Positions 1 through 64,000 of a stretch of 64,000 nt of DNA are shown piece by piece. Source of the stretch: Squalus acanthias (lineage: Eukaryota); assembly GCA_030390025.1 (NCBI GenBank), contig CM059432.1, positions 48,920,001-48,984,000 of the forward strand. Reading direction: 5' to 3'. How positions within the stretch are numbered: position 1 is the stretch's first letter; each line of letters begins with the position of its first letter. The translations under genes were made by a program, and so were the position numbers. Under the pieces are notes generated by a model, which was given only the letters and a program-made list of their open reading frames with translations, made no database searches and was not told where the DNA came from.

Positions 1-3000
1 GAGGGAGGGGGCAGTGATCGGGAGAGGGAGGGGGCAGTGATCAGGAGAGGGAGAGGCAGTGATCGGGAGACGGAGGAGCAGTGATCGGGAGAAGGAAAGG
101 GCAGTGATCGGGAGAGGGATGGGCAGTGATCAGGAAAGGGTGAGGCAGTGATCGGGAGAAGGAGTGGGCATGTGATCGGGAGAGGAAGGGGCAGTGATCG
201 GGAGAGGGAGGGGCGGTGATCGGGAGAGGAAGGTGACAGTGATCGGGAGAGGGTGGGGGCAGTGATCAGGAGAGGGAGGGTCAGTGATCGGGAGAGGGAG
301 GGGGCAGTGATCGGGAGAGGGAGGGGGCAGTGATTGGGAGATGGAGGGGGCAATGATCGGGAGAGGGAGGGGGCAGTGATCGGGAGAGGGAGGGGGCAGT
401 GATTGGGAGATGGAGGGGCAGTGATCGGGATAGTGAGGGTGCAGTGATCGGGAGAGGGAGGGGGCAGAGATCGGGAGAAGGAGAGGCAGTGATTGGGAGA
501 GGGAGAGGCAGTGATCGGGAGAGGGAGGGGGCAGTGATCTGGAGAGGGAGGGGGCAGAGATCGGGAGAAGGGGGCAGTGATCGGGAGAGGGAGGGGGCAG
601 TGATCGGGAGAGGGAGGGGGCAGAGATCGGGAGAAGGGGGCAGTGATCGGGAGAGGGAGGGGGCAGTGATCGGGAGAGGGAGGGGGCAGTGATCGGGAGA
701 AGGAGGGGGCAGTGATCGGGAGAGGGAGAGGCAGTGATCGGGAGAGGGAGGGGGCAGTGATCGGGAGAGGGAGGGGCGGTTATCGGGAGAGGGAGGGGCG
801 GTGATCGGGAGAGGGAGGGGACAATGATCGGGAGAGGGAGGGAGCAGTGACCGGGAGTGGGAGGGAGCAGTGATCGGGAGGGGGGGCAGGATCGGGAGAG
901 GGAGGGGGCAGTGATCGGGATAGGGAGGGGTCAGTGATCGGGAGGGGGGGCAGGGATCGGGAGAGGGAGGGGGCAGTGATCGGGAGAGGGAGGGGGCAGA
1001 GATCGGGAGGAGGGGGCAGAGATCGGGAGAGGGAGGGGCAGTGATCGGGAGAGGGAGGGGCAGTGATCGGGAGAGGGAGGGGCGGTGATCGGGAGAGGGA
1101 GGGGCGGTGATCGGGAGAGGGAGGGGACAGTGATCGGGAGAGGGCGGGGCAGTGATCGGAGAGGGAGGGGCAATGATCGGGAGAGGAATTGGCAGTAATC
1201 GGGAGAGGGAGGGGCAGTGATTGGGATAGTGAGGGTGCAGTGATCGGGAGAGGGAGGGGGCAGTTCTCAGGAGAGGGAGGGGGCAGTGATCGGGAGTGGG
1301 AGGGGGCTGTGATCGGGAGAGGGAGGGGGCAGTGATCGGGAGAGGGAGGGGGCAGTGATCGGGAGAGGGAGGGGACAGTGATCGGGATAGGGAGGGTGCA
1401 GTGATCAGGATAGTGAGGGTGCAGTGATCGGGAGAGGGAGGGGGCAGTGATCGGGAGAGGGAGGGGGCAGAGATCGGGAGAAGGAGGGGGCAGTGATCGG
1501 GAGAGGGAGAGGCAGTGATCGGGAGAGGGAGGGGGCAGGGATCGGGAGAGGGAGGGGACAGTGATCGGGAGAGGGAGGGGACAGTGATCGGGAGAGGGAG
1601 GGGACAGTGATCGGGAGAGGGCGGGGCAGTGATCGGAGAGGGAGGGGCAATGATCGGGAGAGGAATTGGCAGTAATCGGGAGAGGGAGAGGCAGTGATCG
1701 GGAGAGGGAGGGGCGGTGATTGGGAGAGGGAGGGGACAGTGATCGGGAGAGGGCGGGGCAGTGATCAGAGAGGGAGGGGCAATGATCGGGAGAGGAATTG
1801 GCAGTAATCGGGAGAGGGAGAGGCAGTGATCGGGAGAGGGAGGGGCAGTGATCGGGATAGGGAAGGGGCAGTGATCGGGATAGGGAAGGGGCAGTGATCG
1901 GGAGAGGGAGGGGCAGTGATCGGGATAGTGAGGGTGCAGTGATCGGGAGACGGAGGAGCAGTGATCGGGAGAAGGAGGGGGCAGTGATCAGGAGAGGGAT
2001 GGGCAGTGATCAGGAAAGGGAGAGGCAGTGATCGGGAGAAGGAGTGGGCAGTGATCGGGAGAGGAAGGGGCAGTGATCGGGAGAGGGAGGGGCGGTGATC
2101 GGGAGAGGGAGGTGACAGTGATCGGGAGAGGGTGGGGGCAGTGATCAGGAGAGGGAGGGTCAGTGATCGGGAGAGGGAGGGGGCAGTGATCGGGAGAGGG
2201 ATGGGGCAGTGATCGGGAGAGGGAGGGGGCAGTGATCAGGAGAGGGAGAGGCAGTGATCGGGAGACGGAGGAGCAGTGATCGGGAGAAGGAAAGGGCAGT
2301 GATCGGGAGAGGGATGGGCAGTGATCAGGAAAGGGAGAGGCAGTGATCGGGAGGAGTGGGCAGTGATCGGGAGAGGAAGGGGCAGTGATCGGGAGAGGGA
2401 GGGGGCAGTGATCGGGAGAGGGAGAGGGCAGTGATCGGGAGAGGGAGGGGGCAGTGATCGGGAGAGGGAGGGGGCAGTGATTGGGAGATGGAGGGGCAGT
2501 GATCGGGATAGTGAGGGTGCAGTGATCGGGAGAGGGAGGGGGCAGAGATCGGGAGAAGGAGAGGCAGTGATCGGGAGAGGGAGAGGCAGTGATCGGGAGA
2601 GGGAGGGGGCAGTGATCTGGAGAGGGAGGGGGCAGAGATCGGGAGAAGGGGGCAGTGATCGGGAGAGGGAGGGGGCAGTGATCGGGAGAGGGAGGGGGCA
2701 GAGATCGGGAGAGGGAGGGGGCAGAGATCGGGAGAAGGGGGCAGTGATCGGGAGAGGGAGGGGGCAGTGATCGGGAGAGGGAGGGGGCAGTGATCGGGAG
2801 AGGGAGGGGGCAGAGATCGGGAGAAGGAGGGGGCAGTGATCGGGAGAGGGAGAGGCAGTGATCGGGAGAGGGAGGGGGCAGTGATCGGGAGAGGGAGGGG
2901 CGGTTATCGGGAGAGGGAGGGGCGGTGATCGGGAGAGGGAGGGGACAGTGATCGGGAGAGGGCGGGGCAGTGATCGGAGAGGGAGGGGCAATGATCGGGA

Positions 3001-4933
3001 GAGGAATTGGCAGTAATCGGGAGAGGGAGAGGCAGTGATCGGGAGAGGGAGGGGCAGTGATCGGGATAGGGAAGGGGCAGTGATCGGGATAGGGAAGGGG
3101 CAGTGATCGGGAGAGGGAGAGGCAGTGATCGGGATAGTGAGGGTGCAGTGATCGGGAGAGGGAGGGGGCAGTTCACAGGAGAGGGAGGGGGCAGTGATCG
3201 GGAGACGGAGGAGCAGTGATCGGGAGAAGGAAAGGGCAGTGATCGGGAGAGGGATGGGCAGTGATCAGGAGAGGGAGAGGCAATGATCGGGAGAAGGAGT
3301 GGGCAGTGATCGGGAGAGGAAGGGGCAGTGATCGGGAGAGGGGGTGGCGGTGATCGGGAGAGGGAGGTGACAGTGATCGGGAGAGGGTGGGGGCAGTGAT
3401 CAGGAGAGGGAGGGTCAGTGATCGGGAGAAGGAGTGGGCAGTGATCGGGAGAGGAAGGGGCAGTGATCGGGAGAGGGAGGGGGCAGTGATCAGGAGAGGG
3501 AGTGTCAGTGATCAGGAGAGGGAAGTGGCAATAATCGGGAGAAGGATGGGGCATTGAACGGGAGAGGGAGGGGTAGTGAACGGGAGAGGGATGGGGCAGT
3601 GATCGGGAGAGGGAGGGGTCAGTGATCGGGAGAGGGAGGGGTCAGTGATCGGGAGAGGGAGGGGTCAGTGATCGGGAGAGGGAGGGGGCAGTGATCGGGA
3701 GAGGGAGGGGGCCGTGATCGGGAGAGGGAGGGGTCAGTGATCGGGAGAGGGAGGGGTCAGTGATCGGGAGAGGGAGGGGCAGTGATCGGGATAGTGAGGG
3801 TGCAGTGATCGGGAGAGGGAGGGGGCAGTTCTCAGGAGAGGGAGGGGGCAGTGATCGGGAGTGGGAGGGGGCTGTGTTCAGGAGGGGGAGAGGCAGTGAT
3901 CAGGAGAGGGAGGGGGCAGAGATCGGGAGAAGGAGGGGGCAGTGATCGGGAGAGGGAGAGGCAGTGATCGGTAAAGGAAGGGGGCAGTGATCGGGAGATG
4001 GAGTGGCAGTGATCGGGATAGGGAGGGTGCAGTGATCTGGAGGGGGAGGGGCAGAGATCGGGAGGAGGGGTCAGTGATCGGGAGAGGGAGGGGCAGTGAT
4101 CGGGAGAGGGAGGGGCGGTGATCGTGAGAGGGAGGGGACAGTGATCGGGAGAGGGCGGGGCAGTGATCGGAGAGGGAGGGGCAATGTTCGGGAGAGGAAT
4201 TGGCAGTAATCGGGAGAGGGAGAGGCAGTGATCGGGAGAGGGAGGGGGCAGTGATCAGGAGAGGGAGGGGGCAGCGATCGGGAGAGGGAGGGGGCAGTGA
4301 TCATGGGAGGGACGGGCAGTGATCGGGAGAGTGAGGGGGCAGTGATCGGGAGAGTGAGGGGGCAGTGATCGGGAGAGGGAGGGGCAGTGATCAGGAGGGA
4401 GGGGCAGTGATCGGGAGAGGGAGGGGGCAGTGATCGGGAGACGGAGGGGCAGTGATCGGGAGTGGGAGGGGGCTGTGTTCAGGAGGGGGAGAGGCAGTGA
4501 TCGGGAGAGGGAGGGGGCAGTGATCGGGAGAGGGAGCAGGCAGTGATCGGGAGAGGGAGGGGGCAGAGATCGGGAGAAGGAGGGGGCAGTGATCGGGAGA
4601 GGGAGGGGGCAGTGATTGGGAGAGGGAGGGGCGGTGATCGGGAGAGGGAGGGGCGGTGATCGGGAGAGGGAGGGAGCAGTGATCGGGAGAGGGCGGGGCA
4701 GTGATCGGAGAGTGAGGGGCAATGATCGGGAGAGGAATTGGCAGTAATCGGGAGAGGGAGACGCAGTGATCGAGAGAGGGAGGGGGCAGTGATCGGGAGA
4801 GGGAGGGGCATTGATCGGGAGAGGGAGGGGCAGTGATCGGGATAGTGAGGGTGCAGTGATCGGGAGAGGGAGGGGGCAGTGATCGTGACAGGGAGGGGGC
4901 AGTGATCAGGAGAGGGAGGGTGCAGTGATCGGG
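1..4933. repeat. G-rich minisatellite, 22-23 bp unit (GTGATCGGGAGAGGGAGGGG(G)CA), running off the left edge
   Basis: Continuous tandem copies with variant units (GAGATC, GTAATC, GGATAGTGAGGGT). All Gly/Arg- and Pro-rich ORFs at 399-5138 are translations of it. Confidence 0.98.
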
Positions 4934-5029
4934 TTTCAAAGCACTTCAAATGGTTTGAATTGATGTGACTTACTATGTAAACAAGTCTGGCAGCCTTTTT
5001 GTTTGACTTGAAACACCAGAGCAGGCAAC

Positions 5030-5168
5030 GGCTCTGATAATGCAGGATTCTCTCAGTGCTGTACTGGAGTAATATTTTAGATTGTGTGCTCAAGTACTGG
5101 ACTGAGACTTCAACCCACAACCTTCTGACTCCGAGCAAATAGTGCTGTTAACTGAGCCAAACTGACAC
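5030..5168 (-). mobile_element. 5' tRNA-derived head of a Deu-domain SINE (SacSINE1/AmnSINE-like), degenerate
   Basis: Reverse complement reads GTGTCAGTTTGGCTCAGTT...GAGTCAGAAGGTTGTGGGTTGAAGTC...CTCCAGTACAGCACTGAG, matching the 5' part of the copy at 43313. Confidence 0.7.
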
Positions 5169-5173
5169 CCCCA

Positions 5174-5947
5174 TTAGCAGCAGGAGTAGGTCATTTGGCC
5201 CCTCGAGCCTGTTCCGCCATTCAATAAGATCATGGCTGATCTTCGATCTCAATTCCACATTCCCGCCCGATTCCCATATCCCTTGATTCCCCTAGAGTCC
5301 AAAAATCTATCTATCTTAGCCTTGAATATACTCAACGATTCAGCATGCACAGCCCTTTGGGGTTGAGAATTCCCAACAACCCGCTGAGTGAAGAAATTCC
5401 TCCTCATCTCAGTCTTAAATGGCCGTCCCCTTATCCTGAGACTATGCCCCCTAGTTCTAGACTGTCTAGCCAGGGGAAAAACCCTGTCAGTATCTACCCT
5501 GTCGATCCCCTCAGAATTTTATATGTTTCAATGAGATCACCTCTCATTCTTTCAAACTCCAGAGAGTATAGGCCAAATCTACTCAATCTCTCCTCATCGG
5601 ACAACCCTCTCATCCCAGGGATCATTCTAGTGAACATTCGTAGCACCGTCTCTGAGGCAAATATATCCTTCCTCAGATAAAGAGACCAAAACTGTGCACA
5701 GTACTCCAGGTGTGGTCTCACCAAAGCCCTGTACAATTGTAGCAAGACTTCCTTACCCTTGTACTCTAACCCCCTTGCAATAAAGGCCAACATGCCATTT
5801 GCCTTCCGTATTGCTTACTGTACTCTGTGTTTCATATATGAGGGCACCTAAATCTCTCTAAACTCCAACATTTAATAGTTTCACACCATTTAAAAATATT
5901 CTGTTTTTCTATTCTTCCTACCAAAGTGAATAACCTCACATTTCCAT
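5174..5947 (-). mobile_element. CR1 (HER1-like) LINE, 5'-truncated 3' fragment
   Basis: ORF 5494..5793 reads LYRALVRPHLEYCAQFWS...RMRGDLIETYKIL (CR1 ORF2 C-terminus); the 3' UTR tail matches other CR1 copies in the window. Confidence 0.93.
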
Positions 5948-7048
5948 ACCTGCCTCGATGGGTAATTTATCTCCTTATATTGGGATTTCTTTTCTACTAT
6001 GGCTGATCAATTTCTGTTAATTAAATTAAAGCGCATATTTTTTAAAAATCATTTCTTTATAGCAGCAGAGCTCTATGTGACTGCTTGTTAGAATATATTT
6101 AAAAAGTCTTATATTTTATGGATCCCATCATTAAGCCTGACAGCTAATCTTGATGTATGAATACAATATAAGGAGCACTCGATTACTTTAGGAGAAATGC
6201 ATGCTCCACTTTTACATGCTTTTAGATTAAACGCTGAATATATTTTTCTTCTTTTCCATGAGTAATGAATGACAACTATTAACTCCATTCCAAAGTTCCA
6301 AATATGGACTCAATTCTCTATACAGCCTATTTGTACTTGACTGTTCTAGAATTTCACTTTGTTGCATAAAATATACATTTCCTGCTATTTTGGGTACAAA
6401 ACTAAGCAAAAGTCTCTCACTGGTAGTGGTAAGAATATAGTAGCATTCAGAAATATTGTTTATTTTGCTATGGCTCTGACAGTTGCTAAGGCCATTTAAA
6501 TTTTATTTTAAAATAATTCCAGCTCCCTATGTGGTACTGCAACCATTTGTACCATTCTGCCTTTCCACCTAAAATGTGTTTAAAATCCCATAAAAATGGC
6601 ATGCTCAAAAGTTGCAGGATCTAATATGCAGCAACAACGGGCCCCATTTTACATGAACATTTTGGACTGTCACAAGCAATGCTAAATCTAGCACCCTAGG
6701 TTACAATGTCAATTTTTTTTTACTCTGAGGTGGCCACAGGGCAACGCTAAATAAAGCAGAAGTTGACCTACTCAATTTTTCTTCCATTGTGGAGTAACCC
6801 ATTTGAAGTTTATTGTGCAACATCCCCAAACACTTGACCAATATCAAAAAGTTACAGCTGGTGAAACTGTGCACACAACTCATGTTGGTGCACCAAGTCT
6901 CTGCCTTACATTTCTTTTTCAAGTTATTGGCCAGTTACAATTTTTATCCCAAGACTTTACGTTATTGAATCTTCTGTGGTTAAATGTACCTATTGAAAAT
7001 CCAGATGGAAAGAAATGCTGAATGGTAATTGCACCACCTACATATGTT

Positions 7049-7682
7049 GGGGTGGGAGGTTTACTTCCTCTGTCCAGTGGAAGCAAGGCAGGGGACCAGC
7101 TAAAATGGAGTGGGAGACTTAGCTGCTGGCATCGTGCCAACAGCAATTTTAAATTGCAGGCACCAAGGACACCCACCCGAAGCCATTGGGGGTTCATGTT
7201 TAAAAATGCAGATCAGGCTCCGATAACATCATTGGGGGTCCCACTGCACATTTGACATGAAAAAGCTGTTGGGAAATGGATCCAGGGCCGGAAAAGGCCC
7301 AGCAAGGCAAGTTATTGTAATTTTTTCTTTTTAAAAGATTTCTTGTGAGCCACGAGGAGCAGAAGTGCTCCTTTGGGTGCCACAAGAAAACCTTGGGCTC
7401 ACCCTGCTCTGGGCTTCCCTCCCCCTCCCTCGACTGCGATGATCTCCTGACAGCTTCCCGGTCGCTTGCATTAGTGCTGGGGACTGTTCCTCCTGGTCAC
7501 TGCCGACGGCCTCCTGCCACCTGATTTTAACGGCTAGACAGCTGCTACCTGCCATCTTAACAGCTACTTTGGTCGGGAGACAGCAGCAACATGTTAATGA
7601 GGCCTGGCTATTAAAATTGGCTGGACATCCCAGCTGCCGCTCCTGCTAGGACACATTCCCTGCAGGGAGGTAAAATCCACCC
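7049..7682. mobile_element. Degenerate GC-rich non-autonomous DNA transposon (Harbinger-like MITE)
   Basis: Imperfect terminal inverted repeats GGGGTGGGAGGTTTAC ... GTAAAATCCACCC; internal motifs resemble the MITE fragments at 45.3-45.7 kb and 54.0-54.4 kb. Confidence 0.45.
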
Positions 7683-8207
7683 TACGTGTTACATGGGAGA
7701 AGGAGACACTCATTTGAGCATGCACTAAATGGGAATCAATGAGCAGACTGTCCTCAATGAACCAAATCAGCAAGACTGGTTCAATACTAGTGACTTTTCA
7801 CTGGGTGGCACTTGATGAGGAACTGACAAACTCATCTTGGTTATGACTATAAATAAACCATATTTCCTCCAAGTCCAGAACCTCCGATCATAGCAACAGG
7901 GTCAATGCCTTTGTCAATATACCTCATTAGTCTAAATAAAGTTGCCAAAACTCTTTCAAGCAACTGAAGACTTTTATTGTGACAGCAATTGTACCGAGCC
8001 CCCCAAAAATGCGCAGTGTTATAAATCTCTTAATTATCTTTAGCAGTTATAGCTATTTCTTTAGTTAAAAAATCCTTGGGGCATAATGTTGGATTTTGGC
8101 TTAATTTTTAAGTCATATCATGCTGTCTGAGATTAGTTAACTCAGTACAAACCAGAGATTGAACTGAAGACCATGCAGCATGTTTTGGATCCAAACAATG
8201 CAGATTT

Positions 8208-11200
8208 AAAAAAATTCGTTCCTGGGGTGTGGGTGTCACTGGCAAGGCCAGCATTTATTGCCCATCCTTAATTGCCCTTGAGAAAGTGGTGCTGAGCCGC
8301 CTTCTTGAACCGCTGCAGTCCGTGCGGTGAGGTGTTGTTAGGGAGGGAGCTCCGGGATTTTGACCCAGCGACGATGAAGGAACAGCGATATAATTCCAAG
8401 TCAGGATGGTGTGTGACTTGGAGGTGATGGTGTTCCCATGTGCCTGCTGCCCTTGTCCTTCTAGATGGTAGAGGTCACAGGTTTGGGAGGTGCTGCCGAA
8501 GAAGCCTTGGCGAGTTGCTGCAGTGCATCTTGTAGATGCTACACGCAGCAACCACGGTACGCCGGTGGTGGAGGGAGTGAATGTTTAAGGTGGTGGATGG
8601 GGTGCCAATCAAGCGGGCTGCTTTGACCTGGATTGTGTCGAGCTTCTTGAATGTTGTTGAAGCTGCACTCATCCAGGCAAGTGGAGAGTATTCCATCACA
8701 CTCCTGACTTGTGCTTTGTAGATGGTGGAAATGCTTTGGGGAGTCAGGAGGTGAGCCACTCACCACAGAATACCTAGCCTCTGACCTGCTCTTGTAGCCA
8801 CAGTATTTATGTGGCTGGTCCAGTTAAGTTTCTGGTCAATGCTGACCCCCAGGATGTTGATGGTGGGGGATTTGGCGATGGTAATGCGGTTGAATGTCAA
8901 CGGGCGATGGTTAGACCCTCTCTTGTTGAAGATAGTCATTGCCTGGCATTTGTGTGGCGCGAATGTTACTTGCCAATTATCAGAGCCAGCCTGAATGTCG
9001 TCCAGGTCTTGCTGCATGCGGGCATGGACTTCTTCATTATCTGAGGATTTGTGAATGGAACTTAACACTGTGCAATCATCAGCGAATATCCCCACTTCTG
9101 ACCTTATGATGGAGGGAAGGTCATCGATGAAGAACTGAAAATGGTTGGGCCTAGGACACTGCCCTGAGGAACTCCTGCAGTGATATCCTGGGGCTGAGAT
9201 GATTGGCCTCCAACAACCACAACCATCTTCCTTTGTGCCAGGTATGACTCCAGCCAGTGGAGAGTTTTCCCCCTGATTCCCATTGACTTCTGTTTTACTC
9301 GGGCTCCTTGGTGCCACTCTCACCTCACCTCTGGAATTCAGCTCTTTTATCTATGTTTGGACCAAGGCTGTAATGAGGTCTGGAGCCAAGTGTTCCTAGT
9401 GGAACCCAAACTGGCCATTGGTGAGCTTGTTAATGGTAAGTAAGTGCCACTTGATAGCACTGTCGACGACGCCGTCCATCACTTTGCTGATGATTGAGAG
9501 TAGATTGATGGGGCGGTAATTGGCCAGATTGGATTTGTCCTGCTTTTTCTGGACAGGACATACCTGGGCAGTTTTCCACATTGTCGGGTAGATGACAGTA
9601 TTGTAGCTGTACTGGAACAGCTTGACTAGAAGTGTGGCTAGTTCTGGAGCACAAGTCTTCAGCACAACAGCCGGGATGTTGTCGGGGCCCATAGATCTTG
9701 CTGCATCCAGTGTGCTCAGCCGTTTCTTGATATCACGTGGAGTGAATCGAATTGGCTGAAGACTGGCTTCTGTGATGGTGGGGACTGCAGGAGGAGGCCG
9801 AGATGGATCATCCACTTGGCACTTCTGGCTGAGGTTGGTTGCAAACACTTCAGCCTTGTCTTTTACACTCGTGTGCTGGGCTCTGTCATCACTGAGGATA
9901 GGGATATTCATGGAGCCCCCTCCTCCCAGTAGTTGTTTACTGGTCCACCACCATTCACGAATGGATGTGGCAGGACTGCAGAGCTTTAATCTAATTCATT
10001 GGTTGTGGAAATCGCTTAGCTCTGTATATAGCATGCTGCTTCTGCTGTTTAGCATGCATGTAGTCCTGTGTTTCATCTTCCCCAGATTGGTAGCTCACTT
10101 TTAGGTACACCTAGTGCTACTCCTGGCATGCTCTTCTACACTCCTCATTGAACCAGGGTTGGTCCCCTGGCTTGATGGTAATGGTAGAGTGAGGGATATG
10201 CCGGGCCAGGAGGTTACAGATTGTGGTGGAATACAATTCTGCTGCTGCTGATGGCCCACAGTGCCTCATGGATGCCCAGTTTTGAGCTGCTAGATCTGTT
10301 CTAAATCTATCGCATTTAGCACGGTGGTAGTGCCACACAATACGATGGAGGGTGTCCTCAATGTGAAGACAGAACTTCGTCTCCACAATGACTGTGCGGT
10401 GGTCACTGCTACCAATACTGTCATGAGCAGATGCATCTGCGACAGGTAGATTGGTGAGGATGAGGTCAAGTAGGTTTTTCCCTCGTGTTGGTTCTCTCAC
10501 CACCTGCCGCAGGCCCAGTCTGGCAGCTATGTCCTTCAGGACTCAGCCAGCTCGGTCAGTAGTGGTGCTACTGAGCCACTCTTGGTGATGGACATTGAAG
10601 TCTCCCACCCAGAGTACATTCTGTGTCCTTGCTACTCTCAGTGCTTCTTCCAAGTGGTGTTCAACATGGAGTACTGATTTATCAGCTTATGGAAGGCAGT
10701 AGATGGTAATCAGCAGGAGGTTTGTTAGAAATTAGGGTATCCAAAATATATGGGGTTATGCGAATGAAATTGTGACGTGAATAAGACTGTGTTTACATGA
10801 CTGTATTAGAACTTGAGACAAAAAGTCTCTTGAGACTAGTATTAGAATAAGTAGATAGATGCTTAGAATCTGCTTGTGTTTTGGTTCCCTGCGGATGTCA
10901 TAACATTCTGCAGCGTGACTATCATATATGACCTTGTTTCCAGGCTAGCTATCTGCTGTTTGTAAGTTAGGATTTCAACTTTGTTTATGTATCTCTAGTT
11001 TGACCAACTAAGGCTCAACGCCTATGTTTCTTCTATCATTACTAATAACCATGTTATAATGCTAAGGTAGGAACTGGAGTTCGCTTAATAAAACTGCTTG
11101 CGAAGCTTTGTAGAAGTTAATTAAGTATAAGGACATAGAATTGAAGGAATTTATGGGGGCTAATATATCATCTCAGGGTAGAATAGTCTGTTAGTTTAAG

Positions 11201-12580
11201 GGGAGATAGTTTGGATAACAACAGGCTGAGCAGACAGCTCTAACATGGGCCCCTGATTAAGAGGGTACAAGGCTGGCTTTATCAGGGAGGATAGGGACAA
11301 GAGAGATAAGACGAATTCCAATGGAGGAACGTTCAGGATGTATAAACAGGAAAGACAAATTGGAAAAAAAGAACATGAGACCCCTTTAGGCGAGGGCTTT
11401 CATCTGAAAGTTAAGACAAAGAACTCGACATGCCATTGGGCATTGGGATAGGTTTAGGAAGAGCCCTTACAGGTTAAATAGGTCCTGTCAATATTTTACA
11501 TCAGGCCACCCCTAAAAAAAGAGAAAGACCTGAAAAGGCCTTAGCACAAACGGTGGAGGGGAGAGCCATACAAGAGTGGGGCTGGTCTAACACTCTTCTG
11601 GGAGTGGACCCATTCTTGGAGGTTCTAGGCGAGAGGAAAAAGGCCATAAGCTGGAGAACTGTTCACGCACACCAGCTGTCTGTCCGATCAGGACCGGTAC
11701 CAACTGCTTGTCATGGTCGTGTGTTTTTGCTGTATAACTAATGTGTTATATTCCATCTTAAACTCTGATTAAACACAATATTCTCACCATATTGGTTTGC
11801 AGTCGATTCTAATTATCTGAAAGACCAGAGATAATCTAATCTCTACAGGTTTCCTTGCCCATGCTTGACCTGACGTCATGAGACTTCATGGGGTCCGGAG
11901 TCAATGTTGAGGACTCGCAGGGCCACTCCCTCCCGACTGTATACCACTGTGCCGCCACCCCTGGTGGGTCTGTCCTGCCGGTGGGACAGGACATAACCAG
12001 GGATGGTGATGGAGGAGTCTGGGACGTTGACTGAAAGGTATGATTCTGTGAGTATGACTGTCAGGCTGTTGCTTGACTAGTCTGTGGGACAACTCTCTTA
12101 ATTTTGACACAAGTCCCCTGATGTTAGTGAGGAGGACTTTGCAGGATCGACTGGGCTGGATGTGCCTTTGTCGTGACTTAAGCCAGTGCCTAGTTTGATG
12201 CTGGGTGGTCCGTCCTGTTTTATTCTTATTATTGTTTTTCGTAGCAGTTTGGTACAACTGAGTGGCTTGCTAGGCCATTTCAGAGGGCAGTTAAGAGTTA
12301 ACCACATTGCTGTGGGTCTGGAGTCACATGTAGGCCAGACCAGATAAGGGTGGCAGATTTCCTTCCCTAAAGGACATTAATGAACCAGATGGGGTTTTAT
12401 GACAATCCGGTAGTTTCATGGTCACAAAGACTGACACTAGCTTTTTATTCCAGATTTATTTAATTAACTGAATTTAAAGTCCCCAGCTGCCATGATGGGA
12501 TTTCAACTCATGTCTCTGGATCATTAGTCCAGGCCTCTGAATGACTAGTGCAGTAACATAACCACTATGCTACCGTACCC
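8208..12580 (-). mobile_element. Family A LINE (CR1 superclade, Zenon-like), full length, degenerate single EN-RT ORF with tRNA-like 5' head; interrupted by a solo LTR
   Basis: Minus-strand ORF pieces TNIRGL, LLDLILTN...SSDH, GPDNIP...NYRPI, FADD, IYKAQVRSVMEY. A box at 12562-12572, B-like box at 12498-12509, A-rich tail at about 8208. Confidence 0.93.
10723..11847. mobile_element. Solo LTR (1125 bp) of an ERV or LTR retrotransposon
   Basis: Starts TGTTAGAA and ends CTCTACA, flanked by the 4-bp duplication GGTT (10719-10722 and 11848-11851). Removing it restores the LINE sequence seen uninterrupted at about 19206-19232. ATTAAA near 11768. Confidence 0.85.
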
Positions 12581-12585
12581 ATAAA

Positions 12586-13452
12586 TAGATGACGCTAAGG
12601 AGCCACAGTAAATTGTGTAGATGGGAGCAGGAAGTTTCAAAGCGACATAGGCAGATTAAGTGAATGGGGTGTGGCAGATGGAATTCGGCAGATGGAATTC
12701 AATGTGGGGAAATGTGAGTTCACACACTTTGGATCCAAGAAAGACAAATAGGAATATTTTCTTAATGATGAGAGACTAGGAATTGTGGAGGGGCAAATGG
12801 ATTTGGGTATCCAGGTACATCACCTTTTGTACCTGTGATCTAGCATTTATTTAAAAAGGCTAATGGAATGGTGACCTTTAGCTCAAGTGGGCTGGAATAC
12901 AAGGGCGAGGAAGTGATTAGTCAGTTGTGCAGAGCCTTGGTCAGACCCCATCTAGTCTAATGCAATCAGTTTTGGGCACCGCACCTCAGGAAGGATATAC
13001 TGGCCTTGGAGAGGTACAGCACAGATTCACCAGAATAATACCAGGTCTTAAAGGGTTAAGTTATGAAGACGCGTTACATAAACTGATTATATTCCCTTAA
13101 ATTTAGACTGTCGAGGGGTGATCTAATTGAGTTGTTTAAAATGATAATGGGATTTGCTAGGGTAGATACAGAGAAACTATTTCCTCTGGTTGGAGAATAG
13201 AGAAACACAGGGTAAAATCTTACAATTAGAGCTAGACCATTCAGGAGCGAAATCATGAAGCATTTCTTCCACACAAAAGGTATTGGAAATCTGTAACTCA
13301 CTCCCCTAAAAAGGTTGTGGATGCTGGGTCAATTGAAATTTTCAAGACCAAGATTGACATATTTATTAGGCAAAGGTATCAAGAGTTATGGATCAAAGGT
13401 GGGTAAATGGAGTTGAGGTGCAGATCAGCCATGATTTAACAGAATCCTATGT
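12586..13452 (+). mobile_element. Old CR1 LINE 3' fragment
   Basis: Decayed DD.K, WQMEFNVGKCE, RALVRPHL and RGDLIE coding motifs, plus the GATCAGCCATGAT 3' UTR motif. Confidence 0.85.
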
Positions 13453-15848
13453 CCAGACATCCGTTACAAACATTCGGTAAAAATGCTGTGCTGAAATGAA
13501 AATTAAGTATACGGTCATGAAATAGTTGTTTGCAGTATTCATCAAAAAAACTAAACATTATAATACTGGAATACTTTCAGTCTGATACAAAAGCACATTC
13601 ATAGCCCTCAAAAGATTAATAATAGAATGCAATATAAAGGGCCACACTTAACCAATAGAAAGATAATTTTTTCTATATTGTTGTTGCAGTTATGGAGGTC
13701 AAACATTCTGTTCCATTTTCTACTAATGCACGATGTGATTGGCATCCTGCCATAAACAAGTTTAAAATCCACATCCTTTCAAGTTACAGTTATAAACATT
13801 ATTTTATCCCTGATTTACCATGCAACTAACTCATTTTTAAATATCCTGTTACAGTGATACCAGTTCTGAATGTTTACTTTGAAGGTATTTACTTTCAAGA
13901 CAAAATAAATGAATGGCCCCTTCCCTCAACAAAACATAGTGGGGTTTGAATTCCACTGTGCAATACATGTAATGCAATGTAATGTTCATGCATTTGCATG
14001 AAATGTATCTGTTTGCTGTTCTAACCAAATTGTTAACCCATTTCAACCTCAATAATAACTAGCTCTTGATCTGTTCATGACCACATCATTTTGGACCCAT
14101 GCCCCCAACACACACGCGCCAACCCACATTCCAAGATCATTTCTTTTTCAAAGTTCTTTTTTGCTTCAATTCTAATACATTTTGTTTATTTTCCTTCCAA
14201 TTTGGCTTACATGGCTCAGAAATGTTATTTGTAAATGGAAAAAGAAGCCAACGGACAGTGCAATTAATTAACTACTTAATCTACACTCAGACAAGATATG
14301 TTTGGAACATGGCATTCTACCATTCCAGAACAGAGAAAGGATTAGATTCTGAAACTTCCCAAACTTCATCGCAACAGTTATCACTCATCATTTTAAAGTA
14401 AAATCTGGGAGCAATCATTAAATCACATTTTAAAACTCAAAAATAATGTACACATAAAGAATACGGATGGGTCAGACATTTCTGGGTTCTTGATTTTAGA
14501 ATAATCTTAGTGTATAACACCACAGGTATTACATGCAACATATTAATCCTTAATGAACCCAGAAATATAAATGCCAATGGTGAATAAGAAACAATTATCT
14601 TCAAGAGAGACAGACCACCACCAAAATGGTAAGTGTTTTGTCAGGATGGGATGCTTCTGCTTCTATAAAACCAAGAAATAATGCATGTTTGCAATGTTAA
14701 GCAGAGGCACATCATATAACATATGTACAATATAGACAGATGAGCACATGAAATACATAGGACATGTTTACGCGTTGCATTACTTAAGTGTGCTGTACCA
14801 CAGCTTAAATAATGGCTTTTCACCCCCATGTCAAATATTTCATCTATGTTTGTTTGTAATCAATTGCATTAGAAGCACCTGACACTATGCAGTTTATTTT
14901 TTTCTTTCCCACTGCCTAAAGATTAGGTGCCTTTCCACGAAAGTTACCACAACGTTTTCTCTCCCCAGAGTAATGTATGAATTATGCTCTGAATGTTGTC
15001 ACCCTGCTGTCTCATTCAATAGACTGATGGCACAGCTGCTGGTTTTTTTTCCCAGGGCAATTTGTATCATGGTGTGAAAACTGCCTGATTTGCCCCAGAG
15101 GCGATGCATCAACTTCTTTATTTATCTCAGCAACAAAATAATCCTTGCTGGGTAAATTTCATTTCAGTATAATTTTAAACTGATTGAACTTCAAGTCGGA
15201 TTGTTTTCATCTCCCTGAAGTAAATGGAGTTTGAGGGATCGCAGTCGAAGTGTTTCTTAACAGAAAACTGCTCCTATATTCGTCAGTTATCTGTTAATCG
15301 ATGTCAAATAATCTTCATGTTTCCTCCCTTTTCTTGGACTCCCTTGACCATTGACGATTTTGTAAAGCACCTTCTATACTCCAATATCAGGTTCCATTCG
15401 TTTTTAACCGACCGCTCTGTTGCAATATTTACATTAAAAATAAAACTCCCAGCTTTTTTTCCTAACGATTTGCTACAATACAATATGAAACTCGGACAGC
15501 AAGTCACAATGACAACATACTCTTATGACACTAATGTTTTAATCACTAAACGTGTGAAGAAAGCAAGTTTCCATTCGGCAAGCGATTTAAAGTTCTAACA
15601 AATACTTCTGTGCAGTTTCGTCCGGTGAATAAAACCAATAAAATGAATGGCCACCTCTATTTAATAAGCTGACCTCTAACTGCCACTAAATTGCATTCCC
15701 TGCAGATTACTTTATTTACTTGCATAGTTGTCTCAATTCTTGATTTGTCCAAATTTGATTTTAAACAAACGTTGGGCAACAGGGCTATTTCCTTCACTAA
15801 ACCTGTCAATTTCCTTAATCGAGTTGCCGTTGCAGGAACAATACTTAC

Positions 15849-15885
15849 ATCTCTGGTTCCGGCGTTTGCCTTTAACCATACTCAT
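15849..15885 (-). CDS. Candidate short first coding exon (MSMVKGKRRNQR, phase 1) of an unidentified gene
   Basis: ATG at 15885 and a consensus donor GTAAGTAT immediately after 15849, in a repeat-free region. No homologue recognised. Confidence 0.25.
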
Positions 15886-15982
15886 TCTAAACGGGTCCAG
15901 GTTTCTTCTGTAGTAATCACACTCAAAGACAATGAATGAAAAGGCTTCTCCTTCTTTTCAGGGAGGCAGTTGTTCTACTCAC

Positions 15983-16103
15983 CGACAGAAAGTAACCAGT
16001 GATCTAACAGCAGCAGCCAGGATGATACCATTTACATGATATAACAGGGGAGTAAGAGGCTCCACTCTGCAATGGATGCTAAAGAGATGTGTTCTGCCGA
16101 ATT
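15983..16103 (-). other. Candidate 121-bp exon (UTR or coding)
   Basis: Acceptor TTTTTATTTGAAACAG and donor G|GTGAGT; one frame is open throughout (FGRTHLFSIHCRVEPLTPLLYHVNGIILAAAVRSLVTFC). Confidence 0.2.
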
Positions 16104-16522
16104 CTGTTTCAAATAAAAATGCTCTCGAAGGAGTAAATAAAACAAAGGTCGAATCTCACATTTCACAAGATCTTAAACTAGAATTTTCCATGCTAAACAT
16201 TTTTTGGAACTGCTTTTCTCACATTCTAAGTGATTTTTCAGAATAGTTCATTACTTCATACAATATCTGAGCAATATTACTGAGCATGCAGCTGGCGGTG
16301 TTAACAGGGGTTAGTGCATTCGGAATCAGGTAATGTGTTATATTTTACATGCAAGTTAACTCTGTAGCCAATGTGACCTGAACTGATTCCTTTCAGGCTC
16401 ATTTCCAAAGGCCCAGCGATGCAGATGCACCTGTTTTTTTTTAAATAAAGGAGGAGCACATGAACAGAATTTTTCACTTTCTCCTCCTACATACAACCAT
16501 CAAAGCTGGCATTCACTGGATG

Positions 16523-16889
16523 TAGTGTTGCCAACCCTGGTTGAAAGTATTCCTGGAGGTTTCATCACATGACCCGCCCCCACGCTCCCGCCATTGGTCG
16601 CCCGACACATCCATCCTTGCGGCACACCACCTTCCCATGCCGATTGGAAAGCGAAAAGATTCTAAATTACCCATTTGCTTGATGCTTGACTGTCAGTCAA
16701 ACAGCCTGTTTTCCCCATCTCCAATACTTTTATAACTAATAAATGGAAGTGTTCAAAGAAAATGGAAGAAACACAATCTTTTTTAATGCCCCTATGATTT
16801 TCTCTAGGGTTGCTCGCAGCAGTGTCTTGGAGATTAATTTTCAATTCCTGGAGATTCCAGGCCAATCCTCCTGGAGTGTTGGCAACCTA
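16523..16889. mobile_element. Non-autonomous hAT DNA transposon
   Basis: TIRs TAGTGTTGCCAAC ... GTTGGCAACCTA and a perfect 8-bp TSD ACTGGATG (16515-16522 and 16890-16897); 8-bp TSDs are typical of hAT. Confidence 0.88.
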
Positions 16890-17036
16890 ACTGGATGATT
16901 GCTGTTTGCCACAAGATTCCGGGGGTGGTGGGGGGGGGGGTGTTTGCAAGGCATCACCATGTTCCATGTTAGGGCACTCAGCCTGCAGGGGTGGGGGCTA
17001 TTTATGATCTGTATACCTCCATATGTCTTTGCATTC

Positions 17037-17038
<2 letters not shown>

Positions 17039-17070
<32 letters not shown>
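17039..17070. repeat. (TG)n microsatellite
   Basis: Direct reading. Confidence 0.97.
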
Positions 17071-17074
<4 letters not shown>

Positions 17075-17757
17075 GGTGGATGGATTAGGGGGGATGGATG
17101 GTGGTGAGGATGTGGCTACACGGCTGTAACCTAAGTTATTGGCTTCACAAACCTGTGAGCTTTACAGACGGAAGCCAAAACACAAACACTACTTTCCAGT
17201 ATAGATTTCCACATGCACCAATGTTTAACCAATCACAACAAGATTCTAAACCATGCAAGATATCTGTGCCAATAAACGGAAAATTCACAAGGTACCAGGT
17301 ATAGGTCCACATCATACATAGGGAGATGGCTTCCACCGTAATGCAAGATGATTGATTTTGCAATATTATATGACGTGGGTGGCCCAACAGTATGGCTGCA
17401 GGGATATCATGGAAGTGTAAGAGAGGTGCTTTTATGGCAAGCCTCTGGTCTCAGCTAAACCATTGGAAATGAAGCGCTAAGTGAAAGTGAATAGTTACCC
17501 CCACAGGGTAAGTGAACAAAAATTGGAGAAGTTGATCTATGGCACTCTTGTACACCTCCAAGTAGCTGGTTACAAAGCAACCTTGTCAGGGATGGGGAAT
17601 AATTCATCAGTGTTCTGTCTCAAATCAGGGATAGTGCATGGAGCATGGAACTCACTAAGGCAGAGAAAATAATATTGCAGGATGTGGGGGCAAAATTTCA
17701 CACATTGATTTAATAATGAACATAATAGTTAGATAAACTAGTAGAATCTAATATAGG

Positions 17758-18092
17758 ATCATAGAATGATATAGCACAGAAGGAGGCCATTCGGCCCATC
17801 GTGCCTGTGCCAGCACTTTGGCAGAGCTATCCAATTACTCCCACTCCCCTGCTCTTTCCCCATAGCCCTGAAACTTTTTCCCATTTATAATGCAGATATT
17901 TCATAAAAATGTATAAATATATTAATGTATTAAAAAGTAATAGAATCATAGAAACTTACAGCACAGAAGGAGGCCATTCGGCTCATTGAGTCTGTGCTGG
18001 TTCTTTGAAAGAGCAGTTGTGCTTAGTCGCCCGCCCACTTATTGTCCGTAACCCTGTAATTCCTCATCATCATCCTCAAGTACCTGTCCAAC
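17758..18092 (-). mobile_element. Two short CR1-type 3' tail fragments (about 17758-17885 and 17940-18092)
   Basis: Both begin ATCATAGAA...AGCACAGAAGGAGGCCATTCGGC, the reverse complement of a CR1 3' end with a short-repeat tail. Confidence 0.65.
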
Positions 18093-18174
18093 AATTTTTA
18101 CATTGTTTTATTCTAATTATAAATGAATTGTATTTTTTTTTGTAAGTGTATATTTGATCAAGTGTATATTTGAT

Positions 18175-18497
18175 CGGATGAGATGTAAAACCAAGGCCCC
18201 GTCTGCTCTCTCAGGTGGATGTAAAAGATCCCAAGTCACTATTTCGAAGAAGAGCAGGGGAGTTATCCCTGGTGTCTTGGCCAATATTTCTCCCTCAATC
18301 AACATCACTAAAGACAGATTATCTGGTCATTATCACATTGCTGTTTGTGGGAGCTTGCTGTGTGCAAATTGGCTGCCACGTTTCCCACATTACAACAGTG
18401 ACTACACTTCAAAAAGTACTTCATTGGCTGTAAAGCGCTTTGAGACGTCCGGTGGTCGTGAAAGGTGCTATATAAATGCAAGTCTTTCTTTCTTTCT
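18175..18497 (+). mobile_element. Deu-domain SINE (SacSINE1/AmnSINE-like), 5'-truncated
   Basis: CGGATGAGATGTAAAACC...CAGGTGGATGTAAAAGATCCC...GAAAGGTGCTATATAAATGCAAGTC(TTTC)n; closely similar to 43410-43733. Confidence 0.85.
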
Positions 18498-18518
18498 TAC
18501 TTACTTTAATTTGTATTT

Positions 18519-21500
18519 GGTAGCATAGTGGTAATGTCCCTGGACTAATGATGTGAGTTCAAATCCCACCACGGCAAATGGGGAATTTAAATTTAGTTAA
18601 TTAAATAAATCTGGAATAAAAAGCTAGTATCAGTAATGGTAACCATGAAACTATCGGATTGTTGTAAAAACCCATCTGGTTCACTAATGTCCTTTAGGGA
18701 AGGAAATATGCCGTTCGTACCTGGTCTGGCCGATATGTGACTCCAGACCCAAAGCAATGTGGCTGACTCTTAACTGCCCTCTGAAATGGCCTAGCAAGTC
18801 ACTCAGTTGTAACAAACTGCTACGAAACACAATAATAAGAATGAAACCGGACGGACCACCCAGCATCGACCTCGGCACCGGCTACTGACATGGCAATGGC
18901 ACACCCAGCCCAGTCAACCCTGCAAAGTCCTCCTCACCAACATCTGGGGATTTGTGCCAAAATTGGGAGAGCTGTCCCACAGGCTAGTCAAGCAACAGCC
19001 TGACAAAGTCATACTCACAGAATCATACCTTTCAGCTAATGTTCCAAACTCCTCCATCACCATCCCTGGGTTTGTCCTGTCCCACAGGCAGGATAGACCC
19101 ACCAGGGGTGGTGGCACAGTGGTATACAGTCAGGAAAGAGTGGCCCTGGGAGTCCTCAACATTGAATCCAGACTCCATGAAGTCTCATGGCTTCAAGTCA
19201 AGCATGGGCAAGGAAACCTCCTAGTGATTACCACCTACCGCCCTCCCTCAGCTGATGAATCAGTACACCTCCATGTTTAGCACCACTTGGAAGAAGCACT
19301 GAGAGTAGCAAGGGCACAGAATGTACTCTGGGTGGGGGACTTCAATGTCCATCACCAAGAGTGGCTCGGTAGCACCACTACTGACCGAGCTGGCCGAGAC
19401 CTGAAGGACATAGCTGCCAGTCTAGGCCTGCGACAGGTGGTGAGAGAACCAACACGAGAGAAAAACCTACTTGACCTCGTCCTCACCAATCTACCTGTCG
19501 CAGATGCATCTGTCCATGACAGTGTTGGTAGCAGTGACCACCGCACAGTCATTGTGGAGATGAAGTCCTGTCTTCACACTGAGGACACCCTCCATCGTGT
19601 TGTGTGGCACTACCACCGTGCTAAATGGGATAAATTCAGAACTGATCTAGCAGCTCAAAACTGGGCATCCATGAGGCGCTGTGGGCCATCAGCAGCAGCA
19701 GAATTGTATTCCACCACAATCTGTAACCTCATGGCCCGGCATATCCCTCACTCTACCATTACCATCAAGCCAGGGGACCAACCCTGGTTCAAATAAAGAG
19801 TGTAGTAGAGCATGCCAGGAGCAGCACCAGGCGTACCTAAAAATAAGGTGCCAACCTGGGGAAGCTGCAACACAGGACGACATGCATGCTAAAAAGCGGA
19901 AGCAGCATGCTATAGACAGGGCTAAGCGATCCCATAATCAATGGATCAGATCAAAGCTCTGCAGTCCTGCCACATCCAGTCGTGAATGGTGGTGGACCAT
20001 TAAACAACTAACGGGAGGAGGAGACTCCATGAATATCCCCATCCTCAATGATGGTGGAGCCCAGCATGTGAGTGCAAAGGACAAGGCTGAAGCGTTTGCA
20101 ACCATCTTCAGCCAGAAGTGCCGAGTAGATGATCCATATTGGCCTACTCCTGAGGTCCCCACCATTACAGAAGCCAGTCTTCAGCCAACTCCACGTGATA
20201 TCAAGAAACAGCTGAGCGCACTAGATACAGCAAAAGCTATGGGCCCCGACAACATCCCGGCTGTCATGCTGAAGACTTGTGCTCCAGAACTAGCCGCGCC
20301 TCTAGCCAAGCTGTTCCAGTACAGCTACAACACTGGCATCTATCCAACAATGTGGAAAACTGCCCAGGTATGTCCTGTCCACAAAATGCAGGACAAATCC
20401 AATCAGGCCAATTACCGCCCCATCAGTCTACTCTCAATCATCAGCAAAGTGATGGAAGGTTTCATCAAAACTGCTATCAAGCGGCACTTACTCACCAATA
20501 AACTAATTTGTCAGGGGGATGGGAAAAAGGGCTGTAGTCCACGAGCCAGTGGTGAGTGTAGGGAGGTACTGAGGAGGGTATCAAGGTCGCAGGAATGTAC
20601 CGGCAGACAGGAAGATGGCTTGAAGTGTGTCTACTTCAATGCAAGGAGCATCCGGAATAAGGTAGGAGAACTTGGAGCGTGGATTGGTACTTGGGACTAC
20701 GATGTGGTGGCCATTACGGAGACATGGTTAGAACAGGGACAAGAATGGTTGTTGGAAGTTCCGGGGTATAGATGTTTCAGTAAGAGTAGGGAAGTTGGTA
20801 AGAAAGGTGGAGGAGTAGCATTGTTAATCAAGGATAGTTTAACAGCGGCAGAAAAGCAGTTCGAGGGGGATCTGCCGTCTGAGGTAATATGGGCTGAAGT
20901 TAGAAATAGGAAAGGAGCGGTCACGTTGTTAGGAGTTTTCTACAGGCCCCCAAATAGTAATAAAGATGTGGAGGAAGAAATTGCAAAGCAGATTATGAAT
21001 AGGTGTGGAGGTCACAGAGTAGTTGTCATGGGTGACTTCAACTTTCCAAATATTGATTGGAACCTTTATAGGTCAAACAGTTCGGATGGGATAGTTTTTG
21101 CACAGTGTGTGCAGGAGGGTTTCCTGACACAATATGTGGATAGGCCGACAAGAGCTGGGGCCACGTTGGATTTGGTACTGGGTAATGAACCGGGCCAAGT
21201 GTTTGATTTGTATGTGGGAGAGCACTTTGGAGATAGTGACCACAATTCGGTAACTTTCACTATTGCAATGGAGAGGGATAGGGCCATACAGCAGGGCAGG
21301 GTTTATAATTGGGGGAGGGGTAATTATGATGCGATTAGGCAAGAATTAGGGAGTATAAGATGGGAACAGAAACTATCAGGGAAAGGCACAAACGAAAAGT
21401 GGAGCTTTTTCATGGAGCAATTACTGCGTGTCCTTGATAGGTATGTCCCTGTCAGGCAGGGAGGAAATGGCCGAGTGAGAGAACCATGGTTCACAAAAGA

Positions 21501-24500
21501 GGTTGAATGTCTAGTCAAGAGGAAAAAGGAAGCGTATGTAAGGATGAGAAAACAAGGTTCAGTTGGGTCGATTGAGGGGTACAAGGTAGCAAGGAATGAG
21601 CTAAAAAAAGAGCTTAGGAGAGCTAGGAGGGGGCATGAGAAGTCCTTGGCGGGTCGGATCAAGAAAAACCCCAAGGCTTTTTACTCTTATGTGAGAAATA
21701 AAAGAATGACCAGGGTGAGGGTAGGGCCGGTCAAGGACAGTAGTGGGAACTTGTGCATGGAGTCAGAAGAGATAGGAGAGGTGATGAATGAATACTTTTC
21801 GTCAGTGTTCACCGAGGAGAGGGGCCATGTTCTTGAGGATGAGAGTGTGATAAAGGTGGATAGGCTGGAGGTGGTAGATGTTCTGAGGGAAGATGTTTTA
21901 GCAATTTTGAAGAACCTGAGGGTCGATAAGTCCCCTGGGCCAGATGGGATATATCCTAGGATTCTTTGGGAGGCAAGGGAGGAGATTGCAGAGCCTCTGG
22001 CTTTGATCTTTGGGTCCTCACTGTCCACGGGGATGGTGCCAGAGGACTGGAGAGTGGCGAATGTTGTTCCTCTCTTCAAGAAAGGAAATAGGAATGACCC
22101 TGGTAATTATAGGCCGGTTAGTCTTACTTCGGTGGTTGGTAAGATAATGGAAAAGGTCCTGAGGGATAGGATTTATGACCATTTGGAAAGGGGCAACTTC
22201 TCAGGGATAGTCAACACGGATTCGTGAAGGGTAAGTCTTGCCTAACAAATTTGATTGAATTCTTTGAGGAGGTAACTAAGTGTGTAGATGAAGGTAGAGC
22301 AGTTGATGTCGTATACATGGATTTTAGTAAGGCGTTTGATAAGGTTCCCCATGGTCGTCTCATGAAGAAAGTAAGGAGTTGTGGGATAGAGGGAAATTTG
22401 GCCGAATGGATAAGTAACTGGCTATCTCATAGAAGGCAGAGGGTGGTGGTGGATGGAACATTTTCGGACTGGAGACCAGTTACCAGCGGTGTGCCACAGG
22501 GGTCGGTGCTGGGTCCTCTGCTGTTTGTGATTTTTATCAATGACTTGGAGGAGGGGACTGAAGGGTGGATCAGTAAATTTGCTGATGACACCAAGATTGG
22601 TGGAGTAGTGGATGAGGTGGAGGGCAGTTGTAGGCTGCAAAGAGACATTGATAGGATGCAGAGCTGGGCCGAAAAATGGCAGATGGAATTTAACCCTGAT
22701 AAGTGCGAGGTGATTCATTTTGGTAGGGCAAATTTGAATAAGGATTACAGGGTCAACGGCAGGGTTCTGAGGAACGTGGAGGAGCAGAGGGATCTGGGGG
22801 TTCATATCCACAGATCTCTGAAGGTTGCCACTCAAGTGGATAGAGCAGTAAAGAAGGCCTATGGTGTGTTGGCGTTTATTAACAGAGGGTTTGAGTTTAA
22901 GAACCATGAGGTTATGCTGCAACTGTACAGGACCTTGGTGAGACCACATTTGGAATATTGTGTGCAGTTCTGGTCACCTCACTATAGGAAGGACGTGGAA
23001 GCATTGGAAAGAGTGCAAAGGAGATTTACCAGGATGCTGCCTGGTTTGGGGGGAGGTCTTATGAGGAAAGATTGAGGGAGTTGGGGCTTTTCTCTTTAGA
23101 GCGGAGGAGGATGAGAGGCGACTTAATAGAGGTTTATAAGATGATGAGGGGGATAGATAGAGTGGATGTTCAGAGACTATTTCCTCGGGTAGAGGCAGCT
23201 GTTACAAGGGGGCATAACTATAAGGTGCATGGGGGGAGATATAGAAGGGATGTCCGAGGTAGATTCTTTACTCAGAGAGTGGTTGGGGTGTGGAATGGAC
23301 TGCCTGCTGTGATAGTGGAGTCGGACACTTTAGGAACTTTCAAGCGGTTATTGGATAAGCACATGGAGCACACCAGAGTGATAGGGAGTGTGATAGCTTG
23401 ATCTTGGTCTCGGACAATGCTCGGCACAACATCGAGGGCCGAAGGGCCTGTACTGTGCTGTACTGTTCTATATGTATCTATGTAACCTGCTCACTGATGC
23501 CCAGTTTGGGTTCCGCCAAGACCACTTGGCTCCCGACCTCATTACAACCTTGGTCCAAACATGGACAAAGGAACTGAATTCCGGAGGTGAGGTGAGAGTG
23601 ACTGCCCTTGACATCAAGGCAGCATTTGACCGAGTGTGGCATCAAGGATCCCCAGTAAAACTGAAGTCAATGGGAATCGGGGGGAAAACTCTCCACTGGC
23701 TGGAGTCATATCTAGCACAAAGGAAGATGGTTGTGGCGGTTGAAGGTCAATCATCACAGCCCCAGGACATCGCTGCAGGAGTTCCTCAGGGCAGTGTCCT
23801 AGGCCCAACCATCTTCAGCTGCTTCATCAAAGACCTTCCCTCCAATATAAGGTTAGAAATGGGGATGTTCGCTGATGACTGCACAGTGTTCAGTGCCATT
23901 CACAACTCCTCAGATAATGAAACAGTCCATGCCCGCATGCAACAAGACCTGGACGACGTTCAGGCTTGGGCTGATAAGTGGTTGGTAACATTCGTGCCAC
24001 AGAAGTGCCAGGCAATGACTATCTCCAACAAGCGAGAGTCTAACCACCGCCTCTTGACATTCAACGGCATTACCATCGCCGAATCCCCCCACCATCAACA
24101 TTCTGTGGGTTACCGTTGACCAGAAACTTAACTGGACTAGCAACATAAATACTGTGGCAACAAGAGCAGGTCAGAGGCTAGGTATTCTGCAGCGAGTGTC
24201 TCACCTCCTGACCCCCCAAAGCCTTTCCACCATCTACAAGGTACAAGTAAGGAGTGTGATGGAATACTCTCCACTTGCCTGGATGAGTGCAGCTCCAACA
24301 ACACTCAAGAAGGTCGACACCATCCAGGACAAAGCAGCCCGCTTGATTGGCACCCCATCCACCACCTTAAACATTCACTTCCTCCACCACGGCGTACCAT
24401 GGCTGCAGTGTGTACCATCTACAAGATGCACTGCAGCAACTCGCCAAGGCTTCTTCGGCAGTACCTCTCAAACCCGCGACCTCTACCACCTAGAAGGACA

Positions 24501-24766
24501 AGGGCAGCAGACGCATGGGAACACCACCACCTCCAAGTTCCCCTCCAAGTCACACACCATCCTGACTTAGAAGTATATCGCCGATTCTTCATCGTCGCTG
24601 GGTCAAAATCCTGGAACTCCCTACCTAACAGCACTGTGGGAGTACCTTCACCACATGGACTGCAGTGGTTCAAGAAAGTGGCTCACCACCACCTTCTCAA
24701 GGGCAATTGGGGATGGGCAATAAATGCTGGCCTTGCCAGTGATGCCCACATCCCATAAACAAATAA
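18519..24766 (+). mobile_element. Family A LINE, essentially full length (about 3.26 kb once the nested CR1 is removed); a few stops and frameshifts
   Basis: A box at 18521-18531 and B box at 18555-18566. EN motifs TNIWG, ILTESYL, TYRPP, VGDFN, LDLVL, SDH. RT motifs ALDIKAAFDRV, GVPQGSVLGP, FADD. C-terminus HHHLLKGN. Confidence 0.95.
20502..23482 (+). mobile_element. CR1 LINE with complete ORF2 (EN+RT, two frameshifts) and 3' UTR, nested in family A; ORF1 absent
   Basis: YFNARSIRNK, AITETWL, FYRPPNS, MGDFN, SDH, YMDFSKAFDKV, GVPQGSVLGP, KFADDTK, LVRPHLEY. Tail GTTCTATATGTATCTATG. The host sequence CCAATAA/TAACCTGCTC resumes on both sides (TAA duplicated). Confidence 0.96.
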
Positions 24767-26695
24767 TATATTTTTTTAAATGGCTGGGTGTTTCTGCAAC
24801 ACTTACCATTTACAAGCACGTGGCAAAAATTGCATTTGAGCAATTCAGGGTAAAAGCTTTGAATCCCCAGTGAGTACAGACATTGATGCTACGTTAAAGT
24901 CTACTTATGCCAACATAATTTTGCCTGTCGAAACTACTGGATATAATACACAGGATTTGAATAAAAAATATATTTATGTAATAAAATAGACAAAAATAAT
25001 CATTAATCAACAACAAAATGTTGAGTACCAGAAATTCTGTAAATGAATTTAAATGTGGTCTTAATGGAGCCTGCTTGATGAAGCAGAGATGCACAACACT
25101 AATTAGCAATTTTATAGTTTATTAGGTAATTTCACTGTTTATTGCCCTATAGCACATAAAAAGAACTAAGGAGGAGGAAGAAAATTTTCATCTGTCCAAC
25201 TATAATGACTCTTCCAAATGTTCATTGTGACATCAGGTTAATTGAAAAAAAGGAGTTAGATTTGAGACTATATTAGTAATGGCACACTCTTGTGGAAAGA
25301 GCTTTACCATTTGCAAACTATAGCAAGTAAACACAAAGCACAATCCTCTACCAACAGAAAAACATCTGCTTTAACATGGTGTAAACATTTTCTTAGATCT
25401 TCAATACCAACATTAGCATTTCTGCAGTGGAAGCAGCACACAATTAAATGCGCTAATGGCAATTTTACCAGGTGTCCATGCCATCAAGAAATTGTCACAC
25501 TTTTCTTGACTAATCACATTTCTAAGTAATTATCACTCGAATGAGCATGCTGACATGAGCTGCAAGAATTCAGATATTATGATTTAGTTTTCAAATTGGG
25601 AATTGGGGAAAAAAAACTACTGAAAACACACCGTTAAATCTTCAATAGACCGTCTACATGTAGGATTTGCTGCTCACGATACACATCCCTTCATAGAAAA
25701 ATACATTGTCTTTTAAAGAGCCAAATATTCCGTTATCCAGTTATACATCTGATACATGAATGAGAATAGGAGCATTAAAACCTTTCTTAAACAACAAGTG
25801 CTTTAGAAGAAAGGAGTTTTATTACATTATGCAAATAATGACAAGGGCAAGTATGAACAGAAAATCATTCATGTTCCATGATTTTGCTCAAAATAACCTT
25901 TGTTACACATCACAATGATAAATAGACTTACTGACAACTGTAATTGTTGCTACTTCAACCTGAACTAAAAGATGCACCATAGCAACTTCATACAAGGTTG
26001 CATAACGAGGACAAAGATGTCAGCAGTAATTAAAGCCCTTAAAGAAAATTAAAAATGCTAAATTACAAACACAGCTAACATACACAAGCTTGAAGGAAAT
26101 GGAAGATCTGGCATGATTCTAAATGCCTTCCTTTAACTAGTAGGTCTATTGCCTTTGGTCAATAAATTGTATTCCCTCGTTTTTGTTAAAATACATGATT
26201 ACTGACTAGCTGTGAATACCAAGAACGCAAATGAGTTTTGAAGCACATGGGTTTTTTTGTTAAGAGGTTATTTCCACGATGTTTTAGTAGTTCTTGACAA
26301 TCATTTATGATTATGGTATTTTTTGTACTATAAGTTATACCTTGTTTTTTTTTTTGCTACTACCTGTCCAAAGAAGAATATCTGGTGCTTGACAGTACAG
26401 CAGTGTGTGTGTGCATGGATATAAATCTGAGGCTACACAATGCTCAAATAAAATATTTATTCTATACCTTTTTGTTAGTAATGAATAAAGCATTTCTCAT
26501 CAGCCTTATTCATTAGTAATAAAATTATTATTGAAAACTAGTTTTACAACTGATTGCATCCACCAAATGTTGCATCAAACTAACTCGACTGCTGACTGTA
26601 ACTCATGCAGCACATGATTGAGGTAATATATAACAAGTTGTTAATTTGCTGCTTACGCAGCACTCATATCCAACAATAACTATCTGTTCATGCAT

Positions 26696-27030
26696 ATAAG
26701 AACATAAGAATTAGGAGCAGGAGTAGGCCACACAGCCCCTCCAGCCTGCTCCGCCATTCAATAAGATCATGGCTGATCTCGGACCTCAACAACATTTTCC
26801 CGTCCGATCTCCATATCCCTTGATTCCCCTAGAGTCCAAAAATCTATCTATCTCAGCCTTGCATAGACTCAACGATTCAGCATCCACAGCCCTTTGGGGT
26901 AGAGAATTCCAAAGATTCACAACCCCATGAGTGAAGAAATTCCTCCTCACCTCAGTCTTAAATGGCTGACCCCTTATCCTGAGACTATGCCCCCTAGTTG
27001 ATCCCCAGGGATCAATCTAGTGAACCTTCG
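26696..27030 (-). mobile_element. CR1 3' fragment, left arm of an inverted pair
   Basis: Starts with an (AAGAACAT)n tail in reverse orientation and mirrors 27190-27647, with an internal deletion at about 27000. Confidence 0.9.
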
Positions 27031-27647
27031 TAATGGCAGTTGGCCTTTATTGCAAGGGGGTTGGAGTACAAGAGTAAGGAAGTCTTGCTACAATTGTACA
27101 GGGTTTTGGTGAGACCACACCTGGAGTACTGTGCACAGTTTTGGTCTCCTTATCTGAGGAAGGATATATTTGCCTTAGAGGCGGTGCAACGAAGGTTCAC
27201 TAGATGGATTCCTGGGATGAGAGGGTTGTCCTATGAGGAGAGATTGAGTAGATTGGGCCTATACTCTCTGGAGTTTAGAAGAATGAGAGGTGATCTCATT
27301 GAAACATACAAGATTCTGAGGGGGATTGACAGGGTAGATGCTGAGAGGTTGTTTCCCCTGGCTGGAGAGTCTAGAACTAGGGGGGATAGTCTCAGGGTAA
27401 GGGGTCAGCCATTTAAGACTGAGATGAGGAGGAATTTCTTCACTGAGGGTTGTGAATCTTTGGAATTCTCTACCCCAAAGGGTTGTGGATGCTGAATCGT
27501 TGAGTATATTCAAGGCTGAGATAGATAGATTTTTGGACTCCAGAGGAATCAAGGGATATGGGGATAGGGCAGGAAAGTGGAGTTGAGGTCGAAGATCGAG
27601 GGGCCATATGGCTTACTCCTGCTCCTAATTCTTACGTTCTTATGTTC
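27031..27647 (+). mobile_element. CR1 3' fragment, right arm of an inverted pair
   Basis: ORF 27040..27495 reads AFIARGLEYKSKEVLLQLYRVLVRPHLEY; tail TTCTTACGTTCTTATGTTC. Confidence 0.93.
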
Positions 27648-28191
27648 TGCATGCGAACAATGGCTTTTACAGTGCAAAAAACTAGCCACAGTATATAAGT
27701 ATCCAATCAATGTTCACCCAAACACATTCACACTTTAACTGTAATCCACACTGAGAAATATGAAGAGCAAACTACAAAACAACAAAATGAACATAAGGCA
27801 CATCTGACTAGGAATAAGCACAGTCAACCGCTTCACATAAAGCACTTGTGTCTATGGACAAATGTAATTTTCTTGGTTGAATGACTATGGGTTGAATTTT
27901 CCGGGGTGGTAGCAGGCGAGATCGGTGGCGGGTCAGGTGGGAAAGTTGTTATTTTTGACAGCGGGTCCGACCCGACCAGCAGCTGCAGGGGACCCAATTG
28001 AGATGATTATCAGGTAGTTTACAGGCACTTAAGAGCCTTTTTTCACGTAGTTTTTAAATTTCCCTGCATGGCCACAGGATTCACAAAGCTTGGGAACCAT
28101 GTCTGTCAACCTGAGGCGTGAGTTCTGTGGCCATTGCTCCAGCTGATTACTTGACAGCATGAAACAAACCAAAATAAAAACATTCATATAA

Positions 28192-28396
28192 TAGCAAAAT
28201 ACTGCGCATGCTGGAAATAACAACAGAAAATGCTGGAAGCAGTCAGCAGGCCAGGCAGCATCCGTGGAGAGAAAAACAGAGTTAACGTTTCAGGTCTGAT
28301 GAAGAGTCACAGACCTGAAACGTTAACTCTGTTTCTCTCTCCACGGATGCTGCCTGGCCTGCTGAGTGCTTCCAGCATTTTCTGTTGTTATTTCAA
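28192..28396. mobile_element. Penelope-like element (PLE) inverted terminal-repeat foldback
   Basis: Near-perfect arms GAAATAACAACAGAAAATGCTGG...GTTAACGTTTCAGGTCTG and its reverse complement; the arm matches 63487-63600, which adjoins PLE coding sequence. Confidence 0.85.
28296..28329 (+). ncRNA. Minimal hammerhead ribozyme core (PLE type)
   Basis: CTGATGA - stem II - GAAACGTT; stem II is imperfect (AGAGTC ACA GACCT) and the 5' strand of stem I is replaced by the inversion. Confidence 0.5.
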
Positions 28397-28809
28397 AATA
28401 AAAACATGTTGATTACATCAGCTAACAGATTGATGGAGATTCTGTTCAACTTGAAAAGCTACTGGTAAATGTTAATTCAGAAATTTCTGAAAGGATGTGA
28501 GTGCTGAAGGCTCCCATCCTGCCCTGGATGGCGAGGGAAATACATTTTTCACTGGCCATTCTCGGCTGTTGCCTTCCAACTCTACAGTAATTGCAGTGAC
28601 TTGATCTGCACTATAAAAAATGATATATACCATTTAAATAAATTTTTGTGTTGTTTCTGGTAAGGTTTTTCTCACAGTATACTGGATCCAGTTACACATT
28701 AAATCAAGTCATCAACCGTAACAATTTCATTCTCATCACTCATTCCACCGGTTCAATTTGCTTTCAGTTCCTGAATATAACAAATTTAATTTTTCAGTCT
28801 GAGACTTTG

Positions 28810-28967
28810 GGGGTGAATTTCTGCAGAGGTTCTCTCACTTGTCCATTGTTAACTTCAACAGAAGAGCTGCAGAAATCCCAGAAACACATTCTAAGCACCA
28901 CTTACATTGTCTGTCAGGGTTTCCACAGCTCTTCTGCTGAACTTGCATAAGATTGTAAATCCACCCC
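28810..28967. mobile_element. Short palindromic MITE (related copies at about 30167-30300 and 46356-46527)
   Basis: GGGGTGAATTT ... AAATCCACCCC termini and an internal inverted motif TAACTTCxxCxGAAGA / TCTTCxGCxGAAxTT shared among the copies. Confidence 0.65.
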
Positions 28968-31057
28968 TTTACAATTACATTTAAAATCTGCTTCATTTTA
29001 TATATTACCTATACACACACATCTTTTATTTGTACCAGTTACTGATACAAAAGTCTATAGATTTGTGACTAAAGCACCAATAACTTCCCAATTAATGTAC
29101 TTTTTAAATTATGTTCTTGATCGTATTTGTAGATGGCATCATATTACTTAATAATATTATTTAAATATTTCTTTGTCACTCATATATAACTTTTATTATA
29201 TTATTGTAGAGTAAAGATTCTACACCCACTTTGTTAGATTAAACATCAAATGTAATCTGGCCATGGTCCTTTTAAGGATCCCGGCTGAAAACGCATCATG
29301 AATGACGTCACCAGACCTACTCCATCTAATTGGGCCAGGTAACGCGCTGGGCGGGCTTAATAGGCCCCATTAAGGCAAGTTCATTTTCAGTAGTGGGATG
29401 GAGCCAGCGGCTGGATCGTGACCCGCCACGGACACCGCCTGCACTGAACCCGCCCAGGTAGACAAAATTCCAGCCTATGAGTTGATTTTTGCTTGGGGAA
29501 AGGGGGATTGGGTTACCAACCAATTTTGCAAATTTACCTAGTTTCTGGCAGGCAAAACTGTTTAGGCCTCGTAGGAGACCATATTTGTACGTGTGAGTGG
29601 CTGCTTTGGGTCCAATTTACTGTAATTGCATGTGGATAGTATGTTGTTTCAAATCTTCAGATTAATGCAGCTCTAACTGTTTGACAATCTGCCAGCTTTC
29701 AGGACTCAATTAAATCCTTTCATTGCCATTCTGTGCAATTATTGATCAATTATGATGGATGAATAAATTTCCATTGTAATTGATCTACCATTGCACTGAA
29801 TAGCAGGCACTCCTAGGCAGATCAAGGTGCTAATTTTAAAATCTTTCCATTATTTTTTGTAAGGCTTTTGAAACAATTTTCACCTCCCCCGCCCATTGGG
29901 ACGAGGGGGAGGCCGCAGTTATCCCAAGGGATAGGTATATGTTAACTGTGTCATTTGTACTACGTAGATGCAACAGTCAGGCAGCTTATAAAAGATGCAA
30001 TTACAGAAGTTCTCCCATCCAATGAGACATGAATGGTCAGTGAGGGAGAAACATTGCTCTATGGGGAATGATCCACTGGGACATTGAAAGGATGCTGATG
30101 GCGATACTCTAGTCTGTTCCAACTAGATTCAAATTCTTTTTTCGAATTAAGTTTCCTGACAATCAAGGGTAGAATTTCCAGTGGGGTGGAGGAATTTTGC
30201 TGATCATCTGCTGTAACTTCAGCAGAAGATCCACAAAAAACCCCAGAGAAACAACAAAGTTATAGCAGACGATCGGAAAAATCCCTGAGGAAATTACTGA
30301 CATTTGTCTTTAATCCTTTCATGACAAATTCCCTGGTATTGTCATGGTACAAAGTAGCAGAACCAGCTTTGTGTATCAATATAAATTAATATGTAATCTG
30401 TGTAAATGCAAAGCTGAATGCTACAAAGCACATTGAAAATAAAATATAATGATTACATGGAAATTTTTGATTTTGATATACCTTTGGTCACAGTGCTAAA
30501 ATTACTACTGAAGGCCTTAAAGAAATGATGAATCATTTTGTGAAAAACTGTTAAGTACTTACAAAATTGTTTAATGAGTTGGTTTATTAATATTTTTTTC
30601 AAATCTAACATTAGTGCTTTATGGTTCTCATTTTCTCTCTGCATTTGTTATTTAAAGGATGTATGTAATACAACTAGCATAATTAAATTGGACCAAGGAA
30701 TTATATGGGTGATGGTTTTCCCAAGGTTCAGATGAATTCAGCAAATAATGTTAAACCCATTCTTATCTAATGATTTGGCAATAGTGCTTTCCTGGTTCCA
30801 ATCATAGAAAGAGCTTGTTACAGTCCTAGATTCAATCTCGGGTAAATAGCCATTGAAGTTGCCAATTTGATTGGTCCATCAGTCTTTGTATATTCTGCAG
30901 ACTCCCTTGGCCCAATCTGCTGCACTTCCCCCTTACATTTCTTGATCTTTCTGGTCCTTAAGCACGTCTTACAAAATTTCACACGGTATGAACAGCAGCT
31001 AAAGGTTTTTGAAGTAGGGTCACATGAGGTCTCTAAAATACCATTGCCACGACAAAT

Positions 31058-31185
31058 GGCAAAACAGCCTAGATTTTCCGACATTCTAACAGTGACCACA
31101 CTTTAAAAGTACTTCATTGGCTATAATACGCTTTGGGACATCCTGAGGTCGTGAAAGGTGCTGTATAAATGCATGTCTTTCTTCT
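31058..31185 (+). mobile_element. Deu-SINE 3' tail fragment
   Basis: AACAGTGACCACACTTTAAAAGTACTTCATTGGCT...GTCGTGAAAGGTGCTGTATAAATGCA matches 18393-18480. Confidence 0.8.
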
Positions 31186-33466
31186 GTCTAGATGTTGCAA
31201 GCTGCCAGATGTGCATAGTATTTATTTGTCTGACAGATTACTGGTCTTCCTCAAGCATCAAAGCACATCATTTGACCACCGATAATCAACGCACATCATC
31301 CACTGTGCCGCTCAATTGGAATTAGTGCAGGTTTCCTGAACAAAACATATCCATAACACTATACAGGGTGTGAGGGGGAGTTAAATTTCTCTCGATCAAC
31401 AACTCTCTCATACTGAGAGACAAAGGTAGAACATTATATTCGATGCATACCTTCTCACAGAAGTGGAAGTCAAATGAAAACTATTCTCTAAAATGTGGGT
31501 AATTTTATAAATTTGGGCCCCGAGTCGAAGCTTTGCCCTCTGTGAATGCAGTTTGGGAATTCAGGCATGTGTCTTCTATGATTTTCCATCCAATAATTTT
31601 TGATATGGCACAGTTCATGCCAGGAATGTGAATTTGTGGAAATTACCCTTTATGTGTAGTGACATTGCACAATTTTTGTGAAGGTTCTCTCTGTGTGCTA
31701 TTTCTACTGAAATCATAAACCTTCTAACTACAATTTCACTATACAAAGGACAGGAAAGTAATATTTCTATCTATCAAACTAAAGTAATTTCACATACATT
31801 ATGAATGAATGTCAGGAATTGAATAAATGACAGGCAATTTCAAAAGAATATATGCTACTTCATAACCTGACAGCCTCCTCTCACTGTTCTTAATTTTACC
31901 AGAATGTTTCAAAGCGTTTCTTTTGTTCTTCTCTCATCTGCCCTCCTTTCCCTCCAATTTCCATATCTCACTCTCTCTGTCTTTACACTCTCAGTTCATC
32001 ATCTCACATTCTTTCCCCCTTCAATACCCCAAACTTTTTTCTCTTTTCTATCTTCTGAAGATATCGAGTATGGTTGCAGGAGTTTTTGCTTTCAAGTGTT
32101 AGCTGCTTGATCTAGCCTTTCACATATTATTAGTGAATTCATTTTTCATTTTCCAATATAAAACATGTGTTGGATTACACACGATTCAGCTGCCAGGGGA
32201 ATGTGTCATGATGATGATGATGATGATGATGATGGTGATGACACCCCAATCTTGCTTCTAGTGAGGTGAAAATGCGATTTGGCCAGATGGAGATGTAGCA
32301 TAACTAACTGGAAGGAAAATATCTGTCAGCCTAAATTTAAGGGCCAAACATGATCGTATTCGTAGATTATGCAATGTTGTCGATCCTGGAAAAAAATGAG
32401 TTGGCATGCCTAAGTTATAAAGAAATGAGCAAATCATCATAGGAGACTAAAGTCCAATTTAACTGAGTTCCACGTTATCTGAATAGTTTCTGAAATTTCC
32501 TATGCCTGAATCCCTTCACAGCAATGGAGAAGTCCATGATCATGATGGTCTAAGAAACATTGCTCAGGTGGGAGTGCAGGTGAAAATTAATCCTGTAGTA
32601 AAACTAAACATATTTATGTAAATGTTAATCTCCCTCTCCGCCAAGCTCTTATTTGCATTCAGTTCTAAATTTTAGCGTCCACAAGGCAAGTTACGACTCA
32701 CTCTTCCTCTCAAATGGAATGAGAAGCAATACAAAGAAAAAGAAAGAAAGTGCAATCCTATCAAGTAATGCTCGATAAATTATGCCTTAGTAGAGGATAT
32801 TTCCCCCAGTATGACCATGGTCCACCTTGGCACTGGGGCATCCTCAAACAAGTGCCTTTCAAGAGGCCTTGTATTTGTGCTGGGAAATTCTACATAAGTA
32901 AAGATACAATTATATTTAAACTACTTCAATCTTTTGTCTTTTTGGTAGCTACACTAAATCACATTAAAAAAAACCTTAATTAATTAAAAAATTACATAAT
33001 AATTGGCCCAGGCTTCATTCATATCCCCCAAACACTCCCACAACAAAATGGACATTCTTCTCCCTCTTCTATTTTCCCTCAACAAGAAGAGACTCTCCTA
33101 CACAGTCGTTAGCACCATCATCCTTATCTTCTATTTTCCCTGTACTTTTTACTTTGTGCATTTGCTTTTGGTGATTCTTTGCCGAATACAGGCTCGGGAG
33201 CCTCTCAGCAACTGTCTTTCCTTTTCATTGGACATGGACACATGATCACAATCATGTAGCTAAGTTGTGGAACTCCAATTGTTTAGACATTTTGAATCAG
33301 AATATTGCACATCATTTAAGATGAGAAATAGTGACCGCAGATGTTCATCAGCGATTGATCTTTCAATTTACAGATTTCAAAAATTAAGTAAAACATATTA
33401 CACAAATGGCAACCTTCCACTGAACATGTGGTGTATTGGCAGTTGTTGTAGATGACACAGATGTTT

Positions 33467-34425
33467 GCTGTGCTTCATCAATGACCTTCCCTCCAACATA
33501 AGGTCAAAAATGAGGATGTTCGCTGATGACTGCACAGTGTTCAGCGCCATTCACAACTCCTCAGATAATGAAGCAATCCACGCCCACATGCAACAAGACC
33601 TGGATGACAATCAGGCTTGGGCTGATAAGTGGCAGGTAACATTCGCGCCAGTGAAGTGCCAGGCAATGACTATCTCCAACAAGTGAGAGTCTAACCAACT
33701 CCCCTTGACATTCAATGACATTACCATCGCCGAATCCCCCACCATCAACATCCTGGGGGTCACCATTGACCACAAACTTAACTGGACCAGCCACATAAAT
33801 ACTGTGGCAACAAGAGCAGGTCAGAGGTTAGGTATTCTGCGGTGAGTGTCTCACCTCCTGACTCCCCAAAGCCTATCCACCATCTACAAGGCACAAGTAA
33901 GGAGTGTGATGGAATACTCTCCACTTGCCTGGAGGAGTGCAGCTCCAACAACACTCAAGAAGCTCGACACCATCCAGGACAAAGCAGCCCGTTTGATTGG
34001 CACCCCATCTACCAGCTTAAACATTAATTCCCTCCACCACCGGCGTACCATGGCTGCAGTGTGTACCATCTACAAGATGCACTGCAGCAACTCGCCAAGG
34101 CTTCTTCGGCAGCACCTCCCAAACCCGCGACCTCTTCCAATTAGAAGGACAAGGGCAGCAGGCGCATGGGAACACCACCACCTCCAAGTTCCCCTCCAAG
34201 TCACATACCATCCTGACTTAGAAGTATATCGCCGATCCTTCATCGTCGCTGGGTCAAAATCCTGGAAGTCCCTACCTAACAGCACTGTGGGAGTATCTTC
34301 ACCACACGGACTGCAGCGATTCAAGAAGGTGGCTCACCACCACCTTCTCAAGGGCAATTAGGGATGGGCAATAAATGCTGGACTTGCCGGCGACGCCCAG
34401 ATCCCATAAGCAAATTTAAAAAAAA
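33467..34425 (+). mobile_element. Family A LINE, 5'-truncated
   Basis: FINDLP...FADDCTVF through HHHLLKGN*, followed by the 3' stem-loop and A tail. Confidence 0.95.
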
Positions 34426-34789
34426 GATAACCACAGAGTTCCATTGTTGTGGGAGTTTAGGGGGAAAAAATCTATAACTGTGGGGAACATGTGTGAGAAA
34501 GACAATAGAAGCATTTATTACTTGGAAAGGATTTTGATAGGTTTAGCAGCATTTAGTTCAGGATTGGCCAATGCCTTTAATATGGAATAAATTGGTAAAT
34601 ATAAATATTAAAATATTTTAACTGTGATTACACAAATGGTAGCCATCCATTGCATGGGTAGCAGATTTGGCAGTTGTTGTGGACTAGTTTTTGAAAATAC
34701 CTCAGTAGTCCAAGATGACACTAAGATTTAACAGAATGTTATTGTACAGTGGTAGCAGCATGAAGTAAACATCTAAAAATGTGGGAAAA

Positions 34790-34990
34790 GATAAAGTTGC
34801 AAGTCTGAAATAAAGAAAAAACAGTACATGTAGCAAGTCAGTGAGGATCCGTAAAAGCAAAAAAAAACCGAGGTATTTAATGTTTCAGGTATGTAGTACT
34901 TACACACCCAAAACATCGATAATCTGTCTTCTTTTTTCTTCACAGATGCTGACTAACCTGCTCCATAGTTCTAGTACATTCTATTTTTCT
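34790..34990. mobile_element. Highly decayed Penelope foldback
   Basis: TTAATGTTTCAGGT...AAACATCGAT...CACAGATGCTGACTAACCTGCT resembles 28192-28396. Confidence 0.5.
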
Positions 34991-37706
34991 AATGGTATGG
35001 TACTGATTCTATATAATACTTTAGTGAAATTATATTTAGAATATCCTTTTAAATTTTGTTCACCACACCACATCAGGAAAAACTGTAGAGACAAATGTTT
35101 CTTACATTGTTGTGCTACGAATAGAGATGAAGCGGGCAAAGATTGTTCTCTTTACAAAATACATTTATCAGCAAACCTAACCCTGACCAGTCTAATCTAC
35201 AGGAATGCAGCTTACTGCCGTTGGTAAATTAAGTCATCCGATAAAATATTTGCTGAAATTACTCAAATTTACCACCCTAACAAGTTGCAATCAGTCATTT
35301 GATCTACACAAATGCATGCATTCCGTTACACTGATGGCTATAAAAGCAGAAAAGATGGCTCTGAAGACATTTTAATGAAGCTCAACTGCCTATTTTAGTA
35401 AAACAGTACTTCAATTGCAAGGTTGCATCTTTTGGCACCAAAACAGCTATGGCCACATTTGGGGCTGTCACAAGGTCTGAGACATTATTGTAATGAAACA
35501 TTTCTAAAATGCTGACAGAGCAGCTGACTGCAGGATGTTAAAACCTGTCTAGGCAAAAGGTACCACATAATTCACAAAATGTTAAAGACGAGAAACATAG
35601 GGACATGGCTCCAATAGGATATTCAGTTAAGCCAGTGTAAGTAATAACCAGACACTGCAGTCTTCTAAATGAGAGACCTAACATGTTTGGAGTCTTCTGA
35701 TTTATGTAGATGTCATATATTTTTAAGTATCTAATAAATAATAATGCCGTAGCAATTTCCACAGCACCAATGATATTTGGTAAAGTCTTTTAAACCACAA
35801 GTATACAAATTGAGTAAATTTGTTCATTGAGTAAATAAATTAAACGCAGAGGCGACAATTCTTCAATGTGATTGGCTGCTTAGACAGCTTGCTGACATCA
35901 CTGCTGCATCGTACTAGGAATCCCCTATTCACAGCATTACAATCAATTACGCATCAAGAAACCTCAAGTTTTCGCCACAGAGATCACGAGATCTCTGTGG
36001 ACAGCTTTCTTCTGAGGTCAGCGGCGATCGCCGTCGCACTGCCTCTGCCTGCAAATTACGGGTCAATGTGGACCCGATTCTCTACCTGTGATCCGTTTGA
36101 GTGTGACTCCTCACTAGAAGCGTGGGATTACAGAATTATCCCTTCCTTCATTAATTTGTTAAATTTGTACATAATTCTGAAGCAGTTCTAAATTAGTTCT
36201 TAATTTCAAACACTAAAGATGTTCACAATTTTTAATAATGTAGTCATTTTGACATATACATTTTGAACAACAAGAAAGATTTTTATTTACCCGTACAAGT
36301 GATTATTGTCATTTCACCGGTTTATTTTTATTGTTCTTTGTCCAGTGTCTTCTCGATATTAACTCTATTCACATTTCATGTGCAAATTGGAAATCTGCTG
36401 TACACTGTTTCTTCACCCTCCTAGTTGCTGTTTCTGGAATGTTCTGTCACAGTAGGTGTTCTTTTATTTTGTGTGTCCTGTTTTTGTTCAAATATACATG
36501 TAGCAAGTGGCTTGGCTTTTCTGATATTCAGTGTACATTATTTCCTTTTCCTCTTAATTGTACAGAGCTTTGAGATGCACAGGAGGAGTGTTACATAACT
36601 GCAAGGTGTTTTTGTATTTGTAAATATATATAGTATTAATGAGTAAGTTGCATGTATTGGAATGTCGGAAAAGTCATTAACATGGGTTCATGATGCATAA
36701 TCGCACAGTGAGCACTTGTTTACATTGGAAATTCTGTCAGTTTTAAGATAAATTATATTTAAATGTACTGGCTTAAGTCTGTGGTTGGTGTATGACTTAT
36801 AGCACTGGTGGCACAGGCATCTTGAAATATCAGTATATGCCCCATTACCCACACTAACTACAGCTACTCCCTTATAATTGGAAAAAAATGTGTTTTAATT
36901 TCCTAGTGGTAATAATTTATTACTATGCTAAACCTATGTCAAAATTTGCAGCAGCATTAGTATTATTCAGCACTAACACAAATGGCTCTAAGACTGCATT
37001 TTTTCACTGAACGCAATGTGAGCAGTAAAATTACTGATAGCCCAAATTTCTGCCTTCTCATTTTTAATGTCTTGATTCAAGATCCCAGAAGATGTTACAG
37101 AACTTCCTTTGACCTCTACATATAGGTTATAAATGTCAGATCAACACAGTTATGAACAGCACAAATCCTTTGTGTGGTGTAAGCAAATTTAATAAAAGTG
37201 ATTTTAAAGTTCACCTCTTCAAGGGTAGCCCAAAGCATCGTTCTCTTTGAACAGAAGTGACTCTTTGTCAGATCACTTCTTGTCCTGAGGGACAATTGGT
37301 GGTTATGGTCCCTCTGTGGTAGATGGTGAGTTTGATGTTCTCCATCAGCCCCATATCACCTGGAAGGTGCAGCAGCTGTACCACTGGATTCAAAAGCAAT
37401 GATGAGCAGTGCACAATACATTGACATATCTGCAACTCTCTCAAGGGCATATTTATTTGTAAATGAATACAGATAAGCTAGGAAATGTGAATCTAGTCTT
37501 CAACATTCTGAAAGCTATCTTCATCACTGCCAGTGTACATTTGTGTGCAGTTATAATTTTATTCACATTGAAGAGCAGGGTTAATTAAGGAATTTAAGAG
37601 CCAAGCCTCAAGAGGCTATATACTGTCCCTTATTGAAAGATAAAGATATAGAAGATGGAACTGTCACTTCAAAACAGGTTGCTTAAGCTCAATTCTTGAT
37701 GTTTTT

Positions 37707-38486
37707 ACCCAATAGAAAAGCAGAGTATTTTTTAAATGGTGAGAGATTGGGAAATGTTGGTGTTCAGAGGGACCTGGGTGTCCTTGTACACATATCACTG
37801 AAAGTTAACATGCAGGTACAGCAAGCAATTAGGAAAACAAATGGTATGTTGGCCTTTATTACAAGAGGATTTGAGTACAAGAGTAAAGACGTCTTACTGC
37901 AATTATATAGGGCCCTGGTGAGACCACACCTGGAGTATTGTGTACAGTTTTGGTCTCCTTACCTAAGGAAGGATATACTTGCCACAGAGGGAGGGCAACG
38001 AAGGTTCACCAGACTGGTTCCTGGGATGGGGGATTGTCGTATAAGGAGAGATTGAGTAGAGTAGGCCTATATTCTCTAGAGTTTAGAAGAATGGGAGGTG
38101 ATCTCATTGAAACATACAAAATTCTTACAGGGCTTGACAGGGTAGATGCAGGGAGGATGTTTCTCCTGGCTGGGGATTCTAGAACCAGGGGTCAGAGTTT
38201 CAGAATAAGGGGTCGGCCATTCAGGACTGAGATGAGGAGAAATTTCTTCACTCAGAGGGTGGTGAATCTTTGGAATTCACTACCGCAGAGGGCTGTGGGG
38301 GCTCAGTCATTGAGTATATTCAAGACAAAGATCGATAGATTTTTGAATATTAAGGGAATCAAGGGATATGCGGATAGTGCAGGAAAGTGGAGATGAAGTA
38401 GAAGATCAGCCATGATCTTATTGAATGGCGGCGCAGGCTCGAGGGGCCGAATGGCCTACTCCTGCTCCTATTTCTTGTGTTCTTAT
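37707..38486 (+). mobile_element. CR1 LINE 3' fragment
   Basis: ORFs 37696..38055 and 37938..38396 (QRDLGVLV, LVRPHLEY, FFTQRVVNLWNSLP) plus the 3' UTR. Confidence 0.95.
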
Positions 38487-39314
38487 AGCCAGCAATGTCT
38501 AACATTTGCACAATCTACTGTACTGTTTAACGCTCAGAGATGTGAATATGGACATTGTGTTGACCCTAGACTTCTCGGCTGAAATCCTTTAGGATTCCAA
38601 GAAAGTAATGGGATGTAATTTACAATGTGAATGCAATTCCTGAATTTTTCAATTATTCCTGCTTTCGTTTAACACCCTTTATACTTCCTTGGAAATCTGT
38701 TGAATGTTTGGTCTTTTTGGAACAGGAATGCTGATATGTCCTAACTGTGTCCGATGGATAAAAGACCAGAGCAAAGGAGCTGGTGGTTCGCTGAAATGTA
38801 TGAATTTTAATTCAAAATTAAATGAATAACTAGATGAACATAAAAGATAGAAAACGTGCATATATTGAAAAGTGTAGGGTTAATTAGAAAGCTCAATTTT
38901 GTAAAAATGCTTTGTAAGTTGTTTCTTTCAACAGTTATTATTGACCCAAGGCAGAGAGATTAATTTAGCAAATGTAGGCACCTGTGCCACATATTGAATT
39001 TATGCCCCCATTTACTTATGAGATTTGGATTGCACTTCACTCCAGTGGCTCACTTCCAAACCACAAGGGATAAACTCGATTGCATTTACCTCATGGCAAA
39101 AATATGTTTGCCATGCATTTTAGTATAAGTCAGATAATTTTCAATTTGACTTCTTCATGCCTTGTTGCATCTTTGTTGTATCCCGTGAAGGAGGCAGAGC
39201 AGAGACCCAGTTAATATCATGCTCAGATGCTAACAAATTAATTCCATTTATTTTAAGTGTAGAGTGTCACTTTAATACATCACTGCTCTGTGTTATTTTC
39301 TGCGCATCCATTAG

Positions 39315-40510
39315 CAAGCACTATAAAGAAGAATATGCTCCCCACCTCATCTACATGTTTCCCAGAGGCTGCCCATCCTTATCCTGGCTCAGCTGTCCCG
39401 AGACCTCATTATGCAGATCACCAGATTTCTCTGGGCAGGAAGGTAACCAAGGATAGCCTGAGATGGCTCCCATTCTCCAAAAAGGTGGGCTGAGTTGTCC
39501 AAACTTTCAGCACTACTGCTGGACAGCCCAATTCTAGTACGTTATTGCTGGGAGCAAGGCATCCTCAGAACCTTTGGCTTAGTATGGCGATAAATGCCAC
39601 CGTACCAGCACTGCTACACACTGTGCGCCTCGCAAGACCTCATTTAGTGACAAGTAGGCGCATAGAGGCACCTAATCGAATCCCTGACCCTGGCAATCTG
39701 GAGGGAAGCTTGTACCACGCTCAAGGTGCCACTAAGCCTGTCGGATCTCTCCCAACTATGGTGCAATGGTGACCTCCAGAAGATCTCCATGCCAGCAGCT
39801 TCAAGGAATAACATGTGAAGAGCATCACTGGGTTTGGCACACTGCTCCTCCAGCACTGGATTATGTTCTTCCAGTAGCTGGCCAATAAATTCCACATCAC
39901 CCAACATGACTACAGCTGCTACCCCCAGGTCCACCACTTCAACCAAGACTCTAGCATATTCTGTAAAACCCAACAAAAAATGACCTTGTTCAGACAGGGC
40001 TCAACAACAACCATGCCTCAGGTTTCGATACAACACTGTCCACCTCTGCTCCAGATGGCACAGAAAATCTATGTGTCACTTGGTACCCGACTAGAAGGAG
40101 ATGCTAAGGTTGGCCCTCATAATCTCCGCCTGCAGCAGAATGCTCCATTCCACATACCTCACCCTGCGCAAACTTAGAACATTCCACTCAATCCAGACAG
40201 TATCCTGCCCCACCCTCCAACCCTTTTTGTACCGACGTGCTGGAGGCCACTAAAGTAATAATGGACCAAACTATGCTCAACTATACTTGTGGTCATAAAT
40301 TATTGCAGCAACTCATCCCCAAAAGGCCCCAGCGCTTCCTGACCAAAGATGACCCAGACCTGTCACCAAGCACCTCTTACTCTATAGAACTGTGTAATTA
40401 TGTATACATTTACCTGCAAGTATTGCAAAATATGTACTGTAGCATGTACTCTGCATGAAACCATGTCCTGAAATCATGTAGATTTCTTGTATTAAAAATG
40501 AAATTATTAA
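39315..40510 (+). mobile_element. Ancient L1/Tx1-clade LINE ORF2 3' remnant
   Basis: Across frameshifts: IKKNMLP-LIYMF-RLPILI, FLWAGR*PRI, GLSCPNFQHYCWTAQ, YLT--KLRTFH--SCP; these resemble post-RT motifs of fish-type L1. A-rich end near 40500. Confidence 0.65.
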
Positions 40511-40789
40511 AAAGGAATTTAATATCTAAAACCTACACATTAATTGCTCAATCTTACCTTCTTGGAAACAGGTTTGAAAATATATTTTTTTCTAAAAAAC
40601 ATTATGATTTAAATCATATTGAACTTCTTGGGGGAGAAATTCCTTGCCTTCTTCGGTATAATTTTAGTGCATAATTGCGGCAAGTAACTTGGCAGCAAAG
40701 TTGGGGTGGGGGGGGGTGGGGAGAGAGCTAACACACAGTGCCAGTGCCACTTCCCTCCAGTTGGCACAACTGACATTTCTGGCAGGTTT

Positions 40790-42952
40790 CTGGAAAAACA
40801 ACTTAAAGGGTAAGGAAGTTGAAATGCAGTGGCGGACATTTAAGGAGATATTTCATAACTCTCAACAAAAATATATTCCAGTGAGAAAGAAAGATTTTAA
40901 GAGAAGGGAGCACCATCCATGGCTAACTAAGGAAGTAAAGGATGGTATCAAATAGAAAACAAAGGCATACAATGTTGCCAAGATTGGTGGGAGACCAGAG
41001 GATTGGGAAATTTTTAAAAACCTGCAAAGGATGACTAAAAAAATAATAAAGAGAGAGAAGATGAATTATGAGAGTCAGCTGGCAAGAAACATTAAAACAG
41101 ATAGTAAGAGCTTCTACAGGTATATAAAAAGGAAGAGGGTAGCTAATGTAAACGTTGGTCCCTTAGAGGATGAGACTGGGGAATTAATAATGGGGAACGG
41201 GGAAATGGCAGAGACTCTGAACAAATATTTTGCATCTGTCTTCACTGTAGAAGACACTAAGAACATCCTAATAATGGATAATCAAGGGGCCACAGGGACT
41301 GGGGAACTAAAGACAATGACTATCACTAAGGAAATAGTACTCAGTAAAATAATGGGACTAAAAGACGACAAGTCCCCTGGATCAAATGGCCTACATCCCA
41401 AGGTCTTAAAAGAAGTGGCTGCAGAGATAGTGGATGCATTGGTTGCAATATACCAAAATTCCCTGGACTCTGGAGAGGTCCCAGCGGGTTGGAAAACTGC
41501 TAATGTAACACCCTTATTTAAGAAAGGAGGGAGACAGAAAGCAGGAAACTATAGACCAATTAGCCTAACATCTGTCGTTGGGAAAATGCTGGAGTCCTTC
41601 ATTAAGGAAGCAGTAGCAGGGCATTTAGAAAAACATACTGCAGTCAAACAGAGTCAGCATGGTTTTAGGAAAGGGAAATCATGTTTAACAAATTTGCTGG
41701 AGTTCTTTGAGGATGTAACAAGCAGGGTGGACAAGGGTGAGCCAGTGGATGTGGTGTATTTGGATTTCCAGAAGGCATTTGATAAGGTGCCACATAAAAG
41801 GTTACTGCATAAGATAAGAGCTCATGGAGTTGGGGGTAATATATTAGCATGGATAGAGAATTGGCTAACTAACAGAAAGCAGAGAGTCGGGATAAATGGG
41901 TAATTTTCCGGTTGGCAAACGGTAACTAGTGGGGTGCCCACAAGGATCGGTGCTGAGGCCCCAACTATTTACAATCTACATTAATGACTTGGATGAAGGG
42001 ATCGAGTGTACTGTAGCCAAGTTTGCGGATGATACAAAGATGGGTGGGAAAGCAAGTTGTGCAGAGGACTCAAAGAATCTGCAAAGGGATATAGACAGGC
42101 TAGGTGAGTGGGCAAACATTTGGCAGATGGAGTATAATGTGGGAAAGTACGAGGTTATCCACTTTGGCAGGAAAAATAAAAAAGCAAACTATTATTTAAA
42201 TGGAGAGATATTACAAAATGCTACAGTTCAGAGGGACCTGGGGGTCATTGTGCATGAAACACAAAAAGTTAGCATGCAGGTAGAGCAAGTAATCAAAAAG
42301 GCAAATGGAATGTTGGCCTTTATTTCAAGGGGGTTGGAGTATAAAAGCAGGTAAGTCCTGCTACAACTGTACAAGGTATTGGTGAGACCACACTTTGAGT
42401 ACTGCGTACAGTTTTGGTCTCCTTATTTAAGGAAGGATATACTTGCATTGGAGGCAGTTCAGAGACGATTCACTAGGTTAATTCCAGAGATGAGGGGTTT
42501 GACTTATGAGGAAAGGTTGAGCAGGCTGGGCCTATACTCACTGGAATTTAGAAGAATGAGAGGTGATCTTATCGAAGCATATAAAATACTGAGGGGGCTC
42601 GACAGGGTAGATGCAGAGAGAATGTTTCCCCTCATGGGGAAATCTAGAACTTGGGGGCACAGTCTCAGAATAAAGGGTCGCCCTTTTAGAACTGAGATGA
42701 GGAGGAACTTCTTCTCTCAGAGGGTCGTAAATTTGTAGAATTCTCTGCCCCAGAGAGCTGTGGAGGCTGGGTCATTAAATACATTTAAAGTGGAGATAGA
42801 CAAATTTTTGCAAGATAAGGGAGTGAAGGGTTATGGGGAGCGGGCTGGGAAGTAGCTCTGAGCCCAAGATCAGCCATGATCTTATTGAATGGCGGAGCAG
42901 GCTTGAGGGGGCAAGTGGCCTATTCCTGCTCCTATTTCTTATGTTCTTATGT
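40790..42952 (+). mobile_element. CR1 LINE, 5'-truncated 2.16 kb, ORF2 with stops
   Basis: ORFs 40689, 41031, 41929 and 42379 (PWLT, NYRPISLTS, YLDFQKAFDKV, KFADDTK); TTCTTATG tail. Confidence 0.96.
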
Positions 42953-43059
42953 CTCCTGCTACGGACACCCAATGGTCTGTGTTTTCTGATGTCAATTTCC
43001 TTGAGCAAGATTTGCAGGTCTGTGAAATTGTGACATCTTTTCCTCTGCCTGTATGCCAC
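42953..43059 (-). pseudogene. Harbinger-type Myb/SANT-like gene remnant; continues at about 40720-40790 on the other side of the CR1
   Basis: RKRCHNFTDLQILLKEIDIRKHRPLG, then KPARNVSCANWREVALAL after the CR1, resembles the Myb/SANT-like (MSANTD-type) helix pattern F...E...L / W..VA. Confidence 0.5.
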
Positions 43060-43312
43060 GTCCTGCTACCTTGTTTGGGTGTGTGTGCCAGCTGCTCCTA
43101 TAGCAGACGTTATTGAAAAGTGACAGAAAAGGATTCATGAGACATGAAGCCATGACCCAGCACAGGTTGTGTATGACAATGATCCTTTCTTCACGTTCTA
43201 TCCTGATTCCTCTCATGAGCACTGACAAGCAAGCTGACATACATTGCATCCATGCCAGCTGCTGGCTGAGGGCAGCTTTACACTAAGTTTTTCAGAGTTC
43301 TTTCTCTTAATT

Positions 43313-43733
43313 TCAGAAGGTCGAGGGTTCAAGTCCCACTCCAAAGACTTGAACATTGACTCTCCAGTGCAGTACTGAGGGAGTGCAGCACTGTCGGAGG
43401 TGCCGTCTTTCGGATGAGACGTTAAACCATGGCCTCTCAGGTGGAGGTAAAAGATCCTATGGCACTATTTTGAAGTAGAGCAGGGGAGTTATTCCCGGTG
43501 TCCTAACCAATATTTATCCCTCAATCAACATCACTAAAAAAACAGATTATCTGGTCATTATCACATTGCTGTTTGTGGGAGCTTGCTGTGCACAAATTGG
43601 CTGCCACATTTCCGAAATTACAACAGTGACTGCACTTCAAAAAAAAGTACTTAATTGGCTGTAAAGCGCTTTGGGACGTCTGGTGGTCGTGAAAGGCACT
43701 ATATAAATGCAAGTCTTTCTAACTTCTTTCTTT
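43313..43733 (+). mobile_element. Deu-domain SINE (SacSINE1/AmnSINE-like), nearly full length
   Basis: B box GGTTCAAGTCCC, Deu core CAGTGCAGTACTGAGGGAGTGCAGCACTGTCGGAGGTGCCGTCTTTCGGATGAGACGTTAAACC, and an L2-like tail. Confidence 0.88.
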
Positions 43734-45999
43734 TAACAGTTGCCTCTTTCTGTCTCTGCAGCTACGGCAGAAGCTGAAGCAGGACCTTCCCATGAATAGT
43801 CACCCAGCATCTCACCTGGCACCATGTTATGGCATCTCAATCTGACAAGTGTCAGCACAGAGCCATCCACCCTAGGAGGATTTTGATAGTCAGATGGTCG
43901 GTACCATAGTGGGTGATGCAAACGCCAGAAGCAGGTGAAAGATGAACAAGAAGCACTTCACTGGGGTGGAGGAGGAGGTGAGTTCACCAGCCTCCCCAGA
44001 TGGTGAGGTCAAGCTTTTAAAAGAGGAGGTTTTCTGAATATGGTGAATGTACCAATGTAAAGCTGACTGACTGATGTTGCAGATATCATCAGTGGCTCCC
44101 TGTAATGACCCCGAGGCTGGTTACAGCGGGAGACCAGTAGAACCTTGAAGAATTCCAGGGTTACTGTTTGCTACTAACACGACCTCTCAGGCCATGTTTT
44201 AATCTGTACATTATAATGGATGAATGCAGTGATTGACGACAGACTTTGCAACTTTAAAACACTAAAGTAAATGGACAAATATATCTGATTTTCAGCTTTT
44301 CATGGGAAAGACTGGTAATCTTCAATATTATAGACTCTCACATTAGTGTACTTCAAACTGCATTTTGGACAATTATATTATACTTATAACAACAAACCAG
44401 GCCAGAAGTTTATTGCAAATGTTCAGCTCAACATTGATGATGTATAGCACAGTGAGTGGCCCTACAAACGGCAGAGTGTGACCTTGCCTTTGCCAGAGTT
44501 CTGCATGTACTGAAGGATGATAGAGAGCATTTCATTAAAATGTTGGGTAATTTTACATTGTTGATGAAACTCTACACTTTCTTGATTAATGACACAATTA
44601 AAACAAAAGACTGCAGTCGATTTTCATCTGCCTATCATCTCAGTCACGCTGAAAATTGGCGTGGATTGCAGATGTAAATCTAAAAATTGTCTCCCGCCCG
44701 TTGGCCGCCTGACTTGATTTTCGAGCAGGCTTTGAAATGGGCGACCAATGCTCCCGCCCAAAAACAAGCAAAAGAAAATCGTCCCCAGTCTTTTGTTTGT
44801 GATAAGTTCACTCACTTATTGTTAGGCTGTGCTTTTGAAATTGATGTGTTTCTGTGAAACTGACGTGCTCAGTGTAGTTTTTTTTTAAAAGATCCATCAT
44901 TAGTCAAGAAACCACGCAACTGCCCTCCCTTGTTAACCATTTCCCAGCATTGAAAATATGACACTTAAACCAATTTTTTTTTTTCAGTCGTTAAAAGAAA
45001 GAATTTTAAAAATAGGCCGCTTGTAAAAGACTTGGGAAGAAGCGAGGTTATCAGTGAAAACTGAATCTTATAAATCTTAACTATAAATCTAGGTCTGCAG
45101 AATAAAGAACATATGAACAAGCTTTTAAAACCAGCTGTTCATCTTTGTCACTATACTGTGTCTCACTGATGATCTCTGATCTCGACATCTTCAATCTGCT
45201 GATTTCAATATTTAAATTGGGATCCTACACCAGAATGTAGAAGCCCGATGCCATTCTTGTGTACCAATGAGTGGTGCATGTGCCATGCATGCTCTGCCCA
45301 TTGGTACTAGGCGTTGAGTGGCCTAACCAGCAGTCCATAAAGGGACCGCTGCAGACTGCTGACAAAACAACACATGCTCATTTAAAAAAAAAAGATTTTT
45401 GTCGGCCCTCCTGGCCCCACAAAAATCTTCCAGGCCTCGGCCGGCCCGTCTACAATCACCCCCCACCCCCTCCCCTCCGATTGCCTCCTCCCTCCTTAAC
45501 TCCTTATTTCCGGCTCAGCTCCTTCGAGGAGCCATCTAATTTCCCGGCCCCGAACCGGCGGAATGCCCGTGAACGCTGCTTCACCACTTGCAGCTTGCCG
45601 GCATTATGAAAATGAGGCCTATCCATGAAAATTGGTCAGGTCGCGAGCTCACACCGCCCGCACCCCGCCTGATAGAATTGGTCACCTGAAAATTGCCTCC
45701 ACTGAATCTGCCTATTTTAAAACAAGTGTTTGCCACACTGTACCACAACAGTGAAATCCAAAAATTGCTTACATTTAGAAGTTTACCTTTTTAGCAGTAG
45801 AATGCCTGAATTTGTATGGAAAAAGTAAAAGACAAAAAACCCATTGAAGCCCACCCAAAGATAAAACACTGAACCCAGGCCCAAAATAAAATACCGAACC
45901 CAGACCCAAAATGAAAGCGATATCTGCAAGGTCTATTTATAGTTGATGAAAGGGCTGGTGTGGGTTAATGCAATATTTTCACCTATGGATGGCAGTCGA

Positions 46000-48200
46000 G
46001 GCTAATGGGATGAAAAGTCTTTCCTATCTACTGGTTCATAAGATAAGTTAGTTCAGCCATCCAGAGAGATCGTAATGCCCTCTCCCCCCAATGTAGCATC
46101 CAATTGTTTCTTATATGATTCCAGAATTTTTGCCTCTACTACTTTATCTAAAAGTTTATTCCACATGTTGATTACTCCTTGTATGAAGAATTTCTTGATA
46201 TCAGTCCTAAAATTATCTTTTACTGCTGTTTCCCCTTGTCCTCCTCCAACAGTTTAATTTGAAGTCATATTTCAGGTTACCTTTTTCTATGCCCTTAATA
46301 ATCTTATACACCTCCATAAAATAGCCTCTCAGATGCCTCCTTTCCAGGCTGAAAAGGTGAATCTATGCGCGGTGTTCTCCCGCTTATCCACCCTAACTTT
46401 GGTGGAAGAACTGCATAAACTCCGGAGAAAACAAGGTTAACGCCATTTACGTCATTTTTCCACGGATTCCCGGTTCTTCCGCCGAAGTTACAGCAGACCA
46501 GCAGGAGATCTCCTGTGGAAATTCAGCTGTTTCTCCAGCCTTTCTTCATAATTCAGGCCCCTGCACTGGAGAACAGCTGAATAGCTCTTCTCTAAATTGC
46601 CTCCAGTGCTTAAATGTCTCTTGTTTCTTGATGACCAGAACTTGATGCAATATGAAAGGTACGGTCTGACCAGGGCATTGATCGATACCTCCTCTGATTT
46701 GTATTCTACTGTTTTGGCTATTTATTGACATTGTTCATTGCTGCTTTGCATTTATTGGACTTGTTTAGCATTGAATCTACTAAGGCTCCTATATCTCTTT
46801 CAGTTTCATGCTTAGCTATTTCAACACCATTCATGGGATACGCATGTCATCTATTTCTCCTTTCTATGTGTAGCACTTTAGAGGGAGAAATACCCCTCGA
46901 GCCCCGTTTGGGGCGCTAAATCAGAAAAGCTGGAAAAGTTAGCACCAGGCGCTAACCTATTCCAGCCTCTCTGAAATTCCCATTTTTTGTTCCAAGAGGG
47001 AAGTGGAGCGCTAAATCAAGTGCGGCACTTCCTTCTTGGAGCGCAAGAGGAGGGGAAGTTCATGACCCGGGGCGCACCCCGGGCGATGTGCTCAGCAGCG
47101 CCATGCGTGGCCAAGCGTGGCGCTGCCGTGATGCAGGGGCTCTTTCCTGAATTAAAGGGAAGGACCCCACGCTGCGAACTCTGCAGTTTTTAAAAAACGT
47201 ACCTGGACCACTGGGGAGCAGGGATGCCGCACGATCAGCCCGGTACTCAGGCAGAATCTGACTTATTTTCTAGGGCGGCCGGCCACCTCACCTTTAATTT
47301 CCACCCTGCTAACGGCGGACGCCCTGCTCGCGTCTCCTGCAGCAGCCGCTGCCATCGCCCGGCGCTGCTGCAGGGGGCGAAGGGGAATTTTTGTGCCGGG
47401 GCGCTATGCTCGGAGATAACGTCATGATCTCCGGACTCATGAGATCAGTGCGCAACCCGCTAACTTCTTGCGGAATTTGGCGGAAGGCACGGTCAGCGCC
47501 GCGCCTGGGCGAAAAGGCCTTTGCGCCCCATTAGCGCCCCCCACGGGCGGCGCAAAGGAGGGGAATTTCTCCCCCTTACACTTTACTGCATTAAATTTCA
47601 TCTGCCATTGTTCTGCTCACTTACATATTTTGTCTAACTCATTCTGTAATTTCTGAGCTATCTCTTCTGATTCCACTGCCCGTCCTAGTTTGATATCAGC
47701 AAATTTGACCATTTTGCATTGAGTTTCTAAATCCAGGTCATTTATGTAAAAGTGGTTTCAGCACCGATCCCTGAGGCACCTCACTCAGTACTTTCCCCCC
47801 CACCACCCCCCCTCCCCAATCTGACAGAACTCCTCTCTCATTGTTTCCTATCTTTCAGACAGTTTCTTATCCATTCTCAGGGTTTACCCTGAATCCTCAC
47901 AGCTTTGAGTTTAATTAATAGTCTTTCATATGTAACTTTACCAAAAGTGTTTCGAAGTCAAAGAACACTGTGCCATAGGGCTTCGCTCAGTCCACTTGGG
48001 TTGTCACTTCTTCAAAGAAGTCGAGTAGGTTGGCCAGGCAAGATCTTCCCTTCTGAGTTCATGCTGAATACTGATAACTGGGTTATTATTGTACAGATGA
48101 TCCTCAAATTTACCCTTGATCATTGATTCCATTATTTTACATGGAATGGAAGTACGATTAATGAGTCTCTAGCTGCTTGTGCCTGTTTTGTCGCCCTTTT
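46000..48200 (-). mobile_element. Old CR1 LINE fragment interrupted by two MITEs
   Basis: Reverse-strand relics of WQMKFN (AAATTTCATCTGCCA), VPQGSVL (GCACCGATCCCTGAGGCAC) and LVRP...W (ACCAGAACT...GGTCTGACCAGGG). Confidence 0.75.
46881..47575. mobile_element. PIF/Harbinger MITE
   Basis: TIRs GAGGGAGAAATACCCCTC / GAGGGGAATTTCTCCCCC and a TTA TSD (46878-46880 and 47576-47578); CpG-rich. Confidence 0.88.
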
Positions 48201-48324
48201 TTAACATCGGCACTCCTGGTCAGGAAGATTCCTGGTCTGTGTTAACTGAACTTTAGTGGGATGAGGGTAGGGGAGCTACAACTGGCCTCAGTCCTCTGGG
48301 TAAGGAAGGGAAAACATCAGCTAC

Positions 48325-49911
48325 ATAAAAAATTGGAGCAGGAGTAGGCCATTTGGCCCTTCGAGCCTGCTCTGTCATTCAATAAGATCATGGCTGATCT
48401 TCTACCTCAACCCCACCTTCATGCACTATCCCCATATCCTTTGCTTCCCTTAATATCCAAAAATCTATTAATCTCTGTCTTGAATATACTTAACGACTGA
48501 GCATCCACAGCCCTCTGGGGTAGAGAATTCCAAAGATTTACAACCCTTTGCTTGATGAAGTTTCTTCTCATCTCAGTCCTAAATGGCCGACCCCTTATTC
48601 TGAGACTGTGATCCCTAGTTCTAGGTTCCCCAGCCAGGGGAAACATCCTCCCAGCTTCTACCCTGTTAATCCCTGTAAGAATTTTATGTGTTTCAATGAG
48701 ATCACCTCTCATTCTTCTAAATTCTAGGGAATATAGGCCTAGTCTCCTTAATCTCACCTCATAGGACAATCCCCCCCATCCCAGGAATCGGTCTGGTGAA
48801 CCTTCGTTGCACTCTCTCCAAGGCAAGTTTATCCTTCTTTAGGTAAGGAGACCAAAACTGTACACAGTACTCCAGGTGTGGTCTCACCAAGGCCCTATAT
48901 AATTGCAGTAAGACTTCTTTACTCTTATACTCCAATCCTTTTGTAATAAAGGCTAACATACCATTTGCTTTCCTAATTGCTTGCTATACCTGCATATTAA
49001 CTCTCAGTGATTCATGTACAAGGACACCCAGGTTCCTCTGATTACCAACGTTTCCCAATCTCTCACCATTTAAAAAATATTCTGCTTTCCTATTTTTCCT
49101 ACCAAAGTGGATAACTTCACATTTCTCCACATTATATTCCATCTGCCATGTTCTTGACACTCACTATATCCTTTTGCAGCCTCTTTGCATCCTCCTCACA
49201 ACTGACTTTCCCACCTTGCTTTGTATCATCAGCAAACTTGGTACATTACACTTGGTGGCCTCATCTAAGTCATTGATAAAGATTGTAAATAGCTGAGGCC
49301 CAAGCATTGATCCTTGCGGTACCCCACCAGCTACAGCCTGCCAACCCTAAATTGATCTGTTTATTCCTACTCTCTACTTTCTGTCCGTGAACCAGTCCTC
49401 AATTCATGCTAATATATTACCCTCTATCCCATGAGCTCTAATTTTGTGTAATAACCTCTTGTGTGGCATCTTATTGAATGCTTTCTGAAAATCCAAATAC
49501 ACTACATCCACTGGTTCCCCCTTATCTACCCTACTAGTTACAACCTCAAAAAACTTTGGCAAACATGATTTCCCTGACATAAATCCGTGTTGACTCTGCC
49601 CAAACATATTATGATTTTCTAAGCGTCCTGTGACCACGTCCCTAATAATAGATTCTTAGCATTTTTCCTACCACTGATGTCAGACTAACTGGTCTATAGA
49701 TCCCTGTTTTCTCTCTCTCTCCTTTCTTAAATAGTGGGGTTACGTTTGCTCCCTTCCAACCCTCAGGGACCATTCTAGAATCTAGGGAATTCTGGAAGAT
49801 CAAAACCAATGCATTCACTATCTCTGTAGCCACCTCTTTTAGAACCCTAGGATGTAGGCCATCAGGTCCAGGAGATTTATCAACTTTAAGTCCCATTAAT
49901 TTCTCCAGTAC
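48325..49911 (-). mobile_element. CR1 LINE, 5'-truncated, inserted into an older SINE-like repeat
   Basis: Minus-strand ORFs 49642, 49404, 48759 and 48419 carry RT motifs; 10-bp TSD CATCAGCTAC at 48315-48324 and 49912-49921. Confidence 0.95.
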
Positions 49912-50109
49912 CATCAGCTACTCATGATCACTAGTCAGTGATCCCTTTTAAGAAGTGTGTGCATGTTGGATGTTGACTGCATCGAGTTCAACTATGTTGC
50001 CCATGTAGTTGAATAATCTGTCTTCTAGGCTCACATATGTGCTGAAGTGCAGCTCCCCACTATTACCTACATGAGTTATCATCTTTAGTAAAGGGGTAAG
50101 AAAAATATT

Positions 50110-50872
50110 GGCTCGGATTTTGCGGTCGACGGCGTAATTAAGGATTACGCCACCGGCATTCGAACAGAATGCGCAATTACCTGATGGGGACCCTCCTTCA
50201 AGAACTTGCTGGCAGATGCTGTATATTAGAGGGCAGTGTAGTGGCCCACAAATCCCAGGGGCATACCGTGTATGGAAGCGTACCTGGGATAACGTGGGCT
50301 GGTGCTCCAATCAGGAAACAGAAGGTCTCTCATTCACCCCAAGTCTCTCACTCACGAGCCAACCAAATTTTTAGCATGCAAAATTACTTATATGTAAATG
50401 CTTGCAACATTCAAGTAAAATGCAGCAACTTTGTATTCGCCTCCAAAAATAAAAATAGAGGATATATGCCAGGCTACAGTGGAATGTTATTTTGTATATT
50501 GTTAAAAATTTTTGGAAGCGTTTTGTACTCTGATGGGGGCTGACGGTAAGTTTGAAAGATTGCATTGTAGTTTAAGCTTGGATTTCCAAAAGGTTATCCC
50601 TTTACGCTGTGCAAACAGGCTGCTGCGCCTGTTTGCACCAGCCATAAAATTTGCAGGCATAATTGCTGGGCAGTTAGTGGGCAATTAGCCCAAGTCTGTG
50701 CCAGCAATTAGGATTTCCATGTCAGTGTGGATCATCTGTCAAGTCGGAACTTGACAGATCGCAAATTTGGAATTTAGCGCATGTGCTTGTCCCAAACTTG
50801 CTGTCCATTTCAAATGCAGTATGACAGCGTACTCTGAGAGTACGCCATCATACTGACCGCAAAATCCGGGCC
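50110..50872. mobile_element. Non-autonomous TIR element (Harbinger-like)
   Basis: 18-bp TIRs GGCTCGGATTTTGCGGTC / GACCGCAAAATCCGGGCC with one mismatch; the TSD is imperfect (ATT/ATC). Confidence 0.7.
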
Positions 50873-51497
50873 ATCGTGTAAAGGGAAGGTGTGATAATAG
50901 CAGTGTATCAAGAATGTGTCTTTTGCTGTCATCAGCTGTGATTTGTTCCTAGCGCAATCATGTTTTGCCCTCTGCCTTGTTTACGAAAAACAAAAGTAGG
51001 GGCGAGTCTCCAATCTGGTGTTTCCAGCAGGAAGCAACGATTGTGGGTAACAGCGCTCGTAAGGAGTGTTTCTCAGAAAATTGCCAGTGTGCAGCCGGCG
51101 ATTTTCCATTATCAGCAAAAATTCATGGGCAACACGCCTGCGATTTCCCAAGATGTATTCCCTGCTAGTGTTGCTCCCCACTGACAGTACTCGATCGCGG
51201 AATCACTCCTAGTAAGTACTGGCAAGATACTTGACTGTGATGACCCTATGGACGTGCCTCCGAATGCTCAGGTTCAGATTCTAGTTCCAGGTTTGAGCAT
51301 AAAAAGGTACTAATTTAAGGCTCAATGCTAGTCCAAATTAAAGGTATGCTTCAAAAGAAAACAAGGTGTAATTTCCTGCTAGTGCCAATGTTACGAATCC
51401 AATGTTTGTGTCAAAGAAGGAGGGTAGATAATTTAGGAGAGAGATTTTCACTGGACTGTAAGAAAAGAGACTGCTTATTTTAGCTCTAATACATATT

Positions 51498-52553
51498 GGG
51501 GCAAATTTCGCTGAATACTTTAGGCGCTAAAGAAGTAAAGATGTGGCGAAGCTGGGGACTTAAGCTGAAACGCCGGTTTAGCCCGAGTTTAGCACAAGAC
51601 ACCATCTTGGTAAAGGAGTTGAATCCAACACTAGGAACGGCTGCCTGGAGGCTTGTTAAACAGCTGATTGTCACTTAAAATGCCTGCTAGCGCTCATTAA
51701 AGAGGCTGCACAGCATTTTGGTAGCTAGCGCTTCAACTAACGCCCGCTCCGAACAACGACCAGCTGTTTGGGAGTAAACACGGCGTTGATGTTGATTTCA
51801 AGCGCTATTTAAAGGGATACTCACCATTTCATGGTTATTGCTGCTGGAGCTGTGAAGAGGACCTTTGAAACACATTAGGAGACTTTCTGGGACACTTTGT
51901 CAAGACTTCACCAATACTTGAGCAACATTTATTCTGGAAATTATCTGAAGACTTCACCTAAAAAGTGTAAGTGCTGTGCTACTCTAACTTATTGGACACA
52001 TTATAGGAGTCACCAGGAGAAAGGGAGTGTTTGGTCATGGGCATCTTGCTAGGGATCCCCCTTGGACTGCAGGAGGAATGGGAGGAGGACATGAGGCCAG
52101 GCACAGCAGCACCAGCTGCTGCAGGAGAGAGGGACAGGAGGGTGACAGGAGGGCGAGGTGGCGTCCTTCCCCGTGCAGGTACAGGACATTCCTCCTGCTC
52201 TGGACCTCCTCCACCAGGACCTTCAGTGCTGCGTCCGAGAACCTGTGCGCCCTCCCCCTCGGTCCCTGAGCCATCCTGCACTGTGCCGCTGTGTGCCAGC
52301 CAGAGCACTCCCCACCTTCAATGGAAGTGGGTGCGAGGAGCCCACATATACTGCTCCACGGAAATTGCGTCTAATCAGCACTTGAGTGCTAAACCTGCAG
52401 GTGTCTGGTTAGCACCTCCAGGCAAGTTCAAATTACGGTCAACAGCAATTAGGACCAAAATTGCGTGCTAAATCCAGACTTTCAAACAGGCGTGTCATAT
52501 TAGCACAGCACCCATTTAGCGCCTGTTTTCACCCTTTGGCCAAATTAATTCCC
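51498..52553. mobile_element. Internally deleted Harbinger transposon retaining the starts of both convergent genes
   Basis: Minus ORF from 52274 reads MAQGPRGRAHRFSDAALKVLVEEVQSRRNVLY (Myb/SANT-like N-terminus). Plus ATG at 52037 reads MGILLGIPLGLQEEWEE. Subterminal AGGCGCTAAA / TTTAGCGCCT; termini decayed. Confidence 0.7.
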
Positions 52554-53418
52554 TGTGCGAGCTGATGTTACTGCAATACAAATGTGCAAATAATATAAAT
52601 TTAAATGCATTTACTCTTGACCCTGAAGTCCAGAACATGTTTGCTTCCTTTATTTTCTGTGACAAAGACAGTCACCAGGTGCTTGCCCAAACAGGCAGGA
52701 GCCTCATTTTAATATGCAAATCAAAGTCAATGAATGGAAATTACATCAGCCAGAAGCGATCCTTGCTGAAATGCCACTGCAGGCAGGAAGAGCCATACAG
52801 CAGGCTCTCTTAGAAGAAAACTTCAGCTTGCCAGTTGAGGAAGATGTGAACGGGCTGTCTGGCCACCAGATTCCTGCTTGAATTCTGCTATCGCCTCTAT
52901 TCTGCTCACTTGTAATTGATGTATCACCTGGTGCACTCTCCTCAAATTGACTATACCTGGGGTGGAGGTGCCTGTCCTTGTGTTTGCTACAGAAGGAGTG
53001 AGTGACGCGGGGTGTTGCAAGATGCTGGTTTATTGGCTGTCAATGAGATCTACTGCTGTTGTTGGGGTACCCCATCGAAACAGAAGAGGAAAATATGTTA
53101 GAATTTGGCTGCAAAACACCATTTCAAACAGAAGTCATATCTAGTTGATAATGTGTTGGTGGCATGCCCGACAGCATGCATGTGAGTGGGGGAGTGAGTG
53201 GCGTGGATTTTCCACTCGTGTTGGCTTGAAATTTGGGTGTAAATAAGGCCAGCCTGAGCAGAAACGGGAGCAGAGATCCGGAAGGTGCGGAGTCTCGCAA
53301 TTTTGCTGTTTAGATATTCTTCCTACCGGGTGAGTGAATTGTGGCTGCTTTTTTCCTTTAGCAACATTTACTGTGTTCCAGACATCCAGGAAGCCCAAAA
53401 AATCGATAAAAGGTGAAG

Positions 53419-53575
53419 CGGGTGAAATTGGTCCTGGGTGGTAGCGCAAAACAGGGGAAAGTGAATTGGCAGCCCGTTTCACACCCTACCCAATCTTCTT
53501 TTACATTAAAGTCAATGGGGGGTAAATTCGCTAGCGCCCGTTATGCGCTAGCACCCAAGACCAATTTCACCCCCT
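53419..53575. mobile_element. Short palindromic MITE
   Basis: GGGTGAAATTGGTCCTGGGTGGTAGCGCA ... TGCGCTAGCACCCAAGACCAATTTCACCC inverted termini. Confidence 0.75.
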
Positions 53576-54006
53576 AATTCATCTCTGATATTTGGTCATT
53601 GTTATGAAAGCTGGAACGCATTTGCATCTGAATTTTTGTTTCTTGATGTAAAGAATCATAAGACAGAGTTTGGTAGAATAAAATTAATTTTTTTGGAATA
53701 AAGATGGACTTTTGGAGGGTTTAATCATCATTATCTTACAAGGTTTTTAGCCTCAGAACATTCAACAAACTTATTAAGGACTCTCAATGGTGCTGATATT
53801 TTTTCAGAATTGCGATTAAAAGTGGAATATTCTTGCCCTCTACTGATCAGATTGGATATTACTGCATGTCATGAGATGCTGCAGTCTGCTCTGACAAGCT
53901 ACTCCATTTCTAAACTGAAAATCTGCAGTAACATGAGGCTATTAAATAAAGATGTATGCTGGATGCAAAGAGCTGACAAAAGTATATAAAGTTAAGCAGA
54001 CTCACT

Positions 54007-55200
54007 GGGGGTAATTTTAACCCTTCAGGACGGACAGGAGAGGGGTGAGGGGGGGTTAAATTCTTAAAAATGGGAAACCCGACCCCCCAACCCGCCGCAA
54101 ACAGGCTGACTTCCAGTTTAACCAAGGCGGGTTGGGGGGTCGGGTGAGTAACCTGCTCTCGAGAGGCGGGTCAGGAATTACAATATTTAAATGAGGCTGC
54201 GTGTCTCAGATTTTAGCAGCCATGTGGATTTAATGGCTGCGTGCCGGATTTGCCAGGGCTCGGGGAAACCCAGCAGCTGAAGATCCAGCACTGCTTGTAG
54301 GCCAGAAGGAGCAGGAGTGCGCCACCCGGCCCCTCAAGCTTACATGCCGCGATCTGCCTCCCTCCCCATGAACGGCCAAGACCCCTGCGCTCCAATCTTC
54401 ATCCCCCCCCGCCCCGCAATCCAATCTTCAGCCTCCCCGCGATCCGATCTTTCCCCCCCACCCGTGATCCGATCTTCAGCCCCCCCCGTGATCCGATCTT
54501 CCCCACATGCTACACTCCATAAACTTGAGGTCATCCAAAACTCTGCTGCCTGTGTCCTAACTTACACCAAGTCCCGTTCACCCACCACCCCTGTGCTTGC
54601 TGACCTATCTCTGTAACCTCCTCCAGCCCCACAATCCTCTGAGATATCTGCGTTCCTCTAATTCTGGCCTGTTGAGCATCCCTGATTTTAATCGCTCCAC
54701 CACTGGTGGCCGTGCCTTCAGCTGCCAAGGCCCTAATCTCTGGAATGACCTCCCTAAACCTCTCCGCCTCTCTCCCTCTCTTTTCTCCTTTAAGATGCTC
54801 CTTAAAACCTACCTCTTTGATCAAGCTTTTGGTCATCTGCCCTCATATCTCCTTCTGTGGCTTGGTGTCAAATGTTGTTTTCTAACACTCCTGTGAAGCG
54901 CCTTGGGACATTTTACTACATTAAAGGTGCTATATAAATACAAGTTGTTGTTGTTGTTGTTGTTCAGCCCCTCCCCCCACACGATCCGATCTCCAGCCCT
55001 CCCGCGATCCGATCTCCAGTCGCCCCGCGATCTGATCTCCAGTCGCCCCCCACCACGCTCCGATCTTCAGCCCCCCAGCGCTCCGACCTCTGCCTCCCCA
55101 CGATCTGCTGCCGACCCACGATCTCTCCCTCCCTCCCTCCTCTCCAGTCCCTGTCTGTGGCCTTCTACTGTAGGCCTTCCATCCCAACCCATAAAATATC
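54007..55200. mobile_element. GC-rich MITE (left TIR GGGGGTAATTTT) with internal CCGATCT repeats, split by an L2 fragment
   Basis: The same GATCCGATCT(T/C)C repeats lie on both sides of the L2 insert; no right TIR was found. Confidence 0.55.
54500..54962 (+). mobile_element. L2 LINE 3' end
   Basis: HKLEVIQNSAACVLT...PVLADL and GGRAFSCQGPNLWNDLP...FKMLLKTYLF (L2 ORF2 C-terminus); (GTT)n tail. Confidence 0.9.
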
Positions 55201-56497
55201 AGGGCCACTGTGTTATTCACATGTCACAGTCATGAAGCTTTTAAACAAATGGCAAAAATTGAGTCTTGATTACAGTAACCATTTCCCACTGCATGCTCTG
55301 GTGATTTATTCACAGGAATACTGACACCTGCACAGCAAAGAAATACCTGGCATCGTACTGATTAATTCAGGAAGGATAGGTGGAGTTTTATAAATGGAAT
55401 TTTTGGGGTTTTATGTGCATTATTACTATTGTATAATTGTTCATTTAAAAACTATCGCAAATGAAAATTTCAGTCATGCAAAGTTATACCTATTTCCCGT
55501 ATTAATACCTTGTCAAATAGAATACATTGGCTGAGAATTTCTTGGAGACTTGTGCCAATGGAATGGTGCATCTATAGCATTGGGTTCGTTTTACACTATA
55601 AAAGTCCCAAGAAATTATGGCGTAAGTGAGTTACACCATTATTCACGCTTCACCATCATTTCTTGAGACTTTCGCGGTGCTTTGCCAATACCCTCTCGAA
55701 ACCGTGCAGAATTGATTATCATTGCTCAGGTCAAGAGTGATTGCAAATTTCCTGGATTTACGCCAGTTTTCTCCCTGCAGCCACTTAAACTAAAAAAATA
55801 ACAGTGCAGGTGAATGTGTTTTAATTCACAAGATCAAAGTAATTGATTGAAGTAAAATAAAAGCTCTGCTCTTCTTTGATATTTTTAATTCTGAGCTAAA
55901 ACCTATCAAAACACTTATTGTCATTGTGTGTTAGGTTGAGTGAATATTATGTCCACGATGCACCACATGAAGTCTCTGCACATGACATTGATCATAATGA
56001 GGCTGGGGGAGAAACTCGTTTAGGCTTATTTTCGAGCCCGAAATGATTGGCGCACTCACAGGGCATCAGGAGCCTGTCAGGCCTCCTGAGGCAGCTCAAT
56101 TGTTACCTCTGGACAAATTTAGGCGAGCTGCGATGCCAGCAGCAGCCCTCAATCAGTTCTTGGAAGGAGGGGGGAGGCAAACTGGAATCTAAGTGATCGT
56201 GGGCCCCAGATTAACTTAAGTTAAAGGGAAAAAACTTACCTATATATTGGCAGCCTCCAGTGGTCCCGTTAAAGACTGCTGCTGCTGGTTGGGCCGCAGA
56301 AGGAACCAGAGAAACTGAGCAGAGCATGCTGACCAATAAACAGGCATTAGGCCCATCATTAGCATCTAAACAAGGAGCGTAATGCCAGTTTATGGTGGTC
56401 GTCAGGAACGTCTGACTATTGCCCGAGCCAACATGGCTAGGTATGTAGTTCAGGCACTGGTGGAGCACGGGACATAGCCTGCGAAACTGAACCTTTT

Positions 56498-58275
56498 AGG
56501 AAATCATGGGGAAAACGCACTACTGGCTGGAGTCATACCTAGCACAAAGGAAGATGGCTGTGGTGGTTAAAGGCCAATCATCACAGCCCCAGGACATCGC
56601 TGCAGGAATTCCTCAGGGCAGTGTCCTAGGCCCAACCACCTTCAGCTGCTTCATCATGACCTTCCCTCCAACATAAGGTCAGAAATGGGGATGTTCGCTG
56701 ATGACTGCACAGTGTTCAGTGCCATTCGCAACTCCTCAGATAATGAAGCAGTCCATGCCCGCATGCAACAAGACCTGGACGACGTTCAGGCTTGGGCTGA
56801 TAAGTGGCAGGTAACATTCGTGCCACAGAAGTGCCAGGCAATGACTATCTCCAATAAGCGAGAGTCTAGCTATCTCCCCTTGACGTTCAACGACATTACC
56901 ATTGCCAAATCCCCTATCAACAACATCCTGGGGGTGACCATTGACCAGAAACTTAACTGGACCAGCCACATAAATACTGTGGTTACATGAGCAGGTCAGA
57001 GGCTAGGAATTCTGCAGCGAGTGTCTCACCTCCTGGCTCCCCAAAGCCTCTCCACCATCTACAAGGCACAAGTCAGGAGTGTGATGGGATACTCCCCAGT
57101 TGCCTGGGAGGGTGCAGCTGTAACATCAATCAAAGAGCTCAACACCATCCAAGACAAAGCAGTCCGTTTTGATTGTCAGCACATCCACCACTTTAAATAT
57201 TTAGTGGGAAAAATTCAGTTGGTTGCGCCTCCCGTTAGCGCCTTAAGAGGGCGCTAATGGGGCGCAAATCATCTAGCGCCCGGGCGCGGCCATGTTTGCG
57301 CCGCTCGCAAAATTAACTAGACATTTTGCGGCGGCGCTAAACACTACCGCCACGATCTCCTGCGCCGGCAGATCGTGACATCAGTCGAGTGCGCAACGCC
57401 CCAGTATCGCCCCGGAGCGGATATTGAGTGGCGCCCCCTGCCTTACTGCCTGCCGCTAGCAACGACAGGTTGAGGGGAGCGTTTTGCAGTCAGGAAGGGA
57501 CTGGGGGAGCGCTATTTAAAGGCGACCGCTTCCTGCCTTTTATTGTTGGTGACATTTTTGAACCACGCTTTCTGAGAGAGAGAGAGAGAGAGAGAGAGAC
57601 TTCTGGAGAGATTCAACGCTGTGTGAGGGAGTTTTGGGTACTGAGCAGCACTTTGCAGGTTCATTTTGATTTGCCTTTCCTTGTATCGATTTAGAAGAGA
57701 CTGTGGGGGCTGCACTCGGAGCTCTTTCCCTGGTACTCTCCATTGTTCTTTCCAGCAGATTTGATGTACAGCTCTTTCCAGGCCGAGATTCAAGGCTGCA
57801 ATGAGCAGGATGTGGATGGAAAGCAAGATCAACCCTCCCCTTTAAGAACTGGCCCATGCCATTGTGTGTGTGTTCCATTGCTGACTGACATCACATGAGC
57901 TTCGCCAGCGCTCTGAGGTAGCGCCTCGCTCCTCGGCCTTTGCGCCTTAAGACAGGTGTGAAGCGCCTGATTTAGCACTCCAATCACCTCCAGGGGCGAT
58001 AAAAGTCAAGTTTGCAGTCGGTGGCGATAATTAGCGCCAGGCGCTAATCTTTGCGCCCGGCCGATAATTGCGCCCCAAATGGGGCGACACTGAATTTCTC
58101 CCCCTTAGTCCCTGTGCCACCAGCATACCGTGGGGATAGTTTGTACAATTTACAGGATGCACTGCAGCAACTCGCCAAGGCTTCTTCGACAGCATCTCCT
58201 AAATCTCCACCACCTAGACGGACAAAGGCAGGAGGTGCATGGGAACACCATCAACTCCAAATTTCCCTCCATTCC
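56498..58275 (+). mobile_element. Family A LINE fragment interrupted by a Harbinger MITE
   Basis: WLESYLAQRK, GIPQGSVLGP, FADDCTVF, IYKAQVRSVM; resumes at 58108. Confidence 0.9.
57204..58104. mobile_element. PIF/Harbinger non-autonomous element, 901 bp
   Basis: TIRs GTGGGAAAAATTCAGT / ACTGAATTTCTCCCCC, TTA TSD (57201-57203 and 58105-58107), internal (GA)n. Confidence 0.9.
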
Positions 58276-58282
58276 TTCATTC

Positions 58283-58940
58283 TAATAAGAATGAAACCGG
58301 ATGGACCACCTGGCATCGACCTTGGCACTGGCTACGGACACGGCAATGGCACACCCAGTGAGTGTCTCACCTCCTGACTCCCCAAAGCCTTTCCACCATC
58401 TACAAGGCACAAGTAAGGAGTGCGATGGCATACTCTCCACTTGCCTGGATGAGTGCAGCTCCAACAACACTCAAGAAGCTCGACACCATCCAGGACAAAG
58501 CAGCCCGTTTGATTGGCACCCCATCCACCACCTTAAGCATTCACTTTCTCCACCACCGGCTTACCGTGGCTGCAGTGTGTACCATCTACAAAATGCACTG
58601 CAGCAACTCGCCAAGGCTTCTTCGGCAGAACCTCTCAAACCCACGACCTCTACCACCTAAAAGGACAAGGGCAGCAGATGCATGGAAACACCACCACCTC
58701 AACGTTCCCCTCCAAGTCACACACCATCCTGACTTAGAAGTATATCGCCGATCCTTCATCGTCGCTGGGTCAAAATCCTGGAACTCCCTACTTAACAGTA
58801 CTGTGGGAGTACCTTCACCACACGGACTGCAGCGGTTCAAGAAGGCGGCTCACCACCACCTTCTCAAGGGCAACTAGGGATGGGCAGTAAATGCTGGCCC
58901 TGCCAGTGACGTCCACATCTCATAAGCGAATTTAAAAAAA
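58283..58940 (+). mobile_element. Family A LINE internal-deletion derivative
   Basis: 5' segment (equivalent to 18833-18909) is joined at about 58358 to the 3' segment (equivalent to 24191 onward), ending in the stem-loop and A tail. Confidence 0.88.
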
Positions 58941-59543
58941 TTGGACCGGATGCCAGGCGGGAAACAACAACAAAATTATAATGAGGTCCTGCCGTACAGT
59001 TCGGCAGGACCTTAGCGTCCTTGCTGGGTTCTTAAGTCCGATTTCAGCCTCCCCTAGCCCTCCCCGCCTCCCCGTAAATATCGGGGCCATAATGTTTTTG
59101 GGCCAATACAAAGTTTTCCTAAGTTACACATCTATCCCTTTTATATGATTGCCAAGTAAATGCAAAAACGTATATGCCATATTTTTATGGCTACTGGCTT
59201 ACATCCATTTTTTGCATTCCAAAGCAAGTGCAGCAGCCAATACATATTTGTGGCTTTTATCCCTCTCCGGCAATCACTCAACCAGGTAGTTCTCTCAGTA
59301 ATGACATGCTGCTACCTTCTCTCGAGTGAACTGGTCCGTCCACCATGAATTTTGGTCATCATCAATCCCATCCTCATCCACTGTACATAGAAACAGGAGC
59401 AGGCCATTCAGCCCCTCAAGCCTGTTCTGCTATTCAATGAGATCATGGCTGATCTATAACCAGTTTAGACACACAATACAAAGCTCCAGATTCCGATGTT
59501 CTCTGCTGAAGCTCGAGTCATCCATCATTTTTTAATTTTTAAC

Positions 59544-60969
59544 CCCTGGGGTTCAATGAGGAGTGTAGAAGAGCATGCCAGGAGCAACATCAGGCGTACC
59601 TAAAAATGAGGTGCCAACCTGGGGAAGCGGCAACACAGGACGACATGCATGCTAAACAGCGGAAACAGAATGCTATAAACAGAGCTAAGCGATCCCACAA
59701 TCAACGGATCACATCAAACGCTGCAGTCCTGCCACATCCAGTTGTGAATGGTGGTGGACAATTAAACAACCAAAGGGAGGAGGAGGTTCCATGAATATTC
59801 CCATCCTCAATGATGGTGGAGCCCAGCACGCGAGTGCAAAACAGAAGGCTGAAGCGTTTGCAACCATCTTCAACCAGAAGTGCCGAGTGGATGATCCATA
59901 CCAGCCTCCTCCTGAGGTCCCCACCAGCACAGAAGCCAGTCTTCAGCCAATTCGATTCACTCCACGTGATATCAAGAAAAGGCTGAGCGCACTGGATACA
60001 GCAAAGGCTATGGGCTCCGACAACATCCCGGCTGTTGTGCTGAAGACTTGTGCTCCAGGACTAGCCGCGCCTCTAGCCAAGCTGTTCCAGTACAGCTACA
60101 ACACTGGCATCTACCTGACAATGTGGAAAACTGCCCAGATATGTCCGTCCACAAAAAGCAGGACAAATCCAATCCGGCCAATTAACGCCCCATCAGTCTA
60201 CTCTCAATCATCAGCAAAGTAATGGAAGGTGTCATCGACAGTGCTATCAAGCAGCACTTACTCAGCAATAACCTGCTCACTGATGCTCAGTTTGGGTTCC
60301 GCCAGGACCACTCGGCTCCTGACCTCATTACAGCCTTGGTACAAACATGGACGAAAGAGCTGAATTCCAGAGGTGATGTGAGAGTGACTGCCCTTGACAT
60401 CAAGGCAGCATTTGACCGAATGTGGCATCAAGGAGCCCTAGTAAAATTGAAGTCAATGGGAATCAGGGGGAAAACTCCCCACTGGCTGGAATCATACCTA
60501 GCAGAAAGCACCGTCCAGAACAAAGCAGTCCGCTTGATTGGCACCCCATCTACCACCTTAAACATTCACTCCCTCCACCATTGGTGCACCGTGGCTGCAG
60601 TGTGTACCAGCTACAAGATGCACTGCAGCAATTCATAAATGCTTTTTCGACAGCACTTCCCAAACCCGCGACCTCTACCATCTGGAAGGACAAGAGCAGC
60701 AGGCACACGGGAACAGCATCACCTGCAAGTTCTCCTCTAAGTTACACTCCATCCTGGCTTGGAAATATATCGCCGTTCCTTCATTATCGCTGGGTCAAAA
60801 CCCTGGAACTCCCTCCCGATCAGCACTGTAGGAGTACCTTCACCACAAGGACTGCAGCAGTTCAAGAAGGCGGCTCACCACCACCTTCTCAAGGGCAATT
60901 AGGGATCGACAATAAATAAATGCTGGCCTTGCCAGTGACGCCCACATCCCAGGAACAAATAAAAAAAAA
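59544..60969 (+). mobile_element. Family A LINE, 5'-truncated with an internal deletion at about 60508
   Basis: MNIPILNDGG...ALDIKAAFDRM...WLESYLA jumps directly to TVQNKAVRLIG; 3' stem-loop and A tail. Confidence 0.93.
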
Positions 60970-62043
60970 TACCCATGGTTATAATCACAGCTACGGCAAT
61001 GAATCCAACGACTTGTGCTTTAGCTCTCCCCCCGCTGCTGAGTGGGACAAATGCGCTCTCTCTCTTACTTATAATTTGTGGGACCATTGTTGTTTTCACC
61101 AGATAAGCTGCAGCCTATGCAAATATATGGCCTACTTGCCCTTCATTCTCACTGAAATTAAATTAATGAGCAGATGTGGCTTATAGTTATAAAAACCATA
61201 TTAGGCAGTTGAAGATATTAACTGAATCTTTGCTGGAAGTCACTCTCGCTTTATTACCCAACCTCTAGGGTTTCCAAATAGTTGGCAGCAGAAAAGCTTC
61301 CTGGTTTGGCCATGAGGAGACGGCAGTGGAAATCACCCAAGGCTGCCAACCATTGAACATCAGTATTGATTTTTTTCTTCACAACTCTCATAAGTGCTTC
61401 TTTCTTTTAGAAACCGAGCTTTTGGAGTAGGTTGTTCTTTGTAGATACAAAAGAGCTTTCGAGGAACAATTGACTCTGATTCTGATTCTATGAGAACGTT
61501 TCTGATATTGTTACTGAAACGTCAGGCATAATGAAAAGCAGATGGCCAAGTAATTCCAAAAAGCAGAAACTGAAATGAACCTTCTGTCTCTCCTCAAGGC
61601 TACCACTTAGAACAGCCAACGTTGGATCCTGGTTTCTTGAAGTAGCTTGTAATATTGCGAATGAACCAAACCCCAGATGCCAGTGGAATCCCCAAGGAAA
61701 CAAGCTGTGTTCTGTCTAAAGCCAATGTATCTTTTATTCAGGCCCAGGCACTACAAATGCTTAATTTGATCGTGAAGGGCTACTGACTGATCTTTTGATA
61801 ACTAGAGGTGTGTGACCATTAATTAAGCAAGTAAAATTTTGCGCAGGAGAGGTCTAATTCAATTAAAAACTATCAGGCACCTGCTTTTAGTCCAGCAACT
61901 GACAGCGAGCACGCAGTCAAAAAGTAAATAAGGATCTCCACCTTGTGGCCAGTCTGTCACACTGCGGATATTCCAGCTGTAAACTAAAGTAGGTAATTGT
62001 ACGTTGTTGTGCTTGTTTTACAAGTGTAAAATGGGTACAATGA

Positions 62044-62664
62044 GGGCCAATTTCGGGGACCAACATCCTGTGCCCCAAGGACCCTTGAAAAACATCCGAC
62101 TTGATATTGGGTCGGGCCATTTGTTTAGCCGTCCGGAACCGCCACCTAAAACAGATGTTAAGACCCTTGCATATGCTAATGAGGGGCCTACTGGCCTCAT
62201 GGCTCCACAGCACTTCTGAGGGCCGCTGCCTGGCTCCTCCCGTTCTCCTCTCCCTCTCCTCCAGGGCTCACCGGAGGGCCGCTGCCTGGCTCCTCCCGTT
62301 CTCCTCTCCCTCTCCTCCAGGGCTCACCGGAGGGCCGCTGCCTGGCTCCTCCCGTTCTCCTCTCCCTCTCCTCCAGGGTTCACCGGAGGGCTGCTGCCTG
62401 GCTCCTCCCGTTCTCCTCTCCCTCTCCTCCAGGGCTCACCGGAGGGCTGCTGCCGGCGAGGCAAGCTGCTCAGGATTGATCTTCACAGAATGCATGAGCT
62501 GCTGGCACCTGTCACACCTCCGCAGACAGCTCACCCAAACAATATTAATGAAGCCCGAGGTTAAATTTTGGGCCGGCCTTGGACCCCTGTCCCAGTTAGG
62601 GTGCGCGTTCTGTGCGCAGTGTCTATTACAGGCCCAAAAACAGGCCTAAGTGAATTTCTACCCC
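62044..62664. mobile_element. GC-rich MITE-like element containing a tandem repeat
   Basis: GGGCCAATTTC start and GAATTTCTACCCC end; the right end is the inverse of the element start at 56004. Confidence 0.5.
62218..62454. repeat. 56-bp tandem repeat, 4.2 near-identical copies
   Basis: Unit GAGGGCCGCTGCCTGGCTCCTCCCGTTCTCCTCTCCCTCTCCTCCAGGGCTCACCG starts at 62218, 62274, 62330 and 62386. Confidence 0.97.
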
Positions 62665-63486
62665 AAAGACTCTCCTCAAAACGATATGACATATGTCCAA
62701 TTAGAATGTCTTTAACCTCAAACCATGTATAATATTCTGAATGTTGCAAAGTGCAATTAAAAATATATCAGTTATTCTAAAGAAGAGAGACTGGTGGTAA
62801 TCTCAGCTTTTGTTATTGTCAGCTCAGTTTGCATCAAACAATGTATAGTTTAAAACAGTTGTGTAATGGGGATCTGGGGTTCACATTCCTCTCAGTTTGC
62901 ATCCAGATTCCTTTTACTCATTACTCAGGTTCATATGGAGTGCTCAACATAGTATGGTGAGACAAAGCAAAGTTATTAAAATAAAGTAACAGGTAACAAA
63001 ACACAACACAGTAGGGGTAATTATACAAATGTCTGCTCCCTGTGTACAGCTGGACCACATATTAGGAATTTGGGCATGTGGCTCCCATAATTATCCATCC
63101 ATTTAATGGAAAATACATCCTTAGTGTGAAGTATAATCACATTTGCAATGGTATTGCCTAGTTGTACTACCTGTGGAGTTAGAAGGGTAGAGAAAGAGAG
63201 GGAGGGAAGGGTTGAAGGGCCCAGAGAGACTGAGTCATGAAAGAGACACTGTCAAGGGGGAAAAAAAGAGAAAGGGCATGTCACAGGTTCCATGGTTATG
63301 AGTGCCCTCTCAATTTAGAGCCACAGGTGGCATCTACCAGGTAGCCAGAATCTTGAGCTCCTTCCATTTCTGTTTGCAAGAGGCCAGGTGTGTCTCCCAT
63401 CCACCGATGGCTTCCTTTTGTCTTCTAGAATAATGGCTGTCCATTATAATGGTCAATGATAGCACCTAAGTTTACCTATTGCCATG

Positions 63487-64000
63487 ACAGCAAAATACTG
63501 CAGATGCTGGAAATCCGAAATAACAACAGAAAACGCTGGAAAAACTCAGCAGGCCAGGCAGCATCCATGGAGAGAGAAACAGAGTTAACGTTTCAGGTCG
63601 AAGACCTTTCGTCAGAACTGGAAAAAAGCAGGAAATGAAATAGATTTAAAGCAAGTATAATGCTGGGAAAAGAGGGAGGGGATGAAAGAACAAAAGGCAA
63701 GGTCAGTGGTGGGATAGAAAGCAGGAGAGATTAAGAGACATAAAGAGATAATCAAGGCAAGAGGAGGTGTTAATGTGACAGGTTGAGGCTAGATGAAGTG
63801 TGAACTGGGCTGGCAGAATGAAGGACAGCTGCCAGCTTCTGGGAGGGGAAAAAAAGGCCAAACAAAAGGGTGGATGAAAAAATAAAATTAAAAAAAATAT
63901 ACGTGATAGGGGCCAAGGTTATGATCTGAAATTGTTGAACTCGATGTTGAGTCCAGAGGGCTGTAGGGTGCCTAAACGAAAGATGAGGTGCTGTTCCTCG
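63487..64000 (-). mobile_element. Penelope-like element 3' end (GIY-YIG C-terminus, 3' UTR/pLTR), running off the right edge
   Basis: Reverse complement of 63920-63999 encodes EEQHLIFRLGTLQPSGLNIEFNNFRS*, the typical PLE C-terminal E...I..L.T..P.GLN motif. Confidence 0.88.
63583..63619 (-). ncRNA. Minimal type I hammerhead ribozyme motif in the PLE repeat
   Basis: Minus strand AGTT-CTGACGA-A-AGGTC TTC GACCT-GAA-ACGT-T-AACT: stem I AGTT/AACT, perfect 5-bp stem II, palindromic ACGT stem III. Confidence 0.7.

Follow-up and report, generated by a model that had tools for sequence, protein, structure and literature searches.

The window, the whole 64,000-nt stretch of Squalus acanthias DNA analysed here (contig CM059432.1; source genome size 3.7 Gb), holds two interrupted copies of one LINE family (Table 1). 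The stretch flagged in an earlier note (18519-24766) is a single Zenon copy (copy 1), consisting of 18519-20504 and 23483-24766 with a 2,978-bp CR1 in between; it is a degraded representative of an abundant LINE of sharks. Copy 2 lies on the minus strand (12580-8204) and is interrupted by a 1,125-bp insertion that looks like a solo LTR. Both copies, called full-length in the earlier note, are thus interrupted, and both carry stops or frameshifts. The head of copy 1 has lost the first 7 nt of the family head and 28 internal nt, and that of copy 2 is intact. In cmscan, the two window heads were the only tRNA hits in 12000-19000, with 20.5 and 20 bits against a gathering cut-off of 29. The ORF of copy 1 starts with an Arg-rich N-terminal stretch, followed by an AP endonuclease (EN) from about 18922; no in-frame AUG lies ahead of the EN, and an out-of-frame ATG is found at 18841. 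The RT of the nested CR1 is 33% identical to that of its host element. Possible target site duplications, detected as 4-6 nt matches in 13 of 20 family copies, were in many cases at chance level.

Table 1. Features of the two Zenon copies and associated elements, in window coordinates.
Feature	Position	Strand	Remarks
Separate SINE fragment upstream of copy 1, outside the LINE	18174-18498	+	Another copy at 43410-43732
tRNA-derived head, copy 1	18519-18575	+	A box 18521-18531, B box 18557-18565
Leader core, copy 1	18653-18828	+	Near-identical in sharks and a ray; ends at hairpin-like motif
Hairpin-like motif with 7-nt loop	18787-18801	+	3' end of leader core, copy 1
In-frame TAA; in-frame GCT	18810-18812; 18819-18821	+	Leader end, copy 1
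Single EN-RT ORF, 5' part	18813-20504	+	Copy 1; decayed
Nested canonical CR1 (EN-RT)	20505-23482	+	Unrelated; 12 runs of four or more T
ORF 3' part, short 3' UTR, A-rich tail	23483-24766	+	RT and C-terminus, to about 24709
Copy 2, 5' part	11848-12580	-	Complete tRNA-like head; older subfamily
Insertion in copy 2	10723-11847	-	1,125 bp; TG..CA ends; 4-bp target duplication
Copy 2, 3' part to tail	8204-10722	-	
Family fragment, internal deletion form	58283-58931	+	76 nt just behind leader joined to 3' 576 nt

Several other repeats occur in the window. A second tRNA-SINE family with a TTTC-repeat end is present at 18174-18498, 43320-43732, and 31075-31183, and we take it to resemble Deu-type SINEs. 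At least two canonical CR1 families are represented (20505-23482, 41346-42944, and 48323-49902, plus shorter copies), of which the nested CR1 is near full ORF2 length and frameshifted. Positions 1-4933 consist of a large minisatellite-like array in which a 23-bp unit recurs about 220 times in tandem (85% matches) and which is G-rich on the plus strand, with related C-rich arrays at 54405-55105, and a 56-bp tandem repeat (4.2 copies, 98% matches) lies at 62218-62454. A 180-bp near-perfect palindrome (94.5%) at 28214-28394 is MITE-like, with related pieces at 63489-63623.

We found that the tRNA-like head with A and B boxes belongs to the LINE itself. The earlier note had reached this view from the presence of the head on both window copies (that on the minus strand starting at 12580), and genome-wide linkage confirmed it. 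Searching the genome with the head yielded 4,702 candidates; 40 of them were scored, 30 loci were retrieved, and all 29 non-self loci ran into the ORF; as the fetched loci were the best matches to copy 1, this sample is biased towards the copy 1 subfamily. About 21 of the 29 shared the start GGG(A/T)ACG and had unrelated flanks, as judged by eye, which puts the 5' end of the family 7 nt upstream of the motif first quoted as its start; the head as such is real. In the reverse test, anchored in the EN, four of 29 loci reached nt 1-3 and two more reached nt 15-31, the remainder having staggered 5' truncation points, up to nt 798. None of these 29 loci extended 5' beyond the head, and their upstream flanks had nothing in common apart from one duplicated pair and a piece of another repeat. 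Across the genome, an exact gapped pattern reaching from the leader into the ORF had 2,900 matches.

In the consensus head, the A box is located at nt 9, and an anticodon-like arm present in duplicate separates it from the B box near nt 74; the 5' end of the element thus lies 8 nt ahead of the A box, a spacing like that of Pol III SINEs. Older heads have a single anticodon-like arm, and two of them were called tRNAs by ARAGORN. The element therefore carries the tRNA-derived head that characterizes tRNA-SINEs (SINE2), but at 3.3 kb the LINE is neither short nor non-coding, a description that holds only for its derivatives of roughly 400-450 nt. Among the host's own Gln, Ser, Cys, and Lys tRNAs, the only ones compared, those closest to the head were Gln and Ser. 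The genome also contains long tandem arrays of tRNA-Ser(GCT) genes with 1,623-bp spacing and of tRNA-Lys(TTT) genes with about 1,780-bp spacing, located on C26 of G000 at about 39.0-40.9 Mb and on C2208, C29, and C1484.

A consensus was built from 18 copies, comprising 16 of 20 fetched long loci and both window copies, from which single copies diverged by 1.9-7.5%. It is about 3.3 kb long and has one ORF (nt 330-3248, 973 codons) encoding AP endonuclease and RT, followed by a short 3' UTR and an A tail, in agreement with the A-rich tails on full-length copies. The single EN-RT ORF, the lack of room for ORF1, and the unit length of about 3.3 kb had all been recognized in the earlier note; its leader of about 290 bp, on the other hand, proved to measure 329 nt in intact copies. 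No intact ORF was found among 80 loci, in which the longest open stretch was 476 codons.

The consensus matches SquAca_Zenon-1, a catalogued family, almost letter for letter over the 400 nt compared by eye (the first 400 nt), and the lengths are similar (3,314 nt for SquAca_Zenon-1 vs. about 3,310 nt here). The source study (Stuart et al., 2026; PMC13343379) reports Zenon elements from five elasmobranch species, each of them lacking ORF1 and ending in poly-A, and the absence of ORF1 is a known trait of Zenon elements throughout. With its single EN-RT ORF lacking ORF1 and its poly-A tail, the element is by sequence an elasmobranch Zenon, an ORF1-less LINE of the CR1 group, in line with its original placement. 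In an RT tree of 32 rows, none of them a named Zenon, it was set apart, at 99/98, from the nested CR1 as well as from a sea-urchin protein. The nearest database proteins were 35-37% identical over the full length and mostly unnamed. One of the proteins inspected, a shark FERM-domain protein model (P0006), has a first stretch of about 120 residues corresponding to the RT of this Zenon (67% identity), probably a gene-model artefact, although exonisation may also account for it. Another, the Zenon-like relative P0015, has a 2A-like NPGP motif before the endonuclease, which is absent from the shark element.

The head is not restricted to Squalus acanthias. All seven published elasmobranch Zenon consensuses (SquAca_Zenon-1, -2, and -3 and the Zenon-1 rows of CarCar, RhiTyp, ScyCan, and HypSab; PMC13343379) start with it, as judged by eye from the first 400 nt of each. 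The A and B boxes are kept in these rows, with a one-base gap in the B box of the ray, and the stretches between and behind the boxes vary; overall, the shark and ray elements are about 16% apart. By the same inspection of 400 nt, the head is absent from the two hagfish rows and the one coelacanth row, which are rich in T runs. Among metagenome relatives, no upstream A plus B box pattern was detected in the 73 analysable loci of 80 fetched, and blastn with the head gave no match to these loci, many of whose contigs are 5'-incomplete; relaxed ARAGORN searches of the same loci returned 141 matches, mostly spurious. Inspected by eye, two of these relatives, L131 and L137, which are unrelated to each other, shared a conserved non-coding segment of about 60 nt in front of the ORF, which may be a structured 5' UTR or a ribozyme.

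Besides the LINE form, we detected short head-to-tail forms in which the leader is joined to the last 60-250 nt of the element. These had 275 matches with a tight pattern and 1,666 with a wider, exact one, compared with 2,900 for the LINE form. Their junctions are many and different, recurring as subfamilies, and young short forms carry the diagnostic letters of the young LINE at both ends, a combination that fits repeated internal deletion of the headed LINE. Such deletions are thus likely to turn the headed LINE directly into SINEs. The oldest leader type, in contrast, was observed in the short form only, with 0 of 30 copies continuing into the ORF, so that a Zenon LINE may at first have captured the front end of a SINE. 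A search for ORF-linked leaders of the old type gave 13 matches, which by eye were young copies with one change.

Given the SINE-like head, we evaluated the element for Pol III terminators. Neither subfamily consensus (3.3 kb) contains a sense-strand run of four or more T, vs. 14-16 runs of four or more A, and 13 of 18 single copies are likewise free of such T runs; with a divergence of only 2.2%, the two subfamilies do not count as independent tests. None of 73 distant relatives was free of these runs, the minimum being three, a contrast confounded by host composition because the relatives are mostly far more T-rich (21-36% T vs. 19% here). Within the ORF, five TTT runs were observed where synonymous shuffles predicted 11.4 (P 0.002), an observed-to-expected ratio of 0.45, compared with at least 0.72 in 55 relatives. 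Runs of four T were expected 1.5-1.9 times under composition-matched nulls (P 0.115 and 0.236), while a mononucleotide null gave P 0.009, and the z-scores for T3 (-2.5) and T4 (-1.6) did not go beyond those of the relatives, whose minima were -2.7 and -2.6. Much of the missing TTTT therefore reflects low T content, and T4 absence alone is weak evidence, given also that LINE base composition is reported to vary widely for other reasons in the available text of bioRxiv 10.1101/788562. Just behind the B box, runs of four or more T occurred in 8 of 23 old SINE-form copies vs. 0 of 29 young LINE heads. Assembled contigs from four presumed RNA runs contained the element in pieces, from which start, strand, and level are not readable, and showed head-to-tail joints in several organisms. 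The evidence for Pol III, to which the position and conservation of the A and B boxes also contribute, is circumstantial but consistent, and on balance we consider that the element is probably transcribed by this polymerase. We know of no natural class of long translated Pol III RNAs. Promoters of non-LTR elements in general are referred to as 'pol II (or pol III)' in a passage of PMC3894237.

The ORF would also need an unusual mode of translation. In the consensus, the EN begins at codon 39 and the first in-frame Met is codon 287; no in-frame ATG lies ahead of the EN in 76 of 84 copies, and in 68 of 81 a TAA at nt 327-329 closes the frame. Given this closed frame and the lack of an in-frame AUG before the EN, translation would have to begin on a non-AUG codon located from nt 330 to about nt 440. 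In four other species, an in-frame ATG was likewise unseen by eye in the visible part of the published rows, three of which stop 10-13 codons before the EN. An out-of-frame ATG at nt 358 opens a 48-codon uORF, which we considered as an essential mini-ORF1 and rejected, given that the ATG is present in just 43 of 78 copies and that all five subfamily changes in nt 358-460 alter the uORF frame, three of the five being silent in the EN frame.

The leader core (nt 170-345) hardly varies among sharks and a ray and is more strongly conserved than the tRNA part. At the leader 3' end, a possible hairpin with AGC in its 7-nt loop is followed by a 10-nt spacer of constant length (72 of 74 copies) and an in-frame GCT. 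Length variants downstream of the GCT keep the frame in 13 of 15 cases, which slippage in AAT repeats could also explain. By eye, the GCT is in frame in the published rows of all four other species, the whale-shark row shifting frame just upstream of it, and the published SquAca_Zenon-1 row is one base shorter in the leader-end region than the copies analysed here. Old and young leaders differ by one compensatory pair (nt 192-264), and hairpin-flanking pairs co-change in only three related old copies. The folding energy of the leader was ordinary relative to shuffles (z -0.5 and 0.1), the AGC hairpin was not part of the minimum-energy fold, and no Rfam IRES family matched the leader at E<=10. 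Comparison with known SINE bodies gave no positive identification: as a candidate Deu or UCON3 domain, the leader had short motifs that were unmatched in the searched supplement files of PMC7245038 and PMC4824008 and in the full-text literature searched, and the UCON3 rows inspected do not resemble it.

Together, these features suggest, with moderate confidence, an autonomous Pol III-transcribed LINE whose translation starts from a non-AUG codon and which spawns SINEs by internal deletion. TFIIIC would bind the A and B boxes of the head, and Pol III would read through 3.3 kb because no T4 terminator is in the way, producing an uncapped LINE RNA. Ribosomes would then be recruited by the conserved leader and enter at a non-AUG codon just behind it, and the RNA would be copied by ORF2p via target-primed reverse transcription, each full-length copy regaining the promoter. 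Loss of everything between about nt 300-350 and the last 60-250 nt would leave a ready-made tRNA-SINE. In the L1 system, according to the available text of Kroutter (2009; PMC2666806), retroelement RNA made by Pol III retrotransposes without ORF1p. Given that all Zenon elements lack ORF1 and that Pol III RNA can be independent of ORF1p, the switch to Pol III may have been eased; being common to all Zenon elements, the absence of ORF1 is not a consequence of the head.

The main alternative, which we regard as possible yet doubtful, is a Pol II LINE that captured a SINE head once and retained it, with its RNA arising from the leader or by read-through, and with the boxes maintained not as a promoter but as TFIIIC sites for chromatin opening or insulation. 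LINEs are generally Pol II units (PMC5786205, in the passages available), the T-run deficit is statistically modest, conservation is strongest in the leader core and not in the tRNA part, and the restriction of the oldest leader to SINE forms is consistent with capture from a SINE. However, an AUG start is what one would expect of a capped RNA, and the frame offers none, the SINE-like distance between 5' end and A box resembles a Pol III unit, and the T content and TTT use are the lowest among the elements compared. It is improbable that the tRNA mimic acts instead as a processing signal, with co-transcription from a host promoter and an RNase P cut setting the 5' end. This would be analogous to the ribozymes of R2 or L1Tc and would suit the sharp 5' boundary, the recognisable D, anticodon, and T arms, and the two old SINE-form heads called tRNAs, but in the consensus the 5' strand of the acceptor stem does not match its 3' strand by eye, no cloverleaf fold is obtained for the head, and processing offers no reason for T-run avoidance. 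That the head is an adjacent or chimeric SINE outside the replicating unit, as the abundance of SINE forms with the same head might suggest, is refuted for practical purposes by the head-ORF linkage counts, including the 2,900 exact leader-to-ORF matches, by subfamily-diagnostic changes common to head and ORF, by the identical join in five species, and by the 29 EN-anchored loci without an alternative 5' end.

Within the preferred reading of a Pol III-transcribed LINE, the leader invites comparison with the dicistrovirus intergenic (IGR) IRES, in which a mimic of the anticodon-codon pair sits immediately ahead of the first codon and sets a non-AUG start (PMC3894237, as described in the passages available); its putative counterpart here would be the AGC loop, which could pair with the GCT. 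The same passages raised the possibility of IGR-type IRESs in LINEs. Unlike the viral element, the shark leader has no Rfam match and an ordinary folding energy, and the likeness is no more than a resemblance. A fuller version of the Pol III reading, in which the uncapped RNA would be translated via an IGR-IRES-like leader with AGC loop-GCT pairing setting the start, the element would have lasted from the shared ancestor of sharks and rays onwards, and SINEs would have been born repeatedly, is conceivable but unlikely as a whole.

The Zenon family and its lack of ORF1 are known from the literature searched, so that the novelty originally implied is confined to the head and its consequences. 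The main text of PMC13343379, which deals with the same family, never mentions a tRNA head, Pol III, a promoter, a start codon, or an IRES, and does not discuss the T-run deficit, the missing AUG, or SINE derivatives. A tRNA-headed Zenon or its SINE was undescribed in the full-text literature searched, Repbase, Dfam, and subscription journals lying outside that scope. Pol III-type 5' ends may occur on some Ingi/Vingi elements, which belong to a different clade from Zenon; if real, they would be a precedent for a LINE with an RNA-derived head. The passages of citing papers examined do not state such heads for autonomous Ingi/Vingi elements. In Lepidoptera, a Zenon LINE yields the short, internally deleted Persaeus elements made of its 5' and 3' parts; in the available text, Persaeus has no tRNA homology or Pol III promoter, and the 5' part of lepidopteran Zenon likewise has no Pol III promoter (PMC6740152), whereas the shark deletion product is a SINE in structure because it includes a Pol III-type promoter. 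Bov-tA and SINE2-1_ACar/Vingi-2_ACar similarly combine a tRNA head with LINE 5' and 3' parts (PMC5786205; PMC4494074), but in such bipartite tRNA-SINEs, as far as these sources were accessible, the head joins after deletion, while here the coding LINE itself is headed. Passages of Kojima (2018; PMC5786205) accordingly describe SINEs as arising from a Pol II parent by a deletion that precedes the addition of a head, and list bipartite forms only for RTE, Ingi, Vingi, and R2. The cartilaginous fish SINEs SacSINE1 (Deu), CmiSINE (CORE), and HE1 (V) are also tRNA-headed; compared by description, the tails of SacSINE1 and CmiSINE are L2 (PMC5499810) and HE1 pairs with HER1, and a Zenon tail appears in none of the available descriptions of the three.

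In practice, the divide between SINEs and LINEs is one of polymerase, with non-coding Pol III elements on one side and coding Pol II elements on the other. An abundant autonomous LINE with a SINE head across sharks and rays blurs this divide. The element also points to a one-step route from LINE to SINE, which touches the open question of how SINE bodies originate, as raised in the available parts of PMC5786205, and it provides a natural, compact test case of whether translation and retrotransposition of a 3.3-kb Pol III RNA are possible when cap, AUG, and ORF1p are all missing. If the proposed reading is true, the elasmobranch Zenon would be a natural protein-coding retrotransposon made by Pol III, repeatedly giving rise to SINEs by simple deletion.

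Follow-up and report, generated by a model that had tools for sequence, protein, structure and literature searches.

Family A, a LINE of Squalus acanthias that opens with a tRNA-like head, has a deficit of Pol III terminator motifs that is confined to T and to the sense strand. Pol III normally makes short non-coding RNAs, and T-rich stretches are its stop signals. Transcription from end to end by Pol III would explain why T-rich terminator motifs are scarce on the coding strand, and judging from the sequence we think it probable that family A is an autonomous LINE transcribed in this way. This is the best reading of the data, and it is supported by the motif deficit, by the absence of such a deficit in an RTE element, in CR1 elements and in 66 relatives, and by the A and B boxes found in sharks and rays. 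The original prediction, made on one copy in the window (the whole stretch of 64,000 nt analysed here), had proposed selection for Pol III read-through because of the lack of TTTT. The conclusion holds as the best reading through other tests, but the TTTT statistic that it was built on is insufficient (P ~0.1).

The element and its family

The copy behind the prediction lies on the plus strand of the window. Its tRNA-like head (18519..18575) has an A box, TAGCATAGTGG, at 18521-18531 and a B box, GTTCAAATC, at 18557-18565, and is without the first bases and a 29-nt inter-box piece present in other copies. The leader (5' UTR, 18576..18812), which is common to a short SINE form, has ATTAAA at 18600 and AATAAA at 18615, and 11 ATGs are found in 18519-18812 of this copy. 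The 5' part of the ORF (18813..20501), with the APE endonuclease and the start of the RT, is broken by stops and frameshifts and has no in-frame ATG ahead of the endonuclease; the 3' part (23483..24710), with the RT core and the C-terminus, is also broken. The 3' UTR and tail (24711..24777) hold AATAAA at 24719-24724, CCCACATCCC at 24745-24754 and an A/T tail with a final T7 at 24771-24777. Between the two ORF parts lies a nested CR1-type LINE of a separate family (20502..23482, plus strand), which is an insertion, as family A copies reaching that point run contiguously across it, and which served as a control; it is rich in T4+ runs as had been noted, with 12 on its sense strand. A second, near full-length copy of family A on the minus strand (8208..12580) is interrupted at about 10724-11846, and its two family A parts have the single sense TTTT that had been reported (AAAA at 9138-9141). 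The remaining copies are 5'-truncated (33471..34425, plus), an internal fragment (56508..57201, minus), rearranged 3' fragments (58109..58940, plus) and a copy with both 5' truncation and an internal deletion (59550..60969, plus).

The first 400 nt of SquAca_Zenon-1, which is the part of the consensus listed, match the 5' end of family A when compared by eye, and this match identifies family A as the elasmobranch Zenon LINE, of the CR1 group. SquAca_Zenon-1 is described as 3,314 nt long with a single APE-RT ORF, no ORF1 and a poly-A tail (Stuart et al. 2026, PMC13343379). Family A likewise has one ORF with APE and RT and lacks ORF1, which is the Zenon criterion, and its tails agree with the poly-A feature given in the Zenon passages of PMC13343379, as short A-rich runs, rather than a microsatellite, end nearly all of 83 tails. 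The elasmobranch Zenon LINEs in that source (SquAca, CarCar, RhiTyp, ScyCan and HypSab) are the same family as family A. The ORF has 973 open majority codons in one frame and the Pfam domains PF14529, PF03372 and PF00078 (APE and RT). The best homologues of the protein are single-ORF proteins of ~950 aa with ~40% identity, and one homologue cluster carries a sponge name. In an RT tree of 39 rows, from which named reference Zenons were absent, family A groups with invertebrate single-ORF proteins, including two from butterflies (SH-aLRT 99), and stands apart from RTE and from vertebrate CR1, represented by three CR1 copies of the same genome; family A as a canonical vertebrate CR1 was thus rejected, its RT falling outside that clade.

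In 80 evenly spaced 10-kb stretches family A covered 30,956 of 800,000 nt (~3.9% of the sampled DNA), and its 3' ends were ~7 times commoner than the 5' parts of the ORF. The genome of Squalus acanthias is 3.7 Gb. Our main set consisted of 39 of the 40 copies scored among 10,174 first-look candidates, obtained with the 5' 782 nt of the element as query, and a further 20 copies were chosen by distant protein only. Sampled copies diverge ~3% from the column majority, and target-site duplications were found in 3 of 38 copies, a chance-like number.

The ORF was under purifying selection during the spread of the family. Among non-CpG single-base codon variants in 99 copies and fragments, those seen in a single copy had an N+stop/S of 1358/455 (omega ~1.18, 73 stops), and those shared by 5-7 copies or by at least 8 copies had 23/25 and 23/22, respectively, with omega of 0.36-0.41 and no stops. 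Among the best 47 matches to the protein there was no stop-free copy, although this was a stricter first look that does not imply absence from the genome. In the column majority 8 ATGs precede the ORF, and an ATG in frame is not reached until column 1188, downstream of the endonuclease. The Phe content of the ORF is 1.85%, below all 90 homologues, but the loss is only z=-1.8 once GC-related amino-acid bias is allowed for.

Head, leader, tail and the derived SINE

Full-length copies begin with (AC)GGGAACGG, followed by the A box and, ~60 nt further, the B box. In a sample biased toward 5'-complete copies the head starts at positions 1-9 in 35 of 69 matches, and in a sample with the same bias both boxes are exact in 19 of the 36 head matches that start at position 12 or earlier. 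Of the 20 protein-picked copies, 6 reach the head start, 7 stop inside the leader and 7 stop at or after the ORF start; no alternative common leader was found among them, and a head-less subfamily of family A in the Squalus acanthias genome was rejected (0/20). L040, a 66% match considered as such a subfamily, was also rejected as it is without a close family. As a tRNA the head matches weakly or not at all in standard searches: the head of the window copy scores 20.5 bits against the Rfam tRNA model, under the gathering score of 29, two intact heads gave no Rfam tRNA match, and ARAGORN detected no tRNA in the head. Folding of the leader was no better than that of shuffles (z=0.02). In almost every copy the leader has two A(A/T)TAAA hexamers at +100-150 (36 matches in 19 copies; RTE, 2 in 14 whole copies). 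Contigs spanning leader and ORF were found in 5 of 8 runs examined, from five organisms, and have no bearing on expression either way.

According to our comparison by eye of the consensuses in the PMC13343379 supplement, the Zenon elements of white shark, whale shark and catshark (CarCar, RhiTyp and ScyCan) start with A and B boxes, and in that of a stingray (HypSab) the A box at the start is followed by a degraded B box. By eye, the inter-box sequence varies among the shark and ray consensuses, and TTTT is absent from the first 400 nt of the four other than SquAca. In the same source, two Zenons of hagfish and one of coelacanth lack a comparable head, and T4+ runs occur within their first 400 nt, again by eye and with 5' ends that are partly of low confidence. 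An A and B box pair was found in the upstream DNA of 0 of 28 long relatives. Relaxed ARAGORN matches in metagenome relatives were scattered.

The tail has a regular order: CCCACATCCC comes first, then ~9 nt, then 1-10 T and finally a run of A, with AATAAA ~45 nt upstream. Among 75 parsed tails the T-run was 1 nt long in 37, 2 in 16, 3 in 13, 4 in 4, 5 in 3, and 7 and 10 in one each. It had been noted that the first T-run lies just past the 3' end; this is true of the window copy with its T7, but not of the family, as T4+ occurs within 40 nt in 20 of 83 tails against 18.8% in random background DNA. The T7 was therefore rejected as a built-in terminator, and no fixed terminator was found at the 3' end in the 83 tails. 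The tail resembles the truncated terminators of daughter copies of the T+ SINEs B2, Dip, Ves and Can, as far as these are described in PMC8466645 and PMC9599045, a likeness that is not proof.

A SINE of 430-450 nt (~440 nt) consists of the first ~343 nt of family A joined to its last ~105 nt, with the ORF absent, and the joint is also present in contigs of other organisms. Mean pairwise identity of 30 SINE copies is 82%, and the SINE is therefore older than the sampled LINE copies. It may have arisen by deletion within a headed LINE, or its partner LINE may have captured the 5' half of the SINE. TTTT is present near +110 in 9 of the 30 SINE copies, and a Deu-type SINE carries TCTTT; Pol III units can therefore tolerate such motifs. 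A separate SINE lies just upstream of family A in the window (18170-18500), and the Deu-like stretch within it (18170-18300) is not similar to family A. The idea that the leader is a Deu domain and family A the partner of SacSINE1 was rejected, since by eye the published Deu alignment, in the part given in PMC7245038, matches this separate SINE at 18170-18300; family A as a Deu-SINE or SacSINE1 itself was rejected because the Deu domain is absent from its body.

Terminator motifs on the sense strand

Over the 3,267 nt of the element in the window (18519-20501 and 23483-24766) the sense strand has no T4+ run, A4+ runs are frequent (14) and T is 20.8%, all in line with the prediction, which had put T near 21%. 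The TTT that had been said to occur many times amounts to only 12 exact TTT, which is a deficit, and TT observed/expected is 0.73. When T4+ runs were counted in the family consensus, the column majority had 7 TTT and 0 T4. Across 119,478 nt of the 39 copies and the window pieces there were 13 T4+ runs against 563 A4+, 342 C4+ and 326 G4+, with no T4+ site common to more than 2 copies in the body or to more than 3 in the tail. The 20 protein-picked copies had 11 in 62,094 nt, of which 3 were tail sites. The T4+ runs of individual copies are scattered new mutations or lie in the tail.

The absence of TTTT is less telling than it seemed. About five runs had been expected, and a base shuffle does give 4.8 (P=0.007), but the expectation falls to 2.2 when dinucleotides are kept in the shuffle (P=0.094) and to 1.6-1.8 when synonymous codons of the ORF are permuted (P=0.11-0.16). 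For the ORF, 0 T4 against the 0.5-1.9 expected under codon-preserving nulls is not significant, whereas uniform codon use expects 5.1 (P=0.006), and across the stricter nulls TTTT alone has P of 0.09-0.34 (0.5-2.2 expected). The sole composition-matched full-length control LINE is an RTE element of the same genome (38 copies, 4,025 columns, T 18%), at whose 5' end no match to the A or B box was found. It has T4+ at columns 77, 139 and 3968 only and is T4-free over columns 143-3967 (3,825 nt), and the statistic on TTTT absence is therefore undercut: depletion of TTTT is not peculiar to the headed LINE. Nor does the proposed comparison of Phe codons discriminate, since TTT:TTC is 3:15 in family A, close to the 8:26 of RTE.

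Shorter T-runs behave differently in the two elements. In the family A ORF there are 74 TT against 84-91 expected across protein- and codon-preserving nulls (90, P<0.002, with codon use kept) and 5 TTT+ against 10-13 across nulls (11.3, P=0.005, with protein and codon use kept); when CpG/TpA junction classes are kept as well, P is 0.0015 for TT and 0.015 for TTT+. Over all these nulls P for the two shortages ranges from 0.0005 to 0.015. Third-position T was found in 8/59 before T versus 54/169 before C (P=0.004). RTE has no shortage of TT or TTT and no avoidance of third-position T before T, and its TT observed/expected is 0.99. The ratio is 0.71 in family A versus a minimum of 0.81 in the 66 relatives described below.

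Human Pol III is stopped by interrupted T-runs as well, as described in Orioli et al. 2011 (PMC3141230), and we counted T4+ together with the non-canonical terminator classes given there. This motif set was adopted after the TT and TTT deficit had been seen, and the test was not blind. In the 3,290 nt of the column majority we counted a single motif, a T2CT2, which is weak; 12.2 are expected by base shuffle (0/500 as low) and 6.8 by dinucleotide shuffle (P=0.004). Equivalent patterns of A, C and G show no depletion in family A, and its antisense strand has 40 T motifs. In natural copies the observed/expected ratio is 0.22 for family A and 1.14 for RTE. A weighted motif score for the ORF only, in which part of the efficiency weights is assumed, had P values from 0.005 to 0.14 according to the null used, and under the nulls for this score the ORF of RTE was somewhat low as well (P=0.013-0.07). 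Unweighted, RTE has 16 motifs against 11.9 expected, six CR1 clusters have ratios of 1.10-1.30, and the 66 of 80 metagenome relatives with an ORF of at least 400 aa have 1.17 +/- 0.21 with a minimum of 0.84, most of them being T-richer; the T-matched relative L115 of the same clade has 11 against 7.8. In a lineage test with little power, motif-making changes were not rarer among shared variants (4/35) than among private ones (36/658), and all 4 shared ones made the weakest motif classes.

Proposed transcription by Pol III and its rivals

If Pol III transcribes family A, TFIIIC and TFIIIB would start it at the first G, ~8 nt ahead of the A box. Masters with TTTT or strong interrupted T-runs would give truncated RNA and be lost, and terminators would be selected against because truncated RNA is without the 3' end required for reverse transcription. 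Termination would take place at the T-run of the tail, whose length varies, or in flanking DNA, and polyadenylation that depends on AAUAAA may accompany it, as it does in the T+ SINEs of mammals. The weakest step is translation: the RNA would probably be uncapped, and its translation would have to be cap-independent and from a non-AUG start, which is suggested because 8 AUGs lie upstream and the first in-frame AUG is past the endonuclease. Through target-primed reverse transcription the APE-RT protein would then copy the RNA that encodes it, and it would also mobilise the 440-nt SINE in trans. We see an even chance for the full picture, in which the Zenon of sharks and rays is an autonomous element with a 3.3-kb mRNA that is made by Pol III, has been cleared of terminators over the ORF and needs neither cap nor AUG for its translation, and in which this element is the parent of a SINE through loss of the ORF.

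It would be more conventional to assume a Pol II transcript, made from an own promoter or by read-through from the host, with the head kept for a role in the RNA (translation, stability or RT binding) and the T deficit caused by avoidance of U-rich Pol II signals such as splice acceptors and downstream poly(A) elements. LINEs are generally regarded as Pol II units, and SINEs as short Pol III units unable to encode protein, in the relevant passages of PMC10886601 and PMC5786205; AATAAA lies ~45 nt ahead of the A tail, the ORF needs translation, which is easier from capped RNA, and by eye the paired stems seem to be kept in the published heads. Yet nearly all leaders have two A(A/T)TAAA hexamers at +100-150, the benefit of a cap is cancelled by the 8 upstream AUGs and the lack of a start AUG, head-less LINEs of the same genome are without the motif deficit, and the copies have a single start point right before the A box. 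We consider a Pol II transcript rather unlikely. A division of labour between the polymerases, in which Pol III makes the template RNA (for which a T-free body is needed) and the protein is supplied in trans from capped Pol II read-through of copies in genes, would remove the need to translate uncapped RNA, and read-through RNA should be common with copies as numerous as these (3.9% of 800 kb). Purifying selection in the master lineage (omega ~0.4, no shared stops) is, on the other hand, easier to understand if each RNA needs its own protein, and the missing AUG is left unexplained; we find such a division highly improbable.

The T-runs might also have been under no selection at all, family A being a T-poor, C-rich LINE in which TTTT is absent by composition or chance and the head a passenger of an old fusion of SINE and LINE. 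The low expected number of T4 under stricter nulls, the longer T4-free stretch of RTE and the lack of a deficit in the lineage test all agree with this. Chance accounts poorly for one motif where 6.8 are expected with dinucleotides kept, in T and on the sense strand only, for a TT ratio lower than in any of the 66 relatives, and for A and B boxes that persist in the five published elasmobranch consensuses despite changed inter-box sequence, and we regard it as improbable. Transcription by Pol III thus stays as our preferred reading.

The family has been catalogued already, and what is new is the reading of its promoter and terminators. The word tRNA occurs 0 times in the main text and supplement of PMC13343379, where the head is not noted, and the passages on these elements mention neither a terminator deficit nor a derived SINE. 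The supplement of PMC4824008, in its available files (one excepted), gave no matches. A coding LINE driven by Pol III was not described anywhere in the literature searched, although Repbase, Dfam or Weber et al. 2020 may already note the head. Family A has A and B boxes at its 5' end like tRNA-derived SINEs (SINE2), but these are non-coding and 100-700 nt long, whereas family A is 3.3 kb with a selected ORF of 973 codons, and only its ~440-nt derivative is short and non-coding. The SINE length of 100-700 nt is ascribed to weak processivity of Pol III in the part of PMC10886601 concerned. RTE-1_DAn and elements related to it (Repbase; Kojima 2018, PMC5786205) are likewise LINEs with tRNA-like sequence, but of the RTE clade. 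The bipartite non-autonomous LINEs and Bov-tA-type SINEs discussed in Kojima 2018 (PMC5786205) combine the two ends of a LINE, 5' and 3', like the family A SINE; in what is reported there they occur only in RTE, Ingi, Vingi and R2, and their tRNA head is a later addition, whereas in family A the coding LINE itself bears the head. SacSINE1 and the Deu-SINEs, with L2-2_CM, treated as tRNA-headed shark SINEs in passages of Luchetti 2017 (PMC5499810), are of another family and have a different head. The TRIMs Cassandra, Helenus and Ajax, as presented in Kojima 2024 (PMC10886601), are non-SINE retroelements with Pol III promoters, which our reading of family A resembles, but they are LTR elements that are non-coding and do not exceed 1.3 kb.

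If transcription by Pol III is confirmed, this polymerase makes kilobase coding RNAs in nature, by way of a LINE that occupies ~4% of a vertebrate genome, and an unusual start of translation would be required. The boundary between LINEs and SINEs would be blurred, with direct origin from a LINE as a new route for the birth of a SINE, and a coding Zenon transcribed by Pol III would have been kept across sharks and rays.

Repeats in the window and a head-less LINE

A G-rich tandem array of ~220 copies of a 23-nt unit occupies positions 1-4933, related units recur at 54405-55105, and a 56-nt unit is repeated 4.2 times with 98% matches at 62218-62454. Immediately upstream of the family A copy lies a 5'-truncated, SacSINE1-like Deu-domain SINE (18170-18500), with a second site at 43410-43732; the Deu stretch had 57 matches in the 800 kb sampled.

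The RTE LINE, the head-less control from the same genome (L241-L260, L201-L220), is young and 4.0 kb long. Its ORF spans 1,085 codons, its 5' end begins with CAAGATGGC, its copies are strongly 5'-truncated, and no TTTT run occurs across 3.8 kb.

Head and leader of family A

The tRNA-like head (L009:334-430) contains two alike short hairpin-like segments, CTGGGCTAGTAATCCA and CTGGACTAATGATCCA, a pair resembling a duplicated anticodon arm. Judged by eye in the portions of sequence compared from other sharks, the second segment (CTGGACTAATGATCCA) seems to carry compensatory changes. A short upstream ORF in a frame other than that of the main ORF (18757-18843) stops at the main ORF start in roughly half the copies; in the others it stays open beyond that point (variant in 26 of 58).

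Family A sequence outside the LINE

About 220 aa of the family A ORF lie inside P0009, an NCBI-predicted Heptranchias aldo-keto reductase, and are probably a false exon of the gene model. A tRNA-headed SINE of 430-450 nt (L261-L290; L152:2539-2906; L160:9377-9779), of which no description was found in the literature searched, is Zenon, the family A LINE, without its ORF.
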